This document shows positions 1 to 64,000 of a stretch of 64,000 nucleotides of DNA, one piece after another. The stretch covers positions 15,989 through 79,988 of the forward strand of contig JAJQEC010000093.1 of assembly GCA_021201815.1 (NCBI GenBank). Direction: 5' to 3'. Made by a program: the position numbers and the translations under genes. The notes under the pieces were generated by a model. The model was not told the origin of the DNA. It did not search any database and saw only the letters and a program-made list of their open reading frames with translations. This DNA is from Candidatus Azobacteroides sp. Lineage in GTDB: Bacteria > Bacteroidota > Bacteroidia > Bacteroidales > WRGA01. How positions within the stretch are numbered: the stretch's first letter is position 1; each line of letters opens with the position of its first letter.

Positions 1-2765
1 CCTCCGGTACTGTAACTGATGGTATAATCCGTTCCTTCATAAAACTCCCGGCCTTCACTGTCATATACACGATCAATCAGCACTGTACGGCAATAAGGGG
101 AGCCACCATTCCAGGTGAATGAATTGACAACACCGTTAGGTCTGAATTCATTCGGAAAGATTTCTTCTGTCAATCCGGATATTCCATTGTTCATACTCAG
201 ATTTAAGATAACACCTGTTTTATATCCGGTTTGCCCGTTCTGCCAAAATACAAGATCAGAGGGGGTCGATGCATTGTTACCCTGGCTGGCAGGTGTCAAT
301 CTGTAATCCCATACAAAAAAGTTATCTGACCTTTCGTTACAATCCCATACTTCTCTTCCTTCCCGGTAAATTCCCAATTGCAGTAATTGCACCGCTGTCT
401 GTTGAGGCGGTAAATATTCCGTTGCCTGTGAAAGGAAAGTAACTTTAAGTTTTGTATTTTTAATAAGAGAAACTCCGTCGGCCAGAAGATAGGGGGTAAT
501 ATCCGTACGCAGGTGATGAGTGCCGTTTTCATAAAAAAGCTCAATATCATCTGTTGCGATAGTGATTTCTCTGCTCCATGCTTCCTCCGGCTTCTGATAT
601 TGAAGGATGGCTCCCTGCCCTTTGCTGAAATAAGGACGCGATGCTTCCTGGGAATTCATATAAAAGATATCCGCATAAAGAGGCTGTCCATCGTCGTTTT
701 TTACATCATCTCCGGCCACATAGGCATTGATCTCAAATTCTACATTGTCATACGGACCTGCTACATCCAGGTTTGCACCGGCCTCACGGGCTTCCTGCAG
801 AGAAGAAAAAGCATCGAAATTCTTGCTTTTAAATCCCAGGGTAGTACGTTCGGTCCTGTATCCATTGGCAATAATATAATCGCATTCGGTAGGAACGCGG
901 ACAATATATGTCAGAGGGACAGACGAGCAGCCATATATATAACTTTCATTTCCCCAGTTGAAAATATGGCTGATCTTTACATTTTTATTGACTGAATTGG
1001 ATGCGCTGGCAGCTTCTATGGTGAAGGTGTAGGTAATATCCGAAGTCATGGAAAGATAATTCCGGTTATAAAAAGTCAGGGTATTGGTGGATGCATGATA
1101 AGTAATATCCGAGGCAGCTACCGGAACATTATTAATCATTACCCCATGGACAGGTACATAGTTGAGATTTGAGGGAAGGACCAGTTCCACCAGGTTGCTT
1201 ACATTGCTTCTGCTTTTGAGTTGTGTTCCGTTCGGATATCCTAACCCTGCAGGAGATTCGGAAATCTTCAGGGTAGTTTGAGTACCACTTCCTGTTTCCG
1301 GATAATAAATGAGGTTCGGGGTGCCCAAGGAACTGAGCCAGCCGTTGAAGCCCAGGTTTTCTCCGTATATAGGGTTACTGGCGCTATGTAAGTATGTACA
1401 TCCGGGACGGCTGTAGTAAGTGTACCGCTGAATGTGGAAATTGTACAGGAAATTATTCGTCCCTTCCATACAATTGCCACTATATGTAAAATCATAATTC
1501 CACTCAACGGTTAGATAAATATATTCGGAAGTAGGAGCAAGGTCGTTGCAATACCCGTCTTCATCCGCAGCATAGAATCCTTTATAAGGCGTGGTAGCAG
1601 TATAATCTATTCTTACCTGATAATCATTTGTGTCAAAATAAGAATAACTGACAGGAGGAGCAGAAGCATCCCGTGTTCCGGAACCGTTTGAAAAATATAC
1701 ATCTTTTACTTTAATATGTAACGCTGTGGTACTGGCAGTATAAAGCATGTGGTACATATTTTTCGCAGTCACCCGATTCGGATTTGTAATCCTGATAATA
1801 AATTTCCCCGGAACATCCGGTCCGTTCGGCATGGTATAACTTGTATAGGTAATCAGGGAAGAGGGGAAAGGATCGGCAAAATTCACGTAGCTTTCCCCTG
1901 TATTTATTTTTACTTTTGTGCAACGATGGGTCGGGGTATAAATAAGTTTGGGCTGTATGGTAGGAGCATACATGTAACAGTATTCGTATCGTATCTTTTC
2001 CCTTATTCTCAATGTTTCCGTACTGCTTAAAATCGTATCTCCGTTTCCGGCTCTTTTTAAGTCTGCCGATGTAAAGGTATACTGGTAACTTAACCGGTCG
2101 GTTGCAATCTCTGCTTCTAATTCTATCCATCCGGTATTGGTAAGCATTTCTACCGACAGGATTCTGATAGAGGCATAGTTATTGGAATTCATATACTGTC
2201 CTTCTTCTGATGCCACATGCATGGTAAGGTCGCCTCCCATCAGGTAGCCCATTTCTTCATTCTGTTGTATGGTCCATTCCCGGTAAGCTTCCATAGAGGC
2301 CTGTATAACCGTGTCAGCAGGAGCCGTAAATACAAATACCGGATATTTGATGTTCGAAATGGGAGGCGAATAGCCTGTAATTAATAGCACATCGTCATTG
2401 CTGTAAAACTCATACCGTACCTGGTCTTCTTCTGCAATATCACATCCGGGTTTCATAAATACGGAGATATCCTTATTTTCTGTAAAACCGGTGAAGGATA
2501 TTTTTGTGCGGGTACTGTCCTGGGAAATAACACCGGCTGGATTGCTTCCGGTAATAGTCCAGTCCGAAGGGGCATATATCATTAAATAAGATTCGGCATA
2601 ATTTCCCGGAGCGAGAATAATGCTGAACTCCTGTGCTTCTCCTGATGGGATGATTGCTGAAGGATTGGAATACGGATCAATATATTGTGCCTTTCCTCCT
2701 ATACTGAAAGCTGCTATGAAGATACCGGTCCACAAGAGCCGTAAAAAGGTTTTTCTTCTTTTCAT
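1..2765 (-). CDS. Giant exported surface protein, N-terminal part (gene continues beyond left edge); paralog of 7224..12824
   Basis: ATG at 2765..2763. Hand translation MKRRKTFLRLLWTGIFIAAFSIGGKAQYIDPYSNPSAIIPSGEAQEF aligns with the N-terminus of the 1866-aa ORF. Nucleotide homology of 1..2765 to about 10080..12824. No same-frame ORF fragments in the track, consistent with an open frame running off the edge (edge-truncated ORFs are not listed). Confidence 0.8.
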   Translation of the reverse strand, partial: MKRRKTFLRLLWTGIFIAAFSIGGKAQYIDPYSNPSAIIPSGEAQEFSIILAPGNYAESYLMIYAPSDWTITGSNPAGVISQDSTRTKISFTGFTENKDISVFMKPGCDIAEEDQVRYEFYSNDDVLLITGYSPPISNIKYPVFVFTAPADTVIQASMEAYREWTIQQNEEMGYLMGGDLTMHVASEEGQYMNSNNYASIRILSVEMLTNTGWIELEAEIATDRLSYQYTFTSADLKRAGNGDTILSSTETLRIREKIRYEYCYMYAPTIQPKLIYTPTHRCTKVKINTGESYVNFADPFPSSLITYTSYTMPNGPDVPGKFIIRITNPNRVTAKNMYHMLYTASTTALHIKVKDVYFSNGSGTRDASAPPVSYSYFDTNDYQVRIDYTATTPYKGFYAADEDGYCNDLAPTSEYIYLTVEWNYDFTYSGNCMEGTNNFLYNFHIQRYTYYSRPGCTYLHSASNPIYGENLGFNGWLSSLGTPNLIYYPETGSGTQTTLKISESPAGLGYPNGTQLKSRSNVSNLVELVLPSNLNYVPVHGVMINNVPVAASDITYHASTNTLTFYNRNYLSMTSDITYTFTIEAASASNSVNKNVKISHIFNWGNESYIYGCSSVPLTYIVRVPTECDYIIANGYRTERTTLGFKSKNFDAFSSLQEAREAGANLDVAGPYDNVEFEINAYVAGDDVKNDDGQPLYADIFYMNSQEASRPYFSKGQGAILQYQKPEEAWSREITIATDDIELFYENGTHHLRTDITPYLLADGVSLIKNTKLKVTFLSQATEYLPPQQTAVQLLQLGIYREGREVWDCNERSDNFFVWDYRLTPASQGNNASTPSDLVFWQNGQTGYKTGVILNLSMNNGISGLTEEIFPNEFRPNGVVNSFTWNGGSPYCRTVLIDRVYDSEGREFYEGTDYTISYSTG

Positions 2766-2797
2766 ATACCTCGATGTATGGGTAAATAAATACAATT

Positions 2798-3193
2798 TTA
2801 TTCTTTGTCACAATAATTCCTTGTATGTCTGGTTTTGAACTGGTAGCCTATGTAGAGAAATGCCAGAACAAACAATACCGGAATACCGCTTTTAAGGGGA
2901 GTAGGTCTTACCTGTCCTCCCGGATTATAATTGTTATTATCTCCGTCCGGATTTGTCGGAGGTGCACTTAAAGGATCATCCTTATCTTTTTCGAATGAAA
3001 AAGTTTCGGCTTCCCGGAACAGAGTATTTTCTTTAAAAACCTCTTTATCCCTTCCGGAAGGGACTCGCTGGTGTGATTTTTCCCATGTGCTTTCCGGAAA
3101 TTGAGGTGACTTGTAATCGGCCAAAAGAGAGAAAGGGATTAAAGCCACTATCAAAAAAACAGAAAGATGGTGAATCACCTGACTCTTCCACAT
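2798..3193 (-). CDS. Small exported/bitopic protein with N-terminal hydrophobic segment and C-terminal PGG-motif + TM + basic tail; paralog of 12842..13258
   Basis: 131-aa ORF. Aligns with the 138-aa ORF over LFR..E.F..EKD.DP..SAPPT.PDGD.NNY.PGG followed by a hydrophobic stretch and a basic tail. Lies 32 nt upstream of the giant gene start. Confidence 0.7.
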   Translation of the reverse strand: MWKSQVIHHLSVFLIVALIPFSLLADYKSPQFPESTWEKSHQRVPSGRDKEVFKENTLFREAETFSFEKDKDDPLSAPPTNPDGDNNNYNPGGQVRPTPLKSGIPVLFVLAFLYIGYQFKTRHTRNYCDKE

Positions 3194-3461
3194 AATTGTT
3201 CTTTTTAAATAAGTGGTACTATAGCACGTATGTACATAATTGACGATCGTATTTTCGTCAGAGTAGTGGCATCAATTCAGTAAAAAGTTATTAACAGTCA
3301 GTTGTGGCTGGCTTTTTCTTTTAACTTTCCTACTATTTTTCCTTTCCTCAGGAAGCGGATTACCTTATGGCCTCATCGGTTCCTTGCGAAAACCTTCAAC
3401 AAAGTTGATGTATAAAAAAAGAAGAAGAATTAAAAAATTAAAAACTCTTTAAATTGATGAT

Positions 3462-3500
3462 ATTTCCATCAGGTAACAGATAAGGAATCCTGATGGAAAT
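3462..3500 (-). terminator. Hairpin downstream of 3553..4833 (12-bp perfect stem atttccatcagg / cctgatggaaat)
   Basis: Perfect inverted repeat read directly; followed on the minus strand by a moderately T-rich stretch. Confidence 0.45.
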
Positions 3501-3552
3501 GATTATCCCCATGCTTAACGCATGTGCTGCATTGTTTTTTCGGGCAGGATCG

Positions 3553-4833
3553 TTATCTGTTGATTGCTTTCCGGATTTCTGTTTCTTTTCCTGTAGTTAA
3601 TTTAATGATGTATACACCTTGTTGCCAGTTTTCTGCATTGATCTTCAAATTGCTACTCCTTTCCGTAGCGTTATAAATTTGTTTTCCTGAAAGATCATAT
3701 ACAGAAACAAGAGACAAAGCATTTCCCGTTTTTTCGATAATGAGTTGCCGGTCGGAGAACCAGGCAGCCATCTCTTTTCCCGTTTCTTCATGGATTCCTA
3801 CCGTCGGATCTTTCCTAAGGGTCGTCCGGTATTTTAAGGTCAGGTAATTATGGTTATATCTGTTTTCATCGTTCCCGTAGCTACCGGGTTCCTGTTCAAA
3901 GGCCGTGTTGACTTTGAATAGATTGTGTGTTATTTCGCAGGTTACTGTTTTTTTGATTAATGAAGGATTGATAAATTCGAAATGCCCTTTTCCATCTGTC
4001 GTATAATCTGTGTTTTCTTTAAGTTCCTCTTCGTTTTCGTTTTTCCAGATATATTCTGTCGAGCCGAAATGATGGGAACTATTGTTCCACATCAATCCTT
4101 CCACATCGTCGAAGTAGTAATCCGTATGCAGGTCAATGATTTCCCCTATATGGTTTCCTGCCGGATTAATAGAATCCTGCTGGCCGGAACAAAAATACTG
4201 ATTGACAAAAGTCTCCTTGTTCTCCACAATTACTTTAGGCATTTTATTGAATGTAAGTTTATTGCCCATGCAATTCAGGTAGGGTACTGTTACTCCTTTC
4301 TGGTAAGGAAGATACTCACCTTTTTCAATACCGGTAAGAATAAACTCTTCCAACACGGAGGTGGCAGTGCCGGGACTTACGACTTCTGCATGATGAAGGT
4401 TGGTAGCGTTGAGAGTAATGGAAGAAATCCGGTTATTATCCGACATGCGGAATTCAAATTTTTTCAGTTCACTGCATGCGCTCAGGTCCAGTTTACCAGA
4501 AAATCCTCCTATGCCGCTTCCGCCACCCCATGCAATTTCGGAAATGCGACCTGTATCATTAAATTTGACTCCATCCAGGATGCTGAGCAGGATATTCTGA
4601 TTTTCCAGATCCTTCGGCGCGAACGCGTTGCTCTTGTGCATAGCATGGAAGTTGTAAGTAAATCCATTGTCCTTATTGCTTTGGAGCTCCAGGTGGCAAG
4701 GTTGAAGGAGGAATTCTTTCAGTTGCGCCAATTCCTCTTCGTTGTAGTTTTGTGCCTGTGTCTTTATGGATGGAAAAGAGAAAAGAAACAGGGAGAGTAT
4801 ACAAAACGACATCTTTTTGTACAGATAATTCAT
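3553..4833 (-). CDS. LRR-like exported protein with T9SS C-terminal sorting domain (cassette A)
   Basis: 426-aa ORF with signal peptide MNYLYKKMSFCILSLFLFSFPSIKTQAQ. Leucine-rich segments (LDLSACSELKKFEFRMSDNNRISSITLNATNL). C-terminus LVSVYDLSGKQIY...GVYIIKLTTGKETEIRKAINR is typical of T9SS type-A CTDs. Confidence 0.8.
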   Translation of the reverse strand: MNYLYKKMSFCILSLFLFSFPSIKTQAQNYNEEELAQLKEFLLQPCHLELQSNKDNGFTYNFHAMHKSNAFAPKDLENQNILLSILDGVKFNDTGRISEIAWGGGSGIGGFSGKLDLSACSELKKFEFRMSDNNRISSITLNATNLHHAEVVSPGTATSVLEEFILTGIEKGEYLPYQKGVTVPYLNCMGNKLTFNKMPKVIVENKETFVNQYFCSGQQDSINPAGNHIGEIIDLHTDYYFDDVEGLMWNNSSHHFGSTEYIWKNENEEELKENTDYTTDGKGHFEFINPSLIKKTVTCEITHNLFKVNTAFEQEPGSYGNDENRYNHNYLTLKYRTTLRKDPTVGIHEETGKEMAAWFSDRQLIIEKTGNALSLVSVYDLSGKQIYNATERSSNLKINAENWQQGVYIIKLTTGKETEIRKAINR

Positions 4834-5820
4834 ATTAGATTTAATTTATTAGTGGGTTGTGTTAATTGTGGGCAGATTAACAAGCAGATGCCTCCGGAAG
4901 TTGCTGCGCTGATTTTTTCCTGATGGCAACCTGCTGCATGGATTGTATAAAAAGGGTAATTTGATTTGTAGTCCGGTTAATTATCCGGTTCATGATATTT
5001 CCCGACATTTCTTCAACGGAATCCGATCGGAATATCTTTTGTTCGGCCTGAGAGTTTTGTTTTCTTGTGGTGAAAAAGGAGAAAGAGACCGGGAGAGGCA
5101 GGATGTTTTTCTGCGTATCTGTGTTAACCGCCAATTTATTAGCAGGTAAAACATAAGAACCGACTGTCTTATCCTGTAAGGAAATCATAGTACCAAACCC
5201 CTTTAGAGAAATTTTATGGAAATAAATAATTAACCGGGAGCAAAATTAAATAAATAATAATAATAAGTGCAAATTTTACTGTTTTATTTTTGTTAAAAGC
5301 ATTTTTTTTATTGTTTGCTTGGTGAAAAGCGCATCTAATAGAGGGTTTATAGAAGACAATTGAAAACCACATGTAATTTATTCGGATTTTTATATTTCCT
5401 GTATGTACCTTATAAAGTAAAAGCGAAAGATGTATATGCTTAAATTTAAAGGGAATAAATTCGTAAGAAGAAACTTTTTGTCTATTTCTATTTTGCTGTT
5501 TAGTTATTGGATAGAAAGAAAGGAAGAAAACATTTTTTTAAGGACAGGCTTCATGAATCTTAATATTATACTATATTTTTCGCATATTTTGTTCTGTTGT
5601 TTTGATTTTGTTGTTTGTATGAATATGATAAGTTGCCTTGTAGTAATATTTACAAAATTAGTAACGGTTCGTTCTGTTTGCTTATCATATAAAGCCAGTA
5701 TGTATCAACATTAGGGGATTAAAGATAAATGGCTTTAGGGAGTAGAAGATCAATAGCCTATCAGTTTATAAGACAAATACATTTCCGGTTTCCTCGAAGT
5801 AAGTTTTTAAGACACTAAAA

Positions 5821-5859
5821 AATAAAGGAACACAATTTATATTTTTGCGTTCCTTTATT
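5821..5859 (-). terminator. Bidirectional-looking hairpin terminator after the giant gene (11-bp perfect stem aataaaggaac / gttcctttatt)
   Basis: Perfect inverted repeat 42 nt downstream of the stop at 5901; T-runs on both sides. Confidence 0.55.
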
Positions 5860-5900
5860 CTTTTGCGGTTTTCCTGTTTTCTACTTTTCCGTCATTTTCT

Positions 5901-7223
5901 TTATGGTTTTATCAGCATCTTTTTTATGAGTAGGTTGTGCTGTGTCTGTACCTGTATAATTACAATCTGTTCCTGGCAGTCCCTTAAGCGGAATGAAAAA
6001 GTTTCTTCATGGATACCGGGGATGTATTCCAGCGGCTGCCCCTGCAGGTTGTACACCCGCACCTGCTTTACCGGGTCGCCCTGGCTGTGGATGTTTACCT
6101 GGCACCTGTCGGTGTACATGTAGAAATCATTCCCCTCCTCTGTTTCCTCCAGGGAGGTGTGGTGCTCTATCATCCTCAGGTAGAAGCGTCCCTCCGGTAT
6201 ATTCCCGGATAGGTTGGTAAAGGTGTATTGTGGGTTTCGTTTCAGGTTCTGCATTACCCTTTTCTCCGTATCTTCCAGGTACAGGGTGATCCCTTCCTCC
6301 CACTCATTCAGCCCGTTTGCTTTTAGGGTAAGCAATTCCCCTTTCTTACTGGTGCGCACAGCCAGGGGCACCGGCCGGTGTATTTCCCCGACCGTGTGTA
6401 TGGACACCCCTCTTTTCTCCCCCTGCTCCTCAGTGATAGCATAGAGGATGATGGAGGTCTCCTCAGCCAGGAAGAGGGTGTACTGGTCCTTTTCCTTGTG
6501 GAAGTCATTTGGCATTCCTTCACGCAACAGCAGTGTGATGGCGCTCTCGCGGTTACTCAGGCTGGAAAGTTCGATGTTGACGCTTTCCCCTGTGGTAGCT
6601 GCCCTTAACTTGCTCTTAGGGCTGGTCATTGCCATGGCCGGTGTGATGGCCAGGCTGCCGAATGTGGCCGGGTCCGGCTGCTTGACTACGATAAAGGATT
6701 GCATGGGCGGTATGGTGGCATTCCCGGCCAGTGTGCTCAGGTGGTCCATGCCGCTTAAGAGCTTGACCGCTTCAAAGAAACCGCCGGAAGCATTGTCCGC
6801 CCAGATGTAAAAGTCACTGGTGATCATGGCTGCGTTTGCCTGCTGAAAAGTCCTCAAATCCAGGTGTGACATGAACGGGTTTCCCACCAGTGCTGTGGGT
6901 GCCAGCACATCATCCACATAGGTTTCCATAGAGAAGTTTCCGGTTGCCGGGTCGTAGGAAGGCAGCCCCTCGTAAGTAAACCTGCTCCTGAGCGAATCCC
7001 CATCTGCCACGTGTTTACGTTCCAGCTCCACTTTCCATGGCTGTCCGGTGTACGGGTGGTCTGCAATGCCCCCTGTCTTGTCGTTCACCTGGTTGTCCTC
7101 ATCCAGCCCGTAGTAATAGTTGTACTCGTTTTCGGCCCTTGGGAATGTGAAGCGTGCCTTGTTGTCCGCCGGTGGCATGAGCCCAGAATATCCGCCTGCT
7201 CCCATGTGCGTTTCCAGGTCCAC
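5901..7223 (-). CDS. C-terminal 440-codon segment of the giant surface protein, carrying the T9SS C-terminal sorting domain; same frame as 7224..12824, separated only by TGA
   Basis: The track ORF starts at a GTG that is the codon immediately after the TGA at 7226..7224. Ends ...VRVYNLQGQPLEYIPG...IVIIQVQTQHNLLIKKMLIKP (CTD-like). No signal peptide of its own. Confidence 0.75.
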   Translation of the reverse strand: MDLETHMGAGGYSGLMPPADNKARFTFPRAENEYNYYYGLDEDNQVNDKTGGIADHPYTGQPWKVELERKHVADGDSLRSRFTYEGLPSYDPATGNFSMETYVDDVLAPTALVGNPFMSHLDLRTFQQANAAMITSDFYIWADNASGGFFEAVKLLSGMDHLSTLAGNATIPPMQSFIVVKQPDPATFGSLAITPAMAMTSPKSKLRAATTGESVNIELSSLSNRESAITLLLREGMPNDFHKEKDQYTLFLAEETSIILYAITEEQGEKRGVSIHTVGEIHRPVPLAVRTSKKGELLTLKANGLNEWEEGITLYLEDTEKRVMQNLKRNPQYTFTNLSGNIPEGRFYLRMIEHHTSLEETEEGNDFYMYTDRCQVNIHSQGDPVKQVRVYNLQGQPLEYIPGIHEETFSFRLRDCQEQIVIIQVQTQHNLLIKKMLIKP

Positions 7224-10200
7224 TCATACCACAAGTCCTTTTCCTGTCTGCATGGGTTCCTCCAGGAGGTTGAACGGCATGGACCAGTAATAGGTGGCAT
7301 TGTAGTACTTCTCATTCTGTGGGTTTGCCATGCGGTAGTACATCCAGTATACGTGCGGGGTGCGTCCCCATGCGGAAGCGTTGGGGTTGTAGCCGTTGAC
7401 ATAATAGTCGCCGGTGTACATGTAACGCAGCGGGGAAGCGAGCATGTTCCACCTGTCGGGATCGAGCGTGAGGTTCACTTTGGCGGCATTGTAGTCGAGC
7501 AGGTGTGTCCTTGCTACTTCTGCACCGTGCATAAACTCAATGGTATCGCATCGTGCTGCGTTTTCATCCGTTAAGGGCAAATCAAGGACAGGATAGTGAT
7601 CCGCCTGCTCCGGAATGGTCACATAGGTACATTTTCCCGGTATCCCGTTGTTCCAGTTTTCCGTGTCTTCCCAGTTGCTACCGGCTATCCCTGTCCATTC
7701 GCTTCTTGCCGGGTCGATGTACACCTGCACGTACAGCTCCTGCGGGGTACAACCTGCGGTTGCTGCCGGGTCCCTGTCCAGGGTCAGTTTCAGGGTTTGC
7801 GTCTGCATCCCCCCGTTCAGGCTGGCATCCAGCGGATAGGTATAAGTTGTCTGTGGGTCAGCCGGGTCTGAGAACTGCCCGCTCCCGGGCGTTGACCATG
7901 TGTACCCGTAATTGCCGATGGCCGGGTCTCCGATGGCCAGCGCGCTTCCCTGGCACATGCGGTATTGTGTGGTTGCCAGCTCATAGGTGACCTCCTTTTT
8001 GACAAAGGCGCTGTCGCAGAGGAAGCGGTTGATCCCGCTCTGGCATGGCATTACGAGCATCAGGTGGCAGGTCTCATCGGCGGAAAGGGTTTCGATAATG
8101 ATTTCCAGGTCCGCCTGGTCCCCCGATACGAGATCCAGTGTGAAGAGCGGGGCGGAGAGCAGCTGTGTATCCTCTTCATCATATACCCCGTTTTGATTGG
8201 CATCCTTATACAGGTAGCATTCCGCCCCCTGCATATCATGCACCCCGTTGTTTTTCACAGAAGCATTTATCTTTAACCTTCCGGCATTCGCTTCATAATC
8301 ATAATACTCTGTGAATTGCACGCTGTCGGCAAGGAGCTCGAGGTTGTACTTTTCCAGGGTGAAGGTGTACAAGGTGGAAAGGGTGGAGTAATCCAGCTTG
8401 CAGGGCTCGGGATCTGCCGGGTCACAGAACATCTCGATGTTCACCACGCTACCTATCTCAATATTGTAAGTGCCGCAGTTCCAAGCCTGTGGGTTTACGA
8501 TCCTCACATCCAGCTCGAACTCGTATGCCGTCGGGTTGTCTTCGGTATTGTTGAAATTAGCCCGGTAGAGGTTCCTTGAGTAAACGAAGCTGGAAGTAGC
8601 GCCCCCGCTGCCGCTACCGCCTGTCCTTTCGAAGCGGTTTACCCCGCCCGGGAGCAGCTCCATGTTTTCAGGCAGTCGAAGTGTTGCCTGCCCTTCTACG
8701 TTCGATTTTGTTGTCTGGTAGGTGAATACCCCCTTTAGTTTGAAGGTGCCGTCCGCTTCTTCCAGGTAAGAATATACGGGCCCTGTGCTGTTGTCCTTTG
8801 CCTTTTCCATGGAGAAGGAGGTAAGCTGGGATTGCGGGTTGTCGTTCTCGTCATATCCCGAGAGGCGTATATTGCCTGTTGCCACGTTCTTTTGCTCTGT
8901 GAGTTCGCACATGCTGGTTCCTATCACATCCATGTACACGGGAAGGCCGAAGAGGAAATCGCACAAGGGGGAAATGGTGAAGTTTACCACGATGTTATCC
9001 CCGGCTTCATCCCTTGGTGCCAGTTGCACGGAGGCAGGCAGTTTGATAAGGATAAAGCTTTCCTGGGAATCGTCAATCAGCCAGGTATCGTCGTATGGGT
9101 AAGTGACCCCATCCTGTGTATAGGAGATGGAGGTTGCCGGGTCTTCAAGCACCAGTGCGCTTGCCGCATCCCTTGCCACCTTTAGCTGCAGGTCCCCTGC
9201 CGGAGCATAGAGGTTGTTTTGGAAGGTGACGGCAAAGGGTGCGGGCTCGCAAAGCACGAATTTCCCGTCCGCATCCATCCCTGCGCTTTCATCCACCGTG
9301 CCGGAGAAGTCCATCATGTAAAAGGTACCGGACAGAGACAGGGTAGGGTAATCCTGGAAACAGTTCGTATAGTTATACTGGGAAAATCCGGTGTAAGGAT
9401 CATCCGGGTAAGAAATTGAACTTACTGCAAATTTTGCATTCAGATGTACTATGTTGTTTATCCTGCAATCCTGCTGTTTGCCTTTCAGGAGAAAGTCTGC
9501 CGTAGAATTTGCGTTTGCTGCATATTCCCCTTCTATTTCTCCTATTTTTATCCAGTAGGACCGGTATCCGGGACGTCCGGCATATTCCTCGAAGGGGGCA
9601 TCGACTTTTACCTCCTGCCCTGCTGTGACCCGGTAGAGTTCAAATTCCTCTATCTCCCCTTCGCTTACCTCGAGCATCAGGTAAGTATAAGGCATTTTAT
9701 AATCAGGGCCATCCGGATTGCTGGCATAGGCCCATTGAGAACCGTTGTTCAATGTGAGTGGCCAGTTGAAAGTCCCGTCCGATGAGGTATGTGAGGAAGC
9801 AGTAGTAGTTGTGGTAATATACCATCGGGAATGGGAAAAAGGATAAAGGTTTACACTATATCTGCTGCTTCTGGTAGGATTTTCAGAAGTGGGATATTTT
9901 GTTATATACAGATCGGTTATTGAACAAACAGTGGTGCTGGTTGTTATGCACACTCCCCGTAATTCTGCAAATATATAGTACGTATGGACTCCTTCTTCCC
10001 CTGCGGAAGTATCATCGGCTTCGTTGTAATATTCCCCGGTATATGCGTTCAGGCCCTCATGGAAAGTAACAATGGTACCGGTCGGTTGATGGGTAACAGT
10101 ATAATCCGTGCCTTCATAAAACTCCCGGCCTTCACTGTCGTACATCCGGTCAATGTCTATGGTCCAGTAGGTGATACCGGTACCTGCCCCATTCCATACG

Positions 10201-16784: not shown

Positions 16785-18128
16785 ATGGTAGAAAAACAAT
16801 ATACGGATTTGTTTGAACAGTACCGGGAAGTGATTGATGAACATGCAGCACCGGTATTAAATACCCTTCGGGATAAAGCATTCAACGATTTCAGGCAGTT
16901 AGGATTTCCGACTACAAAATTGGAAGATTATAAATATACGGATATCCGCCAGGCGTTTGAACCGGATTACGGGCTTAATATAAAACGGCTGGACATTCCG
17001 GTAAATCCTTATCAGGCTTTCCAGTGCGATGTGCCGAATATGTCGACGCACCTTTATTTTTTGTCGAATGACAGTTTCTATGATAAGGAACTTCCGGAAG
17101 CGGGATTGCCGGAAGGGGTGTTGTTAGGTAGCCTGAAAGAATATGCCAACATGCATCCGGAACTTGTCGGTAAATATTACGGAAAACTGGCGGATACCTC
17201 AAAAGATGGCACGGTTGCTTTTAATACGGCTTTTGTGCAGGATGGTTTCTTTTTATACGTGCCTAAGGGTGTGGTATGGCAACATCCTATCCAGCTTATT
17301 AATTTATTCCGGTCGGATGTGGATTACCTGGCAAACCGTCGCATGCTGATTGTTCTGGAAGATAATACGCAGACCAAACTTCTGATTTGTGAGCATGCGA
17401 TGGACGACCGCCGCTTTCTGGCGACACAGGTCGTGGAAGTTTTTGTGGGTGAGAACGCGGTATTCGACCTGTATGAACTGGAGGCGAATCATGAAAAAAC
17501 ATCCCGGGTAAGCTCTTTATTTGTTTCCCAGCAAAAGAATTCCAATGTATTGATCAATGGAATTACGTTAAACAGCGGCCTGACCCGGAATAACTATTTT
17601 ATTTCGCTGCAGGGCAGGCATGCGGAAACGCATTTATACGGAATGGCTATTGCCGATGAATCCCAGAAGGTAGATAATTTTTCTTCTGTAGATCATGCGG
17701 TACCCGATTGTACCAGTAATGAGTTGTTTAAATATGTCCTGGATGGAAATGCCGTAGGTGCTTTCTGTGGGAAAATAGAAGTGCGGAAAGATGCACAGAA
17801 GACGCAGGCTTATCAGTCGAATAAAAATATTTGCCTGACCCGTCATGCCCGTATGTATACGAAACCTCAGCTTGAAATTTACGCGGATGATGTGAAATGC
17901 AGTCATGGAGCTACTGTCGGCCAGTTGAATGAAGAAGCCCTGTTTTATCTGCGTGCAAGAGGAATACCGGAAAAAGAAGCCCGTACATTATTAATGTTTG
18001 CCTTTGTAGCGGATGTGATAGGGAATGTGCGTCTGGATGGCTTACAGGAAAGACTGACCTCTCTGGTAGATAAGCGGTTGCGTGGAGAGATCGGTAAGTG
18101 CAGAGGGTGTGCCAGCGTCCGCAACTAA
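16785..18128 (+). CDS. sufD: Fe-S cluster assembly protein SufD
   Basis: 447-aa ORF with length and sequence character typical of SufD (…YKYTDIRQAF…, C-terminal …ADDVKCSHGATVGQLNEEALFYLRARGI…). Confidence 0.85.
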   Translation: MVEKQYTDLFEQYREVIDEHAAPVLNTLRDKAFNDFRQLGFPTTKLEDYKYTDIRQAFEPDYGLNIKRLDIPVNPYQAFQCDVPNMSTHLYFLSNDSFYDKELPEAGLPEGVLLGSLKEYANMHPELVGKYYGKLADTSKDGTVAFNTAFVQDGFFLYVPKGVVWQHPIQLINLFRSDVDYLANRRMLIVLEDNTQTKLLICEHAMDDRRFLATQVVEVFVGENAVFDLYELEANHEKTSRVSSLFVSQQKNSNVLINGITLNSGLTRNNYFISLQGRHAETHLYGMAIADESQKVDNFSSVDHAVPDCTSNELFKYVLDGNAVGAFCGKIEVRKDAQKTQAYQSNKNICLTRHARMYTKPQLEIYADDVKCSHGATVGQLNEEALFYLRARGIPEKEARTLLMFAFVADVIGNVRLDGLQERLTSLVDKRLRGEIGKCRGCASVRN

Positions 18129-18185
18129 TTAATTAATTTTTTTAAATAAATAGGGAAACGGTTTCTTATTATCTTTTACATTCTT

Positions 18186-18193
18186 TATATTTG
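18186..18193 (+). promoter_or_regulatory. -7 promoter box TATATTTG upstream of the XRE/cupin regulator
   Basis: TAnnTTTG match about 95 nt upstream of the ATG at 18288. Confidence 0.35.
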
Positions 18194-18287
18194 CAATGGT
18201 TTTATTGTTCTGTAATTGATTTACATAGAATGAATTTATCACATCCGATGACTGGGAAATTCTTACTTATTCGCAAATACTTATACT

Positions 18288-18842
18288 ATGAACGAACAAA
18301 TTAAACAAATAGCAAACCGGCTGAAAGGGCTGAGAGAGTCTTTGGACCTTTCCCAGGAAGAAATGGCTACCCGTTGCGGAAAGACAACGAATGAGATCGA
18401 TTTGTACGAATCGGGAATGATCGATATCCCGCTGAGTTTCTTATTTGATGTCGCTCAGAATTTTCATATCGAAACTTCCACGCTGATTTCCGGAGATGAA
18501 CCGAGAATGAATTCTTATTATGTGACCCGGAAAGGAAAAGGAGTTTCTATTGAAAGAACGAAGGCGTACAAATACCAGACACTGGCAAGCGGGTTTAAAA
18601 ATCCGAAGGTGGAGCCTTATGAGGTTACCGTAGAGCCGAATGACAATGCTATTTATATGAATATGCATACCGGTCAGGAACTTAATCTGGTGTTGGAAGG
18701 GAAATTACAGTTCCGGATTAATGATAAAGACTTAATTCTGGAAGAAGGTGATTGTGTATACTTTGATTCCAGTTTTCCTCATGGAATGAAGGCACTCGGC
18801 GGGAAAAAAGTAAGGTTTCTGGCTGTCGTTGTCCCTCAATAA
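18288..18842 (+). CDS. XRE-family helix-turn-helix transcriptional regulator with C-terminal cupin domain
   Basis: 184-aa ORF. N-terminal HTH (IANRLKGLRESLDLSQEEMATRCGKTTNEIDLYESG). C-terminal cupin-like GDCVYFDSSFPHGMKALG. Confidence 0.8.
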   Translation: MNEQIKQIANRLKGLRESLDLSQEEMATRCGKTTNEIDLYESGMIDIPLSFLFDVAQNFHIETSTLISGDEPRMNSYYVTRKGKGVSIERTKAYKYQTLASGFKNPKVEPYEVTVEPNDNAIYMNMHTGQELNLVLEGKLQFRINDKDLILEEGDCVYFDSSFPHGMKALGGKKVRFLAVVVPQ

Positions 18843-18898
18843 GTGTGTATTTAATTAATCAAGTATCTGTAAAATTCTTAATCTGACCACAAAATTAT

Positions 18899-20557
18899 AT
18901 GATCGAGCGATATTTAAAGAAAACCCGGTTTGAGAGCCAGACGGATTTCGAAACCAATTATCAGGTAATGGTTCCTGAGAATTTCAACTTTGCTTATGAT
19001 GTAGTAGATGAATGGGCAAAAACAAATCCCGATAAAAGAGCCCTTTGCTGGGTAAATGACAAAGGAAAGCATATTGATTTTACATTCGGAGAGTTAAAAA
19101 CATATAGTGACCGGGCTGCCTCTTATTTCCAATCGTTAGGGATCGGTCGCGGGGATAAGGTAATGCTTATCCTAAAAAGAAGATATGAATTCTGGTTTTC
19201 TATTTTGGCATTGCATAAAATAGGAGCAATCGCCATTCCGGCAACGCATTTATTGACCAAAAAAGATATTATTTACCGAAATAATGCCGCTACTATCAAA
19301 GCGATTATTGCGGTAGGGGATGAGCTGGTAACAAGTCATGTGGACGAAGCAATGGACGATTCTCCTTCTATGGAAGTACGGATATCCATCGGTCCGGTTA
19401 TTCCCGAAGGATGGAGTGATTTTCATAAAGGGCTGGAAAATGCGGCTCCTTTTGTACGACCTGCAAATGCAAGTGCGAATGAAGATATTTCTTTATTGTA
19501 CTTTACTTCAGGCACTACCGGAAATCCGAAAATGGTAGTTCATGACTTTACTTATCCGCTGGGACACATTACTACTGCTTCTTACTGGCATAACCTGAAG
19601 GAGGACAGCCTGCATCTTACGATTGCCGATACCGGTTGGGCAAAGGCCGTATGGGGAAAGATCTATGGTCAGTGGCTGGCCGGGGCAACTGTTTTTGTAT
19701 ATGACCACGAAAAGTTCACGCCTGCGGATATGCTGCAGATGATTCAGGATTATAAGATCACTTTCCTGTGTGCGCCACCGACGATTTTCCGTCTCCTTAT
19801 TTGTGAGGATATGACCAAATATGATCTTTCTTCTCTGGAATACTGTACGATTGCAGGAGAAGCCCTGAACCCGGCTGTGTATGAAACATTCCGGGAGCTG
19901 ACAGGGATTAAGCTGAAAGAAGGTTTCGGACAAACGGAAACAACCTTATTGGTGTTTACAACCCCATGGATGGAGCCCAAACCCGGTTCTATGGGACTTC
20001 CGAATCCTCAGTTCGATGTGGATCTGATTACACCTGACGAGAGAAGTGCGGAAGAAGGAGAACAGGGGGAAATTGTAGTCCGTACGGATAAAGGTTATCC
20101 GGTAGGAATGTTCAAAGGATATTACCGGGATGAGGAACTGACAGAAAATGTATATAACAACCATATTTATCATACCGGAGATATTGCCTGGAGGGATGAA
20201 GATGGCTATTACTGGTTTGTAGGACGGAATGATGATGTAATCAAGAGTTCCGGTTACCGGATCGGCCCGTTTGAAGTGGAAAGTGCGCTGATGACTCATG
20301 ATGCGGTTGTGGAATGTGCCATTACCGGAGTGCCGGATGAAATTCGCGGACAGGTGATCAAAGCGACTATTATCCTGTCGAAAGAGTATAAAGAAAAAGC
20401 GGGAGATGCGCTTGTGAAAGAATTACAGGATCATGTGAAAAATGTAACTGCTCCCTATAAATATCCGCGTATTATCGAATTTGTGGATGAATTGCCTAAA
20501 ACAATCAGTGGAAAGATCCGCCGGGTAGAGATACGGGAGAACGATACGGAAAAATAA
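18899..20557 (+). CDS. AMP-dependent acyl-CoA synthetase/ligase (medium-chain type)
   Basis: 552-aa ORF with the AMP-binding signature LYFTSGTTGNPKMV and C-terminal ...ISGKIRR. Confidence 0.85.
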   Translation: MIERYLKKTRFESQTDFETNYQVMVPENFNFAYDVVDEWAKTNPDKRALCWVNDKGKHIDFTFGELKTYSDRAASYFQSLGIGRGDKVMLILKRRYEFWFSILALHKIGAIAIPATHLLTKKDIIYRNNAATIKAIIAVGDELVTSHVDEAMDDSPSMEVRISIGPVIPEGWSDFHKGLENAAPFVRPANASANEDISLLYFTSGTTGNPKMVVHDFTYPLGHITTASYWHNLKEDSLHLTIADTGWAKAVWGKIYGQWLAGATVFVYDHEKFTPADMLQMIQDYKITFLCAPPTIFRLLICEDMTKYDLSSLEYCTIAGEALNPAVYETFRELTGIKLKEGFGQTETTLLVFTTPWMEPKPGSMGLPNPQFDVDLITPDERSAEEGEQGEIVVRTDKGYPVGMFKGYYRDEELTENVYNNHIYHTGDIAWRDEDGYYWFVGRNDDVIKSSGYRIGPFEVESALMTHDAVVECAITGVPDEIRGQVIKATIILSKEYKEKAGDALVKELQDHVKNVTAPYKYPRIIEFVDELPKTISGKIRRVEIRENDTEK

Positions 20558-20726
20558 TTAGTTGTTAATTTCATTTAAATAGCACAGATTGATGAAGTTT
20601 TGCGTTTTTTTTAGCTTTAGATAGTTGTTTATTCTGAATATAGACAAAAGAGAATGATGTATGAAAGTAAGGGAAAAGCACTTTCTCTTACTTTATCTTG
20701 TTTATTAATCTGTGAAAATTTTGTAA

Positions 20727-21947
20727 ATGAAAGATTTTATTATAACGAAGGCTTTTACTGAAAAAGCCGTATTGGTAGGGTTAATCACTCCCGAACAAAA
20801 CGAAGCAAAGGCAAAAGAATATTTGGACGAACTTGCATTCCTGGCTGAGACAGCAGGAGCAGACCCGGTAAAATCCTTTTTGCAGAGCCTCCCTTATCCG
20901 AATCCGGTTACTTTTGTAGGAACCGGCAAATTGCAGGAAATAAAAGAGTATGTGATAGAGCATGAAATCGGGTTAGTCCTGATTGATGATGAGTTGTCTC
21001 CGAAGCAATTAAAGAATATGGAAAATGAGTTGCAGGTAAAAATCCTGGACCGGACTTCCCTTATTCTGGATATTTTTGCACAACGGGCTCAAACTGCGCA
21101 TGCCCGTACGCAGGTAGAGTTAGCTCAGTACCAGTATTTATTGCCTCGTCTTACAAGATTATGGACCCACCTTGAAAGGCAACGAGGGGGAGTAGGGATG
21201 AGAGGGCCCGGTGAAACCCAGCTGGAGACAGACCGGCGTATTATTCTGGATAAGATTTCCCGTCTGAAGAAAAGGCTGAAGGAGATTGACCAGCAAAAGT
21301 CTACTCAACGTAAGAACCGGGGAAAAATGGTTCGGGTTGCCCTGGTCGGATATACGAATGTCGGAAAGTCTACCTTAATGAATGTATTGAGTAAATCGGA
21401 TGTGTTTGCAGAAAACAAATTATTTGCGACGCTGGATACAACCGTAAGAAAGGTAATTATCCATAACCTTCCTTTTTTGTTATCGGACACAGTAGGATTT
21501 ATCCGTAAATTACCGACTAATCTGATCGAAAGTTTCAAGTCGACACTGGATGAAGTCCGTGAAGCTGACCTGCTGGTTCATGTGGTAGATATCTCCCATC
21601 CTAATTTTGAGGAACAGATTGAAGTGGTGAACAGGACACTTCGTGAGATTGATGGCCGGGATAAGCCTATGATCATAGTCTTTAATAAAATCGATGCGTA
21701 TACCTATGTAAAGAAAGAAGAAGATGATCTGACACCCCGTACGAAGGAAAATATCGATCTGGAGGAACTGAAACGTACCTGGATGAATAAGTTACATGAT
21801 AATTGTATTTTTATTTCCGCAAAGAATAAGAGTAATATAGAGGAATTAAAAACGTTATTGTATGAAAAAGTAAAAGAAATTCATATTACCCGTTTTCCTT
21901 ACAATGATTTCCTTTTTCAGGAATATGATGACCAGGAAACGGAGTGA
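20727..21947 (+). CDS. hflX: GTPase HflX
   Basis: 406-aa ORF with the HflX N-terminal domain and G-domain motifs GYTNVGKST, DTVGF, NKID. Stop codon TGA. Confidence 0.9.
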   Translation: MKDFIITKAFTEKAVLVGLITPEQNEAKAKEYLDELAFLAETAGADPVKSFLQSLPYPNPVTFVGTGKLQEIKEYVIEHEIGLVLIDDELSPKQLKNMENELQVKILDRTSLILDIFAQRAQTAHARTQVELAQYQYLLPRLTRLWTHLERQRGGVGMRGPGETQLETDRRIILDKISRLKKRLKEIDQQKSTQRKNRGKMVRVALVGYTNVGKSTLMNVLSKSDVFAENKLFATLDTTVRKVIIHNLPFLLSDTVGFIRKLPTNLIESFKSTLDEVREADLLVHVVDISHPNFEEQIEVVNRTLREIDGRDKPMIIVFNKIDAYTYVKKEEDDLTPRTKENIDLEELKRTWMNKLHDNCIFISAKNKSNIEELKTLLYEKVKEIHITRFPYNDFLFQEYDDQETE

Positions 21948-21963
21948 ACGTAAAAATATAACA

Positions 21964-21996
21964 GGGAGAGAAAACCATGCCTTTTCTCTCTTTATT
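21964..21996 (+). terminator. Rho-independent terminator after hflX
   Basis: gagagaaaa / ttttctctc stem followed by tttattctctt. Confidence 0.5.
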
Positions 21997-22085
21997 CTCT
22001 TACATAAAATAAAAACGGAATGTTTTTCATCTGAAAAAGTAGTCCGGACTGAATTTTTGAACCGATTATAATAACCAATCAGACA

Positions 22086-23138
22086 ATGAAGAAACAACAG
22101 ATTGTTGTTAGTAAAGACCTGGAAGCTGCATTAAATGAAGCACTGGCAACATGTGATTATGATAAGCTTTTTATTTTAACGGATGAGGTAACGGTTCTTT
22201 TGTGTTATCCGTTAATAGAAAAAGTGGCTTCTGAAAAGAAGGCAGAGGTCATTACGATTGCTTCCGGAGATATTCATAAAGATATCATATCTGCTACTCA
22301 GATATGGAAATACCTGAGTGCACATGGGGCTACCCGAAAATCACTTCTGGTTAATCTCGGAGGAGGAATGGTGACGGATATGGGTGGATTTATAGCATCC
22401 ACATTTAAAAGAGGGCTGCCATATATGAATATTCCCACTACGTTACTGGGTGCCGTAGATGCCGCGGTAGGCGGAAAAACAGGTATTAACTTCAATGGTC
22501 TGAAAAATGAGGTAGGAGTATTTAATCCTTCGGAAGTAGTATTGATTGATTCTACCTTTTTTAAGTCTCTGGATGACCGGAACCTGCGTTCCGGTTATGC
22601 GGAAATGCTGAAACATGGTCTGATCAGCAATGAAAAAAACTGGATTGATCTGCTTTCTTTTGATCTGGAGAATGTGGATTACGATAAATTGCAGGATCTA
22701 CTGGTTACTTCCGTGAAAATAAAAGAAGATGTGGTAACGGAGGATCCGTATGAGAAAGGAATTCGTAAAGCTCTTAATTTAGGGCATACGGTGGGGCATG
22801 CATTTGAAAGTTTCTCTTTTGAAAAAGATGAACCTATTCTACATGGATATGCGGTGGCTTACGGGCTTATCTGTGAGTTATACCTGTCTTCTGTAATTAC
22901 CGGCTTTCCTGTGGATAAGCTTCGGCAGACCGTTCGGTTTATCCGGGAACAGTACGGAATATACCCGATAACGTGTAAGGATTATGAGAAGTTGTATGAA
23001 TGGATGAAGCACGATAAAAAGAACGAATCGGGAGTTATAAATTTTACTCTTCTTTCGGATATCGGGCAAATTAAAATTAACCAGACTGCAGATCAGCAAC
23101 TGATTTTTGAAATGCTTGATTTTTATCAGGATAATTAA
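22086..23138 (+). CDS. aroB: 3-dehydroquinate synthase
   Basis: 350-aa ORF with motifs GGGMVTDMGGF and GHTVGHAFE, typical of AroB. Confidence 0.85.
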   Translation: MKKQQIVVSKDLEAALNEALATCDYDKLFILTDEVTVLLCYPLIEKVASEKKAEVITIASGDIHKDIISATQIWKYLSAHGATRKSLLVNLGGGMVTDMGGFIASTFKRGLPYMNIPTTLLGAVDAAVGGKTGINFNGLKNEVGVFNPSEVVLIDSTFFKSLDDRNLRSGYAEMLKHGLISNEKNWIDLLSFDLENVDYDKLQDLLVTSVKIKEDVVTEDPYEKGIRKALNLGHTVGHAFESFSFEKDEPILHGYAVAYGLICELYLSSVITGFPVDKLRQTVRFIREQYGIYPITCKDYEKLYEWMKHDKKNESGVINFTLLSDIGQIKINQTADQQLIFEMLDFYQDN

Positions 23139-23159
23139 TTTCTTAATGGTTTATAAGAG

Positions 23160-24178
23160 ATGAAACTATCTGTTGTTATTATAAATTACAATGTAAAATT
23201 TTACTTTCTGTTTTCGAATCGAAAGTAAATTCTGAGATGGAAGTATTTGTTGTAGATAATAATTCGACAGATGGCTCTCAGGAATATATTACTTCCAGGT
23301 TTCCGTCGGTTATTTATCTCCTGAATAAAGACAATCCGGGATTTGCAACAGCCGCTAATCAGGGAATCCGGAAGTGTCAGGGAGAATATATTCTTTTGCT
23401 GAATCCCGATACCGTTTTAGGAGAAAATGTGCTTGAGAATGTGTGTACTTTTATGGATGCACATCCGGAAGCCGGTGGGGCAGGAGTGAAGATGATTAAT
23501 GGATATGGTGAGTTTCTGCCGGAATCCAAAAGGGGGTTTCCTTCTCCCTGGTCTTTCTTCTGGGAATTTACCGGTATAGCCCGGTTATTTCCTTATTTCG
23601 GAATTTTTAGTACGTATTACCTACGCTACCTGAATGCCAATAAGATTCATGAGGTAAATGCTTTGTCGGGAGCTTTTATGATGATAAGGAGATCAGTGCT
23701 GGATAAAACCGGTTATCTGGATGAATCTTTTTTTATGTACGGAGAAGCGCTGGATCTTTCTTGCCGGATTACCAAGGCCGGGTTTAAGAATTATTACCTT
23801 CCTGAACGGATTATTCATTATAAAGGACAAAGTACCGGACTGATAGGGCTGGAAAATGAAAAAATCCTTTCTGAATCTATGAATCTCTTTTTTGAGAAAT
23901 ATAATCCGTCTCAAAAAAAGCTTTTTTCTTATTTCATGTCGGTAGCCATTCGTTTCCGGAAAATTGCTACAGCAGTTAAAAGAATCACCAATATCCGGAA
24001 TCGCAAAGAAATTGACGATACGACGTTGATGGAGTACGGAATGTTTACTTACGAAGAGATGATCCAGCAGATGGACGAATCGGAATTTACCGCTCAATAC
24101 CTGATTTACTCTCCCCGCTCGGGTATGATCGTCGGTTCCCGGAGTGTAGAGAAATGCAGAGAACCTGATGGTAAATAA
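23160..24178 (+). pseudogene. Family-2 glycosyltransferase with disrupted 5' end (track ORF 23237..24178 lacks the conserved N-terminus)
   Basis: ATG at 23160 encodes MKLSVVIINYNVK, the canonical GT2 start, then hits a stop after FYFLFSNRK. The main ORF frame upstream of 23237 reads ...KILLSVFESKVNSEMEVFVVDNNSTDGS. The two parts are in different frames (23160 vs 23237). Confidence 0.65.
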
Positions 24179-24186
24179 CCTGAAGG

Positions 24187-24453
24187 CCGTGGGCTGAGGC
24201 TTCACGGCTAATGATATGGCGCCACTCCGTGGCTTGTTGGGAAGATAGCTATACACATAATAATATATTTCCACATTATCTTATTATCACATTGGCACAT
24301 TAGAAAATCTCCTTTTATAAAATCTATTTCCATAAGGGAAACAGTTGCACAAAATGCTCGAATTAGAAGGAAGACAACCTTAAAAATTAATGGCATTGCC
24401 CTCAAAGCCGCATAGCGGTGATATATTATTAGCCGTGCTGCCTCAGCCCACGG
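24187..24453. mobile_element. MITE-like element copy 2 (267 bp), inverted relative to copy 1, with extra internal sequence
   Basis: Tips CCGTGGGCTGAGGC / GCCTCAGCCCACGG. Its left arm matches the reverse complement of the copy-1 right arm and vice versa. Internal tatttccacattatcttatt...cacattggcacatt matches the reverse complement of the copy-1 interior. Confidence 0.7.
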
Positions 24454-24455
24454 TT

Positions 24456-25004
24456 CTATTTGTAATATTTCTCTAAAAGATATTTGAAATTAACATTAAA
24501 AGAAATCATAATATAATTAGAGCCCTCCAAATCATTATTTCTCAATTCAAAGGTTAGGTTTTTAAGCTTTGCTTCAAATAAAGATATTTCCTGAGGAGTT
24601 ATCATTGTTGTCTCTGAAAGGAAAAAAGTAACTTCTTTAATTTCCCCTTTATCAGACATATAAGCAAGAAGTAAAACGGTTTCTTTCCCACTTAATTCTT
24701 CGGCTCTTTTTTTTGACCATACTTTTGTTGCAAGAATTGAAACTTGCCTATTATAGTGGAATGGCATAGCTAAGGCAATAGCATCTCCTTTTTCTTCTTT
24801 TAATTTTTCAGAAGGCTTGTATTCTTCCAAGTAAAGTTTATTTTTTTTATTTCTTATCTCTAACCAATTTGACCCTTCGGATTTGTTTATCTCATACTTC
24901 GATGTATTTTTCCATTGTTCTTCAAGTATTCTTGTCCCATTTTGCGGATAAATAACAAAACAATGAAGAAAAAGTATAAGACAAAAAATGACTGTTTTTT
25001 TCAT
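24456..25004 (-). CDS. Exported ~180-aa protein, paralog family member 1 (immunity-like / TonB_C-like fold suspected)
   Basis: 182-aa ORF with signal peptide MKKTVIFCLILFLHCFVIYPQ. The 3' 396 bp is identical to 27080..27475. Stop TAG abuts the MITE-like element. Confidence 0.75.
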   Translation of the reverse strand: MKKTVIFCLILFLHCFVIYPQNGTRILEEQWKNTSKYEINKSEGSNWLEIRNKKNKLYLEEYKPSEKLKEEKGDAIALAMPFHYNRQVSILATKVWSKKRAEELSGKETVLLLAYMSDKGEIKEVTFFLSETTMITPQEISLFEAKLKNLTFELRNNDLEGSNYIMISFNVNFKYLLEKYYK

Positions 25005-25093
25005 TATAATTTATTATTTATTCATGGTAAATAGTCAGGAGGTTAAAAAACAGCGTCAGCCTTTCTTAGCTACCACGCTGTTTTTTAGTTAAA

Positions 25094-25624
25094 TTATTGA
25101 ATTAGTTTAGAAAAAGAAATCCGGTATAAAAGAGGGGTATATCCAGCCCCTTCCAAATTGTTATACTGCAATTCTATATTTGCGTTTTTTAATTTTTTTT
25201 CTAGTAAAGTTATTTCTTTAAGAGTGATTTTCGTTTCCTGATTTAGGAAAAATATCATTTCTTCAAATTTTCCGGTTTCGGATATATAAATAATAACGCT
25301 CAAATTTTCTCCTTTTAATTCATTTATACGTTCTATGCTCCAAACTTCTTTAGCAAAATTATTTAAATTAAAGAATCGTGGAAGAGCACCGGACACTAAG
25401 GTATTATAATATTCTTTTTCTGTCGGAGATAAATTAGATTTTTGTAAATGAAGATGATTAGTCTTATTATATAATTGAAACTGATTATATCTTAAATTCT
25501 CTGGTATAGAAATTTCATATTCACTATCTTCACTGTTGTACCATTGTTTATATTTATCATATTTTTCCTAAGATGTTGCTGGAATAAAATTAAGTAAAAG
25601 GAATAAAATAATATTTTTTTTCAT
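25094..25624 (-). pseudogene. Paralog family member 2, interrupted by an in-frame TAG at 25570..25568
   Basis: ATG at 25624..25622. Hand translation MKKNIILFLLLNFIPATS*EKYDKYKQWYNSEDSEYE... continues in the same frame into track ORF 25094..25396. Paralogs have Q or K at the stop position (SQKDFGKYGQW, AKKIFGKYDQW). Confidence 0.75.
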
Positions 25625-25653
25625 ATGTTATTTATATAATATTTTTTTGTAAA

Positions 25654-26035
25654 TTACTTGAAATTTATTATGCCATTTGGCTTTAAATTATAATCAATAG
25701 GGAAATTGTAAGTAGGACTTGTCTTTATAAAAATTTTAGTAATATCCTTGTGGGTATCTTTTCCATCCATATCTGGATATCTTTCTTCCTTATCCTTTTT
25801 TATGATCTCATTACTCAGATCGTCTTACTCCCTATCGTTCCCATTTTAGGATTTGATTCATACTATTCCTCTGCGGATTCTGATCCGTCTCCTACCATCA
25901 TTCCTTAACCTTCTGATTCTTAGTAATTTTAATCTTCTTTATAGTTGGATTATTTATGCGCATAGCCTGTTCGATACCAAAAAAAGGTATTAAAATAAAT
26001 AGATTCTGATTACTTTATTTTTTTATAGAACCCAT
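25654..26035 (-). pseudogene. Heavily decayed, internally deleted copy of the 302-aa gene (28233..29141)
   Basis: 5' end atgggttctataaaaaaataaagtaatcagaatctatttatttta parallels atggaaaag...aaaaataaagtaaccagaatctgtttacttttaata. The 3' end translates ...TSPTYNFPIDYNLKPNGIINFK*, matching ...ERPEYNYPIDYTLRPEALLKLLNK*. Multiple stops and frame changes in between. Confidence 0.65.
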
Positions 26036-26154
26036 GGGAAAGATATTAGCAATTTATATTTATTATATTAAACCTATTAAATATAATAAAGGCTACCTTA
26101 TTTTCAGTAGTCTTTAAAAACTAAAAACACAGGTTTTTATTGTTTTTCAGATAA

Positions 26155-26688
26155 CTATTCTTTTAATAGGAAAGCAAAATTAACAGGGAAAGGTATCAAA
26201 ATATAATTTGAGCCTTTTAGCTCTGTAGTTCTTAATTCTACTTGTGTATTTATGATTTTATTTTCGAATAAAGAAATTTCATCTGGTGTAATAGAAGTAT
26301 CAATAGGTAAATAGAAAATTATTTCTTCAAATTTCCCATTATCCAGCATATAAACATATGTCAGTATACTCTCTTTTCCATTAAGCTCATATGCCCGTTG
26401 CTTTGACCAAACTTCTTTTACGATATCCCGTAAATTGTAATTTTCCGGAAGTGCTTTTGAGATAGTAATCTGAGGGTTTTCTTCTAACTTTTTAGAAGGC
26501 TTGTATTCTTCTAAATAAAGTTTATTTGATTTATTTGTTACTGTGAAACGTTTCAAATCCGGTTTTTCATTAAGGATATATTGAGTCGTGTCAGAGCTTA
26601 CCCATTGACCATATTTACCGAAATCCTTTTGGCTGAATAATGATAATTGACTAAGAATTAGAAAAAGAACAACTATTTTTTTTCTCAT
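26155..26688 (-). CDS. Exported ~180-aa protein, paralog family member 3
   Basis: 177-aa ORF with signal peptide MRKKIVVLFLILSQLSLFSQ and shared motifs YLEEYKPSKKLEE...GSNYILIPFPVNF. Stop TAG. Confidence 0.75.
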   Translation of the reverse strand: MRKKIVVLFLILSQLSLFSQKDFGKYGQWVSSDTTQYILNEKPDLKRFTVTNKSNKLYLEEYKPSKKLEENPQITISKALPENYNLRDIVKEVWSKQRAYELNGKESILTYVYMLDNGKFEEIIFYLPIDTSITPDEISLFENKIINTQVELRTTELKGSNYILIPFPVNFAFLLKE

Positions 26689-26695
26689 AACATAT

Positions 26696-27012
26696 TTATT
26701 TAAAATTTAAAATTGCATCTGGCCTTAAATCATAATCTATCGGATAATCATATGCTGGATTATTTTTTGTAAACATTTCCAAAAAATAATAATATTCTTC
26801 CTTCATAGATTCCCATGTAGGATATTCATTTGATCCATTTGTAATATCTTCTAACCAATTAAAATACCTTTCATTATCGGATAAGTTTCCGGATATAGCC
26901 CAACAACAAGGGTAATCATTTAAAGCAGTATTGATAATATCATAAAATAACTTAGCTTCAAATTCAATATTAGAATGTCCTTTACCATCATATTTATCAT
27001 TATAATAAGCCT
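26696..27012 (-). pseudogene. Start-less remnant encoding only the C-terminal ~105 aa of a 302-aa-gene homolog
   Basis: Hand translation YYNDKYDGKGHSNIEFEAKLFYDIINTALNDYPCCWAISGNLSDNERYFNWLEDITNGSNEYPTWESMKEEYYYFLEMFTKNNPAYDYPIDYDLRPDAILNFK* aligns with the C-terminus of 28233..29141. No start codon; the frame closes at 27056..27058. Confidence 0.7.
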
Positions 27013-27023
27013 TAAAATATGAT

Positions 27024-27049
27024 AGAGGCTGCCTTTTCTGACAGCCTCT
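27024..27049 (-). terminator. Hairpin after 27074 gene (8-bp perfect stem agaggctg / cagcctct)
   Basis: Read directly; followed on the minus strand by atcatatttt. Confidence 0.4.
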
Positions 27050-27073
27050 GGTTAGTTATCCAATAAAAAAGAA

Positions 27074-27623
27074 TTACTCGTAATATTTCTCTAAAAGATA
27101 TTTGAAATTAACATTAAAAGAAATCATAATATAATTAGAGCCCTCCAAATCATTATTTCTCAATTCAAAGGTTAGGTTTTTAAGCTTTGCTTCAAATAAA
27201 GATATTTCCTGAGGAGTTATCATTGTTGTCTCTGAAAGGAAAAAAGTAACTTCTTTAATTTCCCCTTTATCAGACATATAAGCAAGAAGTAAAACGGTTT
27301 CTTTCCCACTTAATTCTTCGGCTCTTTTTTTTGACCATACTTTTGTTGCAAGAATTGAAACTTGCCTATTATAGTGGAATGGCATAGCTAAGGCAATAGC
27401 ATCTCCTTTTTCTTCTTTTAATTTTTCAGAAGGCTTGTATTCTTCCAAGTAAAGTTTATTTTTTTTATTTCTTATATCGAATCGATTTGATCTATCGCGT
27501 TTACTTATCTCATATTCAGAGGCCTTTTTCCATTGTTCTTCAAATATTCTTGTCCCATTTTCCGGATAGCTAGCGGAAGAATAAAGAAGAAGCATAAGAC
27601 AAAAAAAATGATTTCCTTTTCAT
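27074..27623 (-). pseudogene. Paralog family member 4; the signal-peptide-encoding 5' end is out of frame because of an 8-nt homopolymer (27601..27608)
   Basis: ATG at 27623..27621 gives MKRKSFFLSYASSLFFR* as written. With 7 instead of 8 T (minus strand) it reads MKRKSFFCLMLLLYSSASYPENGTRIFEEQW..., joining track ORF 27074..27595. Confidence 0.7.
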
Positions 27624-27687
27624 TGGTTTTTATGTTATTTCCGGCTCTTATCTTTACCCTCAATTAAGAACCGGAAATACAAATAAA

Positions 27688-28227
27688 TTAATAATTCTCT
27701 GCCAATCTGGTGAAATTTACATAAAAAGGTAACAAAATATAATTAGAGCCCTTCAGATCATCCGTCCTTAACTGAAACTTCTTTTCTTTTAATTTCTGCT
27801 CAAATAAGAAAATTTCCTGTGGTGTGATAGTCGTAGTTTCAAACAATAAAAATGTTATTTCTTTAATTTCTCCTTCATCAGAAATATATACACGAAGAAT
27901 GATCGTTTCCTTTCCTCTCATTTCTTTGGCACGTTCCTTTGACCAAATTTCTTCGGCCATAATCGGAATATCCTTTGTATAATAAGGTGGCATAGCAGCT
28001 TGTATTAGATATTCATTATTTTTTAACTTTTCCGAAGGTTTGTATTTTTCCAAATAAAGTACATTTTCTTTATTCCTTATTTCTAAACGATGTATATCTT
28101 CTAATAAAACTACATTATATTTCAATGTATCCGAAGGTATCCATTGATCATATTTTCCAAAAATCTTTTTTGCAAAGAGAGAGGTCGCACTACATAATAA
28201 AAAATATAATAAAAGAGTTTTTTTCAT
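27688..28227 (-). CDS. Exported ~180-aa protein, paralog family member 5 (directly downstream of the intact 302-aa gene)
   Basis: 179-aa ORF with signal peptide MKKTLLLYFLLCSATSLFA. Start lies 5 nt after the stop of 28233..29141. Confidence 0.8.
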   Translation of the reverse strand: MKKTLLLYFLLCSATSLFAKKIFGKYDQWIPSDTLKYNVVLLEDIHRLEIRNKENVLYLEKYKPSEKLKNNEYLIQAAMPPYYTKDIPIMAEEIWSKERAKEMRGKETIILRVYISDEGEIKEITFLLFETTTITPQEIFLFEQKLKEKKFQLRTDDLKGSNYILLPFYVNFTRLAENY

Positions 28228-28232
28228 ATTGG

Positions 28233-29141
28233 TTATTTATTTAAAAGTTTTAATAAAGCTTCTGGTCTTAATGTATAATCAATAGGATAATTATATTCTG
28301 GCCTTTCATTAATGAAAATTTCCAAAAAATAATAGTATTTATCTTCTAAAACTTCCCAACTTGGGTATTCTGTTCCAAAATTCGTAATTACATCTAACCA
28401 GGTTAAATAGGAATTAAAATATTCCGAATCTTGAGGAATAGCTATACAACAATCCATAAAAGAAAGAGAATAATGTATATCATAAAACAACTTAGCTTCA
28501 AATTCAATATTGGAATGTCCTTTACCACCATATTTATCTATTCCATTATAAAAATGGTGCTGATAGATATGAAAAAAATCTTCTATTACTACCCGGTCTA
28601 ACGTGACGGCTCCCGAATGCTGAAAATAAAGTACATTCGTTTCACTATTGAAATGGGCAGGACTTGATATTGTTCCATCTATTTTTACATTTGCTACCAA
28701 TACATAATTATTTATCAAATAATTAAAAAGTTGCTCAAAATAAGGAGACATGGACATAAGGGAACTTATTTTGTTCAATAAATCCTGCATTTCCTTTACC
28801 GTCAATTCACTTTTTATGAATATGTTAGTAACATCCTTACTACTCTCTTTTCCATCCTTATCCGAACTGTCCTCTACATCATCCCTGGTGATATCTTCAT
28901 TCGTTAAGTCGTCTTCTTCCTCATCCCTGTTCCAGGAGTCAGGCCCAGGCCAGTCATCGTCTCCGGAGTCAGGACGTTCACCTACTACTATCCACTCATC
29001 CTCCGACTCGTAGGAGGGCCACTCCCCATTGTCATTGAATAGTTCATCTTCCATGGCTGTAACCTGCCCGATAACAGAAAAAGCTATTAAAAGTAAACAG
29101 ATTCTGGTTACTTTATTTTTTCTTTTCAACCCCTTTTCCAT
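28233..29141 (-). CDS. Exported 302-aa protein: signal peptide, highly acidic linker, ~200-aa C-terminal domain of unknown function (candidate effector)
   Basis: MEKGLKRKNKVTRICLLLIAFSVIGQVTA signal. D/E-rich stretch (ESEDEWIVVGERPDSGDDDWPGPDSWNRDEEEDDLTNEDITRDDVEDSSD). C-terminal domain with FFHIYQHHF...GKGHSNIEFEAKLFYDI. Start overlaps the upstream stop (TAATG). Confidence 0.75.
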   Translation of the reverse strand: MEKGLKRKNKVTRICLLLIAFSVIGQVTAMEDELFNDNGEWPSYESEDEWIVVGERPDSGDDDWPGPDSWNRDEEEDDLTNEDITRDDVEDSSDKDGKESSKDVTNIFIKSELTVKEMQDLLNKISSLMSMSPYFEQLFNYLINNYVLVANVKIDGTISSPAHFNSETNVLYFQHSGAVTLDRVVIEDFFHIYQHHFYNGIDKYGGKGHSNIEFEAKLFYDIHYSLSFMDCCIAIPQDSEYFNSYLTWLDVITNFGTEYPSWEVLEDKYYYFLEIFINERPEYNYPIDYTLRPEALLKLLNK

Positions 29142-30571
29142 TATTTAATGATTTTTATGGATTCGTTTATCTTTTCACCTCTTATCTTCAACAGGTAATT
29201 TCCTGGTGTTACAGATAAGGCCGGTATGATAACCTCATTCTCTCCTGATGGATACTTGCGGTAACTGCTGCTGTATATTTTTTTTCCTCCCATATCATAG
29301 ATTTCCAGCAGAATTTCTTGTGGCTCCTGAAGGGAAAGGAGGACAAGCAGTTCATCCTCAAACGGATTGGGTGATACGGATACCCTATTTTCTTTCTTTT
29401 CTGTTCTTTCCGTCAGGGAAGTTACCACTTCTCCCTTTTTCAGAACTACAAAGGCCGGAGGATGGTAGCTACGGGTTTTTTCACAATAGGTTATCAGGTT
29501 GCCGGTAAGGAACTCTTCATTCCCGATGGTTTGTATCGTAAATTTTCCGTTAAGGATATCCACCAGTTTTAGCCTCCATACTTTTGTATCGTCAAATATC
29601 CACAGGGAGTCAGTGAGGGTTGCTTTCACGGGCAGGGAAAGGGTATCGTCCTGTATCCAGCTCCCTATCAGCCGGTTCTCTTCTGAGATATGCCAGGATG
29701 CCTGTATCTTCATTTCCGATTCGGCTCTTTTTCCGGACCAGTCATAATACATTATCTTTCCTTCCCACTCTCCTTCCAGCCTTTCCGACGGAAGCGGTGT
29801 GTTGGTTACGGCTTTCCACTGATCGGGAATCAGTTGGGAAACCGGGTCGGCATTCCCGGACCGGAGGTTTACCTGACTTAATCCGTATGTATTTATATTT
29901 TCTGTGTATAGGATAAAATCAATTGCCCTGGAAAGCCCTTTTTCCGCAGCCTTCCTTATCCAGGACATTCCTTCTTCCACATCACGCTCTACTCCGTACC
30001 CTTTCATATACATCAGTCCGACATAAAACATAGGTCCGGCGTCTCCCTGCTCTGCAAGGGGAAGGAAGTAGGAAAGGGCTTTGCCGTAATCCTGTTCTAC
30101 GCCCATTCCTTTGTAATAGAAATATCCGATAGTATAACCGGCCCGTATATCCCCTTGTTCCATTGCTTTGGTAAACCAGGAAAAAGCCGTGGTAAAATCC
30201 TGTTCTACACTATGTCCGTAGCGGTAACATGACCCTACATTATAACTGGCCCTGGGATACCCGCCTTCCGCAGCCAGAAGAAAATATTCCATTGCCTTAT
30301 CATCATTTTGTTCTACCCCCTTGCCTAGTTTATACATCATCCCCAGAGCATTCAACGACTGGGAATCTCCTTCTTTCGCCAGCCGTTCAAAAAGGGTATA
30401 GGCTTTTCCGTGGTCCATCGGAGTATAATAGCCGTTCAGGTAAAGATAAGCCCATTTAAACATTTTATCCCTGTCTTTCCGGTTGCTTTTTTGTCCTGTT
30501 TGTGCAGGAAGAAAATTAAAAAAGGTTGCCCCTATAAGTATGCATACCCATATTGTTCTTTTCTGTTTCAT
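29141..30571 (-). CDS. Sel1-repeat protein with T9SS C-terminal sorting domain
   Basis: 476-aa ORF with a signal peptide and about six Sel1-like repeats (…ALGMMYKLGKGVEQNDDKAMEYF…, …GYFYYKGMGVEQDYGKALSYF…). C-terminus VSPNPFEDELLVLL...LEIYDMGGKKIY...GNYLLKIRGEKINESIKIIK. Confidence 0.85.
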   Translation of the reverse strand: MKQKRTIWVCILIGATFFNFLPAQTGQKSNRKDRDKMFKWAYLYLNGYYTPMDHGKAYTLFERLAKEGDSQSLNALGMMYKLGKGVEQNDDKAMEYFLLAAEGGYPRASYNVGSCYRYGHSVEQDFTTAFSWFTKAMEQGDIRAGYTIGYFYYKGMGVEQDYGKALSYFLPLAEQGDAGPMFYVGLMYMKGYGVERDVEEGMSWIRKAAEKGLSRAIDFILYTENINTYGLSQVNLRSGNADPVSQLIPDQWKAVTNTPLPSERLEGEWEGKIMYYDWSGKRAESEMKIQASWHISEENRLIGSWIQDDTLSLPVKATLTDSLWIFDDTKVWRLKLVDILNGKFTIQTIGNEEFLTGNLITYCEKTRSYHPPAFVVLKKGEVVTSLTERTEKKENRVSVSPNPFEDELLVLLSLQEPQEILLEIYDMGGKKIYSSSYRKYPSGENEVIIPALSVTPGNYLLKIRGEKINESIKIIK

Positions 30572-30598
30572 CTTGCTTTTTGTTTTATGCCTTTTGTG

Positions 30599-31946
30599 TT
30601 ACCATTTGTAATTATTCTGGTGGGGCTTACCATTATATTTTATCTTCTGTTGCGCATTGGCTTCCTTCAGGGATGTCGGTTCAAATCTTTTCAGTTGGGC
30701 AATATTTTCCTTCTGTTTTTCAATATCGTATTTCTCCCAGGCATACACTACCTTTTCTGCCATCAGGTATTCGAAGATCTCTTCCGTAAATTTCTCCAGC
30801 TAGCTGTCGGAATACTTGCCGGTCCTGCGTAATACCTCAATCTTTGCTTCCGTTTTTTCCATGACTTCCGTGTGGGAGCTGGCACGCACATACTCCCGTT
30901 TCTGAAGGTTGGAAAGTAAATCCATAAATGCCATGTTAAAGTTTTTGCGTGCTTCATAACTCAACCGGGAAGTTTCCATTTGATCCTCCACGTGATAGAA
31001 GGCAGAATCCATTGCTGCCGAATAGACTTTATACAGGTTTTTCAGGGCATTCAGCTGGCTGTCGTCCAGATTTACCATGCGGGTGATTTCCAGAATTTTA
31101 AGAGGGAGCTTTTCTTCTTTATGCTGGCGGGTTACCCGCAGGTATTCCTCTTCCTGCTCGTTCGTAAGAAGTTTTGTCAATTTCTCATTAAACTCCTGCC
31201 TTGTATCCCGTAGCAACCTGGCTGCAACCTCTTTGTCAGGAACATGATAGATGGCGGAGTCCGTTTTGAGCGCATATTCATTATATATCTCTTTCAGTTG
31301 TTCCAGTTGTCCGGTTGTAAGGTCTACCATCCGGGTTATTTCTGCCAGCTTCTGTGGCAGTTTCCCTTCTTTGTGCATAGTGGTTACCTGATGATATTCT
31401 TCCTGTTGAACTGCAGAGAGAATGCCACTTAATCCTTTGTTGAACTCCTGCCGGGTGTTATACAAGAGTCGGGCTGCCTCTTCCCTTTCTGTTACTTTAT
31501 AGATTGCGGAATCTGTTTTTGTGGCATAGGCTTTATATAGTTTTTTTTAATGCTTCCAACTGCTCCGGGGTAACGTCTACCATTCTGGAGATTTCGGCAA
31601 TTTTCAGGGGTAAACGTTCTTCCTTGTGCCGGGTGGTTGCCCGGAGATATTCGACTTTTTGTTCTTCGGAGAGCAGGTTTATAAACACTGTGTTGAATGT
31701 ATTCCTGCCAGTACGAATCAACGCTGCAGCTTCGTCTTTATTATCCACTTTGTAAATGGCGGAATCCATTGTGGCGGCGTATTCTTTGTACTGCTGCTTA
31801 AGGAGGGTAAGCTGGCTTTCGTCCAGTTCCACCATTTTGGTTATTTCCGCCAGTTTCAACGGAAGCCTGTTCTTTTTTTCCTGGGCACATAAGGTACCGG
31901 CACATGCCAACAAATATACTGCCAGCAATAAATACATTCTTCTCAT
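30599..31946 (-). pseudogene. Exported protein of four 84-aa LTXXQ-type (Spy/CpxP-like) repeats, broken by a homopolymer frameshift (31541..31548) and an in-frame TAG (30802..30800)
   Basis: Track ORFs 31533..31946 and 30800..31465 carry the same repeat (LP.K.AEI..MV.L...QL..LK..Y..Y....DSAIY.V...E.A..L......F......L...Q..EY...T..HKEE). Hand translation continues after the TAG for 66 codons to TAA at 30601..30599. Confidence 0.7.
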
Positions 31947-32608
31947 ATTTTTTATTTAAATTTAAGTAAATAATTTTTGAGACAAATTTAAAAGAATAGA
32001 GATGTTGTTATGTGTAAAAATTGATGGAAAAGGTGAATGATTTGATGGTTTTTTAATATGTCGATGACATACGCTGGTATCATAAATACCTGATAATGTT
32101 GTTTAATTGAATCTTTAAGGGAAATGGCTGAGGAGAAAAGTAAAGATATCTTTATTGATTGGTTAATTAAGCATCTGCAAAAAAATATTCATTTACACAA
32201 ACAATTTATTGGGATTTATTTTTTAAGAAGGAAGTAGCTATTTGAAAAATATTGTTATTGTGCGAATGGTTCTTATTATCGTCTGACTTATTGCTTTTAT
32301 ATTGTTATTAATCAGGTATATTTTATTTATAATCGATTACTTTTCTCTTTTTGTTTAAATGATTCGATGTTTTTACTTTATCTTTTTAAATGGAATATAC
32401 ACAGAGAATTTTAGAGAGAGATACATTTTTTCTGTTTCCAGAGCAATAGGTTTAAACTAATTCTGCTAATTATAGGAAATGTACATTTACTTCTTTATTA
32501 GTAGACATATAGTGCTGGCATCTGTATATATTAATGAAAGGGGTGTATGAATCCGTTTCCGGCGGAAAGAAAAAAGAAATTCAGTCCGGAATTCAGGCAA
32601 TTCTTTCG

Positions 32609-34672
32609 TTAATCGTTAAAGCTAGCTGAAATACCGAAGCGTAGATGGAACGGATTAATCGGATAATGTGGTAATGAGAAATATCTTCCTGATCCCTGAT
32701 TGATGTGGTAAGCCATTAAAAAGAACCGGGTTTTTTTCAGATATAGATTAATATAAGCATTCACCAGCGGATAATTTCCTATTTCTACTTCCTTCTGAAG
32801 ATAAAACTGGGAAGTTGCAGGCTGGTATGCGGGTGCATAATAATTAGTATGGTATCTGACGTCTGCTCCTAACTGAACCCGCAGAACTCGGGCAGCAGTA
32901 AACCATAGGTAAGCATTGCTATATAAACTAAGTGCCGGTAATGGTAAAATCTCTTTGTTGGAAGTTGTCTGGTATACGATCTCGTTATCCCAATGCAATA
33001 CTCCCAATGTAAAATTCTGATTTAATTTAGCCGAAAATACCTGTATGTTTTCGCTGGTCTGGTCCGGTACGGCCATTTCGTTGAAATAAATGTAATTCTG
33101 CAGGTTTTCTACTCCGATATCCAACTGAAAACCACGGGTAGGAACAGAGAAAATTCCACCTACACGTACCCGCCTCTGATCATGAAAGTTATTCTCCCAC
33201 CAGAAGAAATTAGAGTGGTATTTTCGTTGGTAAAAAGTCGGTACCAGATTATAAATATGTCCGTATGCATTCAATCGGATAATATCTTTCCATAGACGGA
33301 ATGTAGTCTGAGCGTTCCCTGATATTTTAAATTGTCCTATATCATCCCCTAATATCCCTAATTCCCCCCTCAGGTCATAGGTCAGTAACGTCCCCTGACG
33401 TTTGGATAGTTCGGCCCCTACATAGGTTGCATTTTCTTTATAAACACTATTCCACATGGTATTGGATTCCCGGTTATCTCTTATTTCAGGAAAATAGTCA
33501 ATCAGGTCAATATCCTGTTTTTCTATCAGGCGGTAATTACGGATTTCATTTTCTATAAACACGCTTAAACCGGCTTTAGCATATTGGTTAAATCCTTCCA
33601 GAAGGGAAATCCCGAATGTATTTCTTAACGCGAAATATTTTGTCGAATCATGTGTCGCTGTATTATTTAAGATAGGATCCGGAAAGTAATTTGCCGGAAT
33701 ATTCGATCCGTTAAAAAAACGAGAGTCGTACGTATACTTTACCGTATGGATAAAACTGGTCACCGGAACAAATTCCATTGTCCTTTCTGTCGGACGATAA
33801 ATACTTCCCAGGGAATCTTCTTCGCTTTCAAATACTTTTCCCTTTACTGTCAGGTCCGAGCTTAATGCATCAATCTGATTAATCGGTACTCCGGCTGTGG
33901 AATCAGATATTTCCCTGTAAAATCCGATATTATACCTATGATTAAGGAAGAGCTGCCGGTCTTTTATCCGGTTTCCATAATTGGAAAGTCTGACCGGTAT
34001 TTCTTTAGAGCCTATTTTTCGTTTGGAACCATTCGCGTCTTCGGGATTAGTGATATCCGTGTCGTTTTCAATACCACCGTTTTCCTGATTATTAATATTA
34101 TCTGCTCCTATAAATGCATGTAACACATATTTGTCGGAGAGGTAATTCGTAAAGAAAACAAAATCCGTTTGTTTGGCTGCCTGATTTTCATAAAAACCGC
34201 GGGCATATACATAATCGAAATATCCTCCAAGATTCCATTTTTTATTGACATTGGCAGAAAATATACCGGTCAGCCGTTCTTCTTTGTTCGTATTTCCTCC
34301 CCCCCAGGTATAAGTGAGATTAGAGTAGGGAATTTTTGTATTGGTAAAATCAAAATTACCCGGACGCTTAATAAATGGATAAAACCCGTCCTTAAATATA
34401 AAACGATCTTCCAATGGTCTGTCAAAAAAGATTTTTGACTGGCCGGGTTGCATCAAATTTCCTGTATATCCGTACGCTGTACTGAATCCGTCAGGAATTG
34501 TCCGGTTCTGAAAATTAAGAATAATCGTATCAAATGGGGTAGGAGTAATGTTTCCCAGGCGTTCGGAAATTTTCCAGGAAACAATGGGAATCGGGTCGTT
34601 TTCAGTTTGTGCGGAAAGATTCAGCACACAAAAAACGGAACAAATTAAGATAACTAAAAACGCTTTTCTCAT
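32609..34672 (-). CDS. Outer-membrane beta-barrel protein (putative porin family)
   Basis: 687-aa ORF with a signal peptide and alternating aromatic/polar beta-strand-like pattern throughout. Resembles Bacteroidetes proteins annotated as putative porin. Confidence 0.5.
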   Translation of the reverse strand: MRKAFLVILICSVFCVLNLSAQTENDPIPIVSWKISERLGNITPTPFDTIILNFQNRTIPDGFSTAYGYTGNLMQPGQSKIFFDRPLEDRFIFKDGFYPFIKRPGNFDFTNTKIPYSNLTYTWGGGNTNKEERLTGIFSANVNKKWNLGGYFDYVYARGFYENQAAKQTDFVFFTNYLSDKYVLHAFIGADNINNQENGGIENDTDITNPEDANGSKRKIGSKEIPVRLSNYGNRIKDRQLFLNHRYNIGFYREISDSTAGVPINQIDALSSDLTVKGKVFESEEDSLGSIYRPTERTMEFVPVTSFIHTVKYTYDSRFFNGSNIPANYFPDPILNNTATHDSTKYFALRNTFGISLLEGFNQYAKAGLSVFIENEIRNYRLIEKQDIDLIDYFPEIRDNRESNTMWNSVYKENATYVGAELSKRQGTLLTYDLRGELGILGDDIGQFKISGNAQTTFRLWKDIIRLNAYGHIYNLVPTFYQRKYHSNFFWWENNFHDQRRVRVGGIFSVPTRGFQLDIGVENLQNYIYFNEMAVPDQTSENIQVFSAKLNQNFTLGVLHWDNEIVYQTTSNKEILPLPALSLYSNAYLWFTAARVLRVQLGADVRYHTNYYAPAYQPATSQFYLQKEVEIGNYPLVNAYINLYLKKTRFFLMAYHINQGSGRYFSLPHYPINPFHLRFGISASFND

Positions 34673-35262
34673 ATCAGAGACAAAGATACAATCTATTCAA
34701 ATTCAAATTAGAAAAGAAAAATAAAATTTTATAAAACATGATAATAAATAGTATTTTTTATAATAAAACAGGTCGGTTTCCTTTATTTTAATGCTAATAA
34801 TGGGAATTAAGGTATTGCTTTAATTCCTATTGAAATTAAAATATGAGAATAAAAGAAATATACTTATAGATCTATGAATACATGGGTAGTTCTTTCCTTA
34901 GTCCTTTCTTCCTATCGAATCGGAAATAATTTCTTTTTGTTTTTAAAGGAATATTCTTTAAAATCTTTCTAATATAAAAAGAGATTATATTAATAAATTG
35001 AAAAAGTATTGTCAGTTGTTGCTTTTAAGTGAACTTTCCTGATAACCGGGGATTGTACTAGTATTAACAGAACAATCTTTTGATTTTACTGAATAGGCCT
35101 TACAGGACTAGTATACAAATAGAGGATTATTATCTCCGGGTATTTGTTTATCATATCCGGAAAGTTTATTTATAAAAATCATTGTTCACTTATTTAACTG
35201 AAAAATCCGATCTGTTTTTAATGAAAAAACAGAAGGATTTGTGATATAATTTGTAGAAAATT

Positions 35263-35988
35263 ATGATGATTTTGATATTACTTTTAGGAATAAGTTTATT
35301 ATTTATAACCATTGGTTGTATTATAAATGTCAGCAATGCACCTTATCTTCTTCACCATTATCAAAAGCTGAAGGAGGAAGAGAAAAAGCAGTTTGACCTG
35401 CAGGCATATACCCGGTCATTCAGAAAGTATCATTTATTTTTAGGAATAACGCTACTTTTTATTACCATGGCTTTGGTTTATTTGTTCGGATTAAATGCGG
35501 TTTTACTTTTATTTGTTCTTTATCCTGCTCTTGCCTATAGTTCTTCTATCTGGAGCAATACAAAGTATTTGAAAATATTTAATAAAAGATGGGACAGGAT
35601 TCTTATTATTAGTATGCTTCCTATTCTGGCAGTATTTATATTAGGATTGCAGGAGAATAAACTTAATTTACATCCGGATAAAATTAAAGTCGAAGGTTAC
35701 CACGGAGAAGAGATAGCTCCTTCGGAAATCAGGTCGGTGGAACTGGTCCATCAGCTTCCGGAAATTCGTTATAAAAAGAATGGATTCGGGATGAAACGGG
35801 TTAGAAAGGGATATTTTAAAACAGGAGATTCGGAAACAGTAAAACTGATTTTGAACACAGATAAAAAGCCTTATCTTCTTTTTACCAAAAAGAATGGAGA
35901 GCGGATTTATTTTTCTGCTAATGAAAAATCCAGTGCAGAACTTTACAGAGAATTGAAAGAGAAAATGCCTGGCCTGCAGTACAAATAA
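35263..35988 (+). CDS. Integral membrane protein of unknown function (four N-terminal TM segments plus soluble C-terminal domain)
   Basis: 241-aa ORF with hydrophobic segments read from the translation. Confidence 0.6.
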   Translation: MMILILLLGISLLFITIGCIINVSNAPYLLHHYQKLKEEEKKQFDLQAYTRSFRKYHLFLGITLLFITMALVYLFGLNAVLLLFVLYPALAYSSSIWSNTKYLKIFNKRWDRILIISMLPILAVFILGLQENKLNLHPDKIKVEGYHGEEIAPSEIRSVELVHQLPEIRYKKNGFGMKRVRKGYFKTGDSETVKLILNTDKKPYLLFTKKNGERIYFSANEKSSAELYRELKEKMPGLQYK

Positions 35989-36038
35989 AAAGCCCGTCTC
36001 CTATTCGGAGAAAGGCTTTATCTGCAAAAGAAGATGGA

Positions 36039-36980
36039 TTAAAGAGCATTTATTTCTTTCAGGACATCATTTGTTTTGCGTACCGCATCCGCACTTTTAG
36101 CAAATAATTCCTGTTCTTTCTCATTTAATTTGTAGTCAATGATTTTCTCCCAACCATTTTTGCCGATTACAACGGGTACACCGATACAGATGTCATTCTG
36201 ACCGTATTCTCCTTCCAGAGCTACACAGCAGGGAATTACTTTTTTCTGATTTTTGATGATAGATTCTGTCAGGTAAGCAGCAGCAGCTCCCGGAGCATAC
36301 CATGCAGAAGTTCCCAGCAGACCGGTTAAGGTAGCTCCACCCACCATGGTATCGGCTACCACTTTTTCCATTTTATCAGCAGGAAGAATGGATTCAACAG
36401 GTACTCCCTTGTAATTCGCAAAACGAGTAAGAGGAATCATCGTTGTATCACCGTGACCACCGATAACCAATCCTTCCAGTTCGTTCGGATTAGCCCCTAA
36501 TGCCTGGCTCAGGTAGCATTTGAAACGAGAACTATCCAATGCTCCACCCATACCGATAACGCGGTTTTTAGGCAATCCTGTTACTTTTAATGTCAGGTAA
36601 GTCATTGTATCCATCGGATTACTTACAATGATAATAATTGCATTCGGGGAATATTTCAATACATTTTCTGCTACGCCTTTTACAATACCGGCATTTACAC
36701 CGATTAGTTCTTCACGGGTCATTCCCGGTTTACGGGGGATTCCTGAAGTGATCACTACTACATCTGAATTTGCAGTGGCAGCATAATCGTTGGTTGCACC
36801 TTTAATAGTAGAGTCAAATCCTAATAGAGTAGCTGTCTGCATCATATCAAGCGCTTTCCCTTCTGATAAGCCTTCTTTGATATCCAATAATACGATTTCG
36901 TCTGCTACTTCATTGAATAACATTACATTTGCACAGGTTGCACCTACATTTCCTGCTCCTACAACGGTTACTTTTGACAT
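36039..36980 (-). CDS. mdh: Malate dehydrogenase (LDH-like, NAD-dependent)
   Basis: 313-aa ORF starting MSKVTVVGAGNVGATCA..., with ITSGIPRKPGMTREEL and GGHGDTM-type motifs. Confidence 0.9.
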   Translation of the reverse strand: MSKVTVVGAGNVGATCANVMLFNEVADEIVLLDIKEGLSEGKALDMMQTATLLGFDSTIKGATNDYAATANSDVVVITSGIPRKPGMTREELIGVNAGIVKGVAENVLKYSPNAIIIIVSNPMDTMTYLTLKVTGLPKNRVIGMGGALDSSRFKCYLSQALGANPNELEGLVIGGHGDTTMIPLTRFANYKGVPVESILPADKMEKVVADTMVGGATLTGLLGTSAWYAPGAAAAYLTESIIKNQKKVIPCCVALEGEYGQNDICIGVPVVIGKNGWEKIIDYKLNEKEQELFAKSADAVRKTNDVLKEINAL

Positions 36981-37274
36981 AATGGTTTGTGTTTTATTAA
37001 TTTATAAACAAAATATCTTCTGATAAAGTCATCTGAATTTTCAATACCGGATGTTAAAGAGTAAAAGAACAGATTGATTTTTTCTCCTTTTTATTCTTCT
37101 TTTATCCGGTGTCAGATTTCGTTTTGGGTTTTCCAAAGATATGGATTTGTCAGCTAATTTTTCGGCACACAAAATTACAACTTATTCCTTTTACAGAGGA
37201 TAATTTTGCTACTTTATTTGAATGGCTTAACAATTTTTGTATTGTATCTTTTTTGAGCCGCAAATAAGAAGTAT

Positions 37275-37904
37275 TTATATATTTACTGATTCATCGTCTT
37301 CATTGCCTTTTAAGGAAGGAAGGCTGAGATGATATTTAACCGATATGACACGGGTAAGAATAACCGTTGAGGCGGCAACTATTTGTGTAAGAACAGGACT
37401 TACCCCGGTTTGCCGGCATAGGATAAAAACAATGCCTCCTATTACGCATGCCATTGCGTAAATATCTTTTCTGAAGATTAAAGGAATTTCCCGGATTAAT
37501 ATATCCCGCATGATACCTCCTGCGGAACCGGTAATCATTCCCATCATGATAGCTACCCAGAAAGGAAATTCCTGTTGCAGGCTTTTTTCAATGCCTACCA
37601 CAACAAATAGTCCGAGTCCTACGGCATCGAAGATGAAGAATGTATTGTTTAACCGGACCAGGTGTTTGCTGAATAAAATCACACAAACCAGTGCAATAGC
37701 TGTTACAATAAGGTAAGAAGGTTGCTGCATCCAGAAAGGAGTAATGCCTAATAATAAATCACGGATTGTTCCTCCTCCGATTGCCGTCGTAAGTCCGACA
37801 ATATAAGCCCCGAACCAGTCAACTTTTTTTGCAGAAGCCAGCCGTATGCCACTGATGGCAAAAGCAAAAGTTCCTATATAATCGATGATATCAACAAAGT
37901 ACAT
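37275..37904 (-). CDS. Trimeric intracellular cation channel family protein (UPF0126/YadS-like)
   Basis: 209-aa ORF with a duplicated glycine-rich motif GGGTIRDLLLG / AGGIMRDILI. Confidence 0.7.
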   Translation of the reverse strand: MYFVDIIDYIGTFAFAISGIRLASAKKVDWFGAYIVGLTTAIGGGTIRDLLLGITPFWMQQPSYLIVTAIALVCVILFSKHLVRLNNTFFIFDAVGLGLFVVVGIEKSLQQEFPFWVAIMMGMITGSAGGIMRDILIREIPLIFRKDIYAMACVIGGIVFILCRQTGVSPVLTQIVAASTVILTRVISVKYHLSLPSLKGNEDDESVNI

Positions 37905-37946
37905 ACTGCTTTTTCTGCATTTGGCCGGAGTTGGTTTCAGGAATAA

Positions 37947-38774
37947 TTAATCCTTTCCTTTCTGTAATCCGTACGTTTTATCTCTGAGAAATTGTGTATA
38001 TTCTTTCAGGTCTTTATACTTTGCCTGTTCTTCTACACTGATTATTTCTCCGAAAGTTATTTTGAACGTCCTGCCTTTCTTATTGAATACTTCATGGCAG
38101 AGACGAAGGGTTCTTAGTTTCCAGCTTACCAGACCAATGAGATTATAAAAAGTAGAATTATATCCGTGAAAGAAAACAGGAATAACCGGTACTTTTGCTT
38201 TCCGGATAAGCCGCATAACCGATGGCTGCCACTCTCTGTCTACAATCTCAAGGCGATTATTATACTTAGATACAGCGCCTGCCGGAAAGAATCCGAGCGG
38301 ATGCCCTTCTTTCAGGTGGGCAATACATTGTTTCACTCCTCCTACACTGGAATGTTTATCTTTTGCTCCGTCATACGGATTGACGCCTATGAAATTAGGC
38401 GCCATCGTTTTAATCATATTCAGCATCCAGTTTACCATCATTTTATAATCCGGGCGTTTGCGGGCAATGATGTCAATTGCCATAATTCCATCCAATGCTC
38501 CATATACATGATTGGATACTGTAATGAACGCTCCTTCGGGAAGATTGTTTAGTATTTCCTCGTTTTCGATGGAATAGGTTACTTCCACATCCTTAAGTAA
38601 ACGTCGGGTAAATTCTACTCCCTCATGTTCTATAGAACGCTTATATACCCAGTTTACTTTGTTTAATCCGGTAAATTTCATAAGAAAATCAGCTAATTTT
38701 ATTCCGATCTTCTTGCTGAATACAGGATGTATTTTTTTTAAGTCTTCAATGTCTATTACGGCGGGTTTTCTCAT
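37947..38774 (-). CDS. Lysophospholipid (PlsC-like) acyltransferase
   Basis: 275-aa ORF with the H(X)4D motif NHVYGALDG and FPAGAVS downstream. Confidence 0.7.
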   Translation of the reverse strand: MRKPAVIDIEDLKKIHPVFSKKIGIKLADFLMKFTGLNKVNWVYKRSIEHEGVEFTRRLLKDVEVTYSIENEEILNNLPEGAFITVSNHVYGALDGIMAIDIIARKRPDYKMMVNWMLNMIKTMAPNFIGVNPYDGAKDKHSSVGGVKQCIAHLKEGHPLGFFPAGAVSKYNNRLEIVDREWQPSVMRLIRKAKVPVIPVFFHGYNSTFYNLIGLVSWKLRTLRLCHEVFNKKGRTFKITFGEIISVEEQAKYKDLKEYTQFLRDKTYGLQKGKD

Positions 38775-38847
38775 TTTTGCTGTAAATGAAAAAGGTTGCC
38801 CAAGAATTTATCTTGTAACAACCCTTATTCGTTAGACGTTATTTCAT

Positions 38848-40146
38848 TTAGTCAATAAAATCAACTGTTTCTTCTCCTATAATCTGGCGAAGTGTATTTT
38901 TCAGTTTTATATACTGGATAAACAGGTCATGTTCTGCTACTGTTTCGTAATCTGTCATCGGACTCTTGAAATAGAAAGACAGCCAGGTCTGAATACCGGA
39001 GAATCCACAGCGTTGTGCCAGGTCGGTAAATAATACAAGGTCAAGACACAATGGTGCTGCTAAAATAGAATCACGGCAAAGGAAATCGACTTTCAATTGC
39101 ATAGGATAGCCCATCCAGCCGAATATATCGATGTTATCCCATCCTTCTTTATTGTCTTTTCTGGGTGGATAATAATTAATCCTTACTTTGTGATATACGT
39201 TTCCGTACAGTTCAGGATATAAATCCGGTTGAAGAATGTTATCGATTACAGAAAGTTTACTTTCTTCTTTCGTTTTAAAAGAACCCGGATCGTCCAGTAC
39301 TTCTCCGTCACGGTTCCCCAGAATGTTGGTAGAGAACCATCCGTTCAGACCTAACATACGTGTTTTGATCATTGGAGAAAGGACTGTTTTCAACATTGTT
39401 TGCCCGGTTTTGAAATCTTTCCCGCAGATCGGAACGTTTTTCTGTTCGCACAACTGCCAGATTGCCGGCATATCAACAGTGAGGTTCGGTGCACCGTTTA
39501 TATAAGGAACACCTTCGGAAATAGCTGCATACGCATAAATCATGGAGGGTGCGATCTGGTCGCTGTTGTCTTTCATTGCCTGTTCCAGTTTTGCCAGGTC
39601 TTTATGTTCTTCTCCTAAAGGTAGGAATACTTCTGTACTTCCACACCATATTACAACCAGACGGTCACAATTATTTTGAGATTTGAAATTACGAATATCT
39701 TCTTTTACCTGTTCCGCGAGATCCCATTTTGTTTTTCCTTCTTTTACCCAGGTACCGTGCAGACGTTTTACGAAATTCTGGTCAAAAACGGCTTTCATCG
39801 GTTTTATCTGCACCAATTCGCCTTTTACTCCGTCAATATCTTTTGTTTCCAGTACTTCTGCATGTTTTGCCGCATCATATACATTATCTTCGAAGATATC
39901 CCATCCACCGAAAACGATGTCGTTAAGATCAGCTAACGGCACTACGTCTTTAATTTTAGGAAAACGGTTCTCATTCCTTTTTCCCAGACGCATGGTTGCC
40001 AATTGGGTGATAGATCCGATTGGTTTAGAAAGTCCTTTACGTACAGCTAAAGTTCCTACAATAAAAGTTGAAGCAACCGCTCCCCCAACACCTACAACCA
40101 AAACACCAAGTTTACCCCCGGCGTCTTTGACTTGAATTTTTTCCAT
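38848..40146 (-). CDS. myo-Inositol-1-phosphate (inositol-3-phosphate) synthase
   Basis: 432-aa ORF with the N-terminal NAD-binding GVLVVGVGGAVAST and overall MIPS-like sequence (…NGWFSTNILGNRDGEVL…SKLSVIDNIL…). Confidence 0.8.
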   Translation of the reverse strand: MEKIQVKDAGGKLGVLVVGVGGAVASTFIVGTLAVRKGLSKPIGSITQLATMRLGKRNENRFPKIKDVVPLADLNDIVFGGWDIFEDNVYDAAKHAEVLETKDIDGVKGELVQIKPMKAVFDQNFVKRLHGTWVKEGKTKWDLAEQVKEDIRNFKSQNNCDRLVVIWCGSTEVFLPLGEEHKDLAKLEQAMKDNSDQIAPSMIYAYAAISEGVPYINGAPNLTVDMPAIWQLCEQKNVPICGKDFKTGQTMLKTVLSPMIKTRMLGLNGWFSTNILGNRDGEVLDDPGSFKTKEESKLSVIDNILQPDLYPELYGNVYHKVRINYYPPRKDNKEGWDNIDIFGWMGYPMQLKVDFLCRDSILAAPLCLDLVLFTDLAQRCGFSGIQTWLSFYFKSPMTDYETVAEHDLFIQYIKLKNTLRQIIGEETVDFID

Positions 40147-40316
40147 GTTAGTTCTTTTTAAAAATATAAAAGATAGTTAATTTCCAATTATTATTAATTA
40201 GTTTACCCGGATACTTAAAAATATAATTTTTTAAGAACCATGCAAATGTCGTTATTTTTCAATAAAGTTGTTTTTCTTTTCTCTAAAAAATGAGAAATAG
40301 TTTGTAAAAACTCCCC

Positions 40317-40757
40317 TCAGCAATCGTTATGAATATAAAAAAGATTCTGCAGGATGTCTGCAAATTCTTCTTTTTGAGTTTCTGTAAGTGGTTTCTTTTC
40401 CAGCTTTACCGGGATTTGATTTTTTCCATCCGGGTTTATCCGGACTCCTTCCAGCATTGCCGGCTTTTGGTGAAGAAGCATCACTCCGGTAAATAAATAT
40501 TCTACCATGCAATACCGATTTTCTTCTTCATTAAAAGAAATGTTAAGTTCGATCCAATCTTCTTCATGGTCGTATTTATACATTCCGATTGTATAAGGAT
40601 TTCCACCGCAGGGATCTTCTATTGCCAGATACATTGTGATATTATATTTTCCGTTTATGGAACCTTTATATAACATTTGTTCCGGCTTAGATATCTGTGA
40701 GAAAACAGGAGATAGAAAGCATAACAGAAAAAGAGAAAAGAAAAGATACTTTTTCAT
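40317..40757 (-). CDS. Small exported protein of unknown function inside the inositol-lipid cluster
   Basis: 146-aa ORF with signal peptide MKKYLFFSLFLLCFLSPVFSQ. Stop TGA. Confidence 0.6.
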   Translation of the reverse strand: MKKYLFFSLFLLCFLSPVFSQISKPEQMLYKGSINGKYNITMYLAIEDPCGGNPYTIGMYKYDHEEDWIELNISFNEEENRYCMVEYLFTGVMLLHQKPAMLEGVRINPDGKNQIPVKLEKKPLTETQKEEFADILQNLFYIHNDC

Positions 40758-40771
40758 ATTCAGCTACTTAC

Positions 40772-41485
40772 TTATAATATTTCCTTTAAGTCCGTAAAGG
40801 TATAAATTATTCCGGAAGCAACGGGATTTTCCGTATTTTCTTTCTCATCCCAGCCAATTCCTTTTAACCAGATGGTTTTACATCCTGCAGAGGTTGCAGG
40901 TAAAATATCCTTTGTATAAGAATCTCCTACCACTACTACATTTTCAGCAGGTAAATTCAGTTCGTTTACTCCTAATGTGAAAATAGCCGGATCGGGCTTA
41001 CGGACATTTACGATGGCAGATTCAACAATGCTTTTGAAATATTCTCTGATACCGAAATCCTCCAAGACTGTTTCTACATTTCCGTAAAAATTAGAAACCA
41101 ACACCATGGGGTATTTTTCGTATAAATAGTTAAGTACAGGGATGGCGTTCGCAATGCTTTCTTTTACAAATCCATAACAAATCTCACTGATGGGCTGAGA
41201 ATAATTTTGTGCTTCAGAAGACAAAAAGAAGTTTTCTTTAAGATAATTGATTTGCAGGCTTGTTTTTTTTAATAGGAGTTCATAGAAATTATCTTTCTCT
41301 TCAATTACTTTATGAGTAGCTAAATACCGTTCTCCATATACATAGGCTTCCCTGAAAGCTTCTCTGCTTACCGGGACATTCACTTGCTGATAAGCATCCC
41401 ACAATACCTCGGCCCAATGTTTGCCATTTGTATCAATCGTAGCCCCATAATCAAATAAAATTCCTTTTATATTTTCTAATTTCAT
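40772..41485 (-). CDS. HAD-superfamily hydrolase (candidate inositol-phosphate / PIP phosphatase)
   Basis: 237-aa ORF with N-terminal ILFDYGATIDTNG and C-terminal VVVVGDSYTKDI HAD motifs. Confidence 0.7.
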   Translation of the reverse strand: MKLENIKGILFDYGATIDTNGKHWAEVLWDAYQQVNVPVSREAFREAYVYGERYLATHKVIEEKDNFYELLLKKTSLQINYLKENFFLSSEAQNYSQPISEICYGFVKESIANAIPVLNYLYEKYPMVLVSNFYGNVETVLEDFGIREYFKSIVESAIVNVRKPDPAIFTLGVNELNLPAENVVVVGDSYTKDILPATSAGCKTIWLKGIGWDEKENTENPVASGIIYTFTDLKEIL

Positions 41486-41516
41486 GCGTAATATATAATA
41501 TATTCCCAGATGCTTT

Positions 41517-42593
41517 TCAACATCTGTTTTCTTCGTTTTTATTGTAATTGGGTTGTTCTATTTCTTTCTGGATTATTTTCTCTTCCTGAATCATCTTATG
41601 ATAGGAGTGATTTTTTGCGGGATGAATTTTAATCAAAACCAGTCCGATAAGTATCCATGCCAATTCCCTGACCCGGGTGATTAAGCTTACGGAAACCCCC
41701 AGTCCCAGCGGAAGAGAAAAGCTGGTAAGCGCTAACGCAAATCCGGCTTCCCGAGTTCCCAACTGCATAGGAGAGAAAAAGAATATATTTGCAAAAAGAG
41801 AAGAGATACCAATAATGATGATACTATCAATAAATGTAACCTCCTGTCCCAAGGCAGTAAGAATAAAAAAAACTTCCAGTGCGCTGAGAATTCTGGCAAA
41901 AAAATCAAACACCAGTGCTTTATAAAAAGCTACCGGGCGATTGTTATGTAATTCGGCTATTTGTTCATCTACCCGCTGTAAATTATTTTTTTGTTTTAAG
42001 ACAAATTTCCTTGCCCATTTCTTGACAACCGGTACTTTTTGTAAGCTTTGTAAAATATTCAGAATAAGGCCTTTTTTATATCCCCTGAATAGTAAAAATA
42101 TCAACGTTACACATACAACGAAAACGACAATAAGAGAGGTGGTCAATCCTTTCTGGGTGGGAATAAAAATAAGTACAAGCGGGATTGTCATTAACCAGTA
42201 AAAAAAATGGGAGAGGAAATGCATCATGGCATAAGCAATTACCGAAGAAGTTGCTTTGGCTGTCCCAAGGTTTTCCCGGATTTCCATGATCTTGTAGGGC
42301 TCTCCGCCTACCAGGCCTCCGGGCGCAACATAATTCAGTGCGTATCCGCTTATTGTTAATTTCATTACCCGCAGGAATGAAATCTTAGTCTCCTTTTTAT
42401 CTTTTATAATCGTATACCAGGAAAGGGCATTGAAAAAATAAATGGGAATCCAGATGCCGATAATAGCAAAAAACCACCATCCTGTCTTTGCAATATTGCT
42501 GGCAATTACGTCTATACCTATCTTATAAATCATAAAACTAAAGATAAGTAAACCTGCAATAAGAAGAATATTACGTAGTCTTTTAGCCTTCAA
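41517..42593 (-). CDS. UPF0104 / lysylphosphatidylglycerol-synthase-TM-region (flippase-like) membrane protein
   Basis: 358-aa polytopic ORF with character typical of the TIGR00374-type family. Stop TGA. Confidence 0.55.
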   Translation of the reverse strand: MKAKRLRNILLIAGLLIFSFMIYKIGIDVIASNIAKTGWWFFAIIGIWIPIYFFNALSWYTIIKDKKETKISFLRVMKLTISGYALNYVAPGGLVGGEPYKIMEIRENLGTAKATSSVIAYAMMHFLSHFFYWLMTIPLVLIFIPTQKGLTTSLIVVFVVCVTLIFLLFRGYKKGLILNILQSLQKVPVVKKWARKFVLKQKNNLQRVDEQIAELHNNRPVAFYKALVFDFFARILSALEVFFILTALGQEVTFIDSIIIIGISSLFANIFFFSPMQLGTREAGFALALTSFSLPLGLGVSVSLITRVRELAWILIGLVLIKIHPAKNHSYHKMIQEEKIIQKEIEQPNYNKNEENRC

Positions 42594-43548
42594 TTTTCTC
42601 TATTTTTTTAGTAAAACCCTTGCAAAAACCTTCATGGGTGCGTACCATGTAAATGAGCATTATATTCAGGACTGTAAGCTCAAATGCAAAATATATCCAT
42701 ACCTGATTAAGAAATAATCCTACAAATAAAGCAATTACTCTGGTATTAAAAGAAAGCATATTGGTATATTTCATCAGAGGTTTACTCTTTGCGCGAAATT
42801 CTGTTTTAAACCATTCCGGAACATTTTCTTCGTATTTCGCCTGTAGTACTTGTAGCATTTTTTGTAATGCCGGAGTTGATTTCTCCTGGGTGATGGTATA
42901 ATTTCTATAGAAAAATAAAACGATTTTATTCCAGAAATCTTTATTCCAGGAGAGCGTATTGTATTTCTCTGTCAGTTTCGTTGAGTTGTCTACTTCGCTT
43001 CCTGATTTACCTTTCAGGAACAGAAGATGAATGTTCCTATAATAATCTGCCATGGCAGCCTGTTTGGAGTGGAAGAATCCGGCGGTTAATGCTAAAGGCC
43101 ACACAATATACCAATCAAAACCGGCATTCTGTAAACGCAGGCATAAAGCAATATAGATAGAAAAAAACCAAAGATCACCACATACTCCATCCAGAATCCG
43201 TCCGAAATTTGAACTCTGTCCGGTCATTCTGGCAAGTTGCCCGTCTGCACTATCATAGGAATTTGCCCAGATAAGCAATAACATTCCGTATATATTAATG
43301 AGCAGATTATCATAATAGAACAGGATTCCTGCTGCAACGCCGATAAATATGCTTGCAATAGTTACTATATTCGGCGTAATTCCAAGCTTTCGGAAGAGGA
43401 GTGCCCAGCAATATCCGATCGGTCGATAAAACCAGATATCAATAAATTCTTCGGTATCTGCAGATTTGAGTGTATCTTTAAAAGAAATCTTTTTATTTTC
43501 CATTCTTGAATGTAGGTTTCCCTTTTTAGAAAAGGGTTTTTGTTTCAA
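42583..43548 (-). CDS. CDP-alcohol phosphatidyltransferase family protein (candidate phosphatidylinositol(-phosphate) synthase)
   Basis: Contains DSADGQLARMTGQSSNFGRILDGVCGD, close to the D(x)2DG(x)2AR...G(x)3D motif. The start may instead be MENKKISF at 43503, which would remove the 23-nt overlap with the upstream gene. Confidence 0.75.
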   Translation of the reverse strand: MKQKPFSKKGNLHSRMENKKISFKDTLKSADTEEFIDIWFYRPIGYCWALLFRKLGITPNIVTIASIFIGVAAGILFYYDNLLINIYGMLLLIWANSYDSADGQLARMTGQSSNFGRILDGVCGDLWFFSIYIALCLRLQNAGFDWYIVWPLALTAGFFHSKQAAMADYYRNIHLLFLKGKSGSEVDNSTKLTEKYNTLSWNKDFWNKIVLFFYRNYTITQEKSTPALQKMLQVLQAKYEENVPEWFKTEFRAKSKPLMKYTNMLSFNTRVIALFVGLFLNQVWIYFAFELTVLNIMLIYMVRTHEGFCKGFTKKIEKIEG

Positions 43549-44413
43549 CAGATGCTTTTTTCAGGCATTCATTATAAATACAAGTTGCAATATGTGGAGA
43601 AGCAAGTGTGCGGCAGGGAGCAAAACTGGGCCAGTCATTAAAATCAATGATCTGAATATTTCCTTCTGTATCTACAATACAGTCGCCACCATATATTTTT
43701 ATGTTTAACGTTTCGGCTGTTTTTTTACATATTTCTTTTAAATACTTGATGGAAAAAGAAAAATGTTGTGCGTCCCCGTTCTGTTGTTCATTGCCGAATT
43801 TGCTATGATTCCGGTCTCCAGGATAAAACCAATAGAAGAAGTCAGAATCATGAACACCATAAAATTTCAGCAAATCTCCCGTTAAATGCTTGTTTACCAC
43901 TGCTCTTTCGATTCCTCTGAGATGAAACTCATTAATAATATTACAGGCTACTTCCAGACTTCGTGCGTAACTCACGTCTTCCCGGTGGATTGCATGGCAG
44001 TCCGCTCTTTTTATCCAGTATTTTCCTGCGTTTAAAGTTAGGAGAAGTTCTGTGGCGTCTTTATCTGTATCTACTATCACACTTTGAGGGTGCGGAATGT
44101 GGTTCCCGACTATTAAGTTAGTCATTTTCTCACGCATACAGTTTGTTATACCATATCCGGAGTTAATAACGACATGTCCTTTATCTTCTAATTCCTTCAG
44201 CTTATTTATTGTTGTAAAGTCACGGGCCATATTGAAAATAAACTTCTCGGAAATCACATTTCCGATAAATTCTTCTTCCGTATATTCGTTTACTATACAA
44301 CCCAAAGCACGGAGTTCTTTTGTCGTTTCATTAAAAATTGCAGCATCATTTCCGATGTGATTCGGGGAAAATATACTGCCTCTTCGAACTCCTGCAATGA
44401 TCATTTTTCTCAT
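43526..44413 (-). CDS. ATP-grasp-like protein (resembles the inositol-polyphosphate kinase type of ATP-grasp)
   Basis: 295-aa ORF. The C-terminal YGGDCIVDTEGNIQIIDFNDWPSF resembles the metal/ATP-binding end of ATP-grasp enzymes. Confidence 0.45.
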   Translation of the reverse strand: MRKMIIAGVRRGSIFSPNHIGNDAAIFNETTKELRALGCIVNEYTEEEFIGNVISEKFIFNMARDFTTINKLKELEDKGHVVINSGYGITNCMREKMTNLIVGNHIPHPQSVIVDTDKDATELLLTLNAGKYWIKRADCHAIHREDVSYARSLEVACNIINEFHLRGIERAVVNKHLTGDLLKFYGVHDSDFFYWFYPGDRNHSKFGNEQQNGDAQHFSFSIKYLKEICKKTAETLNIKIYGGDCIVDTEGNIQIIDFNDWPSFAPCRTLASPHIATCIYNECLKKASVETKTLF

Positions 44414-44425
44414 TTATTTCTTTTA

Positions 44426-45121
44426 TTATTCTGTCCGGATAAATTTTTCCGCCTTATTTATATCTTCCACATGGTCCACATCGACTATTTTATCAAAAGG
44501 ATATGCTTTCAGCAAAACCCCGGCTTCTACCATAGCCTGTTGAAAATTCCGCATTCTGGATATCCCTTTTTCTACTGCTTCCTGAAGCAACGGAAGAACG
44601 TTGGGTGAGAGGCAGTATATCCCTCCTGATACGAATTTACTGTTTGGCTCTGAAGAAAAACCTGTAATAGTCATTTCTTCATTTGTTTTTACATACAATG
44701 GCTTTTCATCATCAATATAATCAGTCACTGCCATTAACCCGTCTATCTCATTATTTCTTGAAAATTCACTGATATAGCCGGAAAATTCCTTTTCATGAAA
44801 AATCGTATCTACTGTGGTTAAGCAAAACTTTTCTTCTTTTAAATAAGGCATTAACTCATAAAAGCTATGCATGGAACTTTCCGTGGATTTGACAATAACA
44901 TTCAAGGGAACCGGTAATTGTAAAGATTGCAGATGTATCTGCACTTCCTTCATGTATTCGTTTACAATAATAGCGATAGAAGACGCTTTATTCCGAACAA
45001 ATATATTTATTAAACGGTCGATCATGGATATGCCATTTAAATGCACCAATGGCTTGGGAACACTTATCCCTTCCTCCACTAAACGGGATCCCTCTCCTGC
45101 TGCTATAATAGCATACTTCAT
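44426..45121 (-). CDS. Nucleotidyltransferase (NTP-transferase domain; candidate inositol-phosphate cytidylyltransferase)
   Basis: 231-aa ORF with N-terminal IIAAGEGSRL...PKPLV signature. Confidence 0.7.
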   Translation of the reverse strand: MKYAIIAAGEGSRLVEEGISVPKPLVHLNGISMIDRLINIFVRNKASSIAIIVNEYMKEVQIHLQSLQLPVPLNVIVKSTESSMHSFYELMPYLKEEKFCLTTVDTIFHEKEFSGYISEFSRNNEIDGLMAVTDYIDDEKPLYVKTNEEMTITGFSSEPNSKFVSGGIYCLSPNVLPLLQEAVEKGISRMRNFQQAMVEAGVLLKAYPFDKIVDVDHVEDINKAEKFIRTE

Positions 45122-45146
45122 ATTCTTTCCGGTTATAAATAAAGAA

Positions 45147-45162
45147 ATAGCTAGCTAGCTAT
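45147..45162. repeat. 16-bp perfect palindrome ATAGCTAGCTAGCTAT ((TAGC)n) 26-41 nt upstream of the nucleotidyltransferase start
   Basis: Read directly; its reverse complement is identical. Confidence 0.95.
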
Positions 45163-45397
45163 GCTATTCCTCGTTATAAACTATCTCTATCTTTATTTTT
45201 AATTTCTAATTATACCACATAAAAACATGGGAAAAGAGATCTTTCCTATACCAGGGAGACCTTATTCCATAAATATTTAGCAAGAGCTAAAACAAATAAC
45301 GTGCAAAAGTCTAAAAAAATGTTATAAAATCAAATAATTAAAGGCTATTTAACAATTGATTTCTTTATTCATCAAGAAAAATCCGAATGAATTTTTT

Positions 45398-46462
45398 TTA
45401 TATAATTACTCCGCTTCCTAAACAAAGTCTGGATTCCTTATCATAAATAACACCGAACTGACCGGCCGCAATCCCCTGTATTTTTTCTTCGGACCGGATG
45501 GTATACAGATCCCCTATCCTGCTCAATTTCCCTTTTGTAAACTCAGGGGTATGTCTGACCTTAAAAGTAATTTCCTTTTCTCCTTCAAAATTTCCCCAAG
45601 GGTCTTCGGAAATAAAATTAAATGCTCCTAGGTTTATGGTTTTTCCATATTGTGTTTCCGGGTCGTATCCGTTGGAAACGTATATCAAATTCTGTTCAAT
45701 GTCTTTTTTAATGACAAACCACGGACCTCCGCTTAAGCCAAGTCCTTTTCGCTGTCCAATGGTATGAAACCAGTATCCTCTATGTTTTCCTACTTTCTTC
45801 CCGGTTTCGAATTCAACAATATCTCCTTCTTTTTCTCCTAAATATCTCCGAATAAAATCATTGTAATTGATTTTGCCTAAAAAACAGATTCCCTGACTAT
45901 CTTTTCGGTGGGCACTCGGTAACTTTTCTCTGGCTGCAATTTCTCTTACTTCCGATTTTAGAAGGTCTCCGATAGGAAATATAAGTTTGGAAACCTGCAT
46001 ATAATTTATTTGTCCCAGAAAGTACGTCTGATCTTTTACTTGATCTTTCGCCGTGGATAAATAAATTTTATCGTTAATCTCCGTAGTATTGGCATAATGT
46101 CCCGTTGCAATTTTATCAAAATCTTTTCCCCATTTCTGTTCGAAGGAACCGAATTTGATAAGTTTGTTACACATCATATCGGGATTAGGTGTTAACCCTC
46201 GCTTTACGGCCTCAATGGTGTAACTCACTACATTTTCCCAGTATTCTTCGTGCAGCGATACAATCTCAAACTTACATCCGTATTTTTTTGCAATAAAAGA
46301 TGTAATTTCAATATCTTCTTCCGAAGGACAGTCTATGTATCCCTGTTCATCTTCCATCCCTATTCTTATATAAAATATGGTCGGATCATAGCCGGCTTCT
46401 TTCAATCGGTAGGCTACTACAGAACTGTCTACGCCTCCCGAAATTAATGCAGCGATATTCAT
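45398..46462 (-). CDS. mnmA: tRNA 2-thiouridine(34) synthase MnmA
   Basis: 354-aa ORF starting [15 protein letters not shown] (PP-loop), with KDQTYFL and …CFLGK… motifs. Confidence 0.9.
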
Positions 46463-46492
46463 GTCTTATTTTTCTCCTGTATAGTTTAATCA

Positions 46493-47311
46493 TTATCTGT
46501 ACCCTTCGGAAATTTCTTCCTGTAAGATTACTTTTATTTTTTCATCTTTTGATAATTTTTTTCTGATGTAAGGCGTGAATATATTTTTTTTTGTATGCCA
46601 TAAAAGTATGTCTGCCTCAGGAAAATATTCTTTTATAAAAGGATATGTCGTATAACCGGATGATAAATAGTTCACTTTGCTTCTTAAAAGAAGGGAATCT
46701 ATCTCCTTTGCATAGTTTAAAATTTCCTCTTCCGTGAGCTTGTAAAGATTAAAATACGGTAAATAAAAACTCGTATTAAATCCGAAATCGGTAAAAGCTT
46801 CTAAAAGTTCAGGTTGAGTGGATTCTATGATAATCCGGGATGGATGAATTCCGTTTTCAGTTATAATAGAAACTAGGCAATCATAAATCTTTGTATAGTT
46901 ATTTTTATTCAGGTTTTTTATATCCAGCCAGAAATAATGCGCATCCTTATTTGTCACGTATTGGAAAAAAGTTTGTAACGGGAGAGCAGGTATTTCCTGG
47001 ATAGCATGTGAAACATATAAAAGGTTTCTTTCCGGATCATAATTAATATCTGTTTCCAGCCCTTTGTATTTGCTCTCCATGATAGAAAGCCTTTCTAAGG
47101 TATTTACCCTGTGAAGCCAGTATTTATCTTCATAAAATGCTGTAGAAGCATACGTAGTACCTTTCGTTTCCAGTTTAGGAAATGACCGGATAATTAATAA
47201 TTCTTCTTTCCAGGAAATTTTAAAAAAAACAAATAGGATAGCTAGGATAAAAAGGAAAAAGAAGAATGTCAGTACGGCCTTTTTCATTGGGGTAAGAAAA
47301 GACTGTCTCAA
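46493..47311 (-). CDS. Membrane-anchored GDPD/PLD-like (sphingomyelinase-D-like) protein, tentative
   Basis: 272-aa ORF with an N-terminal TM. WLHRVNTLERL...GLETDINYD resembles the H-x-V-N ... G-x-E-x-D core of the GDPD-like PLD family. Confidence 0.35.
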   Translation of the reverse strand: MRQSFLTPMKKAVLTFFFFLFILAILFVFFKISWKEELLIIRSFPKLETKGTTYASTAFYEDKYWLHRVNTLERLSIMESKYKGLETDINYDPERNLLYVSHAIQEIPALPLQTFFQYVTNKDAHYFWLDIKNLNKNNYTKIYDCLVSIITENGIHPSRIIIESTQPELLEAFTDFGFNTSFYLPYFNLYKLTEEEILNYAKEIDSLLLRSKVNYLSSGYTTYPFIKEYFPEADILLWHTKKNIFTPYIRKKLSKDEKIKVILQEEISEGYR

Positions 47312-47361
47312 TAGAAATAAAACCGGAAGGTATCCGTATTGAGACAGTCCTATTCCAACTA

Positions 47362-48429
47362 TTATTTATTATTGATATAATTTACAATCCATTCTCCTAC
47401 TTCGGAGGTTTTATAAGCTTTTCCGGTCGCAATATCTTCCGTTACCACTCCTTCTTTCATCGAAGCGTCCACTGCTTCTCTTATCAAGGCACCTTCTTTC
47501 TGCAAGTCAAATGCATATTCGAACATCAGGGCAGCAGAAAGAATAGTTGCCAGCGGATTGGCAATATCTTTTCCTGCAGCCTGCGGATAGGAACCGTGGA
47601 TCGGTTCGAAAACAGACGTATGAATACCGATGGATGCAGAAGGCAGCATTCCTAATGATCCCGTAATTACAGAAGCCTCATCCGTCAGAATGTCGCCGAA
47701 CATATTTTCCGTAACTATTACATCGAAACGTTTCAGCCATTGTACTAACTGCATCGCAGCATTATCCACAAACATGTATTCTGTTTCCACTTCCGGAAAT
47801 TCTTTCTCTATTTCCTGTCCTACCTGTCTCCACAATCGGGAAGTTGCCAGTACATTTGCTTTATCTACAATGGTTAATTTGTTTTTCCGTTTTTTTGCAT
47901 AAGAATAGGCAAGACGAATGATACGTTCTACTTCTTCCCGGGTATAGACACAAGTATCATAAGCCGTGTTTCCGTCTTCTGTCCTTCCCTGAGGACGGCC
48001 AAAATAGATACCGCCTGTTAGTTCCCTGATACACATAAAATCCGCACCGTTAATTAATTCATCCTTTAATGGCGATTTATGAATTAAAGAAGCAAAAGTT
48101 GTCACCGGACGAATATTAGCATACAAGCCTAATTTTTTACGCATTGCTAATAATCCCTGTTCCGGACGAACTTTAGCGGACGGATCGTTGTCATATTTAG
48201 GAGCACCGATAGCTCCGAACAATACAGCATCGGATTTCATGCAAAGTTCATGTGTTTCCTCGGGGTAAGGATTCCCTACTGCATCAATAGCAGATGCTCC
48301 CACCAATGCTTTTTTATAAGTTAATTCGTGATTGAATTTTTTACAAATAGCTTTTGTAACTTCTAATGCCTGAGCTACTATTTCTTCTCCTATTCCGTCG
48401 CCGGGTAATACTGCAATATTTAAATTCAT
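47362..48429 (-). CDS. leuB: 3-isopropylmalate dehydrogenase
   Basis: 355-aa ORF with [35 protein letters not shown]. Confidence 0.85.
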
Positions 48430-48546
48430 TTCCTGATTATATATTTACAAATTTGATTTTATTGGATAGATAAGCGTTTATTATATAATAAAATACAAGT
48501 TGTTCAAAATAGCTATTCCGAATAACTTGTATTATAACAGTTATTC

Positions 48547-49890
48547 TTACAATCTTTTTTTAATGGCTTTTGTTTCTTCTTCGTATCCTGGCTTTTCCAG
48601 CAAAGCAAACATGTTTTTCTTATAGGCTTCTACCCCTGGCTGGTCAAAAGGATTTACATCCAGGATATACCCACTGATTCCACACGCTTTTTCAAAGAAA
48701 TAAAGTAACTGCCCGATATAATATGCATTTAAAACCGGGAGTTCGATATGAAGATTCGGTACTCCTCCGTCAATATGAGCGATCTGGGTACCCAGTTCTG
48801 CCATTTTATTTACATAATCAATCCGTTTTCCGGCAAGGAAGTTAAGACCGTCCAGATTCTCTTTGTCACTTGGAACTTCCAGTTTTTTGTTTGCTTCTTT
48901 TATAGAAATGACTGTTTCAAAGATAGATCTTTCACCTTCCTGTATCCATTGTCCCATGGAGTGTAAGTCGGTAGTAAAATCTACGGCAGCCGGGAAAATT
49001 CCCTTGTTTTCTTTTCCTTCACTTTCTCCGTATAATTGTTTCCACCATTCGGAAACAAAGTGTAATTTAGGATGATAGTTTACGAGGATTTCTATTTTTT
49101 TACCATTTACATATAATTCATTTCTTACCGCAGCATAAAGAGCAGCCGGATTTTCAGCAAAAGGAGTTTCGGTACCACATAATTTTTCCATATCTACGGC
49201 ACCTTTTATTAACTCACGGATATCAATGCCTGCTACTGCAATCGGCAATAAACCTACCGGAGTCAATACGGAGAAGCGGCCACCTACATTGTCCGGAATA
49301 ACAAATGTTTTATATCCTTCCTGAGTGGCAAGTTGCCGTAACGCTCCTTTGGAAGCATCTGTAATGGCAACAATTCTTTTCTGTGCTTCTTGTTTTCCTA
49401 TCTGTTTCTCAAGTTGTGTTTTTAGTAAACGAAAAGCCAGTGCGGTTTCTGTAGTCGTTCCTGATTTGGAAATATTGATAATTCCGAATTGCTTGTCCTG
49501 CAGATATTCGCTTAATTCTGCTAGGTAATCTTCACTAATGTTGTTTCCGGCATATACCATAACAGGGTTTTTTCTTTCTTTCTGCAACCAGTCAAAACTG
49601 CCGGATAATGCATCGATTACAGCTTTGGCTCCCAGATAGCTGCCACCGATTCCGGCAACCACTATCACTTCACAAGCCTGACGCAATGAATTGGCAGTTG
49701 CCTGAATATCTTTTATTAACTCTTCAGAGATAGACGAAGGAAGAGTTACCCAACCCAGAAAATCATTTCCTTTGCCTGTTCCGTCCTGTAGCTTCTGATT
49801 CGCTGCATTTGCTTTGTTTTCATATCCGTACACCCGGTCTTTTGCTATAAAGCTGAATGCTTTTTCGATGTTTAATTTAATATTTTCCAT
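48547..49890 (-). CDS. pgi: Glucose-6-phosphate isomerase
   Basis: 447-aa ORF with ISKSGTTTE and the GGRFSVLT motif. Confidence 0.9.
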
Positions 49891-49919
49891 AATTCTTCAA
49901 ATCACAATGTTGAGTTATA

Positions 49920-50915
49920 TTATCTTAAAAAAGCCGTTAATTCTTTTATCTCGGAAACAGGGGATTTCTTTTCATAAAGTATTCCATATACCGCATTCAG
50001 AATAGGCATCTCTACTCCATACCGGTCATTTATCTCTTTTATGCATTTCGTACCATAATATCCTTCTGCAATCATCTCCATTTCAATATGAGCGGTTTTT
50101 ACCGAATACCCTTTTCCTACCATAGTGCCAAAAATACGGTTGCGACTGAAACGGGAATAGGCAGTTACCAGTAAATCCCCCAGGTAAACAGAATCACACA
50201 CATTTCTTGTTAATGTATGAACAGCATGCAGAAAGCTGTCCATTTCCTCTATTGCATTTGATAAAAGGACAGACTGGAAATTATCTCCGTATTTTAATCC
50301 ATGGCAGATACCACATGCAATTGCATATACATTTTTCAGTACGGAAGAATATTCTACTCCTAACACATCATCGGAGATTGAAGTTCTCACAAAGTGAGAG
50401 TTTAACGTTTTAGCAAAACATTCTGTCCGATTCTTGTCTGTGCTGGCAATGGTAAGATAGGACAATCGCTCGAAAGCTACTTCTTCTGCATGGCAGGGGC
50501 CCCCTAATACGGCAATATTTCTGGCCGGAATTCGGTAGAATTTTGCAAAATAATCCGACACAAGCATGTTTTCGTCCGGAACAATCCCTTTAATTGCGGA
50601 CACAATAAATTTCTCCGAGATATCCTGATTTAGTTTTACCAAATGCTGTTTCACAAAGGGAGAAGGAATCGCGAATATCAAGGTATCCGAATTTTCTACG
50701 ATATGATTTATATCAGAAGAAAAATTAATACGATTGGTATCAAATAGAATACTGGTAATATAAGAAGGATTATGTCCCAGACGTATAAAATCTTCCAGTT
50801 GATCTTCTCTACGCATATACCAATTGATCTTCTCATTATTCATGAGGAGAATCTTAGCAATGGCAGTTGCCCAGCTCCCTCCACCTAAAACGGCTATTCT
50901 TCCTGGTATGTTCAT
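49920..50915 (-). CDS. gpsA: NAD(P)H-dependent glycerol-3-phosphate dehydrogenase
   Basis: Start chosen at MNIPGRIAVLGGGSWATA (ATG 50915..50913). The track ORF extends 19 codons further upstream and would overlap lysS. Confidence 0.85.
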   Translation of the reverse strand: MNIPGRIAVLGGGSWATAIAKILLMNNEKINWYMRREDQLEDFIRLGHNPSYITSILFDTNRINFSSDINHIVENSDTLIFAIPSPFVKQHLVKLNQDISEKFIVSAIKGIVPDENMLVSDYFAKFYRIPARNIAVLGGPCHAEEVAFERLSYLTIASTDKNRTECFAKTLNSHFVRTSISDDVLGVEYSSVLKNVYAIACGICHGLKYGDNFQSVLLSNAIEEMDSFLHAVHTLTRNVCDSVYLGDLLVTAYSRFSRNRIFGTMVGKGYSVKTAHIEMEMIAEGYYGTKCIKEINDRYGVEMPILNAVYGILYEKKSPVSEIKELTAFLR

Positions 50916-50950
50916 AAGCAAAAAATTGAAAAATGTATAGAATTGCCTGA

Positions 50951-52678
50951 TTAGTTGATGCTCCCTACCCAACCGGTTACTTCCTCTACGGTCGGATTAG
51001 CCAGCTCCAATTTGTATTTCTTATTAATGCCGCAAATATCCTGATGCAGTTTCTGCGGATTTACATCTTTCATATCTTCTACCAATAGATAGCCTGCTTT
51101 TTGAAATACCGGGACCCATTCTTCCGGTATTCCTATGGCCATATATTTTTCTACATTGTCTTTTTTCTGTACTTTCTCCGGTCTCATCTGAGGAAAAAAT
51201 AATACTTCCTGAATAGTATGCTGTCCGGTTAACAGCATCGCCAGTCTGTCCATTCCGATTCCCATGCCGGAGGTCGGAGGCATTCCGTATTCCAGTGCGC
51301 GGACAAAGTCCATATCGATGAACATGGCTTCATCATCTCCTTTTTCACTTAATTTTAGCTGTTCCTGGAATCTTTCCAACTGGTCAATCGGATCATTTAA
51401 TTCCGAGTACGCATTTGCCAGTTCCTTTCCATTTACCATCAATTCAAAACGTTCGGTTAATTCCGGATTATGACGATGGCGTTTACAAAGTGGAGACATT
51501 TCTATCGGATAATCCGTGATGAAAGTCGGCTGGATATATTTCCCTTCACATTTTTCACCGAATATTTCATCGATAAGTTTCCCTTTACCCATAGTTTCAT
51601 CTGTCTCAATATTCAGTTTCTTACATACCTCACGGATTTCTTCTTCATCCATAGAAGAAATGTCAAATCCTGTATGCTCTTTAATGGAATCGATCATAGT
51701 GACCCGTTTATAAGGGGCTTTGAAATCGATGGTTTCTTCTCCTACTTTTACCTGGGTTGTGCCATTTACATCCATGCATATTTTCTCCAGCATATTTTCT
51801 GTAAATTCCATCATCCAGTTATAATCTTTATAAGAAACATAAATTTCCATAACCGTAAATTCCGGATTGTGAGTACGATCCATCCCCTCATTTCTGAAGT
51901 TTTTGGAAAATTCATATACCCCTTCGAATCCACCTACAATAAGCCTTTTCAAATATAATTCATCGGCAATCCTCAAATACAAAGGAATATCCAGTGCATT
52001 ATGGTGAGTTATAAACGGGCGGGCTGCAGCACCTCCGGGAATGGATTGTAAGACCGGAGTTTCTACTTCTACATAATCAAACGAACTGAAATATTCCCGC
52101 ATGGAATTATATATTTTGGTCCGTTTCAGAAATCTGTCTTTCACTCCTTCATTAACTACCAGATCCACATACCGTTGACGATAGCGTTGTTCGGGGTCTT
52201 CGAATGCGTCATAAGCAACCCCGTCTTTATATTTTACGATTGGTAACGGACGGATTGATTTTGAAAGCACAGTAACTTCCGAAGCATGCACACTGATCTC
52301 TCCCATCTGGGTGCGGAATACATATCCTTTGATTCCGATAAAGTCACCGATGTCCAGCAACCGTTTGAAGACTACATTATATAAATCTTTATTTTCGCCC
52401 GGACAGATTTCATCCCGGGAAATATATACTTGAATCCGTCCTTTGGAATCCTGCAACTCAATAAAAGAAGCTTTTCCCATAATCCGACGGCTCATGATTC
52501 TTCCCGCAATAGATACTTCCCATTTAGCTCCGTCATCCTGGAATTTTTCCTTTATCTCAGTCGAAAATGCATTGGTTACATACTCGGCTGCCGGATACGG
52601 ATCAATTCCCAGTTTTTTTAACTCATCGAGATTTTGACGACGGATAATTTCCTGTTCGCTTAATTCTAAAAGATTCAT
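50951..52678 (-). CDS. lysS: Lysine--tRNA ligase (class II)
   Basis: Start chosen at [16 protein letters not shown] (ATG 52678..52676); the track start is an upstream TTG. Class II motifs (…[15 protein letters not shown]…, …[13 protein letters not shown]…). Confidence 0.9.
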
Positions 52679-52905
52679 ATAAAAAGTTCTAAATATAACG
52701 ATAAGCAAAAATATGTGGCATAATATTCTTGCTCTATAGTGTTATTTTTCAAGAGATTTTATGATAAATAAAACCTAAATTTCGGCAAAAGTACAAAAAT
52801 ACACGATATATAAGGAGAAAATGAAAAGGAAATGTTATTTTCCGCTATAAAAAAGACTTTTAGAATGAAAAACCGGAAAATAATTAAAGGATCGAATAAG
52901 AACTT

Positions 52906-53343
52906 TTACCTTCTTTTAGCAAAAAAGTCTTTCAGTAATTTTTGTGCTTCCTCTGCTAAAATACCTGGCTTTACATTGCATTTAGGATGAAGAACAGCCG
53001 GCGCAAATTTCCGGTAACCTCTTTTTTCATCTGTTGCTCCGAATACAAGCATCGGAAGTTGACTCCATCCGATAGCGGCCGCACACATAGAACAAGGTTC
53101 CAGCGTCACATATAATGTACAATCCGTAAGATATTTTCCGCCAAGCACATTCGCCGCTGCGGTAATTGCCTGCATTTCCGCATGTGCCGTTACATCATTC
53201 AATGTCTCTGTCAGATTGTGCGCATGGGCAATTATTTTTTCCTGCCATACAACGATTGCGCCTACAGGAATTTCTTCTTTATCAAATGCTTTCTGAGCTT
53301 CGGATAAAGCCTGTTTCATAAAATATTCGTCATTAAGAGACAT
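52906..53343 (-). CDS. tadA: tRNA adenosine(34) deaminase TadA
   Basis: 145-aa ORF with the HAEMQAI and PCSMCAAAI zinc-binding motifs. Confidence 0.9.
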   Translation of the reverse strand: MSLNDEYFMKQALSEAQKAFDKEEIPVGAIVVWQEKIIAHAHNLTETLNDVTAHAEMQAITAAANVLGGKYLTDCTLYVTLEPCSMCAAAIGWSQLPMLVFGATDEKRGYRKFAPAVLHPKCNVKPGILAEEAQKLLKDFFAKRR

Positions 53344-53369
53344 AAGCGTATACGAAAAAAAGGTAAAAT

Positions 53370-53597
53370 TTATCCTCTCATTTCATGTTCACTGAAAAGA
53401 GTCGGATAGTCATCTGTGAGACGTTGAAAAACTGCATGTATAACGGTATCTCTTACCCAATGGGAACGATTTGTGATCTTATATTTCGCCATATAATGAC
53501 AAATCGTTTTGTACTCCTCATCATTAAACATAATGGTTACTTTATGTTTTCTGGGTAAAGGATAACGGTTTTTCCTTATGGTAGGCTTTTTCTTCAT
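53370..53597 (-). CDS. Small basic protein of unknown function
   Basis: Start chosen at MKKKPTIRKNRYPLP (ATG 53597..53595), preceded by a TATTTTTG box. The longer track ORF would overlap the divergent yraN-like gene. Confidence 0.5.
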   Translation of the reverse strand: MKKKPTIRKNRYPLPRKHKVTIMFNDEEYKTICHYMAKYKITNRSHWVRDTVIHAVFQRLTDDYPTLFSEHEMRG

Positions 53598-53672
53598 TTC
53601 TTTGCAAAAATAGAGAACTTCATTATATGATAAAAGAAAAATATATATTTTTGTTTCATATTCATCTATCAA

Positions 53673-54038
53673 ATGGCCAGACATAATAAAACAGGAGAAG
53701 AAGGAGAATTGCGTGCAACGCTTTATTTAAAGGAGGCCGGCTATCATATTCTACATACAAACTGGCGGGTCGGACATTATGAACTGGATATTGTTGCAGA
53801 AAAAGATAATCAACTAGTCATTGTAGAAGTAAAAACCCGTACATCGTTGGAATTCGAAATTCCGGAAGCCGCTGTCGGAAAAGGAAAAATACGACGGATT
53901 GTTTCAGCGGCCGATGAATATATGCAGATAAATAACATGGATCTTCCGGTACGATTTGATATTATTTCCATTTATAAAAATAATGAGAAATATGAGATAG
54001 AGCATATTGAAGATGCTTTTTATCCTCCGATTATGTAA
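53673..54038 (+). CDS. YraN-family (UPF0102) endonuclease-like protein
   Basis: 121-aa ORF with GEEGELRATLYLKEAGYHILHTNWR...ELDIVA...LVIVEVKTR, typical of UPF0102. Confidence 0.8.
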   Translation: MARHNKTGEEGELRATLYLKEAGYHILHTNWRVGHYELDIVAEKDNQLVIVEVKTRTSLEFEIPEAAVGKGKIRRIVSAADEYMQINNMDLPVRFDIISIYKNNEKYEIEHIEDAFYPPIM

Positions 54039-54264
54039 AAGAAAGTTATCCGGACATGCATTGTTCTCTACTTAGGATTTATCTACGGTTGTATTGCCGG
54101 TTATAGGATTGTCCCTTGTGTAAATCGTGTCCTTTTTTATTTATCAGATTGTTATGCCGTGTCAAATTTTACTTTTTTTGACTCCGTCTAAAAGGTGAAA
54201 TTTAGAAATAAGCTATAAGCCAGCCATAAAGTTAACAAATAGGTTGTCTTTAATTCTTTTATCC

Positions 54265-54272
54265 TATATTTG
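54265..54272 (+). promoter_or_regulatory. -7 promoter box TATATTTG upstream of the symporter gene
   Basis: TAnnTTTG match 41 nt before the ATG at 54313. Confidence 0.4.
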
Positions 54273-54312
54273 AACCCGTTTTATAGGTTACCTTTTATTT
54301 TAAGAACTATAT

Positions 54313-55788
54313 ATGGGAACTATTATTTTGTTTATTCTTATTCTTTATTTTGCTTTCCTTACATGTATCTCTTTTTTAACAAGTAGAAACAATTCAGGTA
54401 ACGATGCTTTTTTTCTAGGCAACAGAAAATCCCCGTGGTATGTGGTTGCTTTTGGTATGATCGGTTCTTCCCTTTCGGGAGTAACCTTTATTTCAGTACC
54501 TGGCATGGTACGGGAAACGGATATGACCTATATGCAGATGATCTTTGGTTTCTTCTTCGGATATGCTGTTATTGCCTTTGTATTACTTCCTCTATATTAT
54601 AAACTTAATCTGACAACTATTTACGGATACCTTGATCAGCGTTTTGGGAAAAGAGCTTATAAAACGGGAGCTTCTTTTTTTATATTATCGAAAACGATTG
54701 GTGCTGCTGCCCGTCTTTATCTGGTTACTTTGATTTTACACAAACTGGTTTTTAGCCAGTGGAATATTCCTTTTTATTTAGTGACACTGGGAATTATCGG
54801 ATTAATCTGGATCTACACTTTCCGGAGTGGAATTAAAACAATTATCTGGACGGATGCCTTACAGACATGTTGCCTGATTGCTGCTTTAATTCTTATTATA
54901 TGGCAGGTGATTAATAAATTAGGGATTGACTTTTCCACTTCTTTTTCTCTTATTTTCCAAAGTGAATACTCCCGTATTTTCGTTTTCGATGACTGGATGT
55001 CAAAACAACATTTTGTAAAGCAGTTTTTCAGTGGGGTATTGATTGCGATTGTAATGAATGGACTGGACCAGGATATGATGCAGAAAAACCTCACCTGTAA
55101 AAACCTGAAAGACGCTCAGAAAAACATGCTAAGCTTCGGATTCCTGTATATTCCCATTAATTATCTGTTTTTATGTTTGGGGGTCTTATTGCTATTTTTT
55201 GCTTCGAAGTTTCAGGTTGCTTTACCCGAAAAGTCAGATGAGATTCTTCCTTTACTGGCTTCGGAATATTTAGGATTTCCTGTCCTTGTCTTTTTTTCTA
55301 TTGGAATTATCGCTGCTGCTTTTTCCAGTGCCGACTCCGCATTAACTTCTCTTACTACAACAATCTGTGTCGATCTGCTGGATATTAAAAAAGCAGATGC
55401 CATACAATCGGTTAAAATAAGAAGAAAAATTCATTTATTAATCAGTTTTCTTTTCCTGTTTGTCATCTTAATAATTGACAATGCCGGACAAACCAGTATT
55501 CTGAATACCATTTATAAGGTAGCTTCTTATACCTACGGTCCTTTATTGGGAATGTTTTTCTTTGGATTGTTTACTAAGATTTCCGTTAAGGATAAAAACA
55601 TTCCCTTCGTTTGTATACTTGCCCCGGTCCTATGCGTTGGACTGGAGTTGCTTTTGAATTACTCTTTCCATTATCAGGTCGGAAATGAAATTCTTCTGCT
55701 TAATGGCCTGTTGACTGTAATCGGTTTATTGAGTGTATCTGTTTTCAAAAGAAAAAGCAAGTCAAAAATATTTCAGAACAGAAAATAA
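54313..55788 (+). CDS. Sodium:solute symporter family transporter
   Basis: 491-aa polytopic ORF with SSS-family character (…GNRKSPWYVVAFGMIGSSLSGVTFISVPG…). Confidence 0.8.
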   Translation: MGTIILFILILYFAFLTCISFLTSRNNSGNDAFFLGNRKSPWYVVAFGMIGSSLSGVTFISVPGMVRETDMTYMQMIFGFFFGYAVIAFVLLPLYYKLNLTTIYGYLDQRFGKRAYKTGASFFILSKTIGAAARLYLVTLILHKLVFSQWNIPFYLVTLGIIGLIWIYTFRSGIKTIIWTDALQTCCLIAALILIIWQVINKLGIDFSTSFSLIFQSEYSRIFVFDDWMSKQHFVKQFFSGVLIAIVMNGLDQDMMQKNLTCKNLKDAQKNMLSFGFLYIPINYLFLCLGVLLLFFASKFQVALPEKSDEILPLLASEYLGFPVLVFFSIGIIAAAFSSADSALTSLTTTICVDLLDIKKADAIQSVKIRRKIHLLISFLFLFVILIIDNAGQTSILNTIYKVASYTYGPLLGMFFFGLFTKISVKDKNIPFVCILAPVLCVGLELLLNYSFHYQVGNEILLLNGLLTVIGLLSVSVFKRKSKSKIFQNRK

Positions 55789-56037
55789 ATAGGGAATTAG
55801 GTTAGCTTTATTAAGAACCTGTTCAGGGGTAATTTCGCTGATTAGCTTTTCTTTTTTCAGAAAGAATTCTCTTAAACGTAGTGTTTTTACTGTGTTTCAT
55901 AAGGTATATTAACATATTTGTTTTTATTAAATCTTATGCATTTTTATGGGAAACAGGCTCGTTACTTATTAAAAATTCACTCTCTTTTAGTCCCAATCCC
56001 ATTTCCTCAAGACCTTTTAAAACGTTCTTTACAAAAA

Positions 56038-56070
56038 TTGTGTGTTTCTGATGAACACACAATTTTTTTT
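56038..56070 (+). terminator. Rho-independent terminator (stem ttgtgtgtt / aacacacaa, then T8)
   Basis: 9-bp perfect stem with a 7-nt loop followed by eight T, read directly. Preceded by A5, so possibly bidirectional. Confidence 0.6.
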
Positions 56071-56099
56071 CTCCTTCCTGCTCCCCTATCTTTGCAGGG

Positions 56100-56366
56100 A
56101 TCATTTTAATAAAAAACCTTTGAAGATGCAAGTTAACACTATTACAAACTTAAAAAATACATTCCCTGTGTCTATCCCATGTGTTCCCGGAATAAAAAAA
56201 GAAACGTTTAAAAGGATTACTCTTTCCGGGAAAAAGAATAAAATGTCCCTAAGGAAGAAATAATAATTTCGACACCATATATCTTTCGGTCTGCAACTCC
56301 TTTGATAAAGGGATCCGGAGGATAAGCAGAGCGGGTAGTGCCAGTGGGCGCTATCCGCCTTTTTTT
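56100..56366 (+). ncRNA. Candidate small RNA or small-protein transcript bounded by a TATCTTTG -7 box (56087..56094) and a hairpin+T7 terminator (56331..56366)
   Basis: Promoter-like box immediately after the previous terminator. gcgggtag / ctatccgc stem followed by ttttttt. No ORF of 60 aa or more with convincing character; a 45-codon basic ORF (MQVNTITNLKNTF...) lies inside. Confidence 0.25.
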
Positions 56367-56412
56367 GCCCTGAATTATGTTAAAAACTCCGGCGAACTCT
56401 TTGCAGGATTCA

Positions 56413-56544
56413 TTTGACCTCTGCAAAGAAGTCGGGTGATCTCTGCAAAGAAGTGGGGTGACCTCTTTAAAGAGGTAGGGTGATCTCTGCAAAGAGGTAA
56501 GGTGAATCTTGCAAAGAGGTGAGGTGAACACTGCATAGAGATAA
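56413..56544. repeat. Six contiguous 22-bp direct repeats, each an imperfect palindrome (consensus GGTGATCTCTGCAAAGAGGTRG)
   Basis: Unit starts at 56413, 56435, 56457, 56479, 56501 and 56523 (exact 22-bp period). Unit 3 contains the perfect 16-bp palindrome ACCTCTTTAAAGAGGT. Confidence 0.9.
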
Positions 56545-57075
56545 TTTTGAGGCAAAAAAATGAAAAAAAGGTGTTTTTTTGACGGAAAAAACTATTGATA
56601 ACAGTGTTTTTTTGTCTTTAATTAAATAAAAATTTATATTTTGTAAATCTTTGTTTAATTGTAAGCATGAAAAATAATCTTATACGGAGCTATTCAGGAG
56701 GCATTTTCCGGGAATTTCCATAGAACGTTACCGGAGTGATGGATTTGTTTTAAGCGAACGGGAGTTCCGGTTCAGGAAAAAAGGAGTGACTTTTTATTAT
56801 TCGTTCGGTAACGTCATGGTTTTTGACCTAATCTCACTTTTGACGAAAGCAACAAGGAAAGGTTAGACAAGAAATAACGATTCGGTTAACAAAAAAGCGG
56901 AAAGGAGTTATCTACGGTTAAATACCCAGAGGAACAGGGTTTGCTTCCGATAAAATAATCAGTATCCATAAGCCTTAATCGGTTGATAAAATCTTTCTTT
57001 TTCATTCTTTTATAATGTATAAAAATAATATTTAATAAAATAAATAAGCAAAAACTTAAATACAAACTTGTTGGA

Positions 57076-64000: not shown

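Follow-up and report, generated by a model that had tools for sequence, protein, structure and literature searches.

The ATP-grasp gene of the locus described here is a strictly conserved member of the inositol-lipid pathway, and an overlooked one in a cluster type that is already in print. The locus lies within a 64,000-nt stretch of a Candidatus Azobacteroides sp. contig (the window), where the ORF listing places eight co-directional genes on the minus strand at 37947–45121, exactly the limits given in a preliminary description of this DNA. Because the family matches fit the cluster reported by Heaver et al. 2022 (PMC9246714), we identify the locus as a further example of the "alternative" inositol-lipid cluster of the Bacteroides vulgatus/Prevotella type (NTP-transferase, CDP-alcohol transferase, HAD, and MIPS). 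We place middling confidence in the reading that the eight genes form an operon whose products build inositol phospholipids and sphingolipids through a Kennedy-type (CDP-head-group) route. The preliminary description had proposed an inositol-lipid cluster with a possible CDP-inositol-type route; both are supported by our profile results and agree with the proposal of Heaver et al. for the B. vulgatus-type cluster, but the cluster type and the putative route, predicted for Bacteroidales in 2022, are published, and novelty is confined to the ATP-grasp gene.

In order of transcription, all on the minus strand, the genes encode an NTP-transferase (a nucleotidyltransferase of 231 aa, 44426–45121; Pfam NTP_transferase and NTP_transf_3), putatively a CTP:inositol-phosphate cytidylyltransferase; an ATP-grasp protein (295 aa, 43526–44413), a candidate inositol kinase; a CDP-alcohol phosphotransferase (321 aa, 42583–43548; Pfam CDP-OH_P_transf), putatively a phospho-inositol transferase to a lipid alcohol; a flippase-like membrane protein (LPG_synthase_TM/UPF0104, 358 aa, 41517–42593); a HAD-IA phosphatase (237 aa, 40772–41485; Pfam Hydrolase and HAD_2); a small protein with a signal-like hydrophobic N-terminus (146 aa, 40317–40757); myo-inositol-1-phosphate synthase (MIPS; 432 aa, 38848–40146); and a GlsA/OlsF-N-like O-acyltransferase (275 aa, 37947–38774). 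Intergenic gaps run from −23 to +73 nt, except for 170 nt before MIPS, and Pfam and NCBIfam confirm the family assignments of all genes but the ATP-grasp and small-protein genes. The same succession of NTP-transferase, ATP-grasp, CDP-alcohol transferase, and HAD genes, in most cases with MIPS too, recurs in 80 genome loci (seeded on the ATP-grasp protein) and 80 metagenome loci (seeded on the CDP-alcohol transferase), and the arrangement is therefore not chance.

The published B. (Phocaeicola) vulgatus/Prevotella cluster, from the same phylum, likewise combines an NTP-transferase, a CDP-alcohol phosphatidyltransferase, a HAD hydrolase, and MIPS, and has a gene for a lysyl-PG-synthase-like membrane protein in its neighborhood (PMC9246714); the window locus differs in its additional GlsA-like acyltransferase and in coming from an uncultured lineage. 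MIPS itself (Pfam NAD_binding_5, 374 bits; Inos-1-P_synth, 112 bits) adjoins the module in 54 of the 80 genome loci and in 38 of the 53 metagenome loci with enough flank. The acyltransferase (Pfam Acyltransf_2, 96 bits; NCBIfam GlsA, 140.7 bits against a cut-off of 260, and OlsF, 136.9 bits) reads as a putative paralogue of lyso-aminolipid O-acyltransferases, with homologues inside 15/80 genome clusters and about 12/80 metagenome clusters. The small protein matched nothing in Pfam or NCBIfam and had no homologue in the 160 related loci; it is probably a passenger whose membership of the system is doubtful.

The preliminary description would have been refuted had the ATP-grasp and NTP-transferase genes not been conserved with the core; in both sets of loci they clearly are. 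The ATP-grasp gene, present in all 80 genome loci seeded on it, lies between the NTP-transferase and CDP-alcohol transferase genes and is accompanied by the CDP-alcohol transferase in 78, the HAD in 74, and the NTP-transferase in 71 plus fusions. It holds the same position in 61 of 64 metagenome loci seeded on the CDP-alcohol transferase; of the three remaining loci, just one truly lacks the gene. The HAD gene is found in 66 of 72 metagenome loci. Even an ATP-grasp homologue at about 33% identity has the same gene context. NTP-transferase::ATP-grasp fusions occur in at least seven separate 50% clusters, a triple NTP-transferase::ATP-grasp::CDP-alcohol transferase fusion on two contigs from two samples, and fusions of the HAD to the C-terminus of the CDP-alcohol transferase at four loci (L048, L070, L088, and L090). 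We found no discussion of this ATP-grasp gene in the searchable literature: Heaver et al. 2022 name three genes only (BVU_RS13095, 13105, and 13115), and neither "ATP-grasp" nor "BVU_RS13100" occurs in their text (PMC9246714). The skipped tag BVU_RS13100 would be the ATP-grasp gene of the B. vulgatus cluster.

The ATP-grasp protein, which gene callers start at Met 44404 (giving 292 aa), belongs to a large family (about 4900 clusters at 90% identity; 1212 representatives at 50%), and the nearest species representative shares no more than 61% identity with it. A Pfam search returned no family, but the AF2 model (pLDDT 90.2) predicts a clear ATP-grasp fold, with Foldseek TM scores of about 0.7 to Ddl, RimK, and ArgX. 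The motif IIDFNDWPSF, with which the protein had been said to end, is present at 43622–43651 (minus strand) but occupies residues 255–264 of 295. Across 110 diverse homologues, N259, D260, and P262 never vary, and I256, D257, W261, S263, and F264 hardly do; D257 and N259 are predicted Mg2+ ligands. Aligned opposite this motif are IDINAFPGY from human ITPK1, VDVNVFPSY from Entamoeba ITPK1, and VDLNYLPSF from Arabidopsis ITPK4, and the ITPK1 family (eukaryotes and Lokiarchaeota) has the same ATP-grasp fold and D...D-x-N Mg2+ ligands, as well as the x-N-x-[FWL]-P-[GS]-[YF] motif. The resemblance to inositol kinases noted earlier does extend to three ITPKs matched by the family profile in the PDB (E 2.5e-4 to 2.4e-3) and to an hhalign match with ITPK1 (91.7%, E 7.8e-7, 238 columns), but it is weak: the family is about as close to the ligase RimK (84.1%, E 7.5e-6), the Pfam ITPK model PF05770 matched 0 of 55 members, the best PDB sequence match is the ester-forming ligase PsnB (1.4e-6), and the Foldseek top 50 consists of ligases throughout, with no ITPK among them. 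For this protein, neither sequence nor fold tells a kinase apart from a ligase. We know of no bacterial ITPK.

Of the two enzymes flanking it, the CDP-alcohol transferase points to a soluble CDP-head-group donor. The CDP-alcohol transferase (Pfam CDP-OH_P_transf, 43.8 bits against a cut-off of 22; motif DSADGQLAR-x8-G-x3-D-x4-D, the final Asp being preceded by one additional residue) matches A. fulgidus AF2299 DIPPS (2.9e-8) and CEPT1/CHPT1 (1e-5 to 2e-4) ahead of PIP synthases (0.009 to 0.19). By these profiles it is closest to DIPPS and the choline/ethanolamine phosphotransferases rather than to PIP synthases, and we favor a soluble donor because DIPPS and CEPT1/CHPT1 take soluble CDP-alcohols, whereas PIP synthases take CDP-diacylglycerol. 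The NTP-transferase family profile matches the T. maritima inositol-1-phosphate cytidylyltransferase (IPCT) 4JD0 over almost its full length (E 2.7e-6), as well as A. fulgidus IPCT 2XME and LicC. Its invariant R13, K23, and D105 align with an Arg, Lys, and Asp of 4JD0 that we take to be the R16, K26, and D112 named as critical (PMC12275187). Residues of this type are general to the NTP-transferase fold.

Three characterized systems bear comparison. The IPCT/DIPPS system of hyperthermophiles (A. fulgidus AF2299; T. maritima 4JD0) is similarly built from a cytidylyltransferase and a CDP-alcohol transferase, in some cases fused; among solved structures AF2299 is the one closest to the window transferase, and IPCT-type residues are kept in the window NTP-transferase. 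It differs in that the acceptor is inositol phosphate and the product a soluble osmolyte rather than a lipid, and scores against the NCBIfam equivalog NF041135 (39.7 and 26.9 bits) fall far below its cut-off of 580. The MIPS-IPCT-BEPIS operon of Rhodothermus marinus (Jorge, Borges and Santos 2015) is the one bacterial system in which transfer of the head group from CDP-inositol to a lipid alcohol has been demonstrated by experiment; as described in PMC4587543, it comprises three genes, has no ATP-grasp or HAD partner, and uses dialkylether glycerol as acceptor. B. thetaiotaomicron BT_1522–BT_1526 encodes MIPS, a PIP synthase, a PgpA-type PIP phosphatase, and an AUR1-like PI-DHC synthase; it shares with the window its phylum, end products (PI-DHC), MIPS, and flippase-like neighbor, but proceeds from CDP-diacylglycerol and inositol phosphate through a PIP intermediate. 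The preliminary description was mistaken in taking MIPS, CDP-alcohol transferase, and HAD for the core of this pathway: its phosphatase (BT_1525) is annotated as PgpA-type, BT_1523 belongs to another transferase subfamily (the window transferase scores 27.9 bits against NCBIfam NF052561, cut-off 350), and Pfam finds no PgpA-type or PAP2/AUR1-type domain among the window's eight genes. The HAD belongs to the alternative cluster.

In the pathway we propose, MIPS, whose family assignment is solid, would convert glucose-6-phosphate to inositol-3-phosphate; the ATP-grasp protein would transfer phosphate from ATP to myo-inositol, or perhaps to an inositol monophosphate, admitting free or exogenous inositol; the NTP-transferase, judged by homology, context, and the IPCT precedent, would form CDP-inositol from CTP and inositol phosphate; and the CDP-alcohol phosphotransferase would pass phospho-inositol from CDP-inositol to dihydroceramide and/or diacylglycerol, releasing CMP. 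The HAD would provide a conserved accessory step, and may strip an extra phosphate from an intermediate or hydrolyze the CMP or PPi by-product; this differs from Heaver et al., who proposed the HAD as the PI-DHC synthase (PMC9246714). More speculatively, transport of the lipid across the inner membrane might fall to the flippase-like protein, and a third, ester-linked acyl chain might be attached by the GlsA-like acyltransferase.

Some genomes that lack MIPS carry the four-gene module by itself, with both the ATP-grasp gene and the HAD retained. Parabacteroides distasonis and P. chinchillae carry the module and no MIPS homologue. So does Tannerella forsythia, which lacks MIPS and IMPase, makes inositol-phospho-dihydroceramides only from exogenous myo-inositol, and has until now lacked an inositol kinase candidate (PMC4587543); its CDP-alcohol transferase has been termed a BEPIS homologue. 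B. thetaiotaomicron, whose BT_1522–1526 cluster has no ATP-grasp gene, barely uses exogenous inositol.

On the best reading, the ATP-grasp protein would be an inositol kinase supplying the cytidylyltransferase. We favor a kinase because the pathway substrates lack the carboxylate that an ATP-grasp ligase requires, and because of the ITPK profile matches, the module-bearing genomes without MIPS, and the poor use of exogenous inositol by B. thetaiotaomicron; to our knowledge, inositol phosphate kinases are the only ATP-grasp enzymes that phosphorylate hydroxyl groups. The same order of kinase, nucleotidyltransferase, and transferase underlies the Kennedy-type pathways (choline/ethanolamine kinase, cytidylyltransferase, and phosphotransferase in eukaryotes; bacterial LicA-LicC-LicD; the Bacteroides fucokinase/GDP-fucose pyrophosphorylase FKP), where kinase::nucleotidyltransferase fusions also occur, although the kinase folds are different and none acts on inositol. 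Several points weigh against this reading. The ligase-like matches described above speak against kinase chemistry; we know of no ITPK that phosphorylates free inositol, and known myo-inositol kinases have the ribokinase fold. A salvage kinase looks redundant in MIPS-bearing clusters, and the NTP-transferase is at least as close to generic sugar-1-phosphate nucleotidyltransferases, which score equally well or better against its profile, as it is to IPCTs. Finally, a phosphatase would not be required by a plain kinase–cytidylyltransferase–transferase route, although the HAD gene is conserved to the same degree as its partners.

This last point is accommodated by an unlikely alternative, in which the ATP-grasp protein makes an inositol bisphosphate (from the monophosphate, or from free inositol in two rounds), the NTP-transferase yields CDP-inositol-phosphate, the transferase forms a phospho-inositol-phosphate lipid, and the HAD removes the extra phosphate, like PIP/DIPP phosphatases. 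All four conserved genes would then have consecutive roles, and both fusion types and the retention of the HAD without MIPS would be explained; the transferase's nearest solved relative is DIPPS, whose product needs a phosphatase, and ITPK1 is a multi-site kinase that takes MIPS-derived Ins3P (PMC8024741). Set against this, the extra phosphate has no evident chemical purpose, the head group being an activated donor already, the single kinase of T. forsythia would need to phosphorylate twice, and the HAD's nearest families are soluble small-molecule phosphatases (NCBIfam REG-2-like, CTE7, and YjjG-type pyrimidine nucleotidase; PDB matches including N-acylneuraminate-9-phosphatase). We know of no organism with a CDP-inositol-phosphate intermediate.

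It is less probable still that the ATP-grasp protein is a carboxylate-activating ligase that modifies the inositol head group or the lipid, for example with an aminoacyl ester. PsnB and the all-ligase structural neighbors favor such chemistry, as does the flippase-like protein (PF03706, 109 bits; NCBIfam HpnL-like and flippase-like domain), an MprF-type domain that elsewhere handles aminoacylated lipids; a homologue (BT_1521) is noted near both inositol-lipid cluster types (PMC9246714). Few clusters, however, have the flippase-like gene in its window position, with the CDP-alcohol transferase on one side and the HAD on the other (2/80 genome and about 14/80 metagenome loci); repeated fusion to a soluble cytidylyltransferase points to an early soluble step; and T. 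forsythia has the gene, yet its characterized inositol lipids are plain phospho-myo-inositol dihydroceramides whose head group bears no extra substituent (PMC4587543).

We consider it quite improbable that the ATP-grasp protein is a dihydroceramide kinase, with the NTP-transferase making CDP-dihydroceramide, the transferase coupling this to MIPS-derived Ins3P, and the HAD dephosphorylating the product. This would mirror the mycobacterial CDP-diacylglycerol/PIP pathway, place the four conserved genes and MIPS in consecutive steps, and explain both fusion types, but the ATP-grasp protein and NTP-transferase have soluble, sugar-phosphate-type folds, known ceramide kinases are DAGK-like (PMC12275187), the transferase is nearer to enzymes using soluble CDP-alcohol donors than to CDP-diacylglycerol users, and the scheme fails in MIPS-less T. 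forsythia, still leaving it without an inositol kinase. Least probable of all is that the ATP-grasp gene is a mere neighbor with no role in inositol-lipid synthesis: housekeeping pdxA adjoins the cluster in 51/80 loci, a warning that conserved adjacency alone can mislead, but the ATP-grasp gene lies within the module, where reading frames overlap or nearly abut, stays with it in unrelated contexts (P. distasonis L029, T. forsythia L057), and is translationally fused to pathway enzymes in several lineages.

Of the candidates for the missing enzyme that would let bacteria such as T. forsythia use free inositol, the ATP-grasp protein, as a putative inositol kinase, is the strongest.

The locus comprises eight co-directional minus-strand ORFs at 37947-45121, and our ORF listing reproduces exactly the coordinates assigned to them in the preliminary description. 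In order of transcription, they encode a nucleotidyltransferase (NTP-transferase; 45121..44426), a 295-aa ATP-grasp protein without a Pfam family (44413..43526), a CDP-alcohol phosphotransferase (hereafter CDP-alcohol transferase; 43548..42583), an LPG_synthase_TM/UPF0104 membrane protein (42593..41517), a HAD-IA hydrolase (41485..40772), a 146-aa protein that has a signal-like N-terminus and matches no family (40757..40317), myo-inositol-1-phosphate synthase (MIPS; 40146..38848), and an Acyltransf_2 acyltransferase (38774..37947). Adjacent ORFs overlap or lie 12-73 nt apart, with the sole exception of 170 nt ahead of MIPS, and mnmA lies upstream of the NTP-transferase gene, 276 nt away. A promoter and terminator scan gave fewer promoter-like sites than the shuffled expectation and no terminator-like sites at gene boundaries, and an Rfam scan of the window gave no match. 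The contig is present in two sequencing runs, and for the ATP-grasp protein the nearest species representative reaches no more than 61% identity.

The characterized inositol-lipid cluster of B. thetaiotaomicron, BT_1522-1526, encodes MIPS, a PIP synthase, a PgpA-type PIP phosphatase, and an AUR1-like PI-DHC synthase (Heaver et al. 2022, PMC9246714). For B. vulgatus and most Prevotella, the same authors reported a "putative alternative" cluster, in which MIPS has an NTP-transferase, a CDP-alcohol phosphatidyltransferase, and a HAD hydrolase as neighbors, and for which a CDP-inositol route was proposed by analogy to the Kennedy pathway (PMC9246714); our literature search on CDP-inositol from 2022 onward gave nothing more about this cluster. 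All four of its genes are present and co-directional in the window (by Pfam and NCBIfam matches, with BVU_RS13095, 13105, and 13115 matched by description), and the same gene order recurs in 160 related loci, including those of Parabacteroides, Tannerella, Muribaculaceae, and Prevotellaceae. We can thus assign the locus to the alternative type with high confidence; it is a further example, in an uncultured Bacteroidales lineage, of a cluster kind that is known but so far predicted in silico. The HAD gene, which the preliminary description had counted in the characterized B. thetaiotaomicron core, belongs instead to the alternative cluster. In contrast to BT_1522-1526, the window transferase is not of the BT_1523 type (NCBIfam NF052561, 27.9 bits against a cut-off of 350), and none of the eight window proteins has a PgpA or PAP2 domain in Pfam. 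The locus also differs from the bifunctional IPCT/DIPPS equivalog NF041135 (at least 580 bits), against which the NTP-transferase scores 39.7 and the CDP-alcohol transferase 26.9 bits. The chemistry has an experimental precedent: Megson et al. (2015) credit Jorge et al. (2015) with demonstrating that MIPS, IPCT, and BEPIS (the CDP-alcohol transferase) of Rhodothermus marinus put phospho-inositol from CDP-inositol onto a lipid alcohol (PMC4587543).

Profile comparisons of the CDP-alcohol transferase bear on the nature of its donor. Against the PDB, its profile matches the A. fulgidus DIPPS domain best (2.9e-8), followed by eukaryotic choline/ethanolamine phosphotransferases (1e-5 to 2e-4), with PIP synthases behind (0.009 to 0.19), a ranking that fits a soluble CDP-alcohol as the putative donor. 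Together with the family matches, it supports the CDP-inositol-type route proposed in the preliminary description, an idea that was already published. The protein passes PF01066 (43.8 bits, cut-off 22), and its signature reads D99-SA-D102-G-QL-A-R107-x8-G116-RIL-D120-GVCG-D125, with a final spacing of x4 as against x3 in the canonical D-x2-D-G-x2-A-R-x8-G-x3-D-x3-D. The extra residue, G124, occupies the position of the fourth Asp in AF2299, and both G124 and D125 are invariant in 25/25 aligned homologues. The NTP-transferase aligns across almost its full length with the T. maritima inositol-1-phosphate cytidylyltransferase (4JD0), and its invariant R13, K23, and D105 stand opposite an Arg, a Lys, and an Asp that we take, from the chain-numbering offset, to be the catalytic R16, K26, and D112 of that enzyme (PMC12275187). 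Residues of this kind are common to many sugar-1-phosphate nucleotidyltransferases and are not proof of inositol-phosphate specificity; overall, the protein is as near to generic members of that group as to IPCTs, and not nearer to the latter.

The ATP-grasp gene goes unmentioned in the literature that we searched. Neither "ATP-grasp", "RimK", nor "BVU_RS13100" occurs in Heaver et al., whose named tags (BVU_RS13095, 13105, and 13115) skip one between the NTP-transferase and the phosphatidyltransferase (PMC9246714); we infer that the skipped B. vulgatus tag is the ATP-grasp gene. To assess its conservation in both directions, we collected loci seeded on the ATP-grasp protein and, separately, on the CDP-alcohol transferase. 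Among 80 species genomes seeded on the ATP-grasp protein, the CDP-alcohol transferase is present in 78/80, the HAD in 74/80, the NTP-transferase in 71/80 (plus fusions), and MIPS in 54/80, in a constant order of NTP-transferase, ATP-grasp, CDP-alcohol transferase, and HAD; even around an ATP-grasp homologue at about 33% identity, the context is identical. Conversely, of 80 metagenome loci seeded on the CDP-alcohol transferase, 64 have 1 kb or more of sequence upstream, and 61 of these include the ATP-grasp gene, the three exceptions being one fusion scored as NTP-transferase, one contig that is too short, and one true absence (L111). The conservation of the ATP-grasp and NTP-transferase genes with the pathway core, on which the preliminary description had staked its reading, is thus borne out. 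Fusions join the same genes: NTP-transferase::ATP-grasp in at least seven separate 50% clusters plus several loci, CDP-alcohol transferase::HAD among related loci (noted in P. veroralis by Heaver et al., PMC9246714), and an 818-aa triple fusion of NTP-transferase, ATP-grasp, and CDP-alcohol transferase (P0263) on two contigs, each from a different sample (L083 2061-4517 and L084 883-3339). Taken together, the two-way conservation and the fusions indicate a conserved core of four genes, not three, and we have little doubt that the ATP-grasp protein takes part in the pathway.

We note in passing several other associations of these genes. A 691-aa protein on a single contig (P0241, locus L167 1268-3343) joins a PAS-HisKA-HATPase_c sensor histidine kinase to an ATP-grasp family domain, with HAD, MIPS, DUF5686, and NTP-transferase genes downstream; it could be a regulatory fusion or an artefact of gene calling or assembly. 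Unbiased clustering of neighbors gave pdxA and rlmN as the only other recurrent ones. The persistence of pdxA is unusual: in 51/80 genome loci (e.g., L002 8161-9255) it immediately precedes the NTP-transferase gene on the same strand, and it also adjoins an NTP-transferase gene in a distant locus (L165 8135-9238) where the ATP-grasp gene is 1.3 kb off. In the window, pdxA is missing and mnmA holds the upstream place. The pdxA adjacency is probably housekeeping synteny, and we read that of rlmN in the same way.

The ATP-grasp family is large (about 4900 clusters at 90% identity and 1212 representatives at 50%) and annotated as hypothetical only. A single-sequence PDB search with the window protein gave no match, and a Pfam scan of 55 family members gave scattered weak ATP-grasp matches and no ITPK model. 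With these 55 homologues as input, AlphaFold2 returned a model with a mean pLDDT of 90.2, and Foldseek with this model gave 711 PDB matches at E<=1e-3, with a TM of about 0.7 to RimK, Ddl, and ArgX; the predicted fold is clearly that of the ATP-grasp superfamily. Among 110 diverse homologues, K135, D244, and N259 never vary and K183 and D257 hardly ever do, and these five residues are the putative ATP-phosphate and Mg2+ ligands expected of such a fold. The motif IIDFNDWPSF, which the preliminary description had likened to inositol-polyphosphate kinases, is present at 43622-43651, and the sequence link that it hints at is real: a broad family profile matches Entamoeba ITPK1 (2.5e-4), Arabidopsis ITPK4 (4.3e-4), and human ITPK1 (2.4e-3), carried mainly by a C-terminal D-x-N-x-aromatic-P-[GS]-aromatic motif. 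However, the link is not specific to kinases. The ester-forming ligase PsnB outscores the ITPKs with the same profile (1.4e-6), the Foldseek top 50 in the PDB are ligases only and do not separate kinase from ligase, and PF05770 (Ins134_P3_kin) matches neither the window protein nor any of the 55 homologues even at E<=10. In hhalign profile-profile comparison, ITPK1 (91.7%, E 7.8e-7) and RimK (84.1%, E 7.5e-6) are nearly equidistant, and we therefore dropped the claim of ITPK membership. The family is its own branch of the ATP-grasp superfamily, outside the ITPK family, and its chemistry has to be read from context.

ATP-grasp enzymes either activate carboxylates or, as ITPK1 and PPIP5K do among the inositol phosphate kinases, phosphorylate hydroxyls, and a carboxylate is absent from every intermediate of the proposed pathway. 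HldE and FKP are precedents for a kinase fused to the nucleotidyltransferase that takes up its product. The most informative context comes from genomes without MIPS. T. forsythia ATCC 43037 carries the four-gene module (L057 9176-12491), and MIPS is absent within 10 kb of it; Megson et al. (2015) reported that this organism lacks MIPS and inositol monophosphatase homologues, and its inositol-phospho-dihydroceramides, about 25% of membrane lipids, are made solely from exogenous myo-inositol (PMC4587543). Those authors found "no obvious ... candidates for an inositol kinase" and thought IPCT absent (PMC4587543), although the CDP-alcohol transferase gene, presumably their BEPIS homologue, has an NTP-transferase gene two genes upstream. 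P. distasonis and P. chinchillae, both without a MIPS homologue in Supplementary Table 5 of Heaver et al. (PMC9246714), likewise carry the module, and in P. distasonis (L029 9286-12538) the four genes stand alone between unrelated opposite-strand genes. No conserved inositol transporter was found beside MIPS-less modules: P. distasonis has none nearby, and an Asp-Al_Ex permease lies upstream in Tannerella only. In contrast, B. thetaiotaomicron, whose BT_1522-1526 cluster is without an ATP-grasp gene, incorporates almost no exogenous inositol.

To start from free inositol, a CDP-inositol route requires a kinase, and the module has no unassigned ATP user other than the ATP-grasp protein, which is thus the best candidate for the missing inositol-activating enzyme. 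The pathway would then be of Kennedy type, with the ATP-grasp kinase followed by the cytidylyltransferase and the phosphotransferase, and with MIPS as an optional de novo source of inositol phosphate. On balance, we lean slightly toward the protein phosphorylating inositol or an inositol phosphate; that it acts on free inositol specifically is somewhat less likely than not. That it founds a bacterial inositol kinase family, distantly akin to ITPKs, which completes a three-step Kennedy-type pathway for inositol sphingolipids, is likewise a reading with somewhat less than even odds.

The plain three-step route does not account for the HAD hydrolase, as it has no need of a phosphatase. The HAD gene is nonetheless conserved like the other module genes, kept in MIPS-less genomes, and at times fused to the membrane transferase. 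Possibly, the ATP-grasp protein makes an inositol bisphosphate, CDP-inositol-phosphate is then formed, and the HAD strips the extra phosphate after transfer to the lipid, a scheme that gives consecutive roles to all four genes. It is also possible that the HAD hydrolyzes the CMP or PPi by-product; YjjG-type pyrimidine nucleotidases and the pyrophosphatase PpaX are among its nearest families in NCBIfam. Less likely are a CDP-ceramide variant and a role of the ATP-grasp protein as a head-group ligase, given that the folds are soluble and of sugar-phosphate type, that the transferase is DIPPS/CEPT-like, and that T. forsythia lipids have a plain phospho-inositol head group (PMC4587543). Action of the HAD on inositol phosphates upstream of the kinase is unlikely because the gene is retained where MIPS is missing; an IMPase-like activity on Ins3P, by which the position of the phosphate would be reset, was down-weighted on the same ground and for the fusion to the membrane transferase.

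Around the four-gene core, other genes of the locus are optional: the flippase-like gene is present in 2/80 genome and about 14/80 metagenome loci, and the acyltransferase gene in 15/80 and about 12/80, respectively. The LPG_synthase_TM protein is a flippase-like domain, and a homologue lies near both cluster types (PMC9246714). The acyltransferase is nearest to GlsA (140.7 bits, cut-off 260) and OlsF-N (OlsF 136.9 bits, cut-off 620) and, from these scores, appears to be a cluster-associated paralogue of the GlsA/OlsF-N lyso-aminolipid O-acyltransferases, not an equivalog. GlsA/OlsF-N enzymes act on amide-linked 3-hydroxy fatty acids, whose 3-hydroxyl they esterify. As the T. forsythia inositol-phospho-dihydroceramides bear a second fatty acid ester-linked on the amide-linked hydroxy acid (PMC4587543), we speculate that the acyltransferase may add a third acyl chain to the inositol lipid; no acyltransferase gene of this type lies within 10 kb of the T. 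forsythia module. The 146-aa protein (40317-40757, minus strand) and a 272-aa protein two genes upstream of the cluster (46493-47311, minus strand), each with a hydrophobic N-terminal stretch, have no significant family match and no homologue in the 160 related loci. A CarboxypepD_reg/DUF5686 protein, the BT_1527-type neighbor noted by Heaver et al. (PMC9246714), adjoins the module in some lineages (L057 4802-7366, L168 9845-12400, L167 5323-7728) and is absent near the window cluster.

Two other regions of the window stand out by composition. At 5901-14246 (minus strand), GC is 0.46-0.55 as against about 0.37 elsewhere, and ORFs of 1866 aa (7224-12824) and 440 aa (5901-7223), both without a Pfam match, adjoin a 297-aa protein that bears a T9SS C-terminal sorting domain; the patch may encode a foreign or compositionally unusual secreted giant protein. 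The region 24001-28000 has low GC (0.29-0.31) and few long ORFs.

In abundant Bacteroidales of the gut and mouth, inositol sphingolipids count among the major membrane lipids, and those of B. thetaiotaomicron influence its fitness in the host (PMC9246714). The alternative pathway, so far predicted in silico, is widespread ecologically; its users include Prevotella, P. vulgatus, Parabacteroides, Muribaculaceae, and Tannerella, and the published model covers three of its four strictly co-conserved genes. The cluster type and the CDP-inositol logic are already in the literature; what goes beyond it is that the ATP-grasp gene belongs to the core and is at times fused to its partners. Counting it in changes the working model and supplies a concrete candidate for the inositol-activating step. 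If true, the kinase assignment would explain how MIPS-less host-associated Bacteroidales such as T. forsythia and P. distasonis make inositol lipids wholly from scavenged inositol.

Follow-up and report, generated by a model that had tools for sequence, protein, structure and literature searches.

The partition centromere sopC of the F plasmid is built of twelve 43-bp repeats, each with a short inverted repeat, while the OR and OL operators of phage lambda are 17-bp pseudo-palindromes that recur with a period of 23–24 bp, and the ToxI antitoxin consists of 5.5 repeats of 36 nt. REP/BIME elements are typically found between convergent genes, and VNTR-105 and VNTR-141 of Wolbachia are intergenic VNTR loci of a host-associated bacterium with a decaying genome. 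In the plasmids pPS10 and pSC101, the rep genes have an autoregulatory operator formed by an inverted partial copy of the iteron. In the origins of such plasmids, iterons, which are direct repeats of 17–22 bp, occur together with DnaA boxes and a DNA-unwinding element, and a Rep initiator serves the origin; the iterons of R6K and pPS10 are 22 bp long and are arranged as contiguous direct repeats (PMC4980987).

The array described here lies in a window (the whole stretch of DNA that was analysed, 64 kb long) which is a segment of a Bacteroidales chromosome. Re-reading of the sequence gave six contiguous 22-bp units starting at 56413, 56435, 56457, 56479, 56501 and 56523, letter for letter as in the preliminary description. 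Together they form a tandem array of direct repeats on the + strand at 56413–56544, with the consensus GGTGAYCTCTGCAAAGAGGTAG, which was also recovered by a repeat search and by Tandem Repeats Finder (56415–56540, period 22, 5.7 copies, 82% matches); the score of 138 returned by the latter is the highest in the window. The units keep an exact 22-nt register, the spacing being 22 in all five intervals, with zero indels; units 2–4, in the centre, depart least from the consensus, and units 1, 5 and 6 depart from it more. The array is real and non-random; with up to three mismatches allowed, the consensus 22-mer has three matches in the window, all of them within the array, and none in 100 dinucleotide shuffles. 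The core of the array unit reads TGCAAAGARGTNNGGTGA, and the 12-nt core of the unit has no other occurrence on the same strand of the window. A seventh, degenerate unit (56391–56412, + strand), which we term invB, abuts unit 1 in register and is 67% identical, but its core has the opposite sense to that of the array (TTTGCAG instead of CTGCAAA), so that it is an inverted copy of the unit, aligned over 56393–56414 as the reverse complement. The eight repeat copies, which include a solitary inverted copy discussed below, conserve T3 G4 A5, T10, A13 and A15 G16 A17, a pattern that is asymmetric about the dyad and that, with so few copies, does not discriminate between the models considered here.

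The array is housed in an ORF-free spacer of 1287 bp (55789–57075), between an SSF symporter gene (54313–55788, + strand) and an ABC exporter gene (57076–58857, − strand), which are convergent. No other ORF-free stretch of the window is as long, if one ORF that covers the repeats, and that we treat as spurious, is left aside. The ORF in question, of 112 amino acids, spans a terminator and is not called in the Logan assemblies, and a coding repeat was likewise rejected, because the 22-bp period is not divisible by 3. A decayed gene in the spacer was also rejected: its six-frame pieces gave no Pfam match, and a blastx comparison with 5941 ORFs, taken from the related loci that were fetched, revealed no trace of one. 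The tRNA and tmRNA scan found none, and Rfam, at both gathering and relaxed thresholds, returned nothing credible, the best match, BTnc201, scoring 19.9 bits where the gathering score is 105.

Both the unit and the spacer were compared with other genomes. No further copies of the unit were found in the rest of the window or in the ∼6 kb beyond its left end, and neither unit nor spacer was found in 80 GTDB loci with a homologue of the symporter, in the six closest-relative loci (L113–L118, which include two syntenic Azobacteroides-like contigs), or in the 1.16 Mb of fetched loci as a whole. A two-unit pattern gave isolated single matches and no arrays in the JGI metagenomes and IMG/VR, and nothing relevant was found in PLSDB (72 556 plasmids) or in a phage collection (50 697 phages). 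The preliminary description had named uniqueness and lack of conservation among the marks of a neutral minisatellite, and the array is both unique and unconserved as far as these data reach, that is, across the window, the relatives and the metagenome, plasmid and phage searches. Sampling of the lineage is poor, the next-best symporter being 73–74% identical and the next-best ABC exporter 86% identical in amino-acid sequence (in L113), and no closer informative sister sequence was found in the collections searched. In L113, the closest relative found, the symporter and the ABC exporter are also convergent, with their stop codons only 8 bp apart (7461–7470 of that locus), and therefore the whole 1287-bp spacer is a lineage-specific gain.

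The identical array, in the same orientation, is present in four independent assemblies, namely that of the window itself, SRR15221351, SRR15221322 (ending at 56649, and so covering part of the spacer) and SRR15221362. These differ by two SNPs in 13.5 kb; they therefore represent one strain, and are uninformative on polymorphism. The SRR15221322 assembly breaks ∼105 bp past the array, in an AT-rich tract, one contig ending at 56649 and the next beginning at 56677, where the assemblies from other samples are continuous; coverage, AT-richness and heterogeneity are all candidate causes of the break.

We tentatively favour the view, which we rate a little short of an even chance, that slippage or unequal exchange built up the array as a lineage-specific intergenic minisatellite, starting from a seed that carried a dyad and was related to the solitary inverted copy. 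The preliminary description had drawn a resemblance to plasmid iterons. Formally this resemblance stands, in the length and arrangement of the repeats and in the inverted copies, one of them over a promoter-like box; membership of the plasmid iterons, on the other hand, is unsupported. As in an iteron origin there are several direct repeats within the 17–22-bp range, six plus one degenerate, with a period of exactly 22. However, a gene for a Rep (winged-helix) initiator was absent from the genes of the window, and the six-frame pieces of the spacer gave no Pfam match to one. No DnaA box (TTATCCACA) with one mismatch or fewer occurs between 47.9 and 59.4 kb, and at two mismatches there are five in the spacer against 5.2 expected, which is no enrichment. 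The array does not reside on a plasmid or other autonomous replicon, being flanked by housekeeping genes and having no PLSDB match; it sits on a 90-kb contig with lysS, pgi, gpsA, leuB and tadA around it. Nor is this a chromosomal oriC, a candidate we rejected since there is no cluster of DnaA boxes and since the changes in sign of the GC skew follow gene orientation. Genes of the parA/parB type, which would accompany a partition centromere, are absent from the window. We conclude that the array is neither a plasmid replication origin nor a centromere.

A weaker form of the same idea would have the array as a relic, left by the control region of an integrated plasmid, phage or mobile element, of which the repeats and an inverted operator survived while rep or par was deleted. 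The format of the R6K and pPS10 iterons (PMC4980987) is shared by the array, with its six to seven direct repeats of 22 bp in unbroken succession; the partial copy that lies inverted over a promoter box resembles the operator by which a rep gene regulates itself, an AT-rich tract with runs of A and T adjoins the array, and the 1.29 kb of the spacer is an insertion relative to L113. Set against these points, no remnant of rep or par was found in any frame, DnaA boxes are neither present at one mismatch or fewer (47.9–59.4 kb) nor enriched at two, the plasmid and phage collections gave no similarity, and an integrase, a tRNA and convincing flanking direct repeats are all lacking; moreover, iterons are normally asymmetric rather than dyadic. 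The att-like direct repeats flanking the spacer (at 55718 and 56976) were rejected, as they have only TAATCGGTT in common, the remainder being AT-rich noise. We therefore regard a relic as quite improbable.

The preliminary description assigned a dyad core to every unit. In unit 3 this is indeed a perfect 16-bp palindrome (ACCTCTTTAAAGAGGT, 56461–56476), but the dyads of the other five units are imperfect. The consensus dyad has the form 6-N4-6 (ACCTCT-N4-AGAGGT), and over the six units 83% of the positions of the 6-bp stem pair, a fraction equal to the shuffle mean. Treating the six units as an alignment, we found compensatory changes at none of the six stem pairs. The hairpins of single units are weak (0 to −4.2 kcal·mol−1 as DNA), and units 2, 5 and 6 fold no better than shuffles. 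On both strands the array as a whole folds into a single long, imperfect hairpin with unit 3 at its centre (z-scores of −4.4 and −5.5 against shuffles), but such a fold arises automatically when a quasi-palindrome is repeated beside an inverted copy. There is no sign of selection for a hairpin.

These folds bear on the proposal of a structural role in DNA or RNA. The array would form either tandem RNA hairpins on the + strand with GNRA (GCAA) loops or a long hairpin or cruciform centred on unit 3, and, much as REP/BIME elements do, would provide the convergent genes with a transcriptional barrier, an insulator or a 3′ stabilizer. The loops do read GCAA on the + strand in four of the six units, the array as a whole folds far better than shuffles on both strands, and a spacer between convergent genes is the typical place of a REP/BIME. 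However, the lack of compensatory change, the marginal single hairpins and the automatic nature of the long fold all speak against it, neither strand has a promoter box directed into the array, and just upstream there is a strong terminator. In addition, REP families are made up of many dispersed copies, whereas here there is one locus in the 64-kb window plus ∼6 kb, and Rfam has no match. We consider a structural role very improbable. The likeness of GGTGATC and AAAGAGGT to Shine–Dalgarno sequences is regarded as a coincidence of a purine-rich palindrome.

Inverted partial copies reading ctctttgcagg had been placed at 56397 and at 56088 in the preliminary description. The first (56397–56407) is exact and lies within invB, while the second (56088–56098) reads atctttgcagg, with one mismatch. 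The latter belongs to a solitary inverted copy on the − strand at 56085–56106 (TCTTTGCAGGGATCATTT), ∼310 bp upstream of the array, which was identified by a repeat search with shuffles and is referred to here as invA. The similarity between invA and invB extends beyond the stretch first noted: TCTTTGCAGGGATCATTT (56089–56106) and TCTTTGCAGGATTCATTT (56398–56415) form an 18-nt direct pair that is 89% identical, a score reached in only one of 500 shuffles. Furthermore, 56089–56103, within invA, is complementary at 14 of 15 positions to units 2 and 4.

This last relationship raises the question of an inverton, in which 56089–56103 would recombine with unit 2 or unit 4 (56437–56451 or 56481–56495), and the flipped segment of 333–377 bp, carrying a terminator, would switch what a promoter at 56087 reads. 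A segment of a few hundred base pairs is indeed bracketed by inverted repeats, and the arms of 15 nt, complementary at 14 of 15 positions and with 333 or 377 nt between them, have a typical Bacteroidales inverton geometry; the break in one assembly ∼105 bp past the array could be taken in the same sense. However, the orientation is the same in all four assemblies (of one strain), the window has no recombinase gene, the promoter box overlaps the left arm instead of lying inside the segment, and invertons are not known to carry a tandem run of adjoining copies at one end. The support thus comes down to the 15-nt inverted repeats, and an inverton at this position is hardly to be expected.

The spacer has further features on either side of the array. 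A hairpin at 56033–56067, found in the repeat and terminator searches 245 nt after the symporter stop codon, has a perfect 14-bp stem flanked by an A run and a T run, and looks like a bidirectional terminator. A second hairpin, on the + strand at 56331–56368, found in the terminator search and resembling a strong intrinsic terminator, has a 12-bp stem with eight G–C pairs followed by T7, and ends ∼25 nt before invB. The −7 consensus of Bacteroides promoters is TAnnTTTG, and two putative boxes of this type, identified by consensus match, touch copies of the repeat: TAtcTTTG (56087–56094, + strand) overlaps invA, and TAATTTTG (56542–56549, + strand) begins in the last 3 nt of unit 6 and is directed away from the array. 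The consensus occurs 73 times in the window on both strands together, or ∼0.57 per kb per strand, so that two boxes touching repeat copies would be an unlikely coincidence, suggestive of a connection, though one spotted post hoc. Directly 3′ of the array is an AT-rich tract with phased A and T runs (56545–56680), seen in the sequence and in the GC profile; the GC content is 27% in 56500–56699, but a high AT content is general for the intergenic DNA here, and repeated 13-mers were absent. Tandem Bacteroidetes promoters formed by the minus-strand units were rejected, because none of the units, inspected by eye, matches TAnnTTTG.

The 56087 box and the 56331–56368 hairpin would bound a putative orphan transcript of ∼270 nt (56100–56370, + strand), which has no Rfam family. 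A small protein in this transcript was rejected, as its 45-amino-acid ORF has no genuine homologues, matching only repetitive giant proteins, and no NCBIfam match. Neither of the two putative transcripts is supported by its fold, the z-scores being only −1.8 and −1.3.

The main rival reading is that the array may be a functional operator- or UAS-like element, to which a putative protein encoded elsewhere would bind cooperatively at six or seven sites two helical turns apart. The solitary inverted site at 56085–56106 would be bound too, and binding would control both the 56087 box, with its terminated transcript of ∼270 nt, and the 56542 box. The strict 22-bp spacing with zero indels and the dyad core of the consensus agree with this, as does the position of the array between a strong terminator and the 56542 box, which is typical of upstream regulatory sites; invA overlaps one −7 box and the other starts in the last unit, at the low density given above, although this was noticed post hoc. 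Against it, only one of the six units has a perfect dyad, the motif turned up at no second locus, and downstream there is no conserved product, as judged from the 45-amino-acid ORF, Rfam and the fold z-scores. A regulator is also wanting nearby. The preliminary description had reported no replication, partition or regulator gene adjacent to the array, and the Pfam context bears this out: genes for rep, par, recombinase, integrase or toxN functions are absent from the 64-kb window, and there is no regulator gene within 2.7 kb of the array. The nearest DNA-binding genes encode a 75-amino-acid, weakly MobC_2-like protein 2.8 kb away and a Fur-family protein 6.7 kb away (63257–63694); an HU-HIG protein (15653–16252) and an HTH-cupin protein (18288–18842), encoded elsewhere in the window, are further candidate binders. 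Taken together, these points make an operator rather unlikely in our view. A more specific version is less likely still, and we would be surprised if it held: that the six to seven phased units and invA are the operator set of a putative lineage-specific protein of an uncultured termite-gut symbiont. Such a protein would gate a pair of orphan promoters of the Bacteroidetes type and, through them, a locus for a small non-coding RNA, the whole being a self-contained module inserted between convergent housekeeping genes, with the geometry of plasmid iterons but without a replicon.

The gene for the 75-amino-acid protein (53370–53597, − strand) gave a sub-threshold, ribbon-helix-helix-like match to MobC_2 (E-value of 0.0016)/Bacteroides MobA. 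Only two homologues were found, both on Azobacteroides-like contigs, and the gene order is always yraN, the 75-amino-acid gene, tadA; the product is a lineage-restricted small putative DNA-binding protein. As a binding partner of the array it was rejected, because this synteny is kept in the two Azobacteroides-like contigs without the array, and there is therefore no linkage between the two.

The other genes of the window include mnmA, leuB, pgi, gpsA, lysS, tadA, yraN, the SSF symporter, the ABC exporter, a glutamate-decarboxylase-like gene and hsp20, as well as comM, fur, sufB, T9SS cargo genes and others. The proteins flanking the array carry the NCBI name 'MAG: Candidatus Azobacteroides sp.'. 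The comM gene (Mg-chelatase-like; 61345–62886, − strand) has an in-frame stop (…SGYSFPRK*IIVNMAPADIRKEG…), which splits it into ORFs of 61 and 447 amino acids. The same split is present in independent assemblies (L119 and L120), and this is therefore a real nonsense mutation or a pseudogene. The crude coding fraction is ∼82%. With the comM stop, this marks a genome in decay, where non-functional DNA may plausibly persist. Elsewhere in the window, a second degenerate tandem cluster at 16291–16480, with periods of 11, 22 and 33 and CGTTGAGCGTT-like units, is unrelated to the 22-bp array; it occupies a divergent spacer directly upstream of an HU-HIG (HU-domain) gene (15653–16252, − strand), opposite sufB. 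A GC-rich block at ∼6000–12 800 (49–53% GC, compared with ∼37% elsewhere) contains ORFs of 1866 and 440 amino acids without a Pfam match, beside proteins with a T9SS C-terminal sorting domain, and may represent foreign or repetitive surface-protein genes.

Returning to the minisatellite, we propose that a 22-bp segment with a short 6-N4-6 dyad would have been amplified head-to-tail, by replication slippage or unequal recombination, in the additional 1.29 kb of non-coding sequence that separates the two convergent housekeeping genes on the chromosome of an uncultured Azobacteroides-like Bacteroidales. The copies would since have drifted to ∼82% identity, with the edge units decaying most. The seed sequence may have been related to the neighbouring promoter-proximal site invA, which would also account for the inverted partial copies. 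We favour this reading because the array is unique in all the collections searched, because the whole spacer is lineage-specific, and because neither a partner gene nor a remnant of one was found by Pfam, six-frame or blastx comparison. The absence of covariation and the weakness of the single-unit hairpins count in the same direction, as do the central units being most alike and the edges most decayed, the usual pattern of arrays that turn over by unequal exchange; gene decay, seen in the comM stop and the ∼82% coding fraction, would let non-functional DNA persist. In keeping with a minisatellite, the copies are head-to-tail and imperfect and lie in non-coding DNA; the copy number is identical in the four assemblies, all of one strain.

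Some observations do sit less easily with a minisatellite. The 22-bp register has been kept without an indel through ∼18% substitution; the dispersed inverted copies are not made by slippage alone; and the boxes at invA and at the edge of the array hint at something beyond slippage. The longest ORF-free stretch of the window could, moreover, have a function such as RNA genes, and neutrality is not demonstrable from one lineage. The array is at present without a demonstrable sequence-specific role, and we infer from the evidence above that it may have arisen by slippage and may be neutral.

Whichever reading holds, there is no longer reason to suppose that this chromosome hides a plasmid origin or a centromere. 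If the array is a minisatellite, it would be of use mainly as a marker for strain typing, and would be one more sign of relaxed genome streamlining in the Azobacteroides-like symbionts. If it is bound by a protein, it would illustrate phased multi-site regulation in compact form for the Bacteroidota, a phylum whose transcription-factor operators and small-RNA promoters are poorly charted.

Among the known systems, the R6K gamma origin, with seven 22-bp units, and pPS10, with four, are like the array in consisting of contiguous 22-bp direct repeats, here in six to seven copies, and the adjoining AT-rich tract is iteron-like also, as is the partial copy lying inverted over a promoter-like box, which recalls the autoregulation of rep genes. 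In contrast to R6K and pPS10, however, the array has no Rep gene or remnant, no DnaA boxes and no plasmid similarity, and its context is chromosomal; its units carry an internal dyad, whereas iterons are asymmetric sites for monomers. The sopC centromere of F shares with it tandem units that each have a short dyad suited to a dimeric binder, but has a different period, is carried on a plasmid and is accompanied by sopA/sopB, while the window has neither these nor parA/parB. The operator arrays of phage and plasmid repressors likewise consist of imperfect palindromes about two helical turns apart that overlap or abut promoter elements; compared with lambda OR and OL, the present array has six to seven contiguous sites, and has no repressor gene, prophage genes or divergent promoters that drive genes. 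Enterobacterial REP/BIME elements are also imperfect palindromes clustered in the spacers of convergent genes, but their families have many dispersed copies in alternating orientation, as opposed to one head-to-tail locus in ∼70 kb. The repeats of ToxI antitoxins, like those of the array, are short tandem repeats in non-coding DNA, but the unit here is 22 rather than 35–45 nt, the terminator lies ahead of the array rather than behind it, and no ORF or Pfam remnant of a ToxN/AbiQ-type toxin was found downstream of it. Copy-number polymorphism is the hallmark of a VNTR, and here one strain was sampled; in its other features the array can be set beside Wolbachia VNTR-105 and VNTR-141, which are likewise lineage-specific intergenic tandem repeats of partly palindromic units, with no associated gene, in a genome that carries pseudogenes.
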